Shown here one piece after another: positions 1 to 64,000 of a stretch of DNA of 64,000 nucleotides. How positions within the stretch are numbered: position 1 is the stretch's first letter; each line of letters opens with the position of its first letter. The stretch is taken from the NCBI GenBank assembly GCA_965153455.1, contig OZ234493.1, positions 14,374,213 to 14,438,212 of the forward strand, in the 5' to 3' direction. Origin of the DNA: Sphagnum compactum. Its lineage: Eukaryota. A program made the position numbers and the translations under genes. A model generated the notes under the pieces. The model was given only the letters and a program-made list of their open reading frames with translations. It searched no databases and had not been told where the DNA came from.

Positions 1-795
1 TATGCACATAATTGTGTATACACTCTACATATGTATGCATTCTACAGAACCTTACATGTTCTTGGAAGCAAGGATGAGGGATATCAATTTCGTCATCACT
101 CCAGAAGTTTGTAGATGTGTGTGTGTTTGTGTTGCATTTTACATAACATTTTTCCATATGTGTGGACAAGCGATGTGTGCAGTAGTTTTTTATACTGGAC
201 AATTGTAGTCATGTGCGAATTCCAGATTCAATGGTGTTTGTCATTCTTGGTACAATCAAATCAGTTTTTTGGATTCATTTGTTTTCAAATGATGAGACAA
301 AAAGAAACCATTACGGGCCACATGCGCTTCAGATCCTCTTCATTCTTCTTCCCAGTTCCCAGTTGCTCCACATTTCAATTTGAATGTGGTTTGTTTGGTA
401 CAGAAGTTCAGATTCGGTGAAACCCTTTCTTTCCTCTGCTTCCAAAATCCTCTTGTTTCTTCTCTCACAAATTCAGCAAAATCCCAATTTGCTTTTTTGG
501 GTGATTGTTCCAAATTCAGTACTTAGTTGCAAACAGAGAAAGCAAATCTCCCTACATGAAAATTGCATTCTTCCCAACCCACAAATCCAGAACGACAAAA
601 GAATCCCAAAGATGGATCATCAACGCTTTTAAGGAGAACTGCTGCCATGCATTCATTCATTCAGCCTGTTTGCAGATTTTGGTGTTCATCCATGGAGGCA
701 CAAGCGGGGCAGATAGATGATGCATTGAAGGTATGGATGATATTCATCTATTGGAGGCAAGGCTAGAAACTCCTGTGTAATCTGGAAGCTCTGGA

Positions 796-823
796 TTTAG
801 GATTAGGGTTAGGGTTAGGGTTT
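796..823 (+). promoter_or_regulatory. Telo-box-like interstitial telomeric motif upstream of RPL15
   Basis: tttaggattagggttagggttagggttt, containing TAGGGTTT (reverse complement of the telo-box AAACCCTA), about 110 bp upstream of the RPL15 ATG. Telo-boxes are typical of plant ribosomal protein promoters. Confidence 0.6.
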
Positions 824-934
824 GGCGGGATTGAAAACAGCAGCGTCTCAAACGTGTTTGGTCCTTCTGTTGCTGCGCGCAAGCTTTCGCACTTCGGCTG
901 CTAGCTACCGTCTCTTGTGTCTGTCCCTGCCGCG

Positions 935-2214
935 ATGGGTGCGTTTTTTCTTCTTTTCTCCCTTTTTGACAAGCTTCTCTTCAATCAGCTTCTTGTGGAA
1001 GTTCTCTGTTTTTTGTTTGGTTTGACACGTTGAAATCTTTCTGTTGCGTAAGTTCATTGTCTTGGCATGTTTTTTGTGTGTTTTCGTGCTTGGAAGGCCG
1101 TGGGAGGATGGTCATGTGATTGAAGGGTTTTTTGGTTTTTTGTTTTTGTTGGATTTTAGGGGCGTACAAGTATGTGGAGGAGCTATGGAGGAAGAAGCAG
1201 TCAGACGTGCTGCGCTTTCTCCTCCGTGTGAGGTGCTGGGAGTACAGGCAGCTGCCTGGTATTGTGCGTATCACGCGCCCGACTCGACCTGATAAAGCTC
1301 GTCGCCTTGGTTTCAAAGCCAAACAGGTACAAATACACAATCATGCTCTGTCCCTCTGATCTCTCTCTCATCTCAGCTCTGATGTCATGTATCCGCAGTG
1401 TATTACTGCCTGGAGATTGGGTTTTGTCTGAATGTAAGAACTGGTTCTTGGCAGATTTGTAATACCTTGGATCACATGTGCTATTGCCTGCAGATGGAAT
1501 TTGTTTCAGAATGTAATTAACTGGTTCTTAGCAGGCTTTGTAGTTGTCAGATTGATCACAAAGTGCAATTTGTGGGTGTGGTCTTTTGCAGGGCTATGTT
1601 GTGTACCGGATCCGGGTGCGCAGAGGGGGTAGGAAGAGGCCTGTGAGCAAGGGTATTGTCTATGGAAAGCCCAAGAACCAGGGTATTACGCAGCTGAAGT
1701 TCCAGCGCAACCTGCGATCTGTTGCTGAGGAGCGTGCTGGACGCAAGCTTGGAGGTCTTAGGGTTCTGAACTCCTATTGGATCAATCAGGCATCTCCACA
1801 AACTCTTTGAGATTTTTGTTTTGCTGTAATAGACAAACTGCCTTAAGACAAACAGGGGGTGGCTGTTTTTCAGACTTTCTGTGCAGAAGTTCAGCAGAAC
1901 ACAGCATCCCAATTTGATTCTTTTATTGGCAAATTCAAGTGTTGTTTGTGGTCGGTGCATGCATACAGGATTCTACCTACAAGTACTTTGAGGTGATTCT
2001 CATTGATACAGCACACTCTGTGATTCGTAAGGACCCACGAATCAACTGGATTGTCAACCCTGTGCACAAGCACCGTGAACTCCGAGGGTTGACCTCAGCT
2101 GGCAAGAAGCACCGTGGTCTGCGTGGCAAAGGTCATTTGTACACCAAGGCACGGCCCTCTGTGCGTGCAACCTGGAAACGCAACAACTCTCTCTCTCTCA
2201 AGCGCTATCGCTGA
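935..2214 (+). CDS. RPL15: 60S ribosomal protein L15 (eL15); exons 935-938, 1160-1326, 1592-1789, 1969-2214
   Basis: Spliced translation [32 protein letters not shown]...[22 protein letters not shown]...[20 protein letters not shown]...[12 protein letters not shown]...LSLKRYR*. Introns 1 and 2 are GT-AG, intron 3 is GC-AG. Confidence 0.97.
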
Positions 2215-3405
2215 GGTCCTTAGGGCTGTGGCCCAGCAATTTTGTGCTGATTGGGGACAGCATTATCTGTTGCATGGATGGATATAAAGAGCTCTTGCTG
2301 TTTTGGTGTTTCATGTTTCTCCATCAAAACCTTCCACCATCATGCTGTTGCAGAATCAGGTCATGAAATATCCATCGCTTTTTCCTACACAGAGTTACCT
2401 GGCTTCTGGTCTCCTATGCATATACTGCTGTGTTTTATGGTTGGAAGTCAGATGTATGCCATTGTGGACCCAACAAGCTATCTGACTTCTGAAGTTCTTT
2501 GGGCTTTTGCTTTTTGTGGGTGGTTTTAAGTATTGGTTAAAAAGTCATGGCTATGGATCCTCCCTGCATATACCTCCTGCATGTGCCACCTCCCCAGTGG
2601 CAATTTATCTTCAAGGCATAAAATCCAATGCTTGGCCGGTCTTTGAAGATTCCTGCATTTCTAGGGGGTTTGATGAAGAGGTTCTTGAATTGAGGCTATA
2701 GTCCTAGAGTTTCAAAATAGATCTGGAAGAAGGTAACATTCTCACATTGCTAAACAGGGGGGGTTGGATGTTGTGCGGAAGTTGTGATTTTGTACTGTGG
2801 CAGTGGCAGCTAATGCAAAAAGAGAGGCTCTAAATTATACTGTTTTCATAGTTCCAGGATGGTGCTAGAAATGCAAAATTTGCATCTCCCAAAGATGTAT
2901 ATCTGGAACAAAATTGCAATTATTGAAAAGATGAGAGTCCTCATAAATGGAAGAAATGAGTTTGAAATGGTACGGAGTAAGTAAAGATTCATGCCATTTT
3001 CCTCTTGTTATTTTGCTGCCTGAGTGAAAATAAATACAAGCTCTTTGAAAAACCAGAGTTAAAAAAACAGTTGCTGAAAACACTAATCTAATCCAAACTC
3101 CTTAGCTAACAAGAAATTGGGAAATGAACACAATGACACACACACACAAGTGGCCAGCAACAGAAAGTAAAAGTATAGATTAGTGTTGAGCCCAAGCTTT
3201 GTTTATAAATTGAAGCATTAACCACTAAGGTGAATGCCATCATCACATTCAACATTCAGCTGCATGGTATAGCAACATTTTCTTTCCAGAAATTAAATGC
3301 CTTCAAAATGTGCTCACCAGAGCAATTTTATTCTAGAGAAGTACATTGCATTCAGTGTTCATATTGCAAATGCATCAAACTGCCTGAAACAGGCATTATA
3401 ACAGG

Positions 3406-6400
3406 CTATCTTGGTAGGAGAGACAAGGCTGTTGCAACTCCATGAAGAGAACCTGTGATGCACACCACCCATATCCTCTGAGTCTCATCAGATCTCTGTT
3501 CCACATACTTTGCCACCATACTTATTGCTGCTTCCATCTTCTCTGCCTCCAGTACTACAACTGAGCCTTTGCTTCCCACAGGAGTTTGTGTTTCAGCAGT
3601 GTAATCCTGAGCCATGATGGCAGATTTGTCTGCACTCCCAGTCCTACAAGATACATTGTGTGTAGCAAGGTCTTGGTTGTTATGGTCCACAAAGGGCTGT
3701 TGCACAGATTGCAAGATAACTTCCATATTTGCAGACTTTGCTGCTTGACACCAGCTTTGGGCAAGCTCTGCACCTGATGTAGACCGCTCCAAGCTTCCTG
3801 CCACAGAAACCCTTGTCGTAACCACCAAATGTGGCTGTGCCTCTGCACAGAAACAACTATGTGGACTCAGAAACAAGCTGATTTCTGTCAATTGCAGCCA
3901 GTCCTCACAAGATCATGCATGGTCCCAAAACTATGAAGTCCATTCTATCAATCAGCATAGCAACATATAGACATGGATAAAAAAATGGACATGCCCACAA
4001 CTGTCAATGAACCTTTTGAACAACGAAGAAAGATGACCAGAGAAGCAGCACATATTCTAACTCGACATCCTTCAGAATACAATGTGTGTTCTATGCAATG
4101 TTCTGAAGCAATGTACCTTCCAGCAATGAACGTGCAAAGGCAAAGTGGTCCTTATCAGAAGCCATGCCTACTACAAGGGCCAATTTTGCAGTTGGAAAGT
4201 ACTCCATCAATGTGCATGCCAGTGCATTTGCAGATGCTTCAGTGTGTGCTGATGGACAAATGAGCACCCCAAACCAACCCCGAACAGAACAACATCTACC
4301 TCTTTAGTTCTGACTTGGCATTCAGTACAGAAGGCTTGCCATGTTGCCATGTTGCAATCCATAACCACTATCATTGCAAGGAACTCCCCTGCTTGACTCA
4401 GTTCTTAGCCATCATTGGATCATAATCTCTGCATGTAGTTTATGTGGATGTGGCCTGGAGCCAGATGCAACATACCTCCATCAAGGATGACCCTAGCATT
4501 CGAAAAGCCCAATGCCTGGGCTTTATGTTGATCTAGTATCTGGAACCTCCCTGGAATTACAGTTGCCTCCAAGCCTGCCCGGATGGAAGAATCTGGAATA
4601 TTCCATCCTGTGCCACACCCACTAACTACTGGATTATTGAAAGGATGATTTTTACTGTTTTCTCACGGCAACAAAAGTGGTCAGCAGATGCCAGCAAGAG
4701 ATACTTGCAGCTCCTGCGCTAATATGAGGCTCCACAGCTGAAAAATGAAAAACCTAAAATTCAGTCCTGAGACAACCAAACACATTCTCTTGCCCATGAA
4801 CATCCTTCAGGCGAAGCACTCCCTGCTTGTGGACCCAATCAACAAATGCATTGCACCCACCAACCTTGGTGCCTGAGAGAGAGTACAGTTGAAATAGCAG
4901 TCAAAGCATTCTCCTGTTGATGCGCTCCCAATGCTGACAACCTCACATTTTTCATCTCCCACCTCTGTCCAGAAGACATTCACTAACAGATTCTTATGAG
5001 ATTAATGATAACCAGCTGGCCCATGGTACTGTGTGCAATTTTTTGTTCATAGCAGTCTGACTCATTTTGGTTGAATCGTTCTAATCATGAGTGAAGCTTC
5101 CTAGTCCTGCAGGACATCATTCCAGTTCTTGCACTCCCCACAGTGAAAATGTCCCCACATTACATTTATGTTTCAACCAAGTATTGAGAAGTATGAATGC
5201 ACCTCCTAAAGTGCCACATCTAGTGAAAAGATGAATGCAAAAGACCAAGAGAAAGATTGTAGAGTGATACCTTATGCACTCCCACCACTGACTCGATCTC
5301 TGAGGTATCGTCGAGGAAAAAATTGCATATCTGGAAAGGAGCATCAGACCCACTGCAGACTTCCACTATTTCACACTGAGCTGAAGACCCAAAGGCAGCT
5401 CTCACAGGTGCCTCTTTGGATGCAGCAACCTTCAGAATTATGTCTTTCATGGTTGAATCCTTCTGCTGACCCACCACCACCTGCAATGCAAATGGGTGAT
5501 CAAGGCATAGTTGCGGAAAGCACAGTTGGCCAGCAGTTTCAAGCATGTTGTCTTTTTGGGATGTTCTTGCCTATTGGGTTTACAAGAATCAGGGTTTGCC
5601 AAAAATGCATGTCAAATCCACAAAGGTTTCTCATCTGATGCCATCTTATTCCAAAACATTCAATGTAGAATTTTTCTATTCCTTCCATGAGACTTGGGAA
5701 TGAGAGGATGCAAGAAGACAACAAAGGCATACCGGGCGGCCATCCTTTATAATCCCAGATTTAGCAAGGGCAATTGATTCTAATGAACCACCCAGTGCTG
5801 CCAAATGCTCAGCACCAATTCCAACAATAACAGCAGCTGCAAGGCCCTTGGCTGAGATCACATTTGTTGCATCTCGAGCTCCTCCTAGTCCTGTCTGCCA
5901 CTCATACACAGCAACATATCGAAAACTTTGAGAAATTACATGCTCTCATGGATGTACTGTACAACAACACAAGCACTGTCACTCTACACACATGTGGTGA
6001 CAGGCACTAGACTTCACAGGAAACATAGCTTTCTCACACACTTCCAGCCTGCACATACAGCATCAAGAATCATATGAGAGAAAGTCATGATGCTGACTAT
6101 CCCAATAAAAACCTAAAGAGAAGGAGAGATGAAAGAAACCAAGAAGAAAGAGGAACACAAAAAGAGAGACAAAAAGAGAAAAGAGAAAAACATAAACAAG
6201 GAAAGGAAAAAGAAGAGGAGAGAAACAGTGCAGAGAAGTTTTGAAGAGCACAATCTTTTGGGGAAAGGCCAAAGAAATGTACATGTTTTGACAGAGGAAA
6301 AACATGGTTCTTCAAAAGAAACCGTACCTCAACCACTGCCAAGTCCACCTTCTCTCTTGCAAAGTGGGAAAAGGCCAGTGCTGTGAGAACCTGCATTAAC

Positions 6401-7670
6401 CCCACCATGCACAAAAACTTTGTTACAAGAGAGGCCTCTGGCAAGCATCTTCACACGGTGAAGGAGAAACATGGCGTGAGGAGTGCCATTACATGGTCCT
6501 GATGAATTGCAAAGCAAACACTGAAAAACAAACATGGGATCAGTCACCTGGTGACACCTCAAAATGGGTCAGAGTGCCAGGTTCAGCTGCTATAGCCTTA
6601 TCTAAGTTTGCATGTAGATTGGAGAAGAGCTCCACTAGCATCTTATCTGAAATTGGATCTCCTGTTTTTCCTGCTGTTATCCTTTCACGAATACTTGTTA
6701 AATGAGGACTGCCATAATCACAACCACATTTTTGCCTCAGTAAATCATCAACACATGCATCACTTTCCACTATGGGTTGTTGAGAAGCACCTCCATCTCT
6801 GAGTTACAAATAGAAAAAACAGCAAGCAATGTGTGACATAGAATTCCAACTGTAGACTACCAATTGTTTCTTGTAAGTGGATTAGTTATTACATGCTGAA
6901 GGGCATTCACATCAAAAGGGGGATCACACTTTGGACTATTCATGTTCAGGGTTCAGAGAGGAAGGGAGCACACTTTGTCTCTCTAAGCTCGCGTGAGGAT
7001 ACCAACGCATGTATGTGTACCTTGTGTAAGTCCCTACTGACAATCCTGCAGATCGCAAGATGTTACTGATGAAAGCCACAGTTGAACCTTTTCCTTTTGT
7101 CCCAGCCACATGGACAACCTGCAGCAGCAACAACATGAAGAAAACAGAAGCAAAATTTTCATTAATTCAATGGTGGCAACACATCCGTGGTTTGATATCC
7201 TGTCCCCCAAAAGTCTCTTTCAGATTAGAAAAGCAGAAAGTGAGAGAGAGAGAGTTGGGGTGGGGGGGAATGAAGGCACATACTGAATAACATGAAAGTG
7301 GATTCCCCAGGTGCAAGAGAAGCCTGTGCATGCGTTGAAGATCAAAGCCTGCATCTGAGTCAGTACCTGCACCTTGTGGCACACCTTCTCTTTCATAATT
7401 CTTCAGTGAATCCAAAAACTGCAACAGTTGCGCAACCCCAACTCCATCACCACTACTGTCATGGTGGTGCTGAGGAGCTTTCTCCATCATGTCACCTTTC
7501 ACTTTCACATTATGAACCAAAGTCCCCAGTTCTCTTCGTCTGACACGATGAGGCAATAACAATGTAACCACCACAAGGGGATGACTGCTCACAGCAGCAG
7601 TAGCACAAGGACTAAAGCATGATGCCACCGCCCTCACCTCCCCTGCATTTGCAAAAGCAGCTACCATCAC
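3406..7670 (-). CDS. DHFS: Dihydrofolate synthetase / folylpolyglutamate synthase family (FolC, plant DHFS type); exons approx. 7670-7284, 7118-7021, 6708-6558, 6390-6328, 5894-5733, 5480-5271, 4967-4865, 4607-4477, 4248-4117, 3843-3406
   Basis: Motifs [28 protein letters not shown]-loop [16 protein letters not shown]...[41 protein letters not shown] and C-terminal [11 protein letters not shown] boundaries are frame-consistent. The N-terminal extension resembles a transit peptide. Confidence 0.92.
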
Positions 7671-10600
7671 CAGTCCAGGATGATGATGATGATGATGGGT
7701 CTGGGTGGTGGGATTCCAGAGCTCAGAGTTTGTTTCTCAGAGCAAATGCCAGTGAAAGGTACCATCTCTCTCATGATACACAAAACTCTCTCTCTACCTC
7801 AAAGAAGCTTCTTCAGAAAGCAACAATCCCCAAGAACTCTCAGACGAAAAAGAAAGGAAGGACTTACCAGAGAAAGCAAATATGGCTGAAGAGCCTCTTC
7901 TTCTCGCCTCTGTGTGACAAAACCCTAAAGGACTCATAAAAGGCATGCCAGATCTTCTTCTCCACAGCTTGGCATCAGTAACAGCTCCTGCAGACAGAAA
8001 CAGAGGCGGAGGAGTGCTAGCTGAAATCCAACGGCGGACGAGAAGAGAAACCCGGTAGGAAAGGCCCCGCAAGGAAGACATGATGAAAAGACTCTTGCGT
8101 CACTTCTTCTTCCTCTTCTTCTTCTGCTTCTTCACCAGTCCACAAAGCTCCACAAGTATCTCTGCCACCTGCAAAGGACGAAGAACATGTGTTCCCCGGA
8201 AGCTACTAAGAGTTTGCTTGACGGATAACTCTTTGTTTTCTTTCTCTCCATCTTTTTCAGCTCTCAGCGGAGCTCCCCGACACTACTGCTACAAATTCCT
8301 CCGCCAATTCCATGGAGATGGGTATGTTCAGATCTCTCTGCTATCCACCAAGAAGCAAGAGTGACACAAGAGCAGCTAGGCTAGCTAGGGCTTGCTCAGT
8401 CAGATTTCCTCCCGGGTTCGGAGACCTTCGCTAGGGTTTTTCAGTCTCCGCTCATTCGTGTGGGTTGTGCTGCAAATGCCATAAATTGACGTTAGGCGTC
8501 GAAGGCTTCTTCTGTAATTTCTCCCTTCTGTTTCTTCTTCTTCCTCGCTCTGCGATCGCGTGATCTACTGCGACCTGCATCTTCTTCTTCACCTCTTCGA
8601 TCCTTTGTTCTGTGCCGATTTAGTGTTTAGGGTTTGCATCGGCTGATTATTCCTTGTTCGTTCCTGTCTGTTGTTTCTTGTGGGACGGTTGAGGGATTCA
8701 GGGAAATGGGTCCTGGAGTTATGGCTTTTTCGATGGACTCAAATGCCCCTAAACATCGACCGCCGACGACTGGCTCTTGGTGGCAACACTCCCTGATCGA
8801 TCAAAGCATCCATAGCACCATCGGGAAGCAAGCATCGACAACCCATCTGAAAGCACCACCTGAGAGCTTCGACAATGCCATCTGAAAACATCCTTTGAAA
8901 GCAGCATCTATGCCACAGATGTTGTTTCTGCGTAAGATGTCGGCGTCGTCTGAGTTCTCAGGTACAAAAGAAAAGGGCACCGACATGGGTAGAAGAAGAA
9001 GGCATGGATTTCTAACGTCTCCACTTTCCATTCTACGCTTGTGAAACATGTGATACACACACATAGATAGATAGATGCTTGAGGGATAGAGCAGGTCTTT
9101 TGAGGAAATATTGCTCCATATGATAGCGAGGAGTCTCTATCTATGTCAAGTGCGTGAGCATGGAGGATGCATGGAAAATGTTCCACAAAAGAAGATGGTC
9201 ACCGGGATGTATGTGATCACGGAGACTGCATGCTCTGGCAAGGAGCATGTTCAACAGGGTTGAGGAAAAGATTGAAAGAAACCTATTGATTTCAACATCC
9301 GCATTGGCAGAAAGAAAGCAGTGGAGAAAGCCAGCCACCTCTCTGGATGCTGTGATTCTTGGGACATGTGTGGTGGTGGAGCCAGAAAATGCAGAAGAAG
9401 TACAAGAATGGATGGGGGCTAGATCAGAGCAGACTCTTCTTTGGCCACTTTTATGGGGATCCCTAGATGTGTGCAAGGGTTTTTGAAGAATAGTGGATGT
9501 GCTGGTGATGAGATGATCGAATCTGGTTGCAGCGGGCAGTCTCCAAGCCTCCTCCATGCTCCCGCATTTATCATATGTGGTTACTTGGGTTCTTATGGAT
9601 TAGGTTAAGGATTTGTTATGCAGCTTGCAACTCCATGTGAAACTTTTGTGTTCACAGTGAAGAGATGCTGCAAGAAAGGTTTGTATATATGTAACAGTCC
9701 ATTGTTGCTTCTGTTCTGTTGTAGTCATGCAGCTCTTGAGTATGCAGACCTGCATGGCCATGGGCTTAGACTACATACAGTGTTTCTGACTATGGAGGGA
9801 GCACTATTGCCTGCATGATTGATTTGCTTGACTTGCTGCACTTTTTGTGTGCAGGAGATGGACATCTGGTGATGGCAATGTATTGTCAACCAGATGCAGT
9901 TGCAGATGTCCCACACGTCCAGGTTAGCTTCATTGGCAGGCTTTCAACTTGAAAATTGGTGAGGAGTCTGGCCTTGTATGTTTTCAGTTTGTTGGAGCTT
10001 TTTCTTTCTGGTGACAACCATACACAAAACTAAACCATCCAACTAATTTTTGAGGATATGGTGTGCTGTGAACATCTTGTGTCGAATATGTTCATTGTTG
10101 TGCATATTGCCTTCTTTGCCCACCAGAGTTTGAAAGGATAATCAGAGCATTTTGTTTCATCTGCATGTTTTGCAGGTTTGGGAACGCAAATGAGAGAGCT
10201 GTGTTATGCATGAGGGTGAAGGAAAGTCATGTGAGAGGGTGACAAGGGTGTTGAGGGTTTAAGAAGGTACTCATGGGTGGATGCAATGTGCTAAAATGCA
10301 AAGCTTAGAGCATGACAACTTTGAAGAAATGGCATAATAGTGAAAGAGAAAAAATGGTGCAACACAGCCTCAAGCTTCAGGCATATGGAAAAACTCCCCT
10401 GCATTATGCCATTGTGTAAATGGTTGTATATGCCCCGCCCATTCCTTGGTTTTTTCCTTGTTGTGTTTCAAGAGCATACACAATCAATTTTCTTGATTTT
10501 TTTCATGGCTTGTGATTCAAAGGGTGTATGCAGTCAATGTAAGCAAAGAGTTTTTGAAAGTTTACCTTGTTATTCTTCATCTTCATTGTCTAAAAGTAGA

Positions 10601-11336
10601 TGGGTTTGGAAAAATTAAGAGATGTGCTATCAGGATGTAGAGAGTGCTAGGACTCTTGATTACCCCTCCCCCTGCAGGACAGTTGTCTTAAGGTTTGAAT
10701 TTCTCTTTGTATAGTTCAATTGTACAAACAAAGACATGCAAGTCCTTGATATCAAGTGCCTATTTTGTGCCCAATTTTTGCTGATTTGTGATTTTTTTTG
10801 TTTGGAGAAAAGTTGAGAAACATACATCTCGAGTGTGAAATTGTTTTTTTCAGCCAAAAATTGGGTACTTTTTGAAAATTTTGAATTTATAAATCTCTTT
10901 TTTTTTTTCTCCTTTTAAAACACTGTTCCCATGATCCATCCCTACCATAATACAACAATCAATTCCAACATTCTATCATTACTTTGTTGAAAAGGCAGCA
11001 TAACTGTTCATCTACCTCTCTAACTTCAATAACGTCTATAAACATGTCTTTTGCAAAAGGCATGCCTCATGGGTATTGAAACCATGGGCAAAGGAGTATA
11101 TGAGCAACATCCAATAACAACAAAACGCTAAAGAAACGACCACCCAAGTTGGAAAAACAAGTAGTCAATTGACAATGATTTGATCTGTGTAATTATTGAA
11201 AGAACAATGATAGATCATATTGAATCCATGAAGGGAGACATTCAGTTTTTGAATACAATGTGTTCATCATAACACAATATTTTATGTGCAAATAAATATG
11301 AAGACTAAGTGCTAACTATTGAACTAAAGAGTGGGA

Positions 11337-14300
11337 ATGATGGCAATGCTTCATGGGGAATCCGAGCTATCCAAAAAGGTTCTCACCGTGTTGCCATCTG
11401 ATCCATATGAGCAATTAGAAGTGGCAAGACAAATCACAAACTTGGCAGTGGCTAGCAAGATGTCAGAACTTGAATCCGGGACCATGAAGCTACAACAAAC
11501 ATTGGTGGAGAAGGAGCAAATGATTTCAACCTTACAAGAACATGTAGCTAACATTCAAACCACGTTACTTGAAACAAGTGCAAAGTTGACACTTGCACTC
11601 AATGAACAGGTGAGATCATTTTGCATTTCTTAATTTCTCTTACATCCAATGTTTTGTTTTCATTGCTATCTAATTTTTTTGAATAAGCATTTGAATGTCA
11701 TAATTTCTTGTTGTTTAAATATTATACATGCAATGGTTTAAGCCATGTATTCCTTGTAATCTACATGATTCAATATTGAAACCATCAATTATATGTTAAG
11801 ATTGGACCATGATGTTGAACCATGATCTAGATTATGTAAGCTATAATGTATCCAATGAAGTTGCTTTAACATCTAATTTATTGAAAATTTCAGGGAAAGC
11901 TCAATTTGGAAAAGACTGAGATGGCAAGGCAAATGAAGAAACTAACACGAGATGTGGCAAAAGTATGTCGATAGTGTAGTAAAAAAGATGTTTGGAATCG
12001 TTTTAATAATGATATAATGATGTGTGATCAATTTCATGTGCACAATAAGGAATTTAAGAAATGTTCATTTCCAATGGACTTATCTATTTGCAATATGCAC
12101 ATGAAAGTGTTGATATCAACAACACATTTTTTTACTATGTTCAACTATCAATGAAACTCACATAAACTTCAAATTTGGAACAATGATAATTTGGAGCTTA
12201 CAACAAATGACCTAGAATCATTCATTATTCCATTTCACAAACTTTCAATTATTTTTTTGGGTTGATTTTGGTTTCAAACTTACATGACATTTGTGGAAAT
12301 CTTCATAGTTGGATGCATTCAAACGCGTACTTTTGAAAGTCGTTCAAGACAATGATCGGGATGGTACATGTGTTAGTATACCAACTACTTCAATATCTCC
12401 ATTGTTGTTCATAAAACAATGAGTTTGGCTTTCTAGTATTGTTCTAATATCTACTTGTGATGATATTGTTTTTATTTTTTTAATAATGATGTTTTTCAAT
12501 TTAAGCCAAAATCAACTTCCATACTTTAGAAAAATGAAAAACATCAACGAAATTAATGAAATAAGTTTATGTTTGACATGTAATTGAACAAGTGTAAGAA
12601 GGTATTGCGTTTTTTTCACAATGCCATTAAGACTTAATTCCACTACAAGAAACAACCAAAATTTGATCCTATATAGGCTACAACATAAGCTTTAACTAAT
12701 GGCAAAGATCACCTAACAATATTTTTTTGTAAATAATTGGTCCCCAACTCCTAAGGTAGAAAATTGGCTTATAATAAATTATCCATTATTAACTTTTGAT
12801 ATCTAAAAATAAAACAAATTTTTCAATAAAATTTGATTTAAAATAATTGTCGGTGATAACTAGTCTTCAAGAATCAAAGCTACAAATTCGGCATCTTTCC
12901 TATAAAATTGAGGTAGTTTGTTAGTTGTTGAGTTTTTTGAACTTGGATTTGGGTTTAGGGAGAGGATGCCAAATCTCCAAAATCTCCTTGTGGAGAAAAA
13001 ATTCTAAAGTCACCATGTGAACAAAAAACTCCAAAGTCACCATGTGAACAAAATACTCCAAAGTCACCATGTGAACAAAATACTCCAAGATCACCATGTG
13101 AACAAACTCCAAAATTACCATGTGAACAAAAAAATTCTAAACCACCATGTGAAAAGACACGTGAACCAACAACACAACCACCATTTTCATGTGAAAAAAA
13201 ATTGTCCACAAGTTCCCAAGGAAGCCCCAAACATAGCAAAAGAAGTAAGTTTGTTTTAATCTATGTTGCCTTGTGTAGGTCTTTGAAAACTCAAGTTCAT
13301 GTTATTTTTGTCATGGAAAATGATGATCACTTTTTGATGAATCAAATATATTTCTTGTTTTGGTTTGTAGTATTTTCAGCAATATTAAATAATAATAATG
13401 ATGTGATGACAATGTGATAATGTATTTGTAATGTCATATTGTGTATGAACATGAAACATGGATGATTTAGAAAAGTTTGAAAAAGAAAAAGAAACTAAAA
13501 TGTGATTGTAATTGTTGCTTTTCAATAAGAACATTAACTAAAACCAATTGTTGAGTACAATGTGTTGCATGTATAGAGAAAGGCCCCTTTTCATGCACTA
13601 CAGAGCTCCAAACCATAGAGGTTGTTGATGAAGTTAAATCGGTTGATAAACTTGATAGATCCAGTGGACCTGATGAAGGTAACAATCATTTTTTGCTTTA
13701 ATTTTCAAAGTACAAAAATTTGTGCTGGAAATTGCTACAAAGTCTTTGTGTCATGTTTTCAAATGTTTTTCATTAATTAAGTGTATTGCAATCAACATTT
13801 GTGAAATCACCCTTTTTGATAAGGCATTGATTTAGTCGAAATTATAACTTTGAAATTGTTATCGCATGATGGAAGAGGTTGTCAAATGCATTTTTCATAT
13901 TATGTTGTTGTCATTACATAAAATGTTGGTTGATTGATGGTGCCCAATTCATTCCGATGAGTACATGAATTTGCACCCAACATACATGATAAATACATTA
14001 TAAATTGGTACTAAAATTTAATGGCTTGGGAAATGGTGTAAGAACATTCGAATTGGTCCTTTGAGAATCAACAAAGTTGTTTTGATATTAATTAAGCTTT
14101 CAAAACCTTAAGGTTTGAAGAAAAATTCTAATTTTTTTTCTCATATATGACATTGAAAAAATAATTAACATTTAATTTAAAGAACACCAAATAATTATTT
14201 TGTGAAAAATGCTTGTGGCATTGACATATTGACTGCATGGATGGAAAAATCAAGTCACAAGGTGAAAACTAAGATAGTTTTAGGTTGACTAATTTGTTCA

Positions 14301-15412
14301 TATGTGTTTTTTTGATAGCCCCATTACCACGCATTGATGGCAAGGAATTTTTTCGCCAAGCTAGGTTATTACCAATTTCATGAATATTTCTTAATCTTGG
14401 AGTTGATAAGGCTATGTGGATATTCTAGCATATATGGTTATGGATTTTGAAAAAATGTTTTTCTTAAGTCAAATATACAATTGCATTTGGATTACATTGA
14501 TGTGTCAATAATATGTAATAATATGTATACAATGGAATGGTTCTTGTGAAATCATTTTCAAAGTTATAGTTGAACCCTTATTTTTGAAACATGGAAATTA
14601 ATGTATAATTTTTTTGAGCAATGATAGTTTTAATTCATTTTTTATTAGGTCAAAATCTAAGCAAATGTTTTATGCAGAAACCGCCTATCGTACGAGCAAT
14701 TTAGTTCATTTTTGACAAACATTAAAGAGCTCAACGCGCATCGACAAACTCGTGATGTATGACTACAATGACTACACCTATTTAATGTAATATTGTTATT
14801 ATAAAATCTTGGTTTTCTTGTCATGTTTTTCAAGACATTTGTGATGGTTGTGTTTCATGAATAACAATGATATTTATTTTCACAAAAATACACATATACA
14901 CACTTTGCACACATAACCATGTTATTACTTATGCTTACTTCTTTTGCTTGATTTTTAGGTGACAATTGTGAATTCATACCCAAACTTCAAGTAATCATGA
15001 ACAACTTGCATGTGAACACATATTGTAATTCCCTAGGCTTTGAATATTAATGATAGTGAACATTAGTTTATGTGTACATAACACATAAGTAATTTAATTC
15101 CCCAGTGTTTGAATAAATAAGATGTTTGTCAACTTCAAAGTTGATGAACACATGTGTCTTATGTTGCCTATTATTCATTGATTTGGGTATCTTTTGCTTC
15201 ATGTGAAAGGTGAGTGCCAATCTCGATTAATCATGACCTTTGGGTATCGATAACCTCTTTTTTGTGTGGTGTAGTGTGCTTAAACATAATAAATTTTATG
15301 ATGAATGCAGGAAACATTGAAGAAAGCCAATGATATTTTTGGCCATGTCAACAATGATTTGTTTCAAGTGTTTCAAGAACTTATTAATAAATACCTTGAC
15401 CCAATCACCTAA
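11337..15412 (+). CDS. At4g15545-like (NAIP family) coiled-coil protein; exons 11337-11609, 11894-11962, 12309-12363, 13577-13678, 14319-14364, 14678-14756, 15311-15412
   Basis: N-terminal LPSDPYEQLEVARQIT, coiled coil ending LTRDVAKLDAFKR, and C-terminal RIDGKEFFRQARNRLSYEQFSSFLTNIKELNAHRQTRDETLKKANDIFG. All junctions are GT-AG and in frame. Confidence 0.88.
12976..13200. repeat. 27-bp intronic minisatellite (about 6-8 degenerate copies)
   Basis: Unit approx. ccaaagtcaccatgtgaacaaaatact. It explains the spurious 9-aa-repeat ORFs at 12921-13259. Confidence 0.85.
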
Positions 15413-17102
15413 TAATTTGGTTGATGATAATTGAAATAAAACATTGATTCATTATTATGGTTGTTTATTGACATGAAATTTGAACTTTGCCAAATGTCAA
15501 ACCTGATGTTGCAAATTATATGTACCTATGTGTTTAAACTTCAACAATTTGTAATGGAAATTTAGAATTTCAATTAATTTTCTTTGAAAAAAATCCTTAT
15601 TTAAATCATCTATATGTAGGTATCAATATTTATGATGTCTTGAAGTTGTTGGCCCTAATTTTGTGGTGTCACATACTTAATAGGATTCAAAGAATACATT
15701 ATTTAAGCAATATCCATACTACCCAACAACGTTCTATGTATTTATAAATTGTATTTGGTCATTGGTGGTTTTATTTATCGGGGGTATACATTATAAACTA
15801 TCACTAAAATATGTAACTTTATATTTATTTATGGATTAAGAAATACAACAACCTTGGTTGGGTATTTGAGAAATTTATTATAATGATAATTAACTAATGC
15901 ATATTTGCATACCATGTAACACCTATAAAGTTGAAGTTACTCCCCATATTTTGGTTCATTTTCATTTTGTTAAATTTAATTGTTTTAAAAAAATTGTGAA
16001 CAACTTTGAATTTTCAAATTTTAAAGGAATGAAAAATAAATTTCAATTAACATGAACAATCACAAAAATTACAAAGGTAATACGATTTTACATATATTGA
16101 ATACATAACTTGTGAACAATTCAATCAAACATTTGTGGGTGTTAAATTATGAGTTAATGTAGGAGAATTTTGATTTCACAATTGTTGATCAATTATCATG
16201 AATCCACATTTTTTTTAAGTGTTCCAAAATTTTGTCACAATGTCACCTTTTTATATTTTTTGCCTAATCATTTTTTACCATGTAGAGACACAAAATGAAT
16301 GATAATGATGAATTTTAAAATTGTAATTGTCTAAAATATGGTATTCATAAAATATTTGACATTTTTTGATTCATTAATATTCATGGGGACCAAAATATAG
16401 GAAAAAAATTGCATTAAGGACTAGGTCATTTTCATCATAAATGGTACACCTCAAAGGATTTTCACCCTCATTAATTGTTAGAAATTTTAGCAATTTAAAA
16501 TATAAGAAAATCTTGGAAGCTTTTTTAAATTTAAACTTCATAAAAGTGTTCTATAATCTAAAATTTCCTTATAAATTTTTTTATAATGTAATTTTTATTG
16601 TGTAATTCATATTACATTTTAGCTTAATTTAATAAAAAAATACACTATGAACCATGAAGGTTTTTTCCTACATTGGAAGGTTGTACATACAAATGTTTTT
16701 CATAATAACCAACCTTTAGCCCTTGAACCTTTCTCAAATTTCATTTTTAGGAAATATTTCCATGAAATGTAAACCAACTTGCATGAAGGTACATTTGACA
16801 TTATGGTAAGCCAAAAAATAAGCCTTCTATGTTACTATTGTGACTAGTGATCATGCAACATGAAGACCCTTTCTAAACCATGAACTTGTCATAAAAGATG
16901 GATTGTACAAATCAAATTCTTAATACATTTGTTCCCTGAAATGATTTTTTATAGAATTAATATTCCTTGTCAAATGAAAAAAAAGGATATGCATATAAAA
17001 GTTTTAAACAAAAAAAAATTTATTCAAGTTCTCTTTTGACTCCTTTTGATTGCCAAGATTTTAATACTTCATTATAATCAAAATCCATATGTTGTGGAAC
17101 TA

Positions 17103-17277
17103 TGTTGTGAAGTGCAGTGTCGTGACGTTCGGTGTCGTAAGGGTGTAAATCCATAATAAACTCTATTGAATAGAAAGATTAAAACTAATCAAAGGTAAAA
17201 ACTAATCAACCAAAAAGATATGCACTCACATATATATACAATGCACAAGAGGAGGCTGAGATGAAATTCTCATGTAT
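17103..17277 (-). repeat. Terminal repeat block A (copy 2, 3' end of the element, 175 bp)
   Basis: Direct repeat of 17585-17759, about 15 mismatches in 175 bp by hand count, mostly transitions. Confidence 0.9.
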
Positions 17278-17582
17278 AATTAAATTGTAAAAATAAAATT
17301 AAAAAATGTAATGTATGTAAACGGTGGCCATGTAATAGCCGTGAGCATCTAAAAATCCAATCTGACTATGGAAGAAACTCTCCCTGACAAAGGAATTCTA
17401 AAAAAATTAATAAGAGAAGGGAAAAATTTGGCTTTTTATACAGCCTCAACAAGCTGAACAAGCCATAACCCTAAAACACCTAATAGCGCATATTAACCTA
17501 AGAACATACATTAACCCTAAAGGCATGATTGGCATGCCTGTAACTAGTCGTCATGTATGAGGCCATGCATATGGGCATGACA
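17278..17582 (-). repeat. Terminal repeat block B (copy 2, about 305 bp)
   Basis: Direct repeat of 25860-26173, e.g. shared gtatgtaaacggtggcc, atctgactatggaagaaactctccctgacaaaggaattct and gggcatgaca. Confidence 0.9.
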
Positions 17583-17584
17583 AT

Positions 17585-17759
17585 TGTCGTGACGTGTAGT
17601 GTCGTGACGTTCGGTGTCATAAGGGTGTAAATCCATAGTAAACTCTACTGAACAAAAAGACTAAAATTAATCAAAGGTAAAAACTAATCAACCAAAAAGA
17701 GATGCACGCACATATATATACAATGCATTAGAGAAGGCTGAGATGAAATTCTCATGTAT
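17585..17759 (-). repeat. Terminal repeat block A (copy 1, internal)
   Basis: Matches 17103-17277. On the element strand it is preceded by a G-tract (C-run at 17760-17767) and ends ...CACGACA. Confidence 0.9.
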
Positions 17760-17808
17760 CCCCCCCCAGACCTGAACCGGGAAAAACATGGCATGGTCTG
17801 AGCAAAAA

Positions 17809-17965
17809 TCAAGGTGCTGCAGGAGAACATGATGAACAGTACCAAATGCCAACGGGAACTTGAGTGAGTTTCGGCTTGAGGCAGAATAGACGGTATTCAC
17901 CATTACAATTATCGCAAAGCAACATCTGATCAACATCGTCTGTTCTCTGACATACCTGACATGGA
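17809..17965 (-). pseudogene. PHD finger at the C-terminus of the retroelement Pol
   Basis: CQVCQRTDDVDQMLLCDNCNGEYRLFCLKPKLTQVPVGIWYCSSC fits C4-H-C3 with the conserved W. The His position is Arg in this copy. Confidence 0.88.
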
Positions 17966-18049
17966 TAATCAAATGGAGGAATCCAAGTCAACGTGATGAT
18001 GGTAGGATCCAAGTTCAATAAGTGGCAAGGCGCACAATTTTTGGAGTGA

Positions 18050-19050
18050 TCCCAAATTGTGCATCCGTCAGTTCTTTACAACTCCAACACACTTGAAGGC
18101 CCGATCGCCTTAATCCTCAAGATAGTGCAATCGAAAGAAGTGTCTAGAATATCATTAGGTTGCCACTAAAAATACACAAAATCACCAACATCAAATTGTT
18201 TCACCTTAGGTTTATAACTGCCACCTCGTGTGTGTGCATATAGTAAGGTGTTTCGATGTTGTGCAATGGACAAGTTCTCCATGGCCATGGGCATAACCCT
18301 CCTGAATAGAGCTGTCCTCTTTGGAATGACCCTAGCCCAAGTGGCTGGGGAGTCCAAATCCACAACCTAGTCCATTTGAGCAATAATGGAAGAGGGTGGA
18401 ATGGGATGTCTCCCAAAAAGTAGAAAGTAAGGAGAGAAATGAAACAAAGAGGCGTGTTTGGACATCCTATAACCCATGGCGATGTAAGGTAGGGCCAGGT
18501 CCCAATCCTCTTTGTTCCTAGTGAGGCAAATCTTTCGCAGTCCCTTCTTGCATGTCTGAATGATCCTTTCTACAAGGCCATCAGCGTGGGGATGATCCAT
18601 TGAAGTTCAGCAATGGTCAATGAGAGCATGATCAAGTAGGTATTGGAATTTTCCTCTGAATTATGATCCCTGATCAGTAATGCACTCAGCATAAGCCCCA
18701 AAACTACTTAGGACCTGTTGTAAGAAAGCCTGGCTGGTGCTATGTGATGACTTGTCCGGCAGTGCAACAAGCTTAATCATAATCATGATGTAGACATTAC
18801 CCCTAGAGGTCTATGGTAACTCTTCAGCTAAATCACATGACCAACGATAGAACATGCCCTAAATAGGGAGTGGAGAAAGTGTGAGTTGTCGAGAGGAAAA
18901 GGAAGTTCTCACTCTATCACATTATTCACACCTAGCAATGATGTCTCGGACTTGAACATACATACCTCTCCAATGGTAATGAGGAGTGAGAAGGCTATAA
19001 GTACGCTTAACTCCAAAGTGTCAAAGCTCTGAGTGTACCTTTTGAATAAG
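18050..19050 (-). pseudogene. Retroelement DDE integrase (disrupted)
   Basis: HHCC region (HSEL*HFGVKRTY...WRGMY...C..C), core ITDQGS*FRG and HPHADGLVERIIQTCK...WDLALPYIAMGYR...SPYFLLFGRHP, then C-terminal KQFDVGDFVY and a GP motif. Confidence 0.88.
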
Positions 19051-19399
19051 ACCAGGCCATTCATGTGGTGGAGGAATCACTCTGTCGCCTTGTGGTAAGC
19101 ATCGGACGAGGTGATTGTCCCTCCATGAGTAGCATTTCGACCGTTGTTGTATGCGATCTCGTTGACTTGATGTAACTTGGGGAAGGTATTCCCCATGCTG
19201 AAGAAACTTCAAAGTGTCCAAGTCCTCCCATATATCCACAATGGGATGTTCAACCAGGTTACATTACAGTAGTGCAAGATAACTAAATGCATAAGATACA
19301 TGTACTGCTGAAATCTAGTCGAAGTTTTGCCTGGCTTTCGATAAATCAGGTAGTGAAGGGTCTCCGCGACGTGGTATCTGCGTTCTGATGTGTAATACC

Positions 19400-20710
19400 A
19401 AGTCGATGAATAACCTTGAACTCATACTTTTGAAGTATAAGCGCCCAACGAGCTAACTTACCAGTAAGCTTGTCGTTGGTCATCAACCACTTGATAAGCT
19501 GGTGGTCGATATACAAAGTGAACTTGGTGCCATAAAGATAGGGCTTGAAATGTATGACGGCCCATATAACAACAAAACACTCCCCCTCGTAAGAAGAGTA
19601 GTTGCTTTCAGCCTTGTTGTTGCTTTAGAATGCATAGGCGATAACATATTCCTTGCCTTCCTCATCAAGTTGGCCAAGAATAACACTAATACCAAGAGCA
19701 TTCCAGTTAGTGTGTAGAATGAAGACCTTGTTAAAATCAGGTCTTCTCAGAATGGGGAACTCTAAAAGCTTTTCCTTGAGTGTGTTGAAAGCTTCCTGAG
19801 CCTCTTCATTCCATGTCCAAGCAACATCCTTCTTTAACAATGCATAGAGAGGATGAGCAATAGTACTGAAGTCTTGGACATAAATCCTATAGTATTTACA
19901 TAGTTTGATGAAGCTCCTCAAAATGTGAACATTAGTAGGAGTGGGCATCTCCAAAATGGCTACTACTTTGGCCCAATGAGCCATAATACCATTTGGCAAA
20001 ATTATGTGGCCAAGGTAGACTACTGAAGTGACAACAAACTCACACTTTTTAGGATGGATTTTCATATTGACCTCGTGGAGCCTCTTGAATAACTCCTCAA
20101 GATGAGCCAAGTGCTGTAGGAGTCCCTTGCTATGCACTAGGATGTCATCTATGTAGCATTTCAAGAAATCTGCCCCTTCAAGAACCTAGTCCATGACTTG
20201 CTAAAAGAAGACATGTGCATATTTTAATCCAAAAGGCATCACAAGCCATTCCCACAACTTGTTGCTTCCATGGAATGTCGTTTTCTTACAATCCTTTGCA
20301 ACGAGCAGAATCTGGTTGAAGCTTGCCTTAGATCCACAATTGTGAAGATGTTTGAGTCTCCAATGTTATCAAATAAATTTTCAAGGATGGGCATGGGGTA
20401 CTTGTCCTGAGGTGTAACCAGGTTCAAAGGCTTATAATCCCCGTACATCCTTTTCTCAGTCCATAATCGAGTTGAATCCTTCTTTGTTGGCATTATTGTA
20501 GCGGCTACAAAATCAGAAGTTGATGGCTGAATGAGACCAGCCTCATGGAGCTTTTTTCATCTTTCATCTACTAGTTCCCATTCATGCTTGTTCAACCTAT
20601 GCCTCTTCCGATAGATGGGTGTTTCATGTGTAAGGTCTATAGAGAACTGCATGGTCTTACACCTACCTAAGTCTTTCATTGAGAATGCGAACACATTCTC
20701 ATACTCAATT
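19400..20710 (-). pseudogene. Reverse transcriptase and RNase H (disrupted), Ty3/Gypsy type
   Basis: RMYGDYKPLNLVTPQDKYPMP, VMPFGLK, YIDDILVHS, KKCEF...YLGH, LLKKDVAWTW; RNase H FILHTNWNALGISVILGQ...VIAYA; KLARWALILQ. Confidence 0.92.
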
Positions 20711-21064
20711 AGCAAGTCTGTGACCTGGTCTCTCTCCTTTTTGGTGAGCTAGTTCCCCATAACGAAAGGGTAGTTGGAAACACATGGAATGGAGTTAGAA
20801 AGTGTGTTTGAAGAACCTGGTGTATTGAGTTCTCCATTATCCAATTACGCAGATTTGTAAAAGGTTGTAATTGTTTCTCTAGAAATTGATGTACCTCCAG
20901 GTGTATCAGACACAACTTGAGTCAAATTACATGGTACCTCCTCCCCCCCAACATTAAGAGTGAAGTCTTGAGTGTTGAAGATAGGCAAGTGTACTTGGTC
21001 GGGGTGCCATGTAGTTGCATCGCCAGAACTACAAGCGGATTGAATCAGTGCTGGTGTTGTGTAC

Positions 21065-22030
21065 ATTTGAAAGAGTACACAGGTTACCAACAACCATGTA
21101 AGGGAGTTCAAGTCCATGCCTCTCCCCAGTAGAGTGTTACGTTCCAATCTAGTCACCTTGGTGTGACTAGTAGTGCTAGTTTGGAACCCCATAGCCCTTT
21201 CTCTTTCTTCTGGGCTTGGTTCATCCCAAGTTGTTGAAACATGACGATATACCAGGCCTGGTCCATCTCCCTGAAAGGCGTGTGCTCCTAGGAAGGAGAC
21301 GAAGGTGGGCCAAACACCTCTTGGTTTTCCTATTGTGTTCGTAGGAAACCAAAGAGGTTTCTTTTGCCTTGTAACTAGTTGGCAGGAACTCTGATCATCC
21401 AATATGTGAAAAACATGCAGATTGGGGTCTTTGATGGTGTATTTCATAACCAACTGCAAAACTGAAAATGGTGCAAGGTTGGTCCACCAGTTGCGTAGTC
21501 GGTGCGCATAGGAATCACATTGTGCCGCATTGAATAGGAGCGGTTCTCCAAGGTAATGCTTGACCAACGTGTAGTGCTCCAGGACTTTCTCCCTCTGGTC
21601 AAGCTGAGAAGGGTGTTCTCAATTACATAACCAAGCGTAGGAGAAATGGGTTGAGCCCAGTTGATCATGTCCATGAAGAGACTGTATCTTGTGTCACTCA
21701 AGCCTTCTCCAAATCCAGCCACTGAAAATCCTTGACACTCCCAACCTGAAATGATGAGGTCCACGGGGCCAAGTAATTCCATATGCTTCTTTTGAATTAG
21801 TTGAATGTTAGAAGGCAAGAAAGTGAAACTGGCCTTCCATGTGATGGTTGCAAATTGTTGTGGAAATCTGGCTGTGAGCTCCATCATTGTCGATGTCGCC
21901 ACTTACCTTGCAATAGGATTAATGTCTACGTAGAAATACCTCCGAACCACCATCCCAGACTATAACAGGGCTTCAAGACCTGTACCAATACCACCAAAGA
22001 ACTCTAGTAATGTAATCCCCTCCTTAGGCG
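21065..22030 (-). pseudogene. DNMT3-like C5 cytosine DNA methyltransferase domain embedded in Pol between protease and RT
   Basis: Motif I LLEFFGGIGTG, II YFYVDINPIA, IV DLIISGWECQGFSVAG, VI YVIEN, VIII DSYAHRLRNWWTNL, IX PEERERAMGF, X RLERNTLLGRGM. Canonical I-X order; two in-frame stops and one frameshift. Confidence 0.88.
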
Positions 22031-22379
22031 ATGTCCAGGTGATCAGCTGATGAAGTACTAACTTAATCGGTTTGGCATGGCTTTCCATGTTCTCAAAAGT
22101 AGACAGAGTTTTGACCAAGGGCTTGTGGGCTGCTTTGAACCTCTGTAAAACTTCTAGTCCCTGTTGAATGTCCGTAGGAACCACCCTCGGGCTTTCAGTA
22201 GCTTGGGCATAAGCTGTCTCCTCTTCATGTCCCTTTATCCACTCGTGGCTAGTTTATTGGATGTAGGAAATGGTGTGTGCTTCCTTGAGCATACAATGGT
22301 GAGCCATAGGACTATGCTTTCCATGTAAATCAAGAGGTATGTATCCCAAGTGGTGACCATCAGTCTCCCAATCCACTTG

Positions 22380-22720
22380 GTAGTACGCATGCTCGAACCA
22401 GTTGTCAATTGTGAAACCTGGTGGAAACAGGGCCTCTTGCCCAATGAGCACATCATAATTGGTGGCATTGGTGATTAAACATCTGACATGTAGGCAAAGC
22501 TCCTGATCTGTACCTTCATTGAAGTTAAGTGTAATCAAATCCGAGCTCTCCCGAAGTACCTCCTCTACATTCCCACTAGTAATGCGAATTTGCCACATAG
22601 ATTTTCGTAGTTTGGAGTCAAGCATGCCCATCTTCTTGGCGAATTCAACTCCAAGAATCACTAGTTGGGCACATGTATCAAGAAGTACCACTCTGAATGT
22701 ATGTCCTCCCACCTGGATTG
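22380..22720 (-). pseudogene. Retroelement aspartic protease
   Basis: IQVGGHTFRVVLLDTCAQLVILG (D-T-G-A-like site) and downstream YDVLIGQEAL, within ORF 22254-23180. Confidence 0.8.
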
Positions 22721-23894
22721 CTGACTTAGTATTGTTGACAATGGCAACCCTAGTGACGATGGAAGTTCTCTCACTAGGCTCCACCTTCGGAAATGAGCGA
22801 GAGACTTTGTGGAGAGAATGGCTATCTACAACGCCTTTGCTGAGTAACAAATCCATAAATGAGGTGTTCTTAGTTCCCTTTTGATATGTGAATGTATAAT
22901 CAAAGGTAGGAGAGCCCACTAATTTAGCCATGTTAAAACTAGTGACCAGATTACGAACGCCATTTGCAACATGTGAGCCAATCGAATGTCTCTCCAAGGT
23001 GTTGGATGGGACCCTTGTAACATGTGGATCAGGGATTGGCAGAGGACCTGATGTAGTGTTCAGGGTATCTTTTAGTACTACAATTATGTCCCTGGAGCTT
23101 AGCTTCAAATCTTGAAAACTAAACAACGGTGTACTCACAAGTTTTTGTGCCACTTCACGTATTTGAAGTTGGCACTCCATAAACTGATTAGTGGAAAATT
23201 GTGTGTTTTCCTGATGTACATGTATTCTTGGGGCACGAGAATTTGATACCTTAGCAGCTTATGGTGTAGTAATATCCTCCCCCCTCGCCAAAAGGTGCGT
23301 TCTTCTTGCGTGTTAAGAGGACGAAAAGATTATGGCATGACTGCTCGAGCTCCTCTAGCCTTGGTAATAGGACTTGAACCAAATGCGAGTCCAATAGTCT
23401 GAATTACCTACCTAGTGGCAGAAACTCTGGGTGCCACATTAGCTTTTGTGCCAGAAGTAAGAAGGGCAAAAAGAAGTGGCAAATTTTAGTGTGAGACTAA
23501 AATTGTGTGCACGGAAAAGAACATACTCCCCAACCATGGCATCATGTGAGAGGCCATAGAATGACCTAGAAGGTCCCTCTTGTGATCCTGAACCCCATAC
23601 AGGTTGGGCATGACTAGCTGGTTGGGAAGACTTGCTTTTTATATTAGCAAGTTGGGCCTTTAATGATTCGAGTTCATTTTGCAAAGTGTAAGCTTGAGCG
23701 ACATGGGCTTGTAGCACCTCCCTCTTGTCAGCATTTTGCTCTTTCTTCTTAGCATTCTTACTAGAATTACCCTTGGTGGGGAAAGCCTGAGTGGAAGGCT
23801 GAAGTGCCTTGGTTTTTGGTTGAGGGGCAGTGGAAGATGCTAATAGATTTTGCAGTGGTAATTGGAGTTATTTCCGTTCTGGGAACTTGGCAAA

Positions 23895-24869
23895 ACAAAC
23901 AACTTCCTGATGTTTTTCTTTCTCACAATAATCACAAAAGAGATCTTCGGAAGGAATGTTGCATTCAATAGCTTTGTGGGCAGGATTGCCACAATAGTTG
24001 CAAGAAGGTAGGATGGGTGCAACTGAGTGCATCGCTTTAGCCCTTGAAGAAGAATGTGATGATCTGGTTGTCGCAGCTAGTGGAGGCTAAGGCTTTGAAC
24101 ATGATGGAGGCCTCATAATACTGGCTTCATAGTGTGCATGAGCTAGTTCCAGCTTTTCAGAAATGTTGTACACATCCAACAAAGTGTACGAGTCTTTAAA
24201 TTCTGCAAAAACTCGTTGCAAAACCTACGCATGGACTGTCGAAGTACCTTTCAACGAACGAAGATATTGATGGGCAGCTTCTAGGTCTGTGATGCTCTAA
24301 GTATCCTCTTTGAACTTGAGAAGCCTCCTATAGACCATCTTGAGGGTTTCATCTTTCTGCTAAGAGAAGGTGGCGAGCTGCAAATTTTTTTCAGAATTCT
24401 TAACCGGAAATTTCAACTCAAGAAATCGAAAGAATTCCCCCACTAGATTAGCAAAAGCTGGTGCATCGATGGTGGGAGGAATGTTTATGGTAGCAGCAAT
24501 GAGTTGTTGAGGAAAAAAATTTACTAAATTAGGTACTAAATTTAGATTATTGGGCACAGTCCCATGATGTGCAATGGCAACCTGTAGTGCAGCTTGAGAG
24601 GTGGTGGCGATGGCTGTGGCATAAGCTAGATTGGGGATCTGAGTGACGCCCAAAATCCTCGGAGAATGTTGCTCATAAACATCTAATGCCTCATAGTGCA
24701 CATAATGGGCCAGTTGTTTGAATGCAAATGCCTCGGTGTAATCAGCGCCATACTTGAGCTCCAATTCACAAACCATAGTTGAGAAAGTTGCTTTGAATTC
24801 CCTCAAAGAAATGGTACCTGGCCTTCCGTTGAACTTCTCAATTCTCCCAAAGGAACTACTGACCTCCAT
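23895..24869 (-). pseudogene. Gag-like region with two CCHC zinc knuckles
   Basis: IEKFNGRPGTISLREFK Gag-like N-terminus; CNYCGNPAHKAIEC and CDYCEKEKHQEVVC (both CX2CX4HX4C) at about 24003-23895. Confidence 0.8.
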
Positions 24870-25859
24870 GGTGTATATGGGGTGTAGAGGTAACGGCTTG
24901 CAACGGAATATACGGTGATGGTATGAAAGCAAGTGCGGTAGCAGGTGTACCCCACTGATTAACCCCTCCAAATGGACTTTAATGTACCGTTGATGTAGTG
25001 TAACCTGAACTTGAATTCTTGGTAAGAGTTGTATTGAATGACGGTGGCGTTGTAGATGCTTTGATGGTACTATCGTGAAGATCATGAGTTCAAAGAAATC
25101 GGCTCAAAGGATGATACCTTGGCTCTGGCTGAGTGGTAGTGTTCTCATCATTCGAGGACATGGTGTTATCCCATGCCCCAAAATTTTGTAGCAATACAGA
25201 ACACTAGTTACAAAGTTCTAACACAACGTACGGTTTGAAGAATACGGTGCGTCGACAGGGATGAATAGCGATGGACAGACGTCTGTGGCCAGACGTCGGT
25301 GGACGAAAGGGGCTAAACGAACGAAACCAGACGGACGGACGTCGATTGCAACGGACGACGACGTAATAGATCGCCAATGAGCTCTCCAGCGATGGCGGGT
25401 GACGACGCGATGGACGCCGCGCTACAGATTGCCTGAGAGCTTTACAACAATGGCATGCAAAATTATTATTATTATATTCTTCTTGCTTGACACTGCACTT
25501 GGTTCTAACAACTTCAAGAGTCTTTAAGGCTTCCTCCACCTCCTCCTGTGTCTCTGCGCAAAAAAGAGTGTTATTTTCTCTTCTCGTGCTGTAGCACGCA
25601 CACACGCACGTGCGCTCAACACTTCTCGAGCGCCTCTTCGGAATAGCAGGAGTTTGTCCAATCTTCACTTCAAAAGCATTCAGGGGTGGCAACCTCATAC
25701 ATTGAGACACAACAATTGAAAGCTCGAGAGTAGTAACAACAACAACAACACCAGCAATAACAGCAACAACAACACTAGCAACAAAAGAAACCCAAGAAAC
25801 TCAAAGCCAAGAAAAATTTGTCGTTTTCAACATTAAGCAACAAAGAGCAGTTTTTCTAG

Positions 25860-26173
25860 AATTAAATTGAAAAGAAGGAAAAAAACATAGTGTATGTAAA
25901 CGGTGGCCGTGTAATAATCGCTGTGAGCATGTAGAAATTGAATCTGACTATGGAAGAAACTCTCCCTGACAAAGGAATTCTAGAAAACCTAACAAGAGAA
26001 GGGAAAAGCTTGGCCTTTTATATAGTCGTCAACAAGCTAAAATCCTAAATAAGCCATAACCCTAAAGCACATAATAATACACAATAACCTAAGAACATAC
26101 ATTAACCCTAAAGGCATGATTGGCATGCCCGTAATCGGCCATCATGTATGAGGCCATGTGTACGGGCATGACA
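25860..26173 (-). repeat. Terminal repeat block B (copy 1, 5' end of the element) with a putative TATA box
   Basis: Matches 17278-17582. Begins TG on the element strand and contains TATATAAAA on the minus strand near 26016-26024. Confidence 0.9.
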
Positions 26174-26989
26174 ACTAATTACAATCATAATAAGCCAATG
26201 TTGAAAGTTGATGTTATAATTTTGTTAAATGACATCTCAAAAATGTTTAATCCAACAAATCAAAACATTCAAAAGTTAATTGGACATGTGGATGATTATT
26301 GGGAAGGATTGGTACCACCTCATTTCAAGATTAGATATCATAATCATGTTAAACATGTTGTGGTTCACATGATTGGAAAAGATTGGTGGCACTTAATCAA
26401 GCTTATGCAAAATCATGTTAGAACATTGATAATAAATGATTAAAAGCAAGGGATTTAATTAGTTATAATTCATCATGCTCACCAAATATATAATTTTGAG
26501 TTTTGAAAATTATTATTCTATGATTGTATGGTTTTACCAATGTTATACATTATAATTAAATTAATATTGACTCAAAACTTGCAAATTTGGTTGATGATGT
26601 TATTTTGTAACTAAGATAATAACATCCATTTTTACAAAATATTATTTTGTGATCATTGTAATCAGTTAAGATACTATTTTGCAAATGATGCAACTAGCAA
26701 TTATATATATTTTTTAATTGTCTAAAATGTAATTAAACATGGATATAACATTTACAAATTGTAATTGATGTGCAATTACCATAATAATATTCATTGATTT
26801 TTTACATATTGGGATGCCATCTCATAATTATTCATGAAATCAAAATTAGCAAACCCTTCAAACACATTTACAATTGTTCATTGTAATATGCATTACACAA
26901 ATCTATTTCATCAATAATAACAAATAATTTAAGATTGAAACATTTGAATCATTGACATTATAGAAATCCAATGGGTTTCACATTGCTCA

Positions 26990-27950
26990 AGAACTTGTTA
27001 CCTTTTGAATAAAAAAGATTAACAAACTTTTAAGATTTTGCATATTTCTTCAAGTTGTGATCAAAAAATGCATATAAGCTTTGCAATACACTTTCTAGCT
27101 AATGCACTAAAAGGATATCCAAAAGGGTTATGAACAACCAAGTTGGTCTTATGAACAAAACAATGTCCCATAATACCAACAAGGGCCACTTTTCTTTGAA
27201 TTACATGGTCATTCTTGTTTAATGGCCTTGGAAAACACTACTATGTCACAACCCATGTTCATCAACTTCTCAAATAATTCTTCCAACTCCATGCCACCAA
27301 ACTCAAACATGCATTTAAGCATGAAAGAAAAAATGTTGTTAAAGGTGGCATAAAGACCTATAGTTTCCACATAGAGTATGGGAATCCTAGATTCCACTTT
27401 TGGAAAATGTACAAATGGATTGAAATCCATTATACATTGTTCATTGCAGTCACTTCATCTACATTTGTTGCAATAAAAGTGGCAACAATAAATGTTATCA
27501 TGGTAACCTCCAATAAAATAACATGTATCACCTATATCATCCCCCAACCAAATCAATCAATCCAAACTTTTAACTTCATGGTCTATTGTAGGACATCCAT
27601 GGGAAAGAATATGATAAATGACAACCAATTGGACATTTTTTCTTTTCTAATCATAGATATTGGCTTAGAGTCAATCCAAGATAGAGGGTCGATCATGTGT
27701 AGTTTGATTATGTTCACTTTGAACATGCATTGAGTTTTTGTTGGAATAAAATGTGCAAACATCAATGCCAAGCATTGAAACCTTGGCTTTTTGATGGCCC
27801 TAGTGTTTCAACAAGTTGTCAAGTTTTGGAATCAAAGTTTTATGCCTACCTTCAACAAATGTGCATATTTTGCATTGGACTTGGTATATTTCACCTTTGT
27901 TATCCAAAATAGATTTACCCATGGTAGTTTAGCAATCCTAGTGTTTTAAA
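26990..27950 (-). mobile_element. Highly degraded hAT-like (ZNF862-type) transposase relic
   Basis: Minus-strand fragments FIATNVDEVTAM..WISIHLY, FGGMELEELFEKLMNMGCD..VFQG and GHCFVHKTNL (CxxH motif) resemble the hAT catalytic core; many stops. Confidence 0.55.
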
Positions 27951-30900
27951 ATTTTCTTGATCCTTCATACAATTTCATTTTCTTCTTTTAAGGAATTTCA
28001 CATGTTGAATTAAACACAAGAAGGTGAAATAATTCATCAATAAGGGGTTGGGATTTTGGTGGGCATTTTAGGGAGTTGTGAAAAAATGAAGTTGGGGGAC
28101 AAAGCTCAAGATTTCAATAATCGAGTCAAATGTGCAACTTCAACTTTTTAAAATTGTATGTTAATCGGTTTCCCATGCCTACTTGTGCACCAGATCCAAT
28201 TTTCCCTCAATGGGCCTAAACCACAAGTTTTCAAAATGCATTTCATTATCGAAGTTGAAAAAATCCCAAAGCAAACATCAATTGTAATAATGTTACAATA
28301 TATAATTCTACAACCTTGGTATTTTCCAACTACTAAACTATCACCATTGCACAAAGCCCATCCATCATGAAAATTATGATGTACACCAAAAAGTGATGTT
28401 AATGAAATATACCTTTCATTGCATCACCATTGTTGGTGAATACAATTCAATAATAGAAGTTGTGATGGCAAAGAACTTACTAGCCATGGTAGTGACATTA
28501 ATGAACAGATGTGACCTTGAAAAGGAGGGTGACGATTAGGGTTAGGGTTATTATGAATGGTGGCAATTTTCCCATGTTAGCAAGAACATTAAAAACCTTC
28601 AATTTGTTTTCCCCACGGGCCCATCATAGGTTCAAAATCTTTGTCACCTTGGGAAATATATCATGGGAAAAATAAGTCCTATAGGTAGGTAAAAGAAGTA
28701 AATGTTATTAATGTAAATAGATGTGCATGACATAGATGGATTAATGGATTGTGAATAGGTAGGTAATATATATAACAACAATTGATGTAACTACAATAGT
28801 TAGTTAGTTAGGGAACTAGAACCCAATGAAATTTTTTTCATGTCCACCCACCATCCATCCATATCTTATGGTGTTCTATTAATGTTTGTTGTTTGGTGGT
28901 TCTTTATCGATAAGGAAGCAAAAAGTGGAACAATGTAAAGACTTTTGATAAACCCAAGTATGAACAAGTTCCATATTTTTAAAGCTTTAGCTTATCAACT
29001 TCTTGGAAAAGCAAGGATATTCATCTTTGTGAAGTTGAATATCCTTGCTCCTCCTTAGCATCATGTTTTTTTGTGTTCCTGTTAATACATGTGATTAGAA
29101 AATGGAACGAGGTTTGGATTCTTTCATGTGGAGTGAGTAATGTTTTCGACTTCACAAAGATGTCATAGATTAAGAAACTAGTTTATGTTTTGCATAAAAA
29201 GATGTGGTTTGTGACAAGTGCCATGGTTTTGTTTTATGTTCTTAATTTTCAAGAAGTAATGAAACTATAGGGTGGAGCTTGGATAATTTTAGTCTTATGG
29301 AAAGTGCCATGGTTTTGTTTGTTTTAGTGCAATTCCCTAGTAGTGTGAAATTGTGTTTTGGTTTTGTCATGTTAACTGCATGAAAGTTGCAATTTGTAAT
29401 TTTGTTTTGTTTGTGCAACATGGTGAAAGATGCATGAGGCCACTTTCTTGTTTTTTTTGTTGAGTTTGAAATTTTGGAAGGGATTTTATTTTGATTTCTT
29501 TGTGTTTCTTGATTTTCTTGTTTTTGTTACACTTGTTTGTTTGTTCTAGGGGAAATTGTTTTGGAGAGAAGTTGTTTCAATTTTTTTCATCTTTTTGTTT
29601 CTTGCATTATTTTGTTTGTTTATTTTTGTTAAGCTTAGGAAATTTGGAAGCAATTGTCCAATTTGTTTTTGAAATTTTCATGGTTTTTGTTTTTGTTGTT
29701 CATAATTCCTTGAGGATTTTGAAGCTCAATTGGGTTTTAGTATTTAGAGTTTTAGAGGTTGGCTTGATTGTGATTAACTTTGAAAAGGAAGATAATGGAA
29801 AGAAATAAAAAGGTGAAAAGAAGTATTTATTGGGTTAGAATTTTTTCACTTTAACATTTGAAACATTGGGTAGAAACATATTGTGTCAACACATGTGCCA
29901 CTTCATCCTTTAGCAACAATGCAATAGTCACTATTACAAACTATAGTTTTTTTTGCTAGTCATTTTAGTCATAGTGCTATTTGTTTAATTTGATTAACAA
30001 TGTTTGATTTCACTAACCTAAAAAATAGGTATGTTCGTTTTGATTGAAAAAAACTAGCAACTTGATCAAATTGGATAATAGGGTAAACACATGGTAGTTG
30101 TGGCATTTAAATGGATTTGTTCAACTTGAAAAAAGATGATTAATGTGATTGAAATTAGTCACCTACATCTAACTAAATGTGATTATATTACAATTTTTTG
30201 ATAATGTGGTAATAAAATTGAAAATATTGGAAATGGTTTACTAATGCAATATGGTGCATACACATTGCCCATCAAGCTTAATGTCTTCAAATTGCTGATG
30301 TTGTGATTTAAATTTAGTAACTTCTTGTTACAAGTGGGGTATTATGGATAGGAATGTAAAAAACTTTAGGTTATGGTGAAGTTCAACTTCTTGTTTCCAA
30401 TACTTTACAATGTGTTATTTGCATAAATTTTGTAAAATGTGATTGAAAAATCTTAATTTCTAGTTCTTGGTTTGAATTAAATTAAATTTGGATTCAATAT
30501 TTTCATTTGAATGGAACTTAATTTTCACAAAATAAATTCATTTTTTTCCATTGCTGGCAATTGATGATCACTAATAGTGCATAACAATGTGATTCCAAGT
30601 TTAATTCAAATTTGATTGAAGAAAAATGAGATGAAAATTAGTGCAAAAGGCATTAAACTTATGACTATGACGTTGGAAAAAAACTATGAAAAACCACAAA
30701 TCTAAAAAACCACCTATGTGTTCCTCTTTAATCAAGAATTGACTAAATAAATTCCAATTTTGAATCATCATTCAAAAGGATGAAACCTAAAGGTGTTCTA
30801 CCTAAACCAACTTCAATGAATCGTTAGCATTATTTTTATTCTTAAGCAAATGTTTTAAATTGATGTTTGATTTGTTAGCAATTAACAAAAAGTTAAAACA

Positions 30901-31174
30901 TAACATTAAATTGAATTATTTTGTTGATGAAAAAAGTTTGAAGACAAAAGAAACATTCCAAATAGATAGATATATGTAGCACTAAATATATGAAAAGCCA
31001 CTTGAAATTTCCAAAACAAAAGACACAAAATTCAACTTTATGGTGCCCTCCAAATACACCAAGAATTTTTTGTAGGAGCCCAAAAAGCATTTGGTAAAAT
31101 GTTGCAATAAAACATGTAGATAGATTCGAGACAAAAAGTTTTGCTACAAATGAAGAACCCTAAACCCTAAACCT

Positions 31175-32230
31175 TGAAGCAATGCAAGATTCTTGAGCAT
31201 ATTGAATGGGATGCAATAGGAACATCTGCCCATAAAAAATTTGAAGCAAATGCAAAGGGTTCTTGAGCAGATTGAAGAGCATCCAATATGAAGATCTGGC
31301 CATAGAGAAATTGAAACAATAATGCAGAATTCTTGAGCAGATTGAAGTTAATGCAATATGGAAGATCTGGCCATAGAGAAATTGAAACAAGAATGCAGGA
31401 TTCTTGAGCAAGATTGAAGTTCATGCAATATGGAAGATCTGGCCATAGAGAAATTGAAACAATAATGCAGGATTCTTGAGCAGATTGAAGAGGATGCAAT
31501 ATGAAGACCTGGCCATAGAGAATTGAAGCAATTGAAACAACAATGCCAGATTCTTGAGCAGATTGAAGAGGATGCAATATGAAGATCTGGCCATAGAGAA
31601 ATCGAAACAATCCAGGATTCTTGAACAGATTGAAGTTAATGCAATTTGGAAGATCTGGCAATAGAGAAATTGAAACAATAATGCAGGATTCTTGAGCAGA
31701 TTAAAGGGAATGCAATAAGAAGATCTGCCGAGAGACAATTGAACCAATTGAACCAAGAGGATGCAATATGAAGATCTGGCCATAGAGAAATTGAAACAAT
31801 CCAGGATTCTTGAACAGATTGAAGTTAATGCAATTTGGAAGATCTGGCAATAGAGAAAGTGAAACAATAATGCAGGATTCTTGAGCAGATTGAAGGGAAT
31901 GCAATAAGAAGATCTGCCGAGAGACAATTGAACCAATTGAACGAATAACTGATCTAGAAATTGAAACAATAATGCAGGATTCTTGAGCAGATTGAAAGGG
32001 ATGCAATAGGAAGATCTGCCCATAGAGAATTGAAGCAGATGCAGAATTGTTGAGCAGATTGAAGGGCATGCAGCAGAAAGATGTACCCATAGAGAAATGG
32101 AAACAAATGCAGGATTCTTGAGCCAGAAAGAAAAAGATGGTGCAATAGGAAGATCTGCCGTTAGTGAAATGCAAACAATAATGCAAGATTCTTGAGCAGA
32201 TTGAAGGGGATGATTCTTGAGCAGATTCTA
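31175..32230. repeat. Tandem satellite of about 70 bp (about 15 units) with higher-order duplication
   Basis: Unit approx. gattcttgagcagattgaag(aggat/ttaat)gcaatatg(g)aagatctggccatagagaaattgaaacaataatgca, with a period of 70-71 at 31261/31331/31402. Confidence 0.92.
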
Positions 32231-32274
32231 GGTCTGGAACAATAATGTCCATTTTGCTTTCTTTTTTTCAGAGG

Positions 32275-35063
32275 TCAATGCTGCAGGGACCAGATGTTTT
32301 CTCTGCTGCGGATGGGCTGTGGCAATGGTGTACGTTTTGCCACAATCTCCCTTTGTTGTTTGGATTCTTCATGTCGTCTTTTGGGTTGCTCCTTGCTTCG
32401 ACAATGAACTGAATTCCCACCCATTCTTATGTCTGTGGTGACCCTGCACATCTGTTTTCGCAAAGTAAACAATAAATCCTTTGTTAGCTGTTGTGAGTGA
32501 TTGTCTACAATCTCGTTCTCATCATCTTCCAACCCATTCCTACTCTCTGTCTGTGTGCGCAGGAGTCTGTGTACCCACCAGGGTTTTCTTTTTTTTACAA
32601 TTTTGTCAAGTAGGTGGACAAATTTGGAGGAGAAAAAACATGGGTAGAGATAGAGCACGCACCTCCTGTGCTGTGGTACCAGCAGAAGCAGTTTCCTCTG
32701 TTTCATCCACAACAAAAGAGTTTCCCATGAGCAGGATTTGGCGGTCCATAAGAGAGAGACTCTTCTGGTGACCCTTCTTGTCTTGTGGTTGTACAGAACA
32801 CAGCTCCATGGTTGCAACATCTTGTGCCTGTTCCAACCTTTCAAGATTTGTGATACCCAACTTCTTTTCAGCTTCTATTAGCTCTTGGGTATGCTTCTTT
32901 GCCACTCCTTCCAGGAGGGGATTGGAACTTACAGCAACAGCAGCTGCCTGTTGATGATGAAGATGATGATCCCTTGATGATTCAATCATCATCACCTTGT
33001 CCCTACCCCCTGTGAGATCTATCAGACAAAAGGCTTCCTTGATCTTCCTCCCAGACACTTGCTCAAGGTGTAGTAATTGCTGCATTGAAGACAATGTAGT
33101 CTCTTGCACAGCCGCCCTTGCAACACTGATGTCATGCAAAACTTTCTGTTCTGTAGCCAAGGTTTTGAGCACCCCATTCTGTGTGTTCATGATGTGCTCC
33201 ATCCTCTGTAGTTGTGATCTCATGGTGTGCACTTTGTGATGCGATGCCGCCTGTCCATGGTTTTGGGGTTTAGGGTCTTGTGATTGTCACATGGCAGAAG
33301 AGATCAGGACTTATCCATGACCTCATGATACCTTCAGCTCTTATTCCTCTATATTCTCTTCAACTAGGTTATGAACAAACTTTTGTTTTTTCATGAATTT
33401 TTCATCTTGTGGTATTGTGAGAAGTCTCTCTGAAGGATATCAATTCCTCTACAGTTTTTCTCTCTCTATAGTCTTTGTGTTTTCCTTTTTAGTACATGAT
33501 TTTTCCCCCCAATTTTTTTTGTCTCTAGTGTTTTTAGTCCATACTGTTCCCAAGTTTTGCAAATGTAGTTGAGAGAGTCACCTGAACTTTCTGAACATCA
33601 GCCCTCAGGACTTGCATGTTTAGAACGGCTTCTGTTTTGAAGGCCTCAGTTGCAGACACAACAGCTTCCACTTCCCTCTTCACGCCATCGAATGCAGCAG
33701 CAAGCACTGCTTGTTGTTGCTTTTCACTTTCTTTCTCACCCTATAACTGACCCACTTCAGAACCACAGAAGAATAGATCCACAGGAAATGTAGTGCACAC
33801 GGGTGAAAGACAAAGTTTTCAACTACTCCATGATTGCTGTTTCTAGATCTCAGAAGAAACAACATTTTTGGACATAGCCTAAAAGCAGCTCCAGCTGTGC
33901 TCAGTATGTAACCCTGCAAAAATATTTCTCACATCCAAGTTTAATTATTTACTTTTTTCCGAGACTACTAATAGCAACCCACCTGGACCGATCATTATTA
34001 TGATTAGCCAATCAGAAATAGGGAGCAGCAGTCAGATCATAATTATTACACTCTTCTCTGGCAGGTGTTAGGCTTTGCTGTACCTTTTACCAGCCTCAGC
34101 AAACTCTGCCAAAATGCTGGGGGACAAAACCATTTTGCTGAGCCAAACTGGTATGTTTTGACTTTTCTTCATCCAATTTTAATTTGCAGGATCACATACT
34201 GAGCACCACTGGAGCTGCTCTAACACGACAAAAAGGGTCACCAGAAGATTGATGCAAAATAAGGACTTTGCTTCAAGATGCAAAAAAGAAATGCTGTCAG
34301 GGGGTTGATTTGGAAGGTGATTTCAGGTGATTTGCAATATGTGAGATAAAATGGGTGCTCTCTCCAGTGGCAAATTAGCATACCTCCAGCCTGATGTTCT
34401 CTTGAAGACTCTTGTGTAAGTAGGCCCCAGTAGCTTCTAACTTCAATTTCACATCCATGAGCTCGTTCTGGAGATTTTCTCGCTCTGATGCAAGATTTGA
34501 TGCCAGGTCCTTTGCAATTGTATCATTTTGATTCAAGAGGCCGTTCTCTTTTTTATCAGAACACGGGTTATCAACCTGCTTGATATCCAATTGAGCAACA
34601 GATTCATGACTGAGAATGATTGTATGAAGAAATTGACAAGCCTTTTGATTTTGTGCTATGTATGTGTGGATTGTAGCTCATGGAAAGCATTGATACATGA
34701 GATGAACGCAGGATGACAATCAGATCTGAGAGAAAAAGCATGACAAGAGCTCTCACATGCTATCATCAACTGCTGTTTTAACTGCTGGCAAAGTGAAATG
34801 AAGCACAAACTGCATGACAAAGTCCTGAACTGCTAATGCAGCAAAAAAATCACCTTCTCTGATGCTGCTGCCTGAAGTTGGCTCTTGAGGCTTGCAATTT
34901 CTGATTCATTCTGAGCAATTTCTTTCTCCAGCCCTTCCATACTTTTCAAGGCTTTTAAAAACATGTCTTTCCATGTATCCCTCTCCTCAACCAGAGCCTC
35001 TTTAACCCTTCTCTCCTTTTCCATTTCGTCTCGCAGAAGCCTAAGCTCTTTTTCCATTCTCAT
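32275..35063 (-). CDS. Uncharacterised coiled-coil protein; exons approx. 35063-34854, ~34580-34384, 33740-33582, 33250-~32662, ~32552-32275 (ends uncertain)
   Basis: Heptad-rich ORFs (MEKELRLLRDEMEKERRVKEALVEERD..., LASERENLQNELMDVKLKLE). Several junctions are frame-consistent GT-AG. No family recognised; further upstream exons are possible. Confidence 0.6.
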
Positions 35064-37864
35064 GTGGGCCCAAGACCGCAGCCACCGTAATGTGCCAAAA
35101 CCTGAAATGGAATGTACTCTAAATGCTAATGACAATTTGAGCTTTGCAAGTCTTCGAAAACCTCTCAAATATTGCAACAGGACTGTATATGTGTTCTACT
35201 GCTAACCACCTTACACTTTGCAATTTATTATAAGTTTCTCAATGTTGTAACACTTCTTCAAATAGAACTTTGCCATTTCTTCACATGTACTGCAACGTTT
35301 CAGTGCAAGTTTTTCTCAATTTTGAACCAACAGCACAAAACTCTGGAGTGGCTTGGAGAAGAACTATACAGCTGCAAACGTCTGCCAGGATCCACACATA
35401 ACATACAGATCAATAATGTACAAATGGGTGTCAAGAAATTACAAAACTCCTTGAAGCTCTGAATAGAAGCACCACAAAGAAAGATGAAGTTCTAAATTGA
35501 GGTACAGAGAAATACTAAATTGCTTGTAATTGGTGCAAAGACTTTGCAGGTTTTATGGACTGCAGAGAATGGGTACTTAGGAGTTTGTATGTAGCATCAT
35601 CAGCACTGCAATTGGAGGCAAAAGGTAAGTCCCTCTCTTCCTTGCCAATCCAATGCACAACAACAAAGAGAGTAGAACCAAAAGCAGTTACCTAAATTTG
35701 CAAGTTAGTTAGGGGGTGTTGTGTTAGTAGAAATGGTTGATATGAAATGAGTTGCATGATTCTCGGATGAACTTGTTGATGACATTATTAATCTGTGAGT
35801 CATAACTGGATGATTTCCTATATGAGGTTGTTGTTGGCCTCTAAATTGTTTGAACTTTCTACAACTTATGCATGTATGTCCCTTGAGCTTTCCATCCATC
35901 ATGCTTCGGACAAAAGCCATCCATCTTCTTCCATTGTCATTAGAGACAAAAATAAACCTTAAAGGTTATATTCATGTAACTATACACTTCCCAAAAACTT
36001 GACCAAAAAACTCCATCATCAAAGGCCAAGTCACACATGGTGTTTAGGCCCTAGTAGCAATTGACATACCTTAACATTGTAAGATTGCCATGGAGCATCA
36101 ATGGTGGCATTTATCATCATTAGCTTAAGAATTCCAATTTAAAGAGCACCTTAGTTGCCCACACCAGCTACTAGATGGCAACTACCATGAAATGCCAACA
36201 TCAAATTTTGAAGCACATCCAAACATGTTTTTATGATACCTAGTTCCGATATGTTTGGAAGAATATATATATTTTTTCTTTGTTGAAGGTGATGGAGCCA
36301 AGAGTTTGTTGTTTCATCATATCAATTTTTTGAGATGTTTGTGAAAACCTTTTTGGAGGTAATGGAACCTCATAATTCCTTATTTCATTGGCAATGATGT
36401 GGTGGGTGTCATATGGAATAAGAGAAACTCGGAATTCCATAGGGTGTAGTAATTTGAACCTTGCACAAATTTCCAACAACTTTAGGTCACTTTGCAACAT
36501 GCATTTTAATAAAGAAATTGGGTGACTTTGAATAGATTGGTAGTTCAAAAGCAAGTGAGATGGTGATATACCGAGTTGCCAACTAGGATTTGTTGTTTGG
36601 TGGCACTTCAAAGACTTTGGGCCATTGGTAGTATAGTATATAAGAATATGCGTGATATCAACATTTGTACCAAGGACCTTACTAGATTGGTATGAGACTT
36701 GAGGCGATACCAACCTTGTACTAGTATCAATCTAGTAGGGACCTCAATTAGGTTATCCCGGCCTTGTACTAATTTTATACCACATTAGGTGTATAGTGCA
36801 TACATGCTTCATACCAGCCCAAAATCAATCTTGAACCCAATAAAGAGAAGGTTGGTATGAAAGTTTTTCAGTACCCATTACAAGGACTACCTTGATAGGT
36901 TCAAAACTTAATGCCAAACCAACATTGGTTTGGAATAGGGTTCATTTTTACTAACCTTAACACATTGTGAACACTAGACCAAACACCGAGCATGGGTGGG
37001 CTAGGCTTAAAAGATAAAACTACAACCCTCCCTTGGAATTCAAATTAACCCACACTTGTGGGTAGAGCTAATGATGAAATGATAATAAACAATCGTGGTT
37101 CACATTTGCAATGATTTTTTTATAAGTATTTGACATTTAGCACCACGTCTTGCACTCTTTTCCCACCTATCATTTATAAGTAGTGTGACAAATAACAAAT
37201 GGGTGAGGTGGTAAAATATATTGGAAATTTAAGTTCTCATTCTTATTTATTACTAGTAACTAGCTACCATTTTGAAACTTAATTGTTCAATATCACAAAT
37301 TCCTCTCCAAGTTTTTCCCATGTCTATGTATGTAGATGTTCACATAGTTGCACTGTAATGGTGATGATCACACTAGGATGCATAAATAGTTGGTGATGAT
37401 CATACTAGGATGCATAAATAGTTAGAACAAAAATTTTGAGGAATGGCAAGGGAAAGGGAAGAACACCTTCTCACTATTGCCTTGGAAACTTGGAGCCTAC
37501 ACAAGTTTCAGTGTTCATAAAATGTAAGTACGCAAAATGTGCCACACAAAGAAAAACTAGGTGGCCTAAGATTTCACACAATACCTAATACAAGGAATAG
37601 GTGGAACAAGATAGATGAATTCCAAAAAATTAATTCAAAGATTCCCAAAAACATCAAAATATCATAACCTTTTCAAACCATAGGCCCCCAATTTTGCATT
37701 TGATATCGTTGAATAGCCTTTGATGACTCAATGGACATATAATTTGATGTAAGTAACTTGATAATTATGTAATTATTTAGGAGGTTAAAATAAATAACTT
37801 ATTAGGTGGTGAGGTTTTACAATTTAATAATAATTTGGTGAGTCATCATCAATTAGTTATGGTT

Positions 37865-38230
37865 TCAATTAATGTGCATGATTCAAATATGATGACTCAT
37901 TAAAAAAAGTCATTGCACAAATTAATATGCATAACTCAAACATGATGATTCACCAAAAAAATCATACTACAAATTAATATGCATAATTCAAAGATGATAA
38001 CTCATTAGAATAATCATGGTACAAATTAATATGTATGATTCAAAAATGATGACTCATTAAAGTCATGTGCTTGACTTAAGAATAATGACCCGCTATAAAA
38101 GTAATGTTATAAATTCAAAATGCAGAATAAAAAAATGATGAATTACTATACAAATAATATTACAAATTAATCTGCATGACTCAGAAATGATTACTATTAT
38201 AAAAGTCATGCTACAAATTAATGTGCATGT
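37865..38230. repeat. Degenerate tandem repeat of about 55 bp
   Basis: Recurring acaaattaatatgcat(a/g)a(c/t)tcaaa..tgatgactcatt blocks. Confidence 0.65.
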
Positions 38231-40065
38231 TGAATCACATGGTGAGCCATGTGAAGTGAAAAGTTCTATGAATTTTATTGTTTTGTTTTTTAATATATAA
38301 ATGAGTGTTTGGAACCTTCAGAAACGCCTTCATTTGACAAAAACAATTTGTTGTAAAAAGTTGAAAGTTTTATAGAATAGATTTGTGAAAAAAAATTGAA
38401 ATTTTGACCCAAAAAATTGTTTTTTTTTTTTTTTTTGGCATAGTTTGTGAATGTGTAAAATCCATGATAGGAAATATGTTTATGGCATAATATTACATTG
38501 AAAATAGATATGTGAGTAGATATTGGTGAAACCAAAATACATAATTTTGGTCTTTTTACCCATTTGTCTTCCACAAACACATTGTTATTTTGCAAAGTTT
38601 CAAATCAATGGAATAAAAGTTAATGAATCGAAAATGATTTTCATGGATCATTGTATTAAAAGATTGATCTTCTTAAGCTAACAATGCAAAGGCCCATTAA
38701 TTTTAATAATACAATAATGGGGTTTAATATTTTTCAAGAATTTGTTCTTGTAAGTTACAACCTACACAAACATTTTTAAAAAAATTTACTAAATATTTTT
38801 GTGATTTTACTTAGTGATTTATTTTCCTTTGAAAAATCTATAATTTCAATTTTGATATTAAAAAAAAACTTATTAGGTTTTCCATGTGTAGGTTTGAATT
38901 CAACTCTTCAAATGCCTAAACTTTTTTATTTTTATTTTGACACATTTTTTCACATTCAAGAATCTTCGGTTTCAATTCCATGTACATTTAAAGTTCTTAA
39001 AACTAGAAAATTTATAAATACATAATTCTAAAATGACCACTTACCAATAAAATTCAACTTACTTGTCAATTTTTTTTAAAAAATCAATTCACTTAGATAA
39101 GAACAATTCTAGTGCCATGCAATATCATAACATTAATAGTAATCCCTATTGTAATGGTCATACGTTGTTTGATTGCAAGCCCAATGGTCCACACAATTCA
39201 ATATAAAATATGGAGTCCATTCAACAAAAGTTTATGGCCCCTATAATTGCACAAAAGGATACGAAACTTAGCAAAGCTCCCCACAAAACCTAATCAATGG
39301 CTATTATGATAGTCAATGTGAGGACTTGCTAGTTTGCAAGGCCCAAAGTAGTTATGAAAGGAAAAGATGATGGTGGGACCCACTAGTGAATCAACACACG
39401 AGATTAATGATGGTCAACCTAACTTCATTAGCAAGTATGTTGTGTTGTTTATTGGGTTACACATTATTTAATATTTGGCTAGTAGTGGTATTTTTTTTAT
39501 TGGCTAGTGTGTGTGGCTTTTGATATTTGCATATTGAATTTAAATGCAATCCATGGTTTGAACTATTTAAAAAATATAAAACATGTGTTAATAAATAAAT
39601 TATCACAATTTTGATTCCACCAAAAAACAAATTCCATGGTCAAAGTTCTTGTGTTGGTATTCATTAAAAGTATGTTGGTTTAAGTTTGGGTTACAAGAAC
39701 TTGAACTTGAGCCCCTAGGTGTAATATTATAAATTAGGAAACCCACCAACACTAGTCCATTCCACTCATGATATGGGCACAAAGAGGCATTGTATCGTGC
39801 TTTCAATTAATCATCTTATTATTTCTTGTTATGTGTGGTTTTTGTCAACTTACATGAATCATTTCATGGCCAAATGAAAAGATAACATTCACTAATATGT
39901 TTTGTTGAAACTTTGTTCCATAAACTATGTAAATGCATAACTACATACAAATATATGTATACATCTGTGCAAAGAGGGCCAATTATTATCTTTGCATGAT
40001 TCTTTTATAACGTGAAGTGAATATTATCAAATAAGTAAAACTATGAACCTAAATTTTGGTAAATG

Positions 40066-40630
40066 TTTTTTCACATTAAATGTCTTGTTGAAAGAATTTG
40101 AATGTGTCAATTCACCCCTAAACGCACACCTTACGGAGGTTTTTTAACAATGTAATTATCTAAATTGTAAAATTTGTTTACATTTAATCAATAGAAAATT
40201 TGAAAAACTAAGCTAAGCAAGCCAATGATTGAATACATAAGCACTAGAAGGTCTCTTGCAAATTCAATCTTTCTCCTTTGTGCTTAAAGTCCAAAGATGA
40301 AATGTAATGCTTATTTGGGTGCACTTGTAGTTTTTAAATTGTTTTTTGTTAAAAGATGAAAAAGATGTGCCCCCCAAAAGCAAGGTGGTCCTTCCCTACA
40401 TATATATGAAACAAATGAACAATTTAAAATTGACATATGGATTTTTCACATTAAATGTCTTGTTGAAAGAATTTGAATGTGCCAATTCACCCTTAAACAC
40501 ACACCTTTTGGAGCTTTTTTAACGTGCAATTATCTAAATTGTAAAATTTGTTTACACTTAATCAATAGACATTAAAAAAAAACTAACGTAAGCAAGCCAA
40601 TGATTGAATACATAAACACTAAAAGGTCTC
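40066..40630. repeat. Local direct duplication of about 190 bp (40066-40256 vs 40442-40630)
   Basis: Both copies run tttttcacattaaatgtcttgttgaaagaatttgaatgtg...aagcaagccaatgattgaatacataa..cacta.aaggtctct. Confidence 0.85.
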
Positions 40631-43600
40631 TATGTGTCCCTCCCCCCGCTCTCGCCCCCCTTTTGCAATTCCCCTTATCTCATTCATGATCATGTTAGTG
40701 TTCATGTTTACATTCATGTTCACGGTTGCGATCTTGTGTTAAACATATATTTAACAATTTGTTGAAACAAGCGGGTTCATATCTCTAACCTTCTTAATGA
40801 ATAACCAAAAAGTTGTCACGATGGGTCCTACCCCATGTTTGACATAATTAAAATCACCAAAGAAATAGTAGCAATAAACAATGGAAGTGAAACTCTGTAA
40901 TATCATCACTATAACAAGTTGTTATGAATTTCAACATTTAATTATTTCTCTCATTCATTCCACTTGCTTACTTGACATGCATCACAAAACATTCAAACTA
41001 ACTCCTACTGACATTAAACACCCACAATCACCTTACCCATGATTTATTTCAACCATAAGAAAAAAACACAAAGTTTTAGCTACACAAACTTGAAACTTCA
41101 TGAAGAAAAAAAGAAAATTGTACTTAGCAAAAAAAATTCATACCCCCCTTTCCATAGGCCTTCTTTCTTTTCTCTCATTTGTATATATTTTCCCATAGCT
41201 CCTACATTTTCTCTTCATGCCTCCTCAAGCCATCTCCAACTTTATAGGTCACACCTTCACAAAATAGTTGAATGAAAGACAAAAATGTTACCTTACTCAA
41301 AAAGTTCACAGAACTACCTATCTATGCCTCTAGTTTGTGCCCCCAAAACATTCCATTTACTCCATTTCAATCAACATTTGTAAAGTTACGATGAATACTT
41401 CCATAAAACAAATATGTAAGCTTTTGTAACAAAGAATAATTGAAAATATGGGAACATTTGCCCAAAAAAAAAAAAAAAAAAAAAAACACTACCATGTATT
41501 CATTTGCATGAAACTCAATCAAAATTCTACTACAAAGATATGTACTACAAATATATCTATAAGTTTTTCAATATAATTTGACCATAAAATCAATCACAAA
41601 GAGTTTGAAAACAAGAAAAAAATGCAAAAAAAAAATGTTGGTAACTATCAAACAAAATACAAAAGTTTTTAAACACATGAAAATCCTCAAATGATGATCT
41701 TTTTAAAAATGTATAAGAAAAGTGAAACAAAAGATAACGACATTTTAAAAGACAAGTTTAAAATACTAGTTTCAAAGTAAATGTTGTTGTTTTTCGTTAA
41801 AATTACAAAAATGTGTATTATTGTTTTAGTAGGTGTAGTGTTGGTCTCAACGGTGAGTCAATACCCTTTGCAAAACCTCTAATGATCCTTTAAAAATCAT
41901 TCATCATCCAAAACATTATAAAGTGATTCCCATATGGAAGTGGTAAAGTCATCCTCACTAATTGGTGCCAACTACATACCAATATTTTGGTGACAAAACT
42001 TCGAAAACTCATAACTTCCCTCAATAAAGTCCAAATTGAACTTTTAGGACTCTATCTTATAGCCTTTATGCCTTTTTGTTTGAAAAGTAAGAGTTGTTGC
42101 TGAGTGGGTAAGATTACTAGTAGAAAATAATTCAACAGATTTGAGACGAACTCTTGAGGCATTCTTATAATGATCAGGAAGTTGAAGATTGAGTTCAAAG
42201 GATTTATTATGAGCTTTATGACACCATATCAATTGTTTTAATTGAAAGTGATTTAATTTTTTAAGTCATAAATTTTTTGAAGTTTAATAATAAATTTGGT
42301 TGAGTTTGGTAAACAGTTTGAGAAACAATTTGTAAATAGTTTTGTAGGAAAATTTGATGATTCATAATTTCTTTCAACAAACTCCAAACTAAATGTTTTA
42401 AATGTCCATTTTGTAAGCCTTGGTAATTATTTTCAATATTAAAAAAAAAATAGTAGTTTGTAACTCCTCTTAATAAGTATTTTTTGTAACTTTTTAATTT
42501 TTGTTGCCTAGTTTCCACATGCATTTTATATAATTAATTCATAATAAAATGACTCTTCAAAATTGTCCTTTTAACAATGTTGCCTCCCTAGTCTATCTCA
42601 CTATTGAAACCTCCCTTCACCCACTCAAAGCTTTGTGAAGCTTCTAGATGAAGCTACCATTGGATTTACACTTCTTAGCTCCTTATTTCTTATCTTTGTC
42701 GGAGCTTTCTTTTAATTATTGATAATTGCACAAACAATCAATAATTGAATTGAATTCAACTTTGTTGATAACTATCCTATCAAACCCCAAACTACTAACA
42801 ATCTTTGTTAGCCTAATGGTAAAGGTTACCTCTTCCTAACACGAGTATCAAAATAAAAAGAAGTTGAATTCATTACAATGAATATGCATAATTATATTAT
42901 ATTTGATGTTGAAATACCTATGCCTCCCAACATATATCCACACATTCAATATTTTACTTGTAGTGTTCTTACTTGCAGCGCATAGCTACTAGTGGTGTAC
43001 AAGTGCTCCTCACCTTCACCACTTGTTTATGGTTGTCCCTTTTATTATAAATGCAGATGGTCCCCTTTTGCTTGTCTTATTCATGCTCCTTCCTATTGTT
43101 GATTGTAAATAAACTCCTACCTTTCTAACCAACTTCCTATTCTTTGCTTTTGTTGTAGGTGTTCACAATGGACCTTTTTTATTATAAGTAATGGTGGTGC
43201 TCTTCCCTTTGGCACCCTACTATTCATGATATTCATTTTATTCAAATTTGTGATCATTTTTGTGTTCCTACTTGTGGTGTTGAACTTATAATGTGATGTC
43301 AAAGTTTACACCTTTGTACCTTAATGGGTAAGCTCATAAACTTGCTTGAAAGTTATGGTAAAAACAATCATATATTTCCTTGATAGTGGTTGCATACCAA
43401 GGTCATATGAATTATTTCCTTCCACATTTGTTAATGAATCTTTTAGTTGTTCATTTAGCCATAGTCAAGGAATCAACAACTTGTCTAACAATTTTTTGTC
43501 CCTTTCCTTTTGTTTAAATTGTTTATAGTACTATTCCTTTTCTCATGCCCTTTTGTTGTTGGATATTTAAGTAATCATCAAATGTTACATGTGACTCAAA

Positions 43601-46600
43601 ATAATCCACAAAAAAATATTTGCCCCTAGTTTTTTTTTAGCAAGCAAATGGGGTAATGAAAACAAGTTAGAGAGACCCAAAGATTCCTAGGTTATATTTG
43701 TAGAGGTTTGGAATTCTTGAGTTATCATTTATGAAATAGGTTCATTTAAGATAACTACATGTTCAATAAATTCTTCAAGTTCATCATGTATCATTACAAG
43801 ATTCCTTGGCCCATGTCTACATATATTCATGTTCAAATTTTGATCTATCATTAAGGTCATTTACAATAGTTGCAATAATCAATTAATCCTATTATATTCA
43901 ATAGTTCCATAATAATAGATCCTTCCCCCCATTATTGACTATGTTCAACTCCCTCATTTGATATGCAACTATCTTCATCTTCCTTGTTATATGCAACTAT
44001 GAAATTTCTAAGGGCTTAGTCTTGTCATCATGGCCTTAAAGTCTAGTGGCCATATTCCTATAACCTTAAACCCTAATTTGATGTTATGTTTGTTCAATGG
44101 ATGATTCAAAATTTTGTCTATTCATCAAGCTAATGTAATATTGCTTTGTTAATTCTATAATTTTTTTTAATCACAACTTCATGTAATTTTTTTTCTAAAT
44201 GTTGTTTTGAAAAGCTTGAAGCAGATACATAAAGTGGTTGTGATGTGTGTGAAAACAATGTGAATATATCTAATCTAAATTATTATGCTTACTTTATTGC
44301 TTCTAAAGTAATATCTGAACCATGGTAATGAAAAATCAATCTAGATGACAATTGGTTAGAGAAATTCCACTTGGATAAGACGTCTTGAAGAAAATTAAAA
44401 AATTCCTTGAGTTAAAAAAAAGTAATTTAAACTTTCTTTTGCATGGGCTTTCATGTTTAATGGGTTGTATAATTTGATGTCTTTAGTCATCACATATTCT
44501 TTCACTCTTGAAAATGTAAAATCTTGGTAAAAATCTACCCACTACATTTATTGCACAATTCATAGTTAACCATTCGCAAAACTTTAGGATGGCACTATAA
44601 ATTTGATTTGAACATCCTGATCACTTGGCCAAAACATAAACAAAAAATTGTTGCTTACTTGAATTCATGTTTAATTTAAATTCCTAATGTGATTTGCATT
44701 GTATTTGTGTTAAATATACAATGTTTGCCAATTATGGTATAATGAGTGACACAAGTTGTTAGGTAAAGCTTGTACTCCATAGATTGAGTCTTTTTTGCTT
44801 GTGAAATACCCAAAGTAAGGTGTCAATGCTTGAACCAATGCCACCAAATGTTCTTGGCACACCATTTCAAAATGGTGTATAGGTCTAGTTTGTGTAAATT
44901 TTACCACCTTCATCTAGAGTTGTTGTAAGGTAATTGATAGTCCACATTTTTGCATAATTAATGTCCAAAAAATCATTGTTGCCTCTTCAAATGCTTTGTT
45001 AGCATACTTGTTCACTTGATTTTCTTAAACACTATCTTGCATTCAAATGATTTGAAAGGGAGGTTAGTAGTATGTTTCATAACCTATATGATTTCCTCAA
45101 AGAACTTGTTCTTTTTCCCATTGCATCCTAACTTGTTTGTCCATTTGCCTCTACCACTTATTGCAAGGACACTATTAAATAATGTTGAACAATTTTTATT
45201 TTTATGAGAAACCTTTAATTTTGGCTTTTAAATTAAAAAAAATTGGTTGCAATTCTATACATAAATGAAATAGGGAATAATGTTTTGAGTTTGGTTAATT
45301 TTCCAATAATTTATTTGGTTTTGGTATTGAAAATTACCTGTGATTGGCTTGTAACCCAAACTAAAATTGGTAGGTTAACTTCCAATTAACCTACAATTGG
45401 CCCCTAGTTATAATTTTATTTTCTCAAAAATCTCAATTTTGGTTTTGGTTCCAAAATTAACTCCAAAAATCAAACCTAATTCCAATTCAACTTTTAATAA
45501 TTGGAACGTTCAGTTTCAACTCACCAAATTGATTATGCACCCAACATTATTATTGCCCTTGATGTTTTGTGTCATGCTTGTGATACAAGGTGAAGCTAAA
45601 CATTCTCCTTATTTGTTGTTGGTTGTTCCAACATGTCATTTCATCACCTACAAGGTGCATTCAACATCATGGTAACCCTAATCCTACTAACAACAACCTT
45701 TGGCAAATAGGGGGTGTGTTTTAGTTCTACAAGATGTATGTTTTTGATCTCCTTCCTATACACAAACCAAGAAATTTTATAATACAAGTTAGTTTAGTTT
45801 ATGATAAAAGTGCATGTGTTTAATGAGGTATGGAAGTTTGAAAAACCCTCCCACACTGAATTGAGTTGAGGTATGTTGTTGATGTCTAGGTTGTGGGTGA
45901 GAATCTTAATATGTAGTGCAGTAAAGTTCAATGCATGTTGAAATATGAGAAAACCAATTCTCTTTAAATTCTTTTTGGTTGTGCAAGTTACAACTTGTTG
46001 GACCCGACAATAGCATAAAAACTTCTTGAATTTCTCCTTCTGAACCTTAGACATACATTTAGTTCCTATATCATGAGATTCATTTGGCACATTTAGATAT
46101 AATTTCTATTATTTTACATTTATTTTTATATTTGATTTTTAAGTTTCTATTTTATGTCTCAACATTATGGCACTGAAAACTAGGATTTATAAGAAAGATT
46201 GAAGCTCATTTGTCACACTGTGTGGGCACTAAGTAGGGCAGGCATACTTTAAAAAACCAAGAAGAGTATAAATGAGCGAGTTAGTGCTCAAACAAATTTA
46301 TATTTGCCCTAATAACTTGTGAATGTGATGCTTTTGGTGGAATGCAATGTGCTAAAAATTGGGGGAATTTAAAAGGTGTGCTCATAAATGTGCTTATTTG
46401 CAAGACGCAAATATCACATTGGGTTAAGATAATTTGTTGCTATGTTTAATTGCCTTAGGTCATGTTTGTGGATTGTAACTTATATGCAGTTTTTGCACAT
46501 TTATGGTTAGTTGCAATTGTTTAATGTGACAAACCAAACCCCATCATCCCATAGTTTGTTACAAATCTAAAAAAGTTGCCTCACATCACACCCATAACCA

Positions 46601-47977
46601 AACATTGAAAGTGCTAGCTCACCATGTTTGAACACATTTATGATCAATTATATGGACTAGAATGTGACAATTCACCTCCCATCACCAAACATTACCATAT
46701 CATAAGGATGGGTAGTGACAATTCACCTCCCATCACCAAGCATTACCATATCATAAGGATGGGCAATTGTTTTATACTTGCCCTAATTCACACCCATAAA
46801 TGAACACAAAAGACACCACCTTGGTTGGATGTTTGAAAAAATTGAAGCACAATATGTCAAAACCAGGCATTCAATCATAGGAGTTATATTGAATGGTGGC
46901 AAGGGCAATGTGTGTCTATTAACAGGCTAGAACTTGCACTATTGAAGTGTTCGATTATAGCATTTGTAAAAACTAGTGCACATTATAGTGCAAGACCTTG
47001 GTGGATTTGGCACACAAATGTCGAATAATTAATTTAACTTTATTTTTCAGGCTCGACGCTTGAATTTTTTAATTTTGAAAATTTTGATAGTAAAGATTAA
47101 AATTCATTATTGTAAGGTACCTTTGTTTAAAACAATTTAATTCTTTTTTAAAGTAATCAGTTGGACCTCTATTTAGTGGCCTCCCTCCAAGACTACCAGA
47201 GATTTTTATTTAAAAAAATTTAAAAATTTAAACAATTTTTTTTGAAAATTTGACAGATAAAAAAAATAATAATAATTTATGCCGAAGCCACCAAGGTAAT
47301 ATGGTACATAATGTTTTGTTGACAGACACTTGATGAGGAGGAGTTATTGGCAAATCACCTGAGGCAGACTTCCTTCCTATCTCATTGCTCAGGTTCCAAG
47401 TGCAATATCTTGCATGATCAAACACAGCTCTGCATTGCAAACACCTTACCTAATACCACTGCAGTCCTGACATTTTAATAATTCCCACCATGGCTGAAAC
47501 AAAACAAGTCTGGGAGCTTATTATTTACTCCTGTGAATTTCAGGGGTTTGGACTTTGAACTCATTGCCTTCTACTTACTAACTTCAATGGCAAGATTTTT
47601 TTTGACTTTGAAAGTTGAACTAACAACATATTTGTGAGGGACTTATTGTTCCTTCCATTAATTAGATGAGTGGGTGCACCCAACAGTTTTTTTAAATTTA
47701 ATAAGGATTCGCATTCATTGGCCTATCACTAATTTTTTTCTGGAACATTGGACACTCCCCCAACATAAAATGTGAACCATCTGATCACAAGCAGAATGGT
47801 AATGCTTTGAAGGTAATTGTGATTTTATTATTAGCTTTATTACTTTTGTATCAAATTTTTCTGAATTAAAAATCCAAGCATTAAAGTTAGTTATCCGTGA
47901 AGTCACCCTCTCTTTCACCCCCTATCCCCTGTTTCAGTGGTATCGGGAAAAGTAAGGAAATTTTATTAAATCTCAGT

Positions 47978-48120
47978 ATGAAATGCTGAAACTCAGCATT
48001 TAATGCACAAGGTTCAAGACTAATTATAGTAGTTGTACAGGTAGGAGGAGTGAAAATATATGTAGCAGCAGTGGAGGCGCTCGCGAGAAAGCAAAGAGGG
48101 GATGAAACTCAGTTCACCAC
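47978..48120 (+). repeat. Dispersed repeat, second copy at about 58815-59018
   Basis: Shared atgaaatgctgaaa.tcagcatttaatgcacaaggttcaag, gtgaaa.tatatg.agca...gtggaggcgct and ctcagttcaccac. Confidence 0.75.
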
Positions 48121-50829
48121 CCAAAATTGGTGGAAAAACTAGTTTGGGTCCTAGTTATTTTGTTTTGTAAAATTTCATTCTCAGTTAAGCATTTGATGCC
48201 CTACTATGCCAAAACTGGCCGTTCTCGCCCCCCTAATCGCCTGACTTTATGGAAAACATTACCGAATTAAAGTTTTTTTTTATTACATTGATTATTCAGC
48301 ACACAAGTGCTGAAGGTGTACAGGTATTAGAGTATATATCCATGGAAGTTGCACTGTAGCCAAACGACATGGGACGGATATGGAAGTGCCAAGAGAAAAC
48401 AGGGAAGACACCAAAACAACAAAGAAGTACTATACCTCAATGCACTTTAACCTCATTGAAATGTCAAGTTTTTTTCCTAGTGCATTTCAGCCATCTCATT
48501 GGCTCCTTGAATTTTGTATTCCTAACACTAATATTTATTCTCAAGGTTTTTAGCACCCCAGTTTGTCTTTTGTTATTTGGGTCAAAAATTTGTGGGCATG
48601 TAAGTCGTTGTAAAAAAAGATAGGGTTAAGGTTAGGGTCAACACTTTTTGTGCAAGTGTCCACCGCCATAACAATACGATAGATCGATCGCCCAACAACA
48701 GAAATAAATTTTGTTTTAGTCAATCTCAAGTTGTCTATTAAAACTTCAAACATTCAAATTAAAGTTGCATTAGGTAGATCCATCAATCATCGAGCACTTA
48801 GCCAACTGAACCCAACTCAATGATCATGCATTTGATGGCCTTGATGTTCCAAGGCTTTTTGGTAGAGCACTAGACTAATCACCAATTATTAATAACTTTT
48901 TATGGACTCCAATTCAAGGAAAAAAATGCAAAGGTTGAAGCCTCCCGAACTGAATGCAGTGTTTTGAAAAAACAAAAGACTTATCATAGAACACATTTCA
49001 GCCTTGTAATAGTGCAATAAATTCCTCATAATCAATTATCACTCTACACCTTATACATGTTACACCCTAAACCCTAAACCATAAAAACCATAGTTGAAAT
49101 ACAAAAGGACTAGTTTTACAATTACCAAACACATTTGTATTAAGACCAAACATTCCCAAAGAAGATTGTATCTCCCCCCCAATTAAAGTGACGATAGATA
49201 CGATCCTATTATCAATCAGTTACTTGTCATGCAATGTCCAAATACCATCCAAAACACTTCATTGAGGGACTGGAGTGGGGAGTAGTTTGGAGGTTTCTTC
49301 TGGGCCCTGGCATATGTACTACTACGGAATGAATGCATGAAGCCTGGCAGGATGAGATAGATACCATTTCGTTAAGTAGGAATGGAGTTCTACCAGGGCC
49401 AGTTCCAGACCGTAACTGGTATTCCCCAGCCACTCTTGATTGGTGTCATGAGTAGTAGAACCCGCAGAACCAAAAGTGGAACACAACAGATGATGATCAT
49501 CGTGTACAACTTAAGGAAAGTACCTGAATAAGACACCAAAACCAGTTGTAATAATATTATTACAACTGGTTTATTTCCTTCCCATTCTTGGTGGGCAGAA
49601 AGCTGCAGTGTCAGACTCAATAGAGGGATGGTGTGCAGTCGGCAACTTCGGAGTTTCTAGGGCGTCGATTCGCACGAACGATGAGACGAATGAACAGAGA
49701 GACGACGGGACGGATTCAGGGGAAGCTTCATTTTTCATCCCGACGTCCTTTACTATATGTAATAACTTGTTACCATAGTAGTAGTACCTTGGCCACTTTG
49801 ATACATGAGTGTCAATTAAATAATTTATTTTTGAGGTTTCCATTTCCACAAATGATTTTCAAATTTTTATTTAGTTTTTGTTTGAAAGTTTCAACATTTC
49901 TAAAGATGTTATAATTAGTGTTAAACTGGCCCAGGTACTATGGTATTATAGACATGTGAACCATACGCATAGAGCATCCAGAGCTTGGCTGGAAAACCTT
50001 CTTCTCACTTGGGCTGGAGTGATGAGCTCTTTAGTTTGGATCATCAAGAGCTTGACTGGCAAAGTAATCTTCTTTCTGGTTGCATTAAAGCTATATCCAT
50101 AAAGTCACCCTGTCTTTGGTCCCTAGTTGAACCCTCTAATCCCTGTTTCATGTCAATTTGAGTGTAGCCATAAACTGGAGTGAAATTGGGCACCGTTTCA
50201 TAAAACTGAGTATCAGTTTAGAAGGTTTTACAGTGTCTTATTCTGTCAAAGGTTTGATGATAGGAAAGCTTAACTTATGAACAGCAGCTAAGCCCACAGA
50301 TAAGGTAATTCCAAAACTGAAGGTGAAATTCCTGAGAGGATGAATTTCAGTGCAAAAATAGTTTGGTCCCCATTTTTTTTTTCTCTTTTTTTCCTTCAAT
50401 TTTTAAAAAAAAAATTTTACTGCTTTTTTTATCATTACTTTTCATTTAGTCCCTAGTTTTGATGAAACTGGGGCCAAGTAGCTCCAGTTTGGGGTACTTT
50501 CTGGGATAACTCAATTGTACTCCCAAAAAACCTTATCACAAAGTACATATGCTTTGCACAACATGAAAGAAAGTCTGCCCAAAAAAATAGAAAAGAAAAC
50601 AGCTTGGGAAAGTCATGCATGTTTTCCCTGACAACCAGATCAAACCCTAACTGCATTCTGGTGAACCCCATTTAATGGATCTTCGTGAGAACTTAGAAGC
50701 CATCATCCATTCTGCAGTTGCAATGAATAGGAGAAGACTTTTGTGCCAAGCCTCTGAAGAAGCTGCCAGGGCTGGCTCTCTGCAAGACTCCATCCAGAGA
50801 CTCTGCTGCCAGAGGAGAGATGAGGGAGG

Positions 50830-51880
50830 GCCAAAGTGCACCAGCACCCCACCAGTACACCATGATGGATGATGGATTGGGTAAGTGGTCAGGAAACAGT
50901 TTTTCTGTTGGATTCCAGTTCCCTTGTTGACCACTGTGGTTAGCTTAGTTGCTTTTCTTTTGTTTTCTTACCTACCTACTAGCAACTCACCTGCAAGTGG
51001 GTTGTTAGTAGGTAGGTAGTAAAAACAGCCCTTGGGTTGTTAGTTGGTAGGTAGTAAAAACAGCCATTGGGTTGTTGGTAGGTAGGTAGGTAGTAAAAAC
51101 AGCCCCTTGCTTATGTACAAGTTCCATCTACTTACCTATTTTCCTCCTGCCTATATTACTTATGTAGGTAAGTAGATGGGTTACCCAGGTGGGACCAGAT
51201 ATTAACTCAGTTGAGCTTCATCCACAACTGAGTCTCATAAGAGGCATCCAGAGGATGGTGCCACTAGTCGGTGCTGCTGGTTCACACTGGCAGCCCAGCT
51301 GTTTTTTTATTGGCAAAAAATATTGCCAAAAAGTGACTTTAAATTTTCAAAAATGAAGTGATTTTGGAGGCTTTCATTTGCCAATGTGAGAGAAAAAAAA
51401 ATAGTAAAAATCGCCAAATTTCTATATTTGGTTTTGAGTGTGTAGCCAAAGATATAGAAGGATGATTAAAGTTTTGTACTTCATATCTGGTTTTATAGCC
51501 AGATTTGGCTAAAATATTCCTGAGGATGATCGCCACATTTTCTACATCTTCCTATGGATGATTGCCACTTTGGCTACAAACAAAAATTCCTAAAAAATAA
51601 AAGTGCACTGGCCTGAGATGAGGAGTGCAGGTTGGTAGTAGGTTGTTAGTAGGTAGGTAGCAAAAACAGCCCTTACCTGGGTACAAATTACAAACCATCA
51701 ACTTACCTAGTAGTCACCTATTTTCCTACCTACCTACCTAGATATAGGACCTACTTCTTACAGAATGGGTTACCCAGGTGCAACCAGACATTAATTCAGT
51801 TGAGGTTTTCATCCACAACTGAGTCATAACTGGCATCCAGTGGATGGTGTGTGTTGGTGGGTGCTGGTTCACTCTGGCTC
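50830..51880. mobile_element. Nested non-autonomous repeats (foldback/MITE-like)
   Basis: Direct copies at about 51000-51292 and 51630-51878 are separated by a different ~300-bp repeat (51300-51600) that has an inverted homolog at about 56787-57030. 50830-50872 is inverted relative to the copy ends. Confidence 0.6.
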
Positions 51881-52031
51881 TCCGGAGCATTGAGGAGTGT
51901 ATGTTAAAAGAAAGCTTTGATTACTGTGCCTGAATGAATTCTAGACACGGGGAGCATGATGGCAGGAGCAGACTTTTCATGCCAGATCTCTGAAGCTGCT
52001 GGTTGAGAGGAGTCCAAAGTGAGAGAGAGAG

Positions 52032-52067
<36 letters not shown>

Positions 52068-53091
52068 GTGTATAGGTGTTTGGCTTTCTTATGGTCATGA
52101 TGGGGTGGTTGGTCACAGGGTTTCTGACATCACAGTTTTTCCTGTCACTGCAACTACTTCCGCAGCTTTGAGGCTTTTAAAGTCTGTGCAGGACTCCGGA
52201 CATAGGCATCATTATACCAGGACCAATGGAACAAACATCACTCCCAGATCTCTGAAGCTTGCTCACGAGGGCTGTGTGCACATGTGTGTTTTCATGTCAC
52301 AAGGGGTTGGTGGGTTTTCCAAATGTTCTCATCACCCAAAAGCCCTTCTGGCTGGGAAAACTTCCCAAGCCGTCTTCACCAGGCAGACATGTGTTCAGGA
52401 CACAAAAACCTTCCTGCAATTTGTAGTTAACTCCACATTTCTTACCTCAAAACTCCCAAGAACTGACTTAATTAGGCACATACTATGCTGGGAAAATGTC
52501 CACAGGATGTAAACAAAGCAACTCTTGAGAATCATCACACATCTGAACAAGTTACTAAACTCATCAGACTCTCAAGAAGACTGCTCACTCTGACTTCACA
52601 GTCTGGCCTGAGATGAATCAGTTTCGGAGATTTCTGAATCAAAAAAAGTTGCAGTAGGGATCTACATGAATGGTGTAACCCAAATGCTTCAATAATTCAG
52701 TTAATCTCCCTCACACCACAAGCAAGCAGAATGTATTGTCCTTTCATATAGAAGAAGTCACTACATGTGCAGTTCAGATGATCTAGAGTACAACAGGAAG
52801 AGCAATTTCATGCTGCTTGCTACCATCCAAACAGAAACTATGGGGCTGGCAAGTAATTGCCGTACTGGAAAACTGTAATATGAACAACCCAATTTACTTA
52901 GAGGTCCTGTAGTGATCTCAAGTGAGTGTTTTACATGCAAATACTAACCTAGCCAGAGAGCACCTTAACTCTGACTAATGTCAAAAGTCAAAACCATATG
53001 GTATGACCAAGAAATTCAAGGCAAAGACACCCATCAATTCGAGCAAATACTACCGCAACTGGCCAGCAGACCAAGTCTACTATTGTGTTCA

Positions 53092-54696
53092 TTAAAATTT
53101 GTATACATCTGGAATCTTCACTGGGTACTGAGAAATACAATGGGCCCAGGGTGATTTCTGTGAGGGCTCTATGGTGCGTAGGGCCTGCCAAACAGCACTA
53201 TTGCATTTAAATCCACTACCAAAAGCAATTTGCCAGATTCTATTGCCTTTCCGCATCCTTCCTTTTGCCTCAGTATACGCCAACTCATACCAAATAGAGG
53301 ATGAGGATGTATTCCCAAATCTGTGAAGAGTCATACGTGAAGCTTCACAGTGCTCTGGCATAAGCTGCAGGTTCTTCTCAAGCTCATCAATTACAGCTCG
53401 TCCTCCTGCATGAATGCAGAAATGTTCAAACGCAAGTTTGAAATCAGGGATGTAAGGTTTCACCTTGAAGTTGAAAACCTTGCGAGCAACAAGGACTGCA
53501 AAAAACAAGATCTGTTCAGAGAGAGGGAGTACAAGAGGGCCCAGAGTAGTAATGTTTGTCTTCAGGGCATCCCCTGCAATTGCCATGAGTTCTTTAGAGA
53601 GTGACACTCCCATATATCCTGTCTCATCTTGCTCCTGATAAACACATTGGTAGCACTTGTCATCAGCTCCCTTATGAGTCCTCACAACATGGTTGAGTTT
53701 GTACTTGGATCTTGCCCTGTCTCTTCTCTTGTTGGAGAGGAGAATCGCAGCTCCACCTAGTCGGAACAGGCAGTTTGGAATGAGCATGGACTTGCGATTC
53801 CCAAAGTACCAGTTCTGTGTGATGTTTTCTGTGCTCACAACTATGGCATATGTACCACCATGAACTTGCAAAATGTCCTGCGCAAGATCAATTGAGATCA
53901 CACCGGCGCTACATCCCATTCCTCCCAAATTGAAAGTCCGGATGTTACCCCGCATTTTGTACTTGTTAACAATCATGGCTGACAGAGATGGCGTTGGATT
54001 GAAGAGAGAACAATTCACAACAAGCACACCAATGTCCTTTGGCTTCACCTTTGTTTTCTCAAACAGCTCATCCAAGCAACCAAACATAACAGCTTCTGCC
54101 TCTTCCCGTGCTAGCTTCATGCTTGGGGATGGTGGAATGGTGTGCACAGCAGGAGGAAGATAGGTATCTTCTCCCAGCCCAGATCTCTCCAAGATCTTTT
54201 GCTGGAACTCGATGCTCTTCTCATCAAACAACCCAGACATCTTTGTGTGCTCTAAGAAATAATTCATGGAAACCTTTAATGGCTCTTGTGCCAAGTAACA
54301 TGCGTAATCAACGAGGTAGATGGGTCTCGGCCTCGACATCACATACACTGTCAAGAAGAAGACGAGAAGCACCGAACAGGTGACCAAGCTGAGAAGATCA
54401 AATTTCAGATTCTCCCATAGCTGCCACATATCATCGGGTTTCAGCCGACCCACCTCCAATAGGACTCCGAGCAGCAGGGGGATGAAGAGCAAAGTCACAA
54501 GATGGGTGATGAGATAATGGTAGCCAAGTTTCACATATTTCAAGTTCACTGATTGCAAGAAATCAGGAAGACGTCTCCGTGTGCTGATGTGAACTGAAAA
54601 GATGCGCCCCGAAGAAGAAGAAGAAGAACTCATGGAGCTTGCTCTTTCAGGAGCGGGAGAAGGATTCATACCTCCTCCTTCTCCACCCTTTGCCAT
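53092..54696 (-). CDS. KCS: 3-ketoacyl-CoA synthase (FAE1/KCS family, very-long-chain fatty acid elongase condensing enzyme), intronless, 534 aa from MAKGG
   Basis: [20 protein letters not shown], two N-terminal TM helices, [10 protein letters not shown] (catalytic Cys), [24 protein letters not shown] and [16 protein letters not shown]. Confidence 0.97.
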
Positions 54697-55663
54697 AGTG
54701 TTGCACACAAAGTTTCGACACACCCTTTTGCCCTCCTCTTGTTGAGTTTCCACACTCGCTTTTCTTGAGAGACCCAACAATTCCTTTTCATGCAGGAAAA
54801 CACCATGCGAGAGAGAGAGAGAGCGAGAGAGAGAGAGAGGTCTAGAGACCAAAAAATGGGGCAACACCCAAATCCCCCTTTCCTTACCCCCCGAGAAGAG
54901 ACTGTGGAAGAAGCAGAAGACCCACCAAAGTATTCTTCAACTCAGGAGGATAGCAGACGAGGGAGGAAGGAGTCGAGACCCAAACAGTCAGAGACGACGC
55001 TACTGACAAAAGAGTGAGGAACCTTTCCAGGAGGCCGGAGGAGAAGCAACAGCAGCTGTAAAGCAGCGAGACTTTCCTACTTGAACTCCACTCCAAGGCT
55101 GATGGTGATGGGGGCACCACGAGAGAGTGAGAGAGAGAAAAGTGTAAAAACTCTTTGATTGCCTGCAAATGATGAACAGCAATTACACCATCACAACATA
55201 CAAAAGCTTGGCAAGAGTTCCTCCCCAACCAACAACTACTTCTGACAACACCCGACAAGGTAGCTTAACATCACATGCCTACAGTTCTGACAAAAACCTC
55301 ATATTCTCTCATTCTCTCATTCTGTCTCTGTCTCTGTCTCTCGGATACTGACTACAACACAGTCCCACCTCATTTTGAGAAAACTCTCTTTCCAACAACA
55401 ACCACAGCTAAGGACAAGAAAGGTGCAATCAATCTTCTTTCTTTGTAGAAATGCCTTTTTCTCCCCAAAAAGGGAACAACACGATGGATGACACACGAAC
55501 TTAGGTACCAATAGGCAGTGTTCACAGAAGAAAACAAACAAACAAACACTAGTAGTAGCTCCAAGACTAGAAGAGCTCCAAGTAAGAGACTACCAACTCA
55601 CTCCCATCAAGTTCTACAACCGACGACCAGTTTTGCAATTACACCAAAACCCACTTTTCATCG

Positions 55664-55792
55664 CACTCACACACACACACACACACACACTCTCTCTCTC
55701 TCTCTCTCGTTTAAATTTGGCAAAACACTAAGGCATCACCAAAACTTTAATCGCCTAAACTCTCTCTCTGTCTCTCTCTGTCTCTCTCTCTC
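55664..55792. repeat. (CA)n/(CT)n microsatellites in the KCS upstream/5'UTR region
   Basis: Visible dinucleotide runs, with further GA runs at 54808-54839 and a (GA)/(GT) run at 52019-52066. Confidence 0.85.
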
Positions 55793-57996
55793 TTCTTGTC
55801 AAGATTAGGACAACTCAGTTTACAAATCTTGACAAGAAGGTTTTTGGCTTTTCTTTTTCCCGCAACATCAACGTCGTAATGAGTGTGTTCTCTCTCTCTC
55901 TCTCTTCCCAATGGCTGGCGAGCGATGGCGCCCATCATGCGTAAGTCGCGGAGAATATGGTCGAGAGCGTCCGCTGACTGCGGCTTTTTCTTTTTTTTAG
56001 CGTTGTGTGCCAAAGTGAGAGATCTAAAGGGGAAAAGGAAAAGGGAGGCCTTACAATTGAGCCTTCACAATGCCCCCTCTTCTTCATAGGGCTTTTGCCC
56101 TTCTACTTCATGTCCCCCCCAAAAAAGAAAATAGAACCTTGCAAAATGCAATCCAATGTTAATTGTAATATGAAAATGAGCCCTTCAAATTAAAAAAACC
56201 TATATATCTATATATATATGATGTCTGAGTTATTTCTTGAATATTGAGATATGTTATTGAATGATCGGAGTTATATGCTCAAATTTATTAATGGGTTTTT
56301 TTTATAAATGTTGATTAATTTCCTATGTCATTTATATGTAATCTTCTATATGTATGTGCAATATATTTTGTGTGATTATCAAAAAATGACAATCATTTGG
56401 TGATGTTTGATTTAGGTTTGGAGAAACTCAAGGAGCATACCAAAAATTCATATATGCATTCATATTTTGTATTCTATTCATTTGGTGCAATAAAGGTTGA
56501 GGGAAATTTCATATTGTATAATCGTATTGTTATATGTCATGTAACGAAGCCGATGTAAGAATTTGTGAAGGGCATTAATTGTTAATGACTTCACCCACAA
56601 AGGGCAATGTTGAATCCAAACTTTCAAAATGAAGGGCGCCTTCAAGTGAAAGGGCAAGGGTGGCCTTCACTTTCAAGCCCACACACAATCCTATTGCACA
56701 CCTTCCGTATATTATACACTAATACTACGTCCCTTGTCTATATACAAGCATGATTAAAAAGAGGGGTTCATCCCTAGGAAGATGTCATCCCTAGGAAGAT
56801 TTAGCCAAATCTGGCTATAAGCTGAAGTCCAAATCTTTAATCATCCTTCTAAATTTTGGGTACATATTTGAAAACCAAATAGAAAAATCTGACCATTTTT
56901 TTTCCCTTTTTGTCAGTCTCACTTTTGGCTATTGAAAGTTTGAAACCCTCCAAAAGCACTTCATTTTTTATTTTTGAATTTCTCTTTTTGACAAAATTTC
57001 ACTAGTGAATTTTTTTAATAAAAAAGGCTAATAAAGATGTTTAATTAATGGTATCTACTACAATATTTTCATACCCGTGGAAAGGAAATTGGGGGTATGG
57101 GAGATTCAAAGATTTTTACACCCTAATCTTGCCTTTGGTTGGAAAGGATGTTTAAATGAGGCTGCTTCTGTTTTTTGTATTGTCTTGTTGGGGAAGTAGC
57201 TTCTAGTTTTTTCCATCATTGTGAAGAATAATAATGTGCACTAATTGATTAGAAAATCATTCTTGGAATCTACTTGAATATTAAGTATGGTGCTTGCATT
57301 TTATTATGAGAATATATTTTTCATGTATTTTAAAATATTCTCATACTTAATATTTAAAAAAATTCCCAACATTTCATTATTTGATAGCTTATACAAAAAA
57401 ATCTCTTTGTCTTAGATGTTTCCCAAAATGTACAAAGAGTGACTTCCTAGAGATTGTCTTATCTTTTGTGTATTGTCTGATGACCAGATCTCATGCTTTC
57501 ATATCAACTACACTCCCAACTTAAATGCAGCTATGAACTATGAAACAAGGCTAAGCAGTTCCCAAGTGGAACCCTTCTTTTTCTAACTTAAATATGTAAA
57601 TGCTTTCTAATCAGGGTCTTTTTTTTCCAATTTTGTGGTTAAGAAAGTTTTGCAATTTTCTTTCATTTTTAAAAGCTTATTTTTTCACATTCTACTTTTA
57701 ATTAGTCTAATAATGATCACATTTTATTGTCCATATGTGAGAATCACAAAAAATTATCATACACAGTGAAAGAAAAAAGAATTTAACTCATTTTCCACAT
57801 GTTGAACACATCGAATTTACACTAACAAAATGAGAATTCCCAAATTTTTTGTCACTATAGTGTGAAAATTGGCCCCCAAAAACAAAAAAGAAACTCTGTT
57901 TCTGATTGAGTCTTCAATCTTGCCTTATTTGGGTATTTAGATTTTTTTAGTAGAAGTATTGTTGACATTTTAGGCCTTAGAGACTTAGAATTGCAC

Positions 57997-58263
57997 AAAC
58001 ATAGCCAAGATCATGTGCCATGTACCATGTACCCATGAAATCAAACATAGTCAAGATCATGTGCCATGTACCATGTACCATGCACTCAAACATAGTCAAG
58101 ATCATGTGCCATGTACCATGTACCATGCACTCAAACATAGTCAAGATCATGTGCCATGTACCATGTACCATGCACTCAAACATAGTCAAGATCATGTGCT
58201 ATGTACCATGTACCATGCACTCAAACATAGTCAAGATCATGTGCCATGTACCATGTACCATGT
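57997..58263. repeat. 45-bp tandem repeat (about 6 copies) built from CATGTAC sub-repeats
   Basis: Unit catagtcaagatcatgtgccatgtaccatgtaccatgcactcaaa, period 45 (58091, 58136, 58181, 58226). Confidence 0.92.
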
Positions 58264-58495
58264 ATGGGCCTTTCACTTTGCCTTCTCGAAGGGATTAGTT
58301 TACTGCTTTAGGGGTGTCATTGTTGTCGTTTAATAAAAATTATGTCAAAAAATTTGCAAAATTTTACACAAAAAATAGCAAAATGAATCAAAATTACACT
58401 CAAAAAACAAAAAAAATAAAATCTCACAAAGTTCCCCAATTTTTGCCAGGAAAGAAAGACACTGAATCGGTGCGGAGGGTTCTGTGGGTTATAAC

Positions 58496-59534
58496 TAATG
58501 TTGTGCGTGTAAGTGTCAATAGCCATATATACGGTGTATAAATCCAGTGTAAGTGTAAATCATTTACACTTACACGTCCAAACTTTTTACACTTACACTT
58601 ATCCTGTTGCAGTGTATATATATTTTTTTACACTTACACGAGGCCAGTGTAAATATTTGTCAAATACACTTACACGGCCCCTAACTGTTTTGGGGAGGGT
58701 AAGTGTAAATACTAAAATTGTTTGTAAAGTCACCCTGTCTTTGAGCCTCTTTTCACCCCAAACCTTTCTTTCAGGAGTATCCATAAAATAATCCCAAAAA
58801 AATTTAATCTGGGAATGAAATGCTGAAAATCAGCATTTAATGCACAAGGTTCAAGGCTCGACGATGCATCATGGGTGCCTCATCCCAAATGATCAGATCA
58901 GCTTTACACACCAACTTGGCATAGTAGTTTTACAAGTAATAGGAGTAGTGAAAATATATGCAGCAACTGTGGAGGCGCTAAAGAAAAAGGAAGTATAGGG
59001 TGAATCTCAGTTCACCACAAAAAAACTAAGGTCCCTCCACCCTTGAATGCTCATGTTTTTTACTTTTTTGAGTCTCATGATCAAACTCAGGGTTCTAGTG
59101 TTGTTTTCCTTACTTTATAGATAATTTTATTGTATATATTTAATGACCAGACCTTCTTGCAAAGTCATATGAATTAGTTGTGGGTGTGTATTTTAATGGT
59201 TTTTCTTTTTGCAATGGGCCATTTAGATGACTTATTTTCAAAAAATATTGAAATCTCCCTTCTTCAAGTAAAAATCACTTTTTTTTATAATGTTGTTATA
59301 TATTTACATTTTTTATATAGCCATGTAAAATCATATAAATATATTTTTTTTTACATTTACATTTTTTTTATCAAACCGCATAAAAATATATAAATATATA
59401 TATTTTACACTTACACTGTTTTACATGGCATAAAATAAATCCACATGGTTTTACACTTGCACGGAGTGTAAATAAATTTCATTATGGGATTTGCACTTAG
59501 TGTAAGTCCCAAACCATTTACAGGCATAACACTG
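58496..59534. mobile_element. Non-autonomous hAT-like element with imperfect TIRs and an 8-bp TSD
   Basis: Left end taatgttgtgcgtgtaa vs reverse complement of the right end cagtgttatgcctgtaa. Flanks are gttataac (58488-58495) and gttgtaac (59535-59542). Many subterminal TACACTTACAC motifs in both orientations. Confidence 0.6.
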
Positions 59535-62500
59535 GTTGTAACTTGTGAGTACCATTGGGGTGAAAATAAATTTTGCATAGGGTAAGGAACAGCCCATGAG
59601 GCACTTCATGAATTATCGAACCAAGGATGGGCCCCCAGAATTTGGAGGAGCCACAAAACTTGGCCTTTACCTTAAGAAAGGAACTTTTCAAAATTGATGG
59701 AACCTTACAAAAAGTAGAAGGTTGTTTCTTGTTTTTGGATGTTTCCCTTTGGAAGGGACCCTCAAATTTAAAGTGAAATTATGGATACGAAGGTGCTTTG
59801 GAATACCAAAAAAACCAAACTTGAAAAAAAGTTCTTTTCTTGTAAGTAAAATTTCACTAAATCCTTGAGGCAACGGCAAGGAAAAGTGCTTATAGAAGTC
59901 ATGGTTTTCACACAACATGTAAGTGGGGGGAGGGGATACCATGCCCCGAATGCATGTTATATAATGTGTGTTGGGAGCAAGGGCAAGAGCATCAAAGATA
60001 CACACACACAATCATTGTCTTCAGTGTAAAATTCACTACGGTTTGTCTTAGACTTAAGGCGAAGGGTTTCTATCATCAAAATCTTATTTCCAACACCAAT
60101 TTGGACAATGGGATTTTATTAATGTCATGGGGACAAACTAACTAGGTATAAAAAAATTGAATAGTAATAGATCCATTTTCAATTAACCTCTTAGATGTTC
60201 CCATTATTTCATTAGAAATAATAAATCCTCTTGAGGTCTGAGAAAGGACAAATAGTGTATTTGTTAAGAGAAAAGAAAGCCAAATTCTCCAAGTTATTTA
60301 TATTTTGGACGAGAAAACACCTTCCAAGAATGGGAACGAGTGTTGTACCAGTATATAGGGTGCAACCTGAGTATATATGGTAATATTGGTACAAGTACTA
60401 GTATTGAAGAACACATTAGTCGGTAATGACCTAAGGCAATACCACCCCTTGTATAATAGGACTTGAGGTAATATCATGTTTATACCAATGTTGGGTAAGA
60501 ACCGTCAATTTGGCTTCAATTAATAGGACTATCGCATTGGATCCAACTTTTGGAAGTTTTTACCTTATTAAAATCAGTTTCACATTACATGAACCGCTTT
60601 CTTTGGTGAAAGTGTTTAGACCGTTTACATCGAAACAGATTTTTTTGGTGTTCAGAGTGTGGACACAGTACGTAGATGTACAACATCTTGGCTCAACATC
60701 TTATGTATTGGCAGGGCCAGCGTGTTTGTGATGCCTTGTTTTATTTTAAATTTATGAATTATTTTTATTAATTTATTAGAAATTTGAAATAATTAATTAA
60801 ATATTAAATATTAAACTAATAAAATAAATATTTATGTTATTAAACTTTTAATTTTTAAAAAAAACTCATATCAGAGGACCATTCTTGTATATACTCAAAA
60901 GTCAATATCATACAACACTGGTGGGAACCCATCCATCATCCCCACCAAGCATTCCTTTTGCCATTGATTGGTTGGAAACTTAAATACCATTGTTTGCATG
61001 GGCATCAATTTTGGGGGCATAATAGAGCTTTTTTTCTAAGCTAACATTGACCTCCCCCGGCCGACGAATCTGGGAAGACAATTTCCTTTTTGTGGAACCC
61101 AAAGACCCGGTCTAGACACATCCTTCTCAAGAGCTAAGAACAACTTTGTTATTGGTCTTCAACTCAGTTTCCATTTTGCTTTCATTGGTGAGGATTGTTT
61201 CTAAAGCAAAAGAAAAAGGATGATGATGCTGACCAAACCTCCTTCTCCTCCGGGTGGAATCAAATCTACAAGCAATCAAGCGTTGCACGATGATATCCAT
61301 GAAATATGAGCTTGCATTTCAACAAAACAAAGCTTCACTACTAAGTCCACCACTCCACGTTATGTGAAACCTTTTCATTGGACCCAAACATCCGAATGGG
61401 ATCATATGTTTATCACCCTCATTCAAATGAAAGCCATTATGCCGTCGCCAAACTCTTTAACAAATGTATTTTCAAAGTATGTACCAATGTCACATGGGGT
61501 ACATAAATATATCCATAGCTTACTATGCCATACCCATGCTCTCCTCAACAATATTAGTTTTAGAGTATGTACCAATGTAACATAGATACATACACATTTG
61601 CATTACTTAAAAATTTTATCAATCATGCTTCTTAGATTTGAGCTTTCAATTTTTGTGAATCAAATTTGGCCTCGTATGGATTAGGATGCTCAACATAAGT
61701 GTCACAAACATAAAGTATACAAATTAGTCTAATCAATTGCATGTCAAACAATTGTGTGAACGTCATATGTAACTTTGTAAATTTTAATCAATCGTGTCTT
61801 TATGAAAACCCAATGTGTGAATCATCATTCCTTGAATAATAGTTCCCATGTCCACGATAAATTTTGATTCACGTATGTTTAGTTAAACTGATAGATTGGG
61901 ATGCATAGTTGGAAGTTATCTATGAACTTGAAAAAGACAAAATATTTCAAGCTCTTTTTTGGTCAAATCATGGAAAAATACAATGAACAACAAAAGAAAT
62001 CACCTAGTCATTATGGAAATTGCTTAAATGTTTTCAACAAATTATAAATTACATATATTATTGCAATTACATGTAAAGTTTTACCTTGGGATTGGTGTTC
62101 AAATGTCAACCTACAATCATGACAAAACATTTCCAAAAGTTTGGGTCCATTATTCAATTGCTCCATTGGAATGTTTCCTTAACAACATCCATATTTGTAA
62201 AAGAGGTACACACAATATGTATCCATGCAAAAACCATGTAAATGAGCGTGTAAACTATTTGATTTTACAACCCCATGACTAATTTGAAATAAATACATTC
62301 TTTTCAATTGAATTATTAATACATAAAAAAATGATCATACTTATCAAAAGATAATATTTGAAGATTATTGCAAAGGGTCTTATATTGATAAAAACATATT
62401 GATAATTCTGTCAATGGTGATTCACATCTAGTGCAATTGTAAAGTATTTCTTTCAATCATTTTCCAATTATAGAATAAAAAACTTCTTGTAAGCATGGCA

Positions 62501-64000
62501 ATAATCATACACCTCATTATAATATGAAAAAAATCATATGTTAGACACAATTTTGGAAATTATATTATAAAACTTGAAGCAAAAGTTAACTTCTATCGTG
62601 GGGTTATGAATTCAAGCAATATTAAATCAACATTTAAAATTGAAACATAACTAGATCAACTCAAATCGTATTTTAATGTCAAAGTATTTTATATAGAGTT
62701 TTTTGGGGATAACTTGGTTTAACACATCATTTTTCACTAGGGAAAATATATCAATGTGGTAAAAGATCATCTCCATTGTGTAATGGTTAAATGACATTTT
62801 ATCATATCCAAACAAGCCATCAACATGTACTTGGCCCTAACATTTTATGTTTCCCCCATTGTTTGAGTTGACCCTAGATTCAATATGTTGTTTTCCTCAA
62901 AACATTTGTTCCCTCCAAGTGCACTTTCCTTCCAAAACTACGTGACAAACTTTATTTTGATTTTCATTGCACACCTCTTTCAATGTTTTGCTTGCAACTT
63001 TCTATGGACTTTGGCTTGCACTCCTACACTTTGCTTACACTTCTTTTAATAATTTGCAATATGTAATCTGTAAAGAAGTTTACTTGTGCACCAATGTGGA
63101 TTGGTGATTGCTTTATGTTTGTAGGATGTTTTATCTTTTGATTTTCACTTGTGCACCTTTGTGAATCATTGAAAAGCTTGAGTAACAATAATGAAAACTA
63201 GTTCAAATCTAACACCAAGGGAGTAAAAAAATGGAATTAATGTAGGTGAATTGTATCATTTCTTCTTTAGTGGTGCAACTTTTATAACTTTGATGCATAC
63301 ATCAGCCCAATGTAGGATCTCAAAACCAAATTACAATGAATAAAGGTAAATTTTTTCCATTGGTCAAGGATATTTTTTCTTATAAAGTTCTAGCCCCTTT
63401 TGTACGATTTTTTTGTCGTTTGCACTTGATCCTAGAAAGTTTTGATTGCTCCAAAGTCCCCTATGAATTTTGAAACATCATGTTTTATTATTCCTCATTT
63501 GGCTCCAAAGACTTCACCAATTTGTATGCATCACAAGCTGGGTGGTTATTGTTTTAGTGTTCACAAATCTTCTCCCAAAATGTGTTGCAGTTTTAGCCAT
63601 TTCCTATGATTGAACCTTGCAAGATGTGGAAAAATGAGCCCAAAAAAAACGTTCTTCCTTGAGGGAAAAAAATTTCCCCTTTTGCTTGTTTGTTGAAGTT
63701 TCAAATGCTCATGTTGTTACCATGGGTCATATTCACAAAATTCATTGACATACCCAAAAAAAATTTGATTTGGCAAGTTCAAATTTCGTTATGGTATCTT
63801 GATGCATTGGAGCCTACAACAATGATTTTGTTTTTCTCAATTTTGTGTTATTCAAGTGGCAATCATCCATAAATATATTTAACCAAATTTGGAATATTCA
63901 AAATACAAAAGTAAAAAATCTTATGCACCCTTTCATATTTTAAACAATTGTGATGATTTTTGGCAATTTCTTAATTTTGAGTTTTGGCCAAAATAATTGT

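Follow-up and report, generated by a model that had tools for sequence, protein, structure and literature searches.

A B…A-B-A arrangement of terminal repeats in a DNMT3-carrying Ty3/Gypsy-type family of mosses with a DDE integrase

An element in the stretch of moss DNA analysed here (64 kb; the window) is an old, dead Ty3/Gypsy-type copy of the green-plant 'Gypsy-DNMT3' lineage whose two repeat modules stand in the order B…A-B-A. This layout is a property of the family and not a local rearrangement: the normal integrated form is B - internal - A·NN·B|A, where NN is a 2-nt spacer and the bar marks the B2|A2 joint. The explanation that we prefer, with a probability of roughly 55%, is that a Gypsy-DNMT3 element makes a self-primed cDNA with A·NN·B LTRs, that the B end of this cDNA is joined to the A start, and that integrase cuts the internal junction.

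Results

Layout of the element

The element lies on the minus strand; coordinates are those of the plus strand. A repeat search and direct reading gave the element-strand order TSD, B1, gag-pol, G-run, A1, AT, B2, A2, TSD, and the B…A-B-A order described in an earlier note proved correct to the base (repeat search, blastn, direct reading). In the repeat search and blastn, A2 (17103-17277) and A1 (17585-17759) were 91% identical over 175 nt, and B2 (about 17279-17582) and B1 (25861-26173) 82% identical in a gapped alignment; blastn and nhmmer found no further copy of A or B elsewhere in the 64-kb window. Read directly, TG at 26173-26172 opens B1 and CA at 17104-17103 closes A2, and both ends of the element are flanked by TAGT (ACTA on the plus strand; 26177-26174 and 17102-17099). 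The CA that ends A1 (17586-17585) is followed by AT (17584-17583) and by the TG that opens B2 (17582-17581). The module borders given earlier hold for A1, A2, TG, CA, AT and the TSDs; the B end had been put at 25860, and comparison across the family places it at 25861, which leaves position 17278, a T that separates B2 from A2, as an extra base at the joint. The features are, in element order:

26174-26177, minus: upstream copy of the 4-bp TSD, TAGT on the element strand and ACTA on the plus strand (read directly; TSDs tested family-wide)
25861-26173, minus: B1, 5' terminal repeat module, opening with TGTCATGCC (repeat search, blastn, nhmmer)
about 26018-26024, minus: TATA box of B1, which also contains two TTAGGGTTA motifs
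25979-25989, minus: box in B1 complementary to the primer site
25849-25860, minus: candidate minus-strand primer binding site TCTAGAAAAACT, adjoining the 3' side of B1 (complementary to the predicted RNA 5' end; self-priming type)
23663-25103, minus: gag-like region, decayed, with two CCHC zinc knuckles in the ORF at 23868-24086 (ORF translations; tblastn to the related locus L066)
22254-23258, minus: aspartic protease region (gag-asp_proteas, E=4e-4, below the curated cut-off; 80% identity to L066)
21444-22253, minus: C5 cytosine DNA methyltransferase domain, DNMT3-like, within pol and broken by a frameshift (PF00145, E=5e-9)
19346-20748, minus: reverse transcriptase and RNase H, frameshifted (RVT_1, RT_RNaseH_2, RT_RNaseH; tblastn to L066)
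18076-19498, minus: integrase, decayed, zinc-binding H2C2 and DDE core (tblastn, 77-81% to L066 pieces with Integrase_H2C2 and rve)
17809-18075, minus: C-terminal PHD finger (PF00628, E=5e-10) and pol stop codon (TGA 17811-17809, read directly)
17760-17773, minus: polypurine tract AGGTCTGGGGGGGG, touching the first base of A1 (read directly)
17585-17759, minus: A1, internal copy of module A, starting ATACATGAG and ending …CACGACA (repeat search, blastn, nhmmer)
17581-17586, minus: internal junction CA-AT-TG (A end, 2-nt spacer, B start), with ACAATTGT palindromic; candidate integrase attachment site
17279-17582, minus: B2, internal copy of module B (repeat search, blastn, nhmmer)
17278, minus: extra T at the B2|A2 joint, the same as the first base of the primer site
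17103-17277, minus: A2, 3' terminal copy of module A, with the closing CA (repeat search, direct reading, blastn, nhmmer)
17099-17102, minus: downstream copy of the 4-bp TSD, TAGT on the element strand (read directly; family-wide TSD test)

Coding region and enzyme

The coding order is gag, PR, DNMT3-like methyltransferase, RT, RH, DDE integrase and PHD finger. The gag-like region of the window element had no Pfam gag match, and its integrase fragments by themselves had no Pfam match. L066, the best relative, encodes Integrase_H2C2, rve and PHD, and the window copy is 81% identical to it over the integrase region (tblastn); no tyrosine recombinase was found in the five pol pieces scanned. Judged by the L066 domains and this identity, the enzyme of the family is a DDE integrase, as the earlier note had read it. 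Among solved structures, DNMT3A/3B chains come closest to the L066 homolog of the methyltransferase domain. Every copy found is decayed, and even L066 has three in-frame stops in pol. Related polyproteins also occur under the names Marchantia, Closterium, Haematococcus and Chromochloris.

Recurrence of the layout and single insertion

We compared the element with 80 related loci from moss-associated metagenomes, restricting counts to independent ends. All 33 of the 5' ends consist of flank, B and then the primer site; B followed by A, as expected of the conventional (B+A)…(B+A) copies against which the earlier note had weighed its reading, was present at none of them. The 38 3' ends comprise 22 with A·NN·B|A, each preceded by the polypurine tract, 15 with a single A and one with A·B. 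Two of the 22 are damaged, one retaining only the tail of A2 (L007) and one being interrupted (L062). At no related locus was the polypurine tract followed by B. The layout persists down to 68% protein identity (L067). In a tree, single-A copies are interspersed among A·B|A copies, and one single-A locus (L009) agrees with an A·B|A locus (L060) both in its flanks and in its TSD (CCAA).

Among 19 independent copies with both ends, a 4-bp TSD was perfect in 11, matched at three of four positions in six and was absent in two; mismatched flank pairs gave 0.15% perfect and 4.9% three-of-four matches. The recurrence of B…A-B-A at independent loci with their own 4-bp duplications is far beyond chance. 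Within a copy, divergence between A1 and A2 runs in parallel with that between B1 and B2 (0.955/0.918 in L066, 0.806/0.800 in L076). Among 13 B1 sequences, the best match of B2 was the B1 of its own copy in nine of 13 cases; the own A partner ranked first for A2 in only four of 13, and within-copy A1/A2 identity (0.81-0.96) barely exceeds the between-copy mean of 0.867. The ends of the element are imperfect inverted repeats of each other (TGTCATGCC and TGTCGTGAC). The earlier view of the whole unit as one insertion by a DDE enzyme, bounded by TG…CA and a 4-bp duplication, is supported.

Priming signals

Of 41 independent A1-type copies, 36 have at least five consecutive G immediately before module A, and TCTAGAAAAACT adjoins the B end at 31 of 33 independent 5' ends. 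Its exact complement, AGTTTTTCTAGA, occurs 32-35 nt past the TATA box. The exact complementarity extends over at least 10 nt in 15 of 31 copies and over 12 nt in 10 of 31, and is worn down to 9 nt in the window copy; a 12-mer complement arose in one of 20000 shuffles of B. The minimum-energy fold paired the 5' end with the primer site in all six copies folded; five of them form a 15-bp duplex, with z from -4.0 to -5.5, and the window copy an interrupted 14-bp duplex (z -2.7). In L022 a two-sided change (…AAAAATT with AATTTTT…) retains 12 bp, and in L026 and L067 TTTAGA pairs with TCTAAA. These features suggest that the minus strand is self-primed at the 12-15 nt site next to B1; the putative transcription start is placed solely by its distance from the TATA box.

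With a G-run at A1 and a site of the self-priming type at B1, reverse transcription should make A·NN·B LTRs. The integrase-type TG…CA ends fall within this predicted unit, at the ACA-NN-TGT junction. Hence, the inserted copy would be a circular permutation of the predicted cDNA.

Internal junction and B2|A2 joint

Of the 20 A·B|A copies in the alignment, 19 preserve the 2-nt gap between the A end and the B start at the internal junction, and 10 depart from the modal length at the B2|A2 joint. Among the 16 copies without subfamily extensions of the B end, the joint is exact in nine, longer by one base in three, and shorter by one base in two and by two bases in two. Each of the three longer joints has gained a T, the base with which the primer site begins, and the -2 form fits use of an AT common to the B end and the A start. 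Ranked among the 8-column windows of the same alignment, the joint reaches only the 95th percentile for length variation, and its context is AT-rich and slippage-prone (…AAT|ATAC…), so the lengths may reflect later mutation instead of imprecise joining.

Discussion

How the element is built, that this build recurs, the TSDs, the enzyme and where the priming signals lie are direct observations, and we found no account in print of how a split-repeat, integrase-bearing element replicates. From the sequences we infer the RNA ends, the form of the cDNA, the linking of its ends and cutting by integrase at the internal junction, as follows. Transcription would begin about 32-35 nt downstream of the B1 TATA box, and the first 12 or so nt of the RNA would fold onto the complementary site next to B1 and prime the minus strand, as in Tf1. 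The plus strand would be primed by the G-run just ahead of A1, and ordinary strand transfers would yield a linear cDNA, (A·NN·B)-internal-(A·NN·B), with the TG of B and the CA of A inside the LTR. The B end of the cDNA would then become linked to the A start; a two-LTR circle, a template jump from one end to the other, or end-joining by the host once the DNA is integrated could each bring this about. In the upstream LTR, integrase would cleave the junction behind both CA dinucleotides, at positions offset by 2 nt, leaving recessed CA-3'OH ends with 2-nt 5' overhangs, exactly those of processed retroviral DNA, and insertion with a 4-bp stagger would give B-internal-A·NN·B|A. Later recombination between A1 and A2 would account, at least sometimes, for the single-A copies (B-internal-A), and that between B1 and B2 for solo B|A units. 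Integrases can cut palindromic LTR-LTR junctions, as described for HIV-1 (PMC1905944) and foamy virus (PMC1180852). A symmetric two-LTR circle predicts the permutation B|A·NN·B-internal-A at equal frequency, yet it was seen at none of 33 5' ends. An asymmetry must be assumed in the circle route; for example, the upstream LTR might be completed first, or the self-primer might be retained on the downstream end.

Alternatively, reverse transcription could directly yield a linear cDNA with the B start and the A end as termini. Integrase would then use ordinary linear ends, end-joining and internal cleavage would be unnecessary, and a normal linear substrate would be expected to leave TG…CA ends and 4-bp TSDs. 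The missing permutation needs no added assumption here, and if synthesis were primed just past A1 and ran off where B2 begins, B-internal-A (15 of 38 3' ends) would result directly. We nevertheless regard this as unlikely. It requires unconventional priming or extra jumps, for instance with A as an additional terminal redundancy or with primers located at the A·NN·B junction, whereas the conserved G-run stands at the A start and not the B start, and the self-complementary primer site at the B end and not the A end. A tRNA-type primer site begins TGG; the NN-TGTCATGCC… past the A end shows no complementarity to the 3' end of a tRNA, and no purine-rich stretch precedes the B start. We could write no standard series of strand transfers that places A after B at the right end, and B-internal-A copies, having no terminal redundancy, cannot be the replicating form.

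Less likely still, and in our view improbable, is replication of the DIRS/PAT kind in which an integrase takes over from the recombinase. The transcript would start in B1 and reach into A2, the missing ends would be copied from the internal A·NN·B junction (compare the ICR of DIRS-1), and a circle or extended molecule would be resolved at the junction. The topology is the same as the A1-internal-B1A2B2 of PAT, Ngaro and TOC (PMC4157794, PMC7192593), a comparison also made by de Mendoza et al. (PMC5890265), and an RNA with B2|A at its 3' end only would account for the missing permutation. However, with the primer site after B1 and the polypurine tract before A1, standard synthesis would never copy the RNA tail 3' of B2, and a further, unseen priming site would be required. 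A templated B2|A2 joint should also be inherited, yet close relatives differ (0 in L002 and +1 in L033; +1 in the window copy and -1 in L076). Finally, TSDs are present and the five pol pieces scanned contain no tyrosine recombinase.

That the locus is a one-off rearrangement, autointegration product or assembly artefact of a conventional B+A-LTR element, favoured solely by such elements being the rule and by the age and decay of the window copy, is refuted by recurrence of the layout in independent related loci (33 of 33 5' and 22 of 38 3' ends, in contigs of several assemblies) with neither B-then-A 5' ends nor polypurine tract-then-B among them, and contigs of run X1, possibly the source of the window and so not independent, span both insertion junctions with zero differences.

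For the preferred route by end-joining and internal cleavage, known systems offer parallels to its parts. In retroviral two-LTR circles, integrase cuts a palindromic CA…TG joint internally and regenerates integration-competent ends, but that joint connects two LTRs and arises as a by-product (PMC1905944, PMC1180852). In the moss element the corresponding joint, with 2 nt as its spacer, falls within the reverse-transcription LTR and would serve as an obligatory substrate. The retroviral joint has a 4-nt spacer, and circles as integration precursor are an older idea. Tf1/sushi elements and the Tcn1 chromoviruses of mosses self-prime reverse transcription, so self-priming is already known from mosses (PMC6317226). 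Like them, the moss element has no tRNA-type primer site and has, on sequence grounds, a 12-15 nt site after the 5' repeat complementary to the predicted RNA 5' end; unlike it, they have two complete LTRs, and a chromodomain where it has a PHD finger (PMC6317226).

PAT, Ngaro and TOC elements likewise have one module 5' and other-module/first-module/other-module 3', with the internal junction equal to the joint of the two termini (PMC4157794, PMC7192593). They use a tyrosine recombinase, in contrast to the DDE integrase (H2C2 and rve domains), TG…CA ends, 4-bp TSDs and Gypsy-type RNase H (RT_RNaseH_2) of the moss element. DIRS and PAT also contain a DNA methyltransferase domain. It sits after RH there, whereas that of the moss element is a C5, DNMT3-like enzyme ahead of RT. 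The DIRS-class methyltransferase is Dam-like (PMC5890265).

By its published description, another of the closest counterparts is KnitGypsy-Dnmt3 of Klebsormidium nitens, which has a DNMT3-like cytosine methyltransferase inside a Gypsy-type pol, repeats in a DIRS arrangement (PMC5890265) and a green-plant host, an alga instead of a moss; a C-terminal PHD finger is noted for the moss element. The DIRS-like repeats are mentioned in the legend to Fig. 4c (de Mendoza et al. 2018, PMC5890265), whose one sentence on them gives no TSDs, end sequences, priming sites or mechanism. 'Gypsy-DNMT3' of streptophytes is named as a lineage in a preprint (10.64898/2026.05.21.726589). Since these repeats had been noted and the window element belongs to the DNMT3-carrying Gypsy lineage, the suggestion that the combination was undescribed does not stand: it had been noted once, in an alga, and left unexplained in that account, and the window element is a moss member of the same lineage. 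Overall, the B…A-B-A arrangement, met throughout the copies examined, suggests that the integrase of this family inserts a rearranged, end-joined DNA copy.

Results

Anatomy of the window element

The earlier note, made from the sequence alone, described an element with split direct repeats in the order B...A-B-A in place of LTRs and with a DDE integrase. We located the repeat modules by repeat search and blastn, which matched the positions in that note exactly and confirmed the layout (coordinates are those of the plus strand).

Features of the window element (repeat modules from repeat search and blastn)
17103-17277, minus strand: A2
about 17279-17582, minus strand: B2
17585-17759, minus strand: A1
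17809-18075, minus strand: PHD finger, after the integrase
21444-22253, minus strand: DNMT3-like C5 cytosine methyltransferase, between protease and reverse transcriptase (RT)
25861-26173, minus strand: B1

In the same searches, A1 and A2 were 91% identical across 175 nt, and B1 and B2 82% identical in a gapped alignment. No further copy of A or B was found in the 64-kb window by repeat search, blastn or profile scan. On the minus strand, the 5' part of the element reads TAGT (the target-site duplication, TSD), TGTCATGCC... B1 ...CAATTTAAT, TCTAGAAAAACT..., gag-pol and the pol stop, and the 3' part reads AGGTCTGGGGGGGG, ATACATGAG... A1 ...CACGACA, AT, TGTCATGCC... B2 ...CAATTTAAT, T, ATACATGAG... 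A2 ...CACAACA, TAGT. The TG...CA ends, the 4-bp duplication (ACTA on the plus strand) and the AT between A1 and B2 can all be read directly here.

Each B carries two TTAGGGTTA motifs, which resemble the plant telomere repeat or telo-box, upstream of the TATA box (26057-26111 and 17466-17520, minus strand); the window contains 9 such motifs versus 0.56 expected. They lie within a stretch of ~19-nt tandem units, the number of which differs in some B1/B2 pairs. Inside this stretch B1 and B2 differ in length by 18-20 nt in some copies, which we read as changes in repeat number.

Coding region and lineage

Between its repeats, the window element carries a polyprotein gene that is decayed and frameshifted at many places. 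Pfam detected RVT_1, RT_RNaseH_2 and RT_RNaseH, a C5 DNA methylase domain (E=5e-9), a PHD finger at the C-terminus of pol (E=5e-10) and, as a weak match, an aspartic protease. The integrase of the window copy is so fragmented that it gave no Pfam match, and it was therefore assigned via a homolog. A protein search with a 257-aa query from after the methylase core found close relatives, one of them under a Sphagnum name. We scanned contigs of moss-associated metagenomes with an 820-aa relative, P0001, and took the best 80 of 586 confirmed matches as loci L001-L080. In L066, the best-preserved copy among them, pol is a single frame with three stops and contains DNA_methylase, RVT_1, RT_RNaseH_2, Integrase_H2C2, rve and PHD domains. 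The window is 77-85% identical to the L066 pieces over the whole length and 81% identical over the integrase-PHD piece, which bears out the DDE integrase of the earlier note. Phage_integrase, the tyrosine recombinase domain, had no match in the five L066 pol pieces scanned.

Across the window and L066, the pol order protease region - RVT_1 - RT_RNaseH_2/RT_RNaseH - Integrase_H2C2 - rve is of the Ty3/Gypsy type, with the DNA_methylase domain inserted between protease and RT. The methylase is of the DNMT3 type, the 29 top hits of 31 solved-chain hits being DNMT3A, 3B or 3C (best E=3.9e-8). Polyproteins with an equal domain set were found under the names Marchantia, Closterium, Haematococcus, Chromochloris and Monoraphidium, and none under the name Klebsormidium. 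A 455-aa protein labelled cytosine methyltransferase (P0006), on a 2.4-kb contig of a Candidatus Obscuribacterales metagenome-assembled genome, shares 41% identity with the element's post-methylase region; either the protein is a bacterial relative of the domain that was captured, or the contig is from a plant and was mis-binned.

Elsewhere in the window, an intact 614-aa ORF (53092-54936, minus strand) has a FAE1/type III polyketide synthase-like domain (E=3e-142). It is a 3-ketoacyl-CoA synthase (KCS/FAE1) gene, ordinary in land plants, and fits a land-plant genome. A 189-nt unit is repeated three times in tandem (69-98% identity) at 31350-31943, within a 268-aa minus-strand ORF that has no Pfam match.

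Recurrence of the layout

Profiles of A and B were built, all loci and the window were scanned, and every boundary was printed and the ends classed; loci at one and the same place were merged (8 pairs). The 38 rows with a 5' end reduced to 33 independent sites, all of which read flank/B/TCTAGAAAAAC-type sequence (a slash marks a joint, NN the 2-nt spacer). An A after or before the B was present at 0 of these 33 sites. We counted 3' ends only where at least 700 nt of downstream sequence was available, giving 39 rows and 38 sites. L023 was left out because its downstream sequence is too short, and L026 and L047, each with a single A and no recognisable G-run, were left unclassed.

Classes of 3' end at 38 independent sites
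G-run/A·NN·B/A: 22 of 38; 20 intact, L007 with A2 reduced to its final ~30 nt, L062 interrupted
A·NN·B without A2: 1 of 38; L012
Single A, then flank: 15 of 38; in addition L009, at the site of L060

The layout is likewise found in L067, the most distant of the loci (68% protein identity). Conventional (B+A)...(B+A) copies, the outcome that the earlier note had set against its own reading, were absent among the loci. The Ty3/Gypsy hallmark of two complete, identical LTRs is likewise missing, since 3' ends are A·NN·B/A or A only and 5' ends are B without A, and split direct repeats of the A1-internal-B1A2B2 topology are present in the family. With B first at 33/33 5' sites and A·NN·B/A at 22/38 3' sites, the B...A-B-A order recurs beyond the window, and the chance that this locus is a one-off rearrangement or an artefact is negligible.

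The family is very abundant in sequencing runs of three organisms. Contigs of one run, X1, which is possibly from the same source as the window, span both insertion junctions with zero differences. Among the 15 joints listed from four runs (with 101 further joints beyond those), no contig bridged an empty target site; the joints listed were B/A and A·NN·B joints of paralogs. The pol region (window 16300-27000) was matched by 833 contigs of the moss metatranscriptome X20, mostly at 90-95% identity. They could reflect transcription of family members or DNA carry-over, and because DNA can occur in such libraries we left them uncounted as expression.

One insertion per copy

We compared the 4 bases preceding the TG of the first B with the 4 bases following the CA of the last A. 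Seven of 26 rows were left out: the loci L002, L030, L031, L033 and L054 do not reach the 5' end, so that B2 had been taken as the first B, and in L007 and L076 A2 is damaged. The remaining 19 independent copies matched at 4/4 bases in 11 cases and at 3/4 in 6, with no matching duplication in 2, versus 0.15% (4/4) and 4.9% (3/4) for mismatched flank pairs. Hence, the whole unit is a single insertion with TG...CA termini and a 4-bp TSD, which agrees with a Ty3/Gypsy element and its DDE integrase. Perfect TSDs flank both B...A·B/A copies (window, L022, L032, L050, L059 and L066) and single-A copies (L009, L020, L040, L044 and L048), and their sequences vary among copies. The two without a matching duplication, L017 and L011 (0 and 1 of 4 bases), are complete copies, which might have arisen by recombination between different copies.

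Within each copy, the A1/A2 and B1/B2 identities rise and fall together. Set against 13 B1 sequences, B2 was closest to the B1 of its own copy in 9 of 13 copies; the corresponding count for A is only 4 of 13, a weaker ranking because A is more uniform. At a threshold of at least 9/13, no column separated the first copies of A or B from the second by a fixed difference. The substitutions that separate repeat copies are chiefly transitions, the pattern expected of methylated DNA.

L009, a single-A copy, and L060, with A·B/A, have common flanks and a common CCAA duplication, and L009 therefore goes back to a full-form copy that lost B2 and one A. The downstream flanks of the two are 96-97% identical and the elements 88.8%, so the body of the element evolves far more quickly than the DNA around it. 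In a tree built from A1 and the final 1.5 kb of pol, single-A copies are scattered, as expected if they arise by a recurrent secondary event, and some may have been inserted as such. One solo B/A unit, a form for which the earlier note had suggested a search, was seen at 14043-14500 of L059, in reverse orientation inside the PHD-finger coding region of that copy; it has a TGGT duplication and one additional base at the B/A joint.

Candidate priming signals on different modules

The candidate plus-strand primer is the conserved AGGTCTGGGGGGGG, which ends at the base preceding A1. A G-run of at least 5 precedes A1 in 36 of 41 independent A1-type copies, the other five having degenerate versions, and lies ~50 nt past the pol stop, the position of a polypurine tract. 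As candidate minus-strand primer site, TCTAGAAAAACT starts right after the 5' B in 31 of 33 independent 5' ends (degenerate in the other two). It adjoins B also in subfamilies with 5-17 nt extra at the B end, in which the 3' B carries an identical extension ahead of A2.

An exact complement, AGTTTTTCTAGA, sits in B 32-35 nt past the TATA box, a distance from which we predict that the RNA starts at this box. The longest exact complement to the primer site is at least 10 nt in 15/31 copies and 12 nt in 10/31; the 12-mer arose by chance in 1/20000 shuffles of B. Minimum-energy folds of the RNA from box to site paired the two in 6/6 copies folded. Five copies have a predicted duplex of 15 bp (z -4.0 to -5.5); that of the window copy has 14 bp and is interrupted (z -2.7). 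In L022, changes on both sides keep 12 bp, and in L026 and L067 TTTAGA pairs with TCTAAA.

A primer site of the tRNA type begins with TGG. Neither the sequence after B1 nor that after A1 does, and we rejected such a site at both places. We also rejected a poly(A) signal in B, AATAAG downstream of the box in L066, which is unconserved in other copies. Self-priming Tf1 elements have a like arrangement, with about 11 nt at the RNA 5' end (predicted here) complementary to a site after the 5' repeat, and PMC6317226 gives self-priming as a prediction for the Tcn1 clade of mosses. The candidate primer site thus adjoins the end of B, and the polypurine tract the start of A. Together they bound A·NN·B, and the signal-bounded unit is therefore permuted relative to the integrated ends.

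A proposed route to the integrated form

During reverse transcription of LTR elements, the LTR becomes the sequence from the base after the polypurine tract through the base before the primer site. With the former at the A start and the latter at the B end, the predicted LTR is therefore A·NN·B, and the linear cDNA would be (A·NN·B)-internal-(A·NN·B). Integrase-type ends lie inside A·NN·B, at ...ACA-NN-TGT..., the spacer being AC, GC, AT, GT or TA by copy and exactly 2 nt in 19/20 aligned copies. The integrated B-internal-A·NN·B/A consists of the parts of this expected cDNA with the left A shifted to the right end, and we infer that it is a circular permutation of the cDNA. Such a permutation requires that the B end be joined to the A start and the DNA be opened at the junction inside the upstream LTR. 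Cuts after both CA, on opposite strands and 2 nt apart, would leave both CA-3'OH ends recessed behind 5' overhangs of 2 nt. Retroviral DNA after 3' processing has ends of exactly this kind. Palindromic LTR-LTR junctions are cut by retroviral integrases, according to PMC1905944 and PMC1180852. We give this end-joining plus internal-cleavage route a probability of about 0.55.

In 16 copies without subfamily extensions the B2/A2 joint is exact in 9, +1 in 3, -1 in 2 and -2 in 2. In 3/3 the additional base is T, with which the primer site also begins, and the -2 form corresponds to use of the AT common to the B end and the A start. The joint differs between close relatives, a hint that it may be made anew at each insertion. 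It is a hint only, because the non-modal length in 10/20 copies ranks at the 95th percentile, below the maximum, when compared with other windows of that alignment, and the context is prone to slippage; we dropped the variability as proof of de novo joining for this percentile.

A symmetric two-LTR circle predicts B/A·NN·B-internal-A in half of insertions, and this form was seen in 0 of 33 5' ends; the substrate is therefore asymmetric, or the route is a different one. For asymmetry, the upstream LTR might be finished first, the upstream junction might integrate first with host end-joining afterwards, or the self-primer might stay on the downstream end. The Tf1 primer is not removed, according to the title of a paper cited in PMC6317226.

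As a different route, reverse transcription could itself yield a linear cDNA that starts with B and ends with A, which would fit the uniform 5' ends; we regard it as unlikely, the priming signals bounding A·NN·B instead. Less probable still is a DIRS-like templated restoration. DIRS, PAT and Ngaro elements are not known to have the TSDs of staggered cuts. They share with the moss element the topology of split direct repeats, defined as A1-internal-B1A2B2 in PMC4157794. However, they encode a tyrosine recombinase and insert conservatively and site-specifically, whereas the moss element has Integrase_H2C2 and rve, leaves Phage_integrase unmatched in five L066 pieces and is flanked by varied 4-bp TSDs.

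Discussion

Two full LTRs define an LTR retrotransposon, a consequence of the way in which reverse transcription and the integrase work together. The family described here departs from the two-LTR rule and retains the standard enzymes. The unit set by its priming signals and the unit set by its integrase ends are circular permutations of each other.

The earlier note interpreted the element as a possibly undescribed replication strategy. The layout, the single insertion and the DDE integrase hold, but the combination had been seen before: the Fig. 4c legend of de Mendoza et al. 2018 (PMC5890265) describes KnitGypsy-Dnmt3 of Klebsormidium as having DIRS-like repeats and Gypsy domains. Both the DNMT3-type C5 methyltransferase in a Gypsy pol and the DIRS-like repeats are also present in the moss element. 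Among the papers searched, the name KnitGypsy occurred in that one alone, and no title or abstract was on an element combining split direct repeats, integrase and Gypsy. A 2026 preprint (10.64898/2026.05.21.726589) names 'streptophytes (Gypsy-DNMT3)'. The window element is a new moss member of a known, barely described kind. Gypsy-7a_cRei of Chlamydomonas has 'LTR subparts' and a PHD finger and may or may not be similar.

Only the existence of the arrangement, in one alga, was already known. New here are the termini and 4-bp duplications with statistics and the 2-nt palindromic internal junction. Also new are the single-A and solo forms as secondary products, the predicted division of polypurine tract and self-priming site between the two modules, and the proposal of a permuted provirus. 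For Klebsormidium, the supplements of PMC5890265 may hold part of this. Read depth suggests that the lineage is very abundant in bryophyte and algal genomes. If the proposed route is true, the normal substrate of the integrase would be an internal palindromic attachment site, and the family would offer a concrete test of how split-repeat elements (DIRS, PAT, Ngaro) replicate and originated. Software that finds paired LTRs would miss or mis-annotate the lineage in these genomes.

A broader reading, which we hold tentatively and think rather doubtful, concerns an ancient green-plant lineage reaching from a charophyte alga to moss and liverwort. Its DDE integrase would routinely use end-joined (circular or concatemeric) cDNA and cut an LTR-internal attachment site, and Gypsy-like elements would have evolved split repeats either before the tyrosine recombinase of DIRS/PAT/Ngaro or separately from it. 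If so, this mode of integration would realize in nature the abandoned idea of circles as integration precursors, and the junction-based replication logic would also be independent of, or older than, the tyrosine recombinase. The DNA methyltransferase found both in this lineage and in the DIRS/PAT/Ngaro class may belong to the same strategy, and the lineage would link the two great classes of LTR-type retroelements as a living intermediate.

Follow-up and report, generated by a model that had tools for sequence, protein, structure and literature searches.

The closest described system is KnitGypsy-Dnmt3 of the charophyte Klebsormidium nitens (de Mendoza et al. 2018, PMC5890265), in which an intronless, non-permuted DNMT3-like domain lies in the Pol ORF of a Gypsy-type element. 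The accessible text of that study terms its repeats "the same as that of a DIRS retrotransposon" despite the Gypsy-like domains, and reports that the domain produced no methylation in yeast, a result that the authors call inconclusive. The same text describes SymbioDIRS-Dnmt3 of Symbiodinium, with a DNMT3-like domain in the retroelement polyprotein and the layout "A - coding region - B - A ...", and gives it as the one retroelement DNMT3 with demonstrated de novo methylation of CG. It also already prints the speculation that such elements could methylate their own cDNA or insertion site, and raises RNA methylation for LINE-borne DNMTs (PMC5890265). The EpiLTRs of Cymbomonas and Euglena are LTR elements with a cytosine methyltransferase and a chromatin reader; in the accessible text of the preprint, their DNMT is sister to DNMT4, occupies the 3' end of pol along with an adenine methyltransferase, and is considered by the authors distinct from the streptophyte Gypsy-DNMT3 (bioRxiv 10.64898/2026.05.21.726589). 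An earlier, sequence-only reading of the locus studied here had correctly pointed to the precedents in dinoflagellates and a charophyte alga (PMC5890265, accessible text), and named no described case in land plants. Our literature search likewise found no report of a Gypsy-DNMT3 in a land plant; the open-access text has the Gypsy-type case in one charophyte only.

Here, we describe such an element in a moss. The window (the whole stretch of DNA analysed, 64,000 nucleotides of Sphagnum compactum contig OZ234493.1) contains, at 17103-26173, an old, inactivated insertion from a high-copy bryophyte retroelement family. Likened by description, not by sequence, to KnitGypsy-Dnmt3 as the accessible text presents it, the family has the same kind of methyltransferase in a Gypsy Pol and DIRS-like split repeats, and differs in its land-plant hosts and numerous dead copies. 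What it would add beyond this precedent, whose accessible text is silent on a PHD finger, the position within Pol, Glu-Cys in motif IV, and target duplications, are the land-plant hosts, a clade-wide Glu-Cys motif IV, a C-terminal PHD finger, and a green-algal sister group with another Pol slot. The explanation as a whole, i.e., a dead family copy with a Pol-encoded DNMT, inserted by an integrase and belonging to a wider clade, seems to us probable.

A broken insertion with split repeats

All features of the element lie on the minus strand. The inserted unit (17103..26173, 9071 bp) has TG...CA termini and is flanked by an identical 4-bp target-site duplication, TAGT, at 26174..26177 on the element's 5' side and at 17099..17102 on its 3' side. 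Both insertion junctions are crossed by contigs of sequencing run X1 with 0 differences. Perfect 4-bp duplications also flank three siblings (L001 GGTC, L024 CCAA, L078 TGAC); with the window copy, this makes four of the four copies whose two ends could be placed. A tblastn search of the window with seven domain pieces returned only the element itself.

The repeats are arranged in an unusual order. The 5' end is terminal repeat B1 (25857..26173), which aligns with B2 (17275..17583) at 82.9% identity over 321 columns, the ungapped blocks being 86-87% identical. At the 3' end, repeat A (17103..17277), which ends in ...CA, pairs with an internal copy, A' (17585..17759), at 91.4% identity over 175 nt. 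The resulting order, B...A-B-A, is that of an ordinary LTR element, circularly permuted. It recurs among 80 sibling loci, five with both ends and 17 with the 3' triple, and neither the window copy nor any locus containing the 5' end has an A upstream of its 5' B. The name "Gypsy retrotransposon" given by the sequence-only reading thus stands for the Pol, which is of the Ty3/Gypsy type with a DDE integrase, but not for the repeats: they are split direct repeats, and no two LTRs bound the element as in a plain LTR element. A G8 polypurine-like tract (17760..17767) adjoins A' on its 5' side, and a G-rich tract is kept at this place in all 21 listed A' starts after the ORF (window included). By eye, no TGG-type primer-binding site directly follows B1, while a G8A tract does precede A'. 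The A'|B2 junction reads CA-AT-TG in the window copy and CA-(GC/AC/GT)-TG in siblings. We rejected the idea that this dinucleotide is renewed at every cycle, since a single palindrome gives GC, AC, GT, and AT by simple transitions, and inheritance followed by decay suffices to explain them.

Sequencing runs give further information on the element, in depth figures that are not copy numbers. Contigs in which B runs straight into A, representing solo B-A units, were present in all four runs, and in no run were half of the query words reached. The 5' leader stretch at 25362..25698 is specific to the window copy: it is the sole internal bin near single-copy word depth (runs X1, X7, and X12) and is spanned by one X1 contig with 0 differences.

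DIRS-like retroelements encode a tyrosine recombinase in place of a DDE integrase and are not known to generate target duplications. The moss family is different on both counts, having H2C2 and rve integrase domains and 4-bp target duplications, whereas SymbioDIRS-Dnmt3 has a tyrosine recombinase (PMC5890265, accessible text). The unit was inserted by its integrase, in the form of DNA ending in TG...CA, and the target was duplicated over 4 bp.

The gene order is gag, protease, C5-methyltransferase, reverse transcriptase (RT), RNase H, integrase, and PHD finger. A Pfam scan of a sibling gave the Pol order PR-RT-RH-INT with a DDE integrase and the DNMT inserted between PR and RT. In the window copy, the decayed gag-like region (23442..24869) aligns with the N-terminal part of the related protein P0004 from the Met of the latter, contains in-frame stops, and matched no Pfam family. 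The aspartic protease region (22257..23258), one open stretch of 334 codons, matches PF13975 (E=4.4e-4) and PF13650 (E=7e-3), both scores being under the curated cut-offs; sibling proteases score 24-26 bits. The broken methyltransferase domain (21030..22037) is followed by the RT (19990..20556), which was aligned to the RT of P0040, matches PF00078 (7.9e-13 on the piece 19628-20185), and has a frameshift near 20320-20329, and by the RNase H (19349..19810; PF17917 2.4e-20, PF17919 2.4e-14). The integrase, an H2C2 zinc finger plus DDE core, is heavily decayed and has approximate coordinates (18570..19074; 81% alignment to P0040 residues 1486-2004, 11 in-frame stops); its sibling counterpart matches PF17921 (5.8e-14) and PF00665 (7.4e-12). 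The C-terminal PHD finger (17812..18075; PF00628 5e-10) has a sibling counterpart nearest to the fingers of WSTF, KMT2D, KDM5, ATXR5, BAZ2, and CHD4. Chromoviruses, which are also Ty3/Gypsy elements, have a chromodomain after the integrase that may steer integration. [quoted passage not shown]

In total, the window copy has 31 in-frame stops and 3 frameshifts and falls into four frame segments. From gag through protease-DNMT it stays in frame -3 (24869 to 21612), with the RT downstream. The sequence-only reading had placed the methyltransferase in the frame of the protease, interrupted by single stops at 22254-22256, 21960-21962, and 21903-21905, and we found all three. The last two, together with a frameshift just after the VIEN motif (around 21606-21614, with the frame change at about 21612), are the methyltransferase's share of the damage. 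Nothing in this copy is functional.

A methyltransferase inside the polyprotein

The proposal that the methyltransferase is part of a Gypsy polyprotein, and not an adjacent host gene, is borne out by siblings with uninterrupted reading frames. Two related proteins (P0004, 1214 aa, and P0017, 1315 aa) include gag-PR-DNMT in one unbroken ORF, a third (P0003, 574 aa) is unbroken from PR through DNMT to the start of RT, and a fourth (P0001, 820 aa) runs unbroken through DNMT-RT-RH. Locus L001 (4814-10828) remains in a single frame with only 4 internal stops and has the Pfam order PR-DNMT-RT-RH-H2C2-rve-PHD. Slot and frame of the DNMT are identical in all 80 loci fetched, a set that had been picked by the DNMT match itself. 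The domain is thus general in siblings, which excludes a one-off nested insertion. Because hundreds of siblings share the slot and some ORFs are unbroken across the borders, we conclude that the replicating ancestors of the bryophyte family carried the methyltransferase.

The six C5-methyltransferase motifs that had been read between protease and RT are all in place and in linear order on the minus strand: I (FFGGIGTG, 21978-22001), IV (GWECQGFS, 21723-21746), VI (VIEN, 21615-21626), VIII (AHRLRNWWTNL, 21475-21507), IX (ERERAMGF, 21184-21207), and X (RNTLLGRG, 21118-21141). The domain is, as had been claimed, intronless and not permuted in the DRM manner. Its identity as a methyltransferase is supported by PF00145, which the piece with motifs IV to VI matches with an E of 5e-9, its 36.5 bits exceeding the curated cut-off of 22; sibling domains score 28-51 bits against the same family. 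The C-terminal piece of the window copy alone had no match in Pfam and no sequence match in the PDB.

The window domain aligns to the unbroken sibling domain L001:6569-7588, which we used to assess its affinities. In a phmmer search of the PDB this domain matches DNMT3A at 4.9e-9, and the top 29 distinct sequences are all DNMT3A, 3C, or 3B. A family profile ranks DNMT3A (3.2e-22) above tobacco DRM (9e-15), DRM2 (8e-10), M.HhaI (2e-8), and DNMT2 (2e-6), with no DNMT1, CMT, or MET1 chain at E<=0.01. The AlphaFold model of the sibling domain (pLDDT 90.8, pTM 0.90) has top Foldseek matches that are all DNMT3A/B/C, with E of about 1e-18 and TM of 0.70/0.83. It predicts a complete DNMT3-type catalytic fold, for the unbroken sibling and not for the broken window copy. 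DNMT3A/B/C come first by sequence, profile, and fold, in agreement with the earlier remark that motifs VIII-X resemble animal DNMT3. Judged by these rankings among solved PDB structures, the domain appears closest to DNMT3.

The likeness to DNMT3A/3B/3C includes the linear motif order and motifs VIII-X close to those of DNMT3A, with an identity of only about 21%. Animal DNMT3A/B have PWWP and/or ADD readers N-terminal to the catalytic domain. The moss domain, in contrast, is embedded in a retroelement polyprotein and has no adjoining PWWP or ADD: the only Pfam domain upstream of the sibling DNMT is the protease, and some 1000 residues separate the DNMT from the PHD finger, which comes downstream of the integrase. 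Plant DRM2, a relative in the DNMT3 superfamily, belongs to the second-best group in the PDB searches; DRM is circularly permuted and aligns only over the motif I-VI part, whereas the moss domain is unpermuted. A canonical plant DNMT3 for comparison, PpDNMT3b (Yaari et al. 2019, PMC6453930), likewise has its motifs in linear order.

One departure from known enzymes is in motif IV. The window copy has Glu before the catalytic Cys (codon at 21735..21737), giving Glu-Cys-Gln-Gly-Phe-Ser where DNMT3A has SPCNDLS. The canonical C5-methyltransferase motif IV is Pro-Cys. Glu-Cys is found in 112 of 190 non-redundant domains of the clade; most of the 58 moss-family copies left after de-duplication have it, as do 44 of 64 polyproteins that run uninterrupted for at least 1800 aa. 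Pro-Cys is kept in 62 of the 190 and is the natural state of relatives such as P0007. Alignment A1 shows no variation at the Cys of motif IV, the Glu of motif VI, and one Arg of motif VIII, and EN and RxR are present in 166 and 148 of the 190 domains, respectively. The catalytic Cys, Glu-Asn, Arg-x-Arg, and the AdoMet loop are kept across relatives that are only 35-45% identical.

Relatives in the green lineage and decay in mosses

Related stretches were found at least 485 times in metagenome contigs, and 315 short proteins matched at E<=1e-5. The named land-plant relatives are three Sphagnum species (including S. magellanicum and S. compactum) and the liverwort Calypogeia fissa, a range that rests on few names. 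The protein of C. fissa is 66% identical over 488 residues without a gap. More broadly, the family belongs to a large clade of Gypsy elements in the green lineage that have both a PHD finger and this DNMT; representative proteins matching at E<=1e-3 number 2413, and those at E<=1e-30 number 253. A branch with support 99 separates type I from the rest of the DNMT tree. Elements with the slot protease-DNMT-RT form one branch of the clade, and the order RNase H-DNMT-integrase is that of another branch, which is larger and in part chlorophyte. One relative (P0263) has both PF00385 and PF00628. No Klebsormidium-named protein was among the matches listed, including the best 120 of 153 and the best 120 of 315. 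A match to a methyltransferase of "Candidatus Obscuribacterales" (P0006) raised the possibility of a bacterial origin, which we rejected: it lies on a 2.4-kb contig and falls in a 90% cluster with a 1359-aa protease-DNMT polyprotein. Copies of such elements can spawn false "DNA methyltransferase" gene models in genome annotations, and this fragment was even filed under a bacterial MAG.

In the mosses, the family is in ruins. A full ORF is intact in none of the 80 loci fetched, and one or more stops interrupt the DNMT in 57 of the 58 copies that remain after de-duplication. We computed pairwise NG86 dN/dS after removing copies with less than 80% cover and near-duplicates (at least 99%), which reduced the DNMT set from 81 to 58. 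The DNMT value was 0.41, and those of PR, RT, RH, INT, and PHD were 0.36-0.47. The value of 0.41 could be taken for constraint on the DNMT within the moss family. We dropped this interpretation after a shifted-frame control, since the shifted frames gave 0.40 and 0.71 and the in-frame value cannot be counted as evidence. The differences between copies are dominated by transitions and nearly equal over the three codon positions, and the excess of third-position transversions is only 1.44-fold in the DNMT and similar in the RT (1.22). The moss copies thus decay mostly neutrally, driven by transitions. One moss metatranscriptome contains family-like contigs (90-95% identity); that library may contain DNA, and we do not claim transcription.

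Proposed function and its consequences

What the domain does in active elements must be argued from sequence. We suggest, tentatively and as a possibility more than an expectation, that it is a working de novo cytosine-5 methyltransferase that methylates the element's own cDNA or its integration neighbourhood. The enzyme could be released from Pol or act within it, and would mark the new cDNA or the surroundings of the integration site. The PHD finger may guide the complex towards chromatin whose histone H3 tails are unmodified. New copies would then arrive pre-marked like resident silent DNA.

It is also conceivable, if unlikely, that the domain is kept in the polyprotein and yet is in practice no DNA cytosine methyltransferase. 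It could be a non-catalytic binder of DNA or chromatin, similar to DNMT3L, a module that recruits or titrates host factors, or a methylator of another substrate, e.g., the element's RNA. The replacement of the canonical Pro by Glu in most clade domains and long polyproteins would fit this possibility, as would the lack of methylation by the KnitGypsy-Dnmt3 domain in yeast and the RNA methylation that the same authors raised for LINE-borne DNMTs (PMC5890265, accessible text). The retention of the Cys, Glu-Asn, Arg-x-Arg, and AdoMet loop is however unexpected for a degenerate binding module; the predicted fold is a complete DNMT3-type catalytic domain, and SymbioDIRS-Dnmt3 domains do methylate CG according to that text.

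Far less probable is the domestication of some copies, with the DNMT serving the host and the window copy being a decayed paralogue of a host gene. Host gene models do lie on such copies (e.g., S. magellanicum CY35_15G039600), and the metatranscriptome contigs could be seen in the same light. This gene model is however a chimera of PR, DNMT pieces, an integrase tail, and PHD, the copies examined decay near-neutrally, the RNA library may contain DNA, and no intact stand-alone bryophyte DNMT of the clade was found among the best 120 of 315 matches. Finally, a host DNMT3 gene or fragment adjoining or nested by chance in one retroelement copy can be dismissed: the only point in its favour is the stops between protease and methyltransferase in the window copy, and the slot and frame shared by all 80 (DNMT-selected) loci, the ORFs unbroken over both borders, the same architecture in the liverwort, and the lack of introns all contradict it.

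Returning to the Pol-encoded methyltransferase, a broader and rather doubtful reading joins the host range, the Pol slots, and the repeats. The bryophyte copies could be relics of an undescribed Viridiplantae-wide Ty3/Gypsy lineage with a PHD reader and a Glu-Cys DNMT3-type writer, the writer having switched its slot in Pol once, that integrated circularly permuted DNA. The DDE integrase would have acted on the palindromic CA-GC-TG junction inside the repeat, perhaps in a two-LTR circle or a concatemer, a route that is not known from either Gypsy or DIRS elements. That the Sphagnum and Calypogeia copies are as much as 66% identical might further point to horizontal transfer between bog neighbours.

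Cytosine methylation is the chief weapon of the host against transposons, so a transposon with its own de novo methyltransferase would reverse the arms race. Such elements have reached hundreds of copies in peat mosses and are also present in a liverwort, which includes land plants among their hosts, and there is a much larger set of intact relatives in green algae, with uninterrupted polyproteins of about 2000 aa, for example, among those of Haematococcus or Chromochloris. Their split repeats, combined with an integrase and target duplications, pose a separate puzzle of replication. The natural Glu-Cys and Pro-Cys versions of motif IV provide material for the missing enzymology, and the elements could offer a tractable system to ask whether self-methylation helps or tames a retroelement.

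The methyltransferase and its place in Pol

All six C5-methyltransferase motifs named by the sequence-only reading are present on the minus strand, in canonical order and by direct translation: I (FFGGIGTG, 21978-22001), IV (GWECQGFS, 21723-21746), VI (VIEN, 21615-21626), VIII (AHRLRNWWTNL, 21475-21507), IX (ERERAMGF, 21184-21207) and X (RNTLLGRG, 21118-21141). The in-frame stops it described are real, and the frame also changes directly past VIEN. The piece carrying motifs IV-VI matches PF00145 in HMMER (E=5e-9, 36.5 bits vs a cut-off of 22), and the C-terminal piece by itself has no match in Pfam or among PDB sequences. Pfam places a weak aspartic-protease match, reverse transcriptase (RT) and RNase H around the methyltransferase (DNMT), plus a PHD finger that was not expected. 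Alignment of intact relatives to the window gives a single gag-pol reading from 24869 to 17812 (minus strand), which is spread over four frame segments and broken by 31 in-frame stops and three frameshifts; the copy is therefore full-length but dead. The same insertion is present in sequencing run X1, where both junctions match at 100% identity. Within the 5' leader, 25362-25698 is near single-copy in the runs, whereas depth elsewhere in the element reaches thousands; the stretch is either an insertion specific to this copy or a variant of the leader.

Three comparisons set the domain against solved structures, using the unbroken 340-aa version of L001, a sibling locus from metagenome contigs. 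In phmmer, the 29 top distinct PDB sequences are all DNMT3A, 3C or 3B (best 4.9e-9), with tobacco DRM, M.HhaI and DRM2 ranking below. A family profile of 16 members prefers DNMT3A (3.2e-22) and DNMT3B (1.7e-18) to tobacco DRM (9e-15), DRM2 (8e-10), M.HhaI (2e-8) and DNMT2 (2e-6), and recovers no DNMT1-type chain among the solved structures at E<=0.01. The AlphaFold model of the L001 domain is confident (pLDDT 90.8, pTM 0.90), and its top Foldseek matches are all DNMT3A/B/C (E about 1e-18, TM 0.70/0.83, ~21% identity). Hence, the description of the domain as DNMT3-like and not permuted stands.

Does the domain belong to the polyprotein? A word-seeded search with its C-terminal half gave 11 proteins out of 388 candidates, among which unbroken ORFs cross both domain borders. 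Gag, protease and DNMT are continuous in P0004 (1214 aa) and its cluster-mate P0017 (1315 aa); P0003 extends from the end of protease through DNMT to the start of RT, and P0001 from DNMT through RT to RNase H. The claimed fusion thus holds. A one-off insertion, with siblings lacking the domain, is contradicted by these ORFs and by the metagenome contig scan, where at least 599 pattern matches were found and at least 485 encode a relative. The search for intact copies yielded unbroken partial polyproteins but no intact full ORF in the 80 loci retained (76-87% identity; longest ORF, 847 aa). The best locus, L001, reads in one frame from 4814 to 10828 with four internal stops; with X at the stops, its Pfam order is protease-DNMT-RT-RNase H-integrase (H2C2 + rve)-PHD.

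Fragments of the family also surface under other annotations. P0005 (S. magellanicum CY35_15G039600) is an annotated host gene model that chimerically joins protease, two DNMT pieces, the integrase tail and the PHD finger of a decayed element copy. P0006, a 455-aa "DNA cytosine methyltransferase" on a 2.4-kb contig assigned to a Candidatus Obscuribacterales MAG, shares with P0024 a 90% cluster containing a 1359-aa protease-DNMT polyprotein. P0006 is probably a eukaryotic retroelement fragment that was misbinned.

Split repeats and integration

The repeats are arranged unusually. On the minus strand, B1 (26173-25857) precedes the leader and ORF; 3' of the ORF, a G8A tract lies directly before A' (17759-17585), followed by two bases, B2 (17583-17275) and A (17277-17103), the 3' end. 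Whereas an ordinary LTR element has two equal LTRs at its ends, this one reads B...A-B-A. The same layout occurs in the five of 80 loci holding both ends (L001, L019, L024, L076, L078) and the A-B-A triple in 17, and A lies ahead of the 5' B neither in the window nor in any locus with the 5' end. The element has TG...CA termini, and perfect 4-bp duplications flank all four copies with both ends located (window TAGT, L001 GGTC, L024 CCAA, L078 TGAC). With an integrase and these target duplications, integration is of the DDE type despite the split repeats. KnitGypsy-Dnmt3, the Klebsormidium nitens element, similarly joins Gypsy domains to DIRS-like repeats, according to a figure legend (Fig. 4c, PMC5890265).

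In formal terms, an AB-internal-AB element circularly permuted by opening it between A and B gives this layout. Where A' meets B2 inside the element, the sequence is CA-RY-TG, its variants being transitions of the palindrome CAGCTG, and the G-rich tract ahead of A' is conserved among siblings. Integrase might have acted on such a palindromic junction in a circle or concatemer of cDNA, but this is no more than an idea. In four runs (X1, X7, X12, X20), contigs join window position 17275 to 25861, fusing B directly to A; therefore solo B-A units, equivalent to solo LTRs, exist elsewhere in these genomes. Inverted A and B fragments adjoin or sit within sibling copies (L021/L038, about 5431-5591; L031 and L042, about 6060-6527 and 11344-11811), suggesting that members of the family inserted into one another or head to head.

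Relatives in algae and land plants

An exhaustive HMMER search returned 2413 representative proteins at E<=1e-3, of which 253 reach <=1e-30; lengths of 1000-3400 aa are common among them. Algal names among the matches listed in this and the other searches are chlorophytes: Scenedesmus sp. PABB004 ("pol"), Haematococcus lacustris, Chlamydomonas eustigma and a Chrzof1 entry that we take to be Chromochloris. The domain is present in 393 of 405 retrieved proteins; judged by neighbouring domains, 183 read RT-RNase H-DNMT-integrase-PHD, 40 protease-DNMT-RT, and 170 are DNMT-only fragments. In an unrooted FastTree tree of 191 domains (de-duplicated at 70%, local support values, no outgroup), the protease-DNMT-RT type (15 labelled and 9 unlabelled rows) forms one side of a support-99 branch, a single change suffices for the architecture label, and the bryophyte family, which has a long stem, belongs to this branch. 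Some algal polyproteins include a G-patch (PF01585; P0206, P0221, P0225, P0255, P0100, P0074), and P0263 combines a chromodomain (PF00385) with a PHD finger.

Land-plant names among the matches listed are Sphagnum magellanicum, S. compactum and the liverwort Calypogeia fissa. The Calypogeia protein (P0314), encoded on a 66.6-Mb contig, is 66% identical to the moss-type protease-DNMT of L001 over 488 residues with zero gaps. Moss and liverwort lineages split very early in land-plant history, and such identity is high for lineages so old. The cause may be a slow rate of evolution, or horizontal transfer between neighbours in bogs. In the window, an uninterrupted, intronless 614-codon ORF (53092-54936, minus strand; PF08392 3e-142, PF08541 and PF02797; FAE1/type III polyketide synthase-like) is a 3-ketoacyl-CoA synthase-type host gene, in keeping with a plant nuclear setting. 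A tandem array of ~70-nt and 189-nt units, 60-98% alike, adjoins AT-rich DNA at 31180-31943; ORFs across it have no Pfam match.

Canonical C5-methyltransferases have Pro before the catalytic Cys of motif IV, whereas the element has Glu. Glu occurs in the window, in the majority of 58 de-duplicated moss-family copies and in Calypogeia, whose GWECQGFS is identical to the window's. Across the wider clade, Glu precedes Cys in 112 of 190 non-redundant domains (Pro in 62). Of 64 uninterrupted polyproteins of at least 1800 aa, 44 also have Glu. It is therefore a clade trait, not decay.

Decay, novelty and possible function

Copies differ chiefly by transitions (transition:transversion ratio about 6-7), near-equally across the three codon positions, and at least one stop interrupts DNMT in 57 of the 58 de-duplicated copies. 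The pattern resembles prolonged neutral decay of DNA that was presumably methylated. The DNMT dN/dS is 0.41 in frame, vs 0.40 and 0.71 in shifted-frame controls, and lies within the 0.36-0.47 of other Pol domains. As the signal does not survive this control, the argument for constraint comes down to retention in every copy and conservation of the catalytic residues, which are kept across relatives just 35-45% identical, many of them uninterrupted.

The charophyte precedent mentioned in the sequence-only reading is in print: a Gypsy-DNMT3 element was described in K. nitens (PMC5890265), a later label reads "streptophytes (Gypsy-DNMT3)" (bioRxiv 10.64898/2026.05.21.726589), and PMC12344493 mentions retrotransposon-embedded DNMT3 "as previously reported". 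We found no literature report for Sphagnum, bryophytes or other land plants, nor of a PHD-bearing Gypsy lineage, and term look-ups in PMC6453930, PMC6317226, PMC9033089, PMC11982613 and PMC9998398 gave no land-plant mention; subscription papers, the 2018/2025 supplements, Repbase, Dfam or REXdb may already list such elements. Within that search scope, the new point is the land-plant host. The novelty of the PHD finger, the Glu-Cys motif and the two Pol slots, and of target duplications together with split repeats, depends on the features of the K. nitens element.

A DNMT3-type domain with catalytic Cys, Glu-Asn and Arg-x-Arg was translated within Pol, which also carried a PHD finger at its C-terminus. 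Among solved structures, this finger is closest to those of WSTF, KMT2D, KDM5, ATXR5, BAZ2 and CHD4, many of which read unmodified H3 tails. Methylation of the element's cDNA or insertion surroundings was already a speculation in PMC5890265, where no methylation by the K. nitens domain was seen in yeast, an assay in which human DNMT3B failed as well. The main rival is a non-catalytic or RNA-directed role. Under self-methylation, active elements would have methylated their own cDNA or the neighbourhood of their insertions, and new copies would thereby have resembled resident silent DNA.
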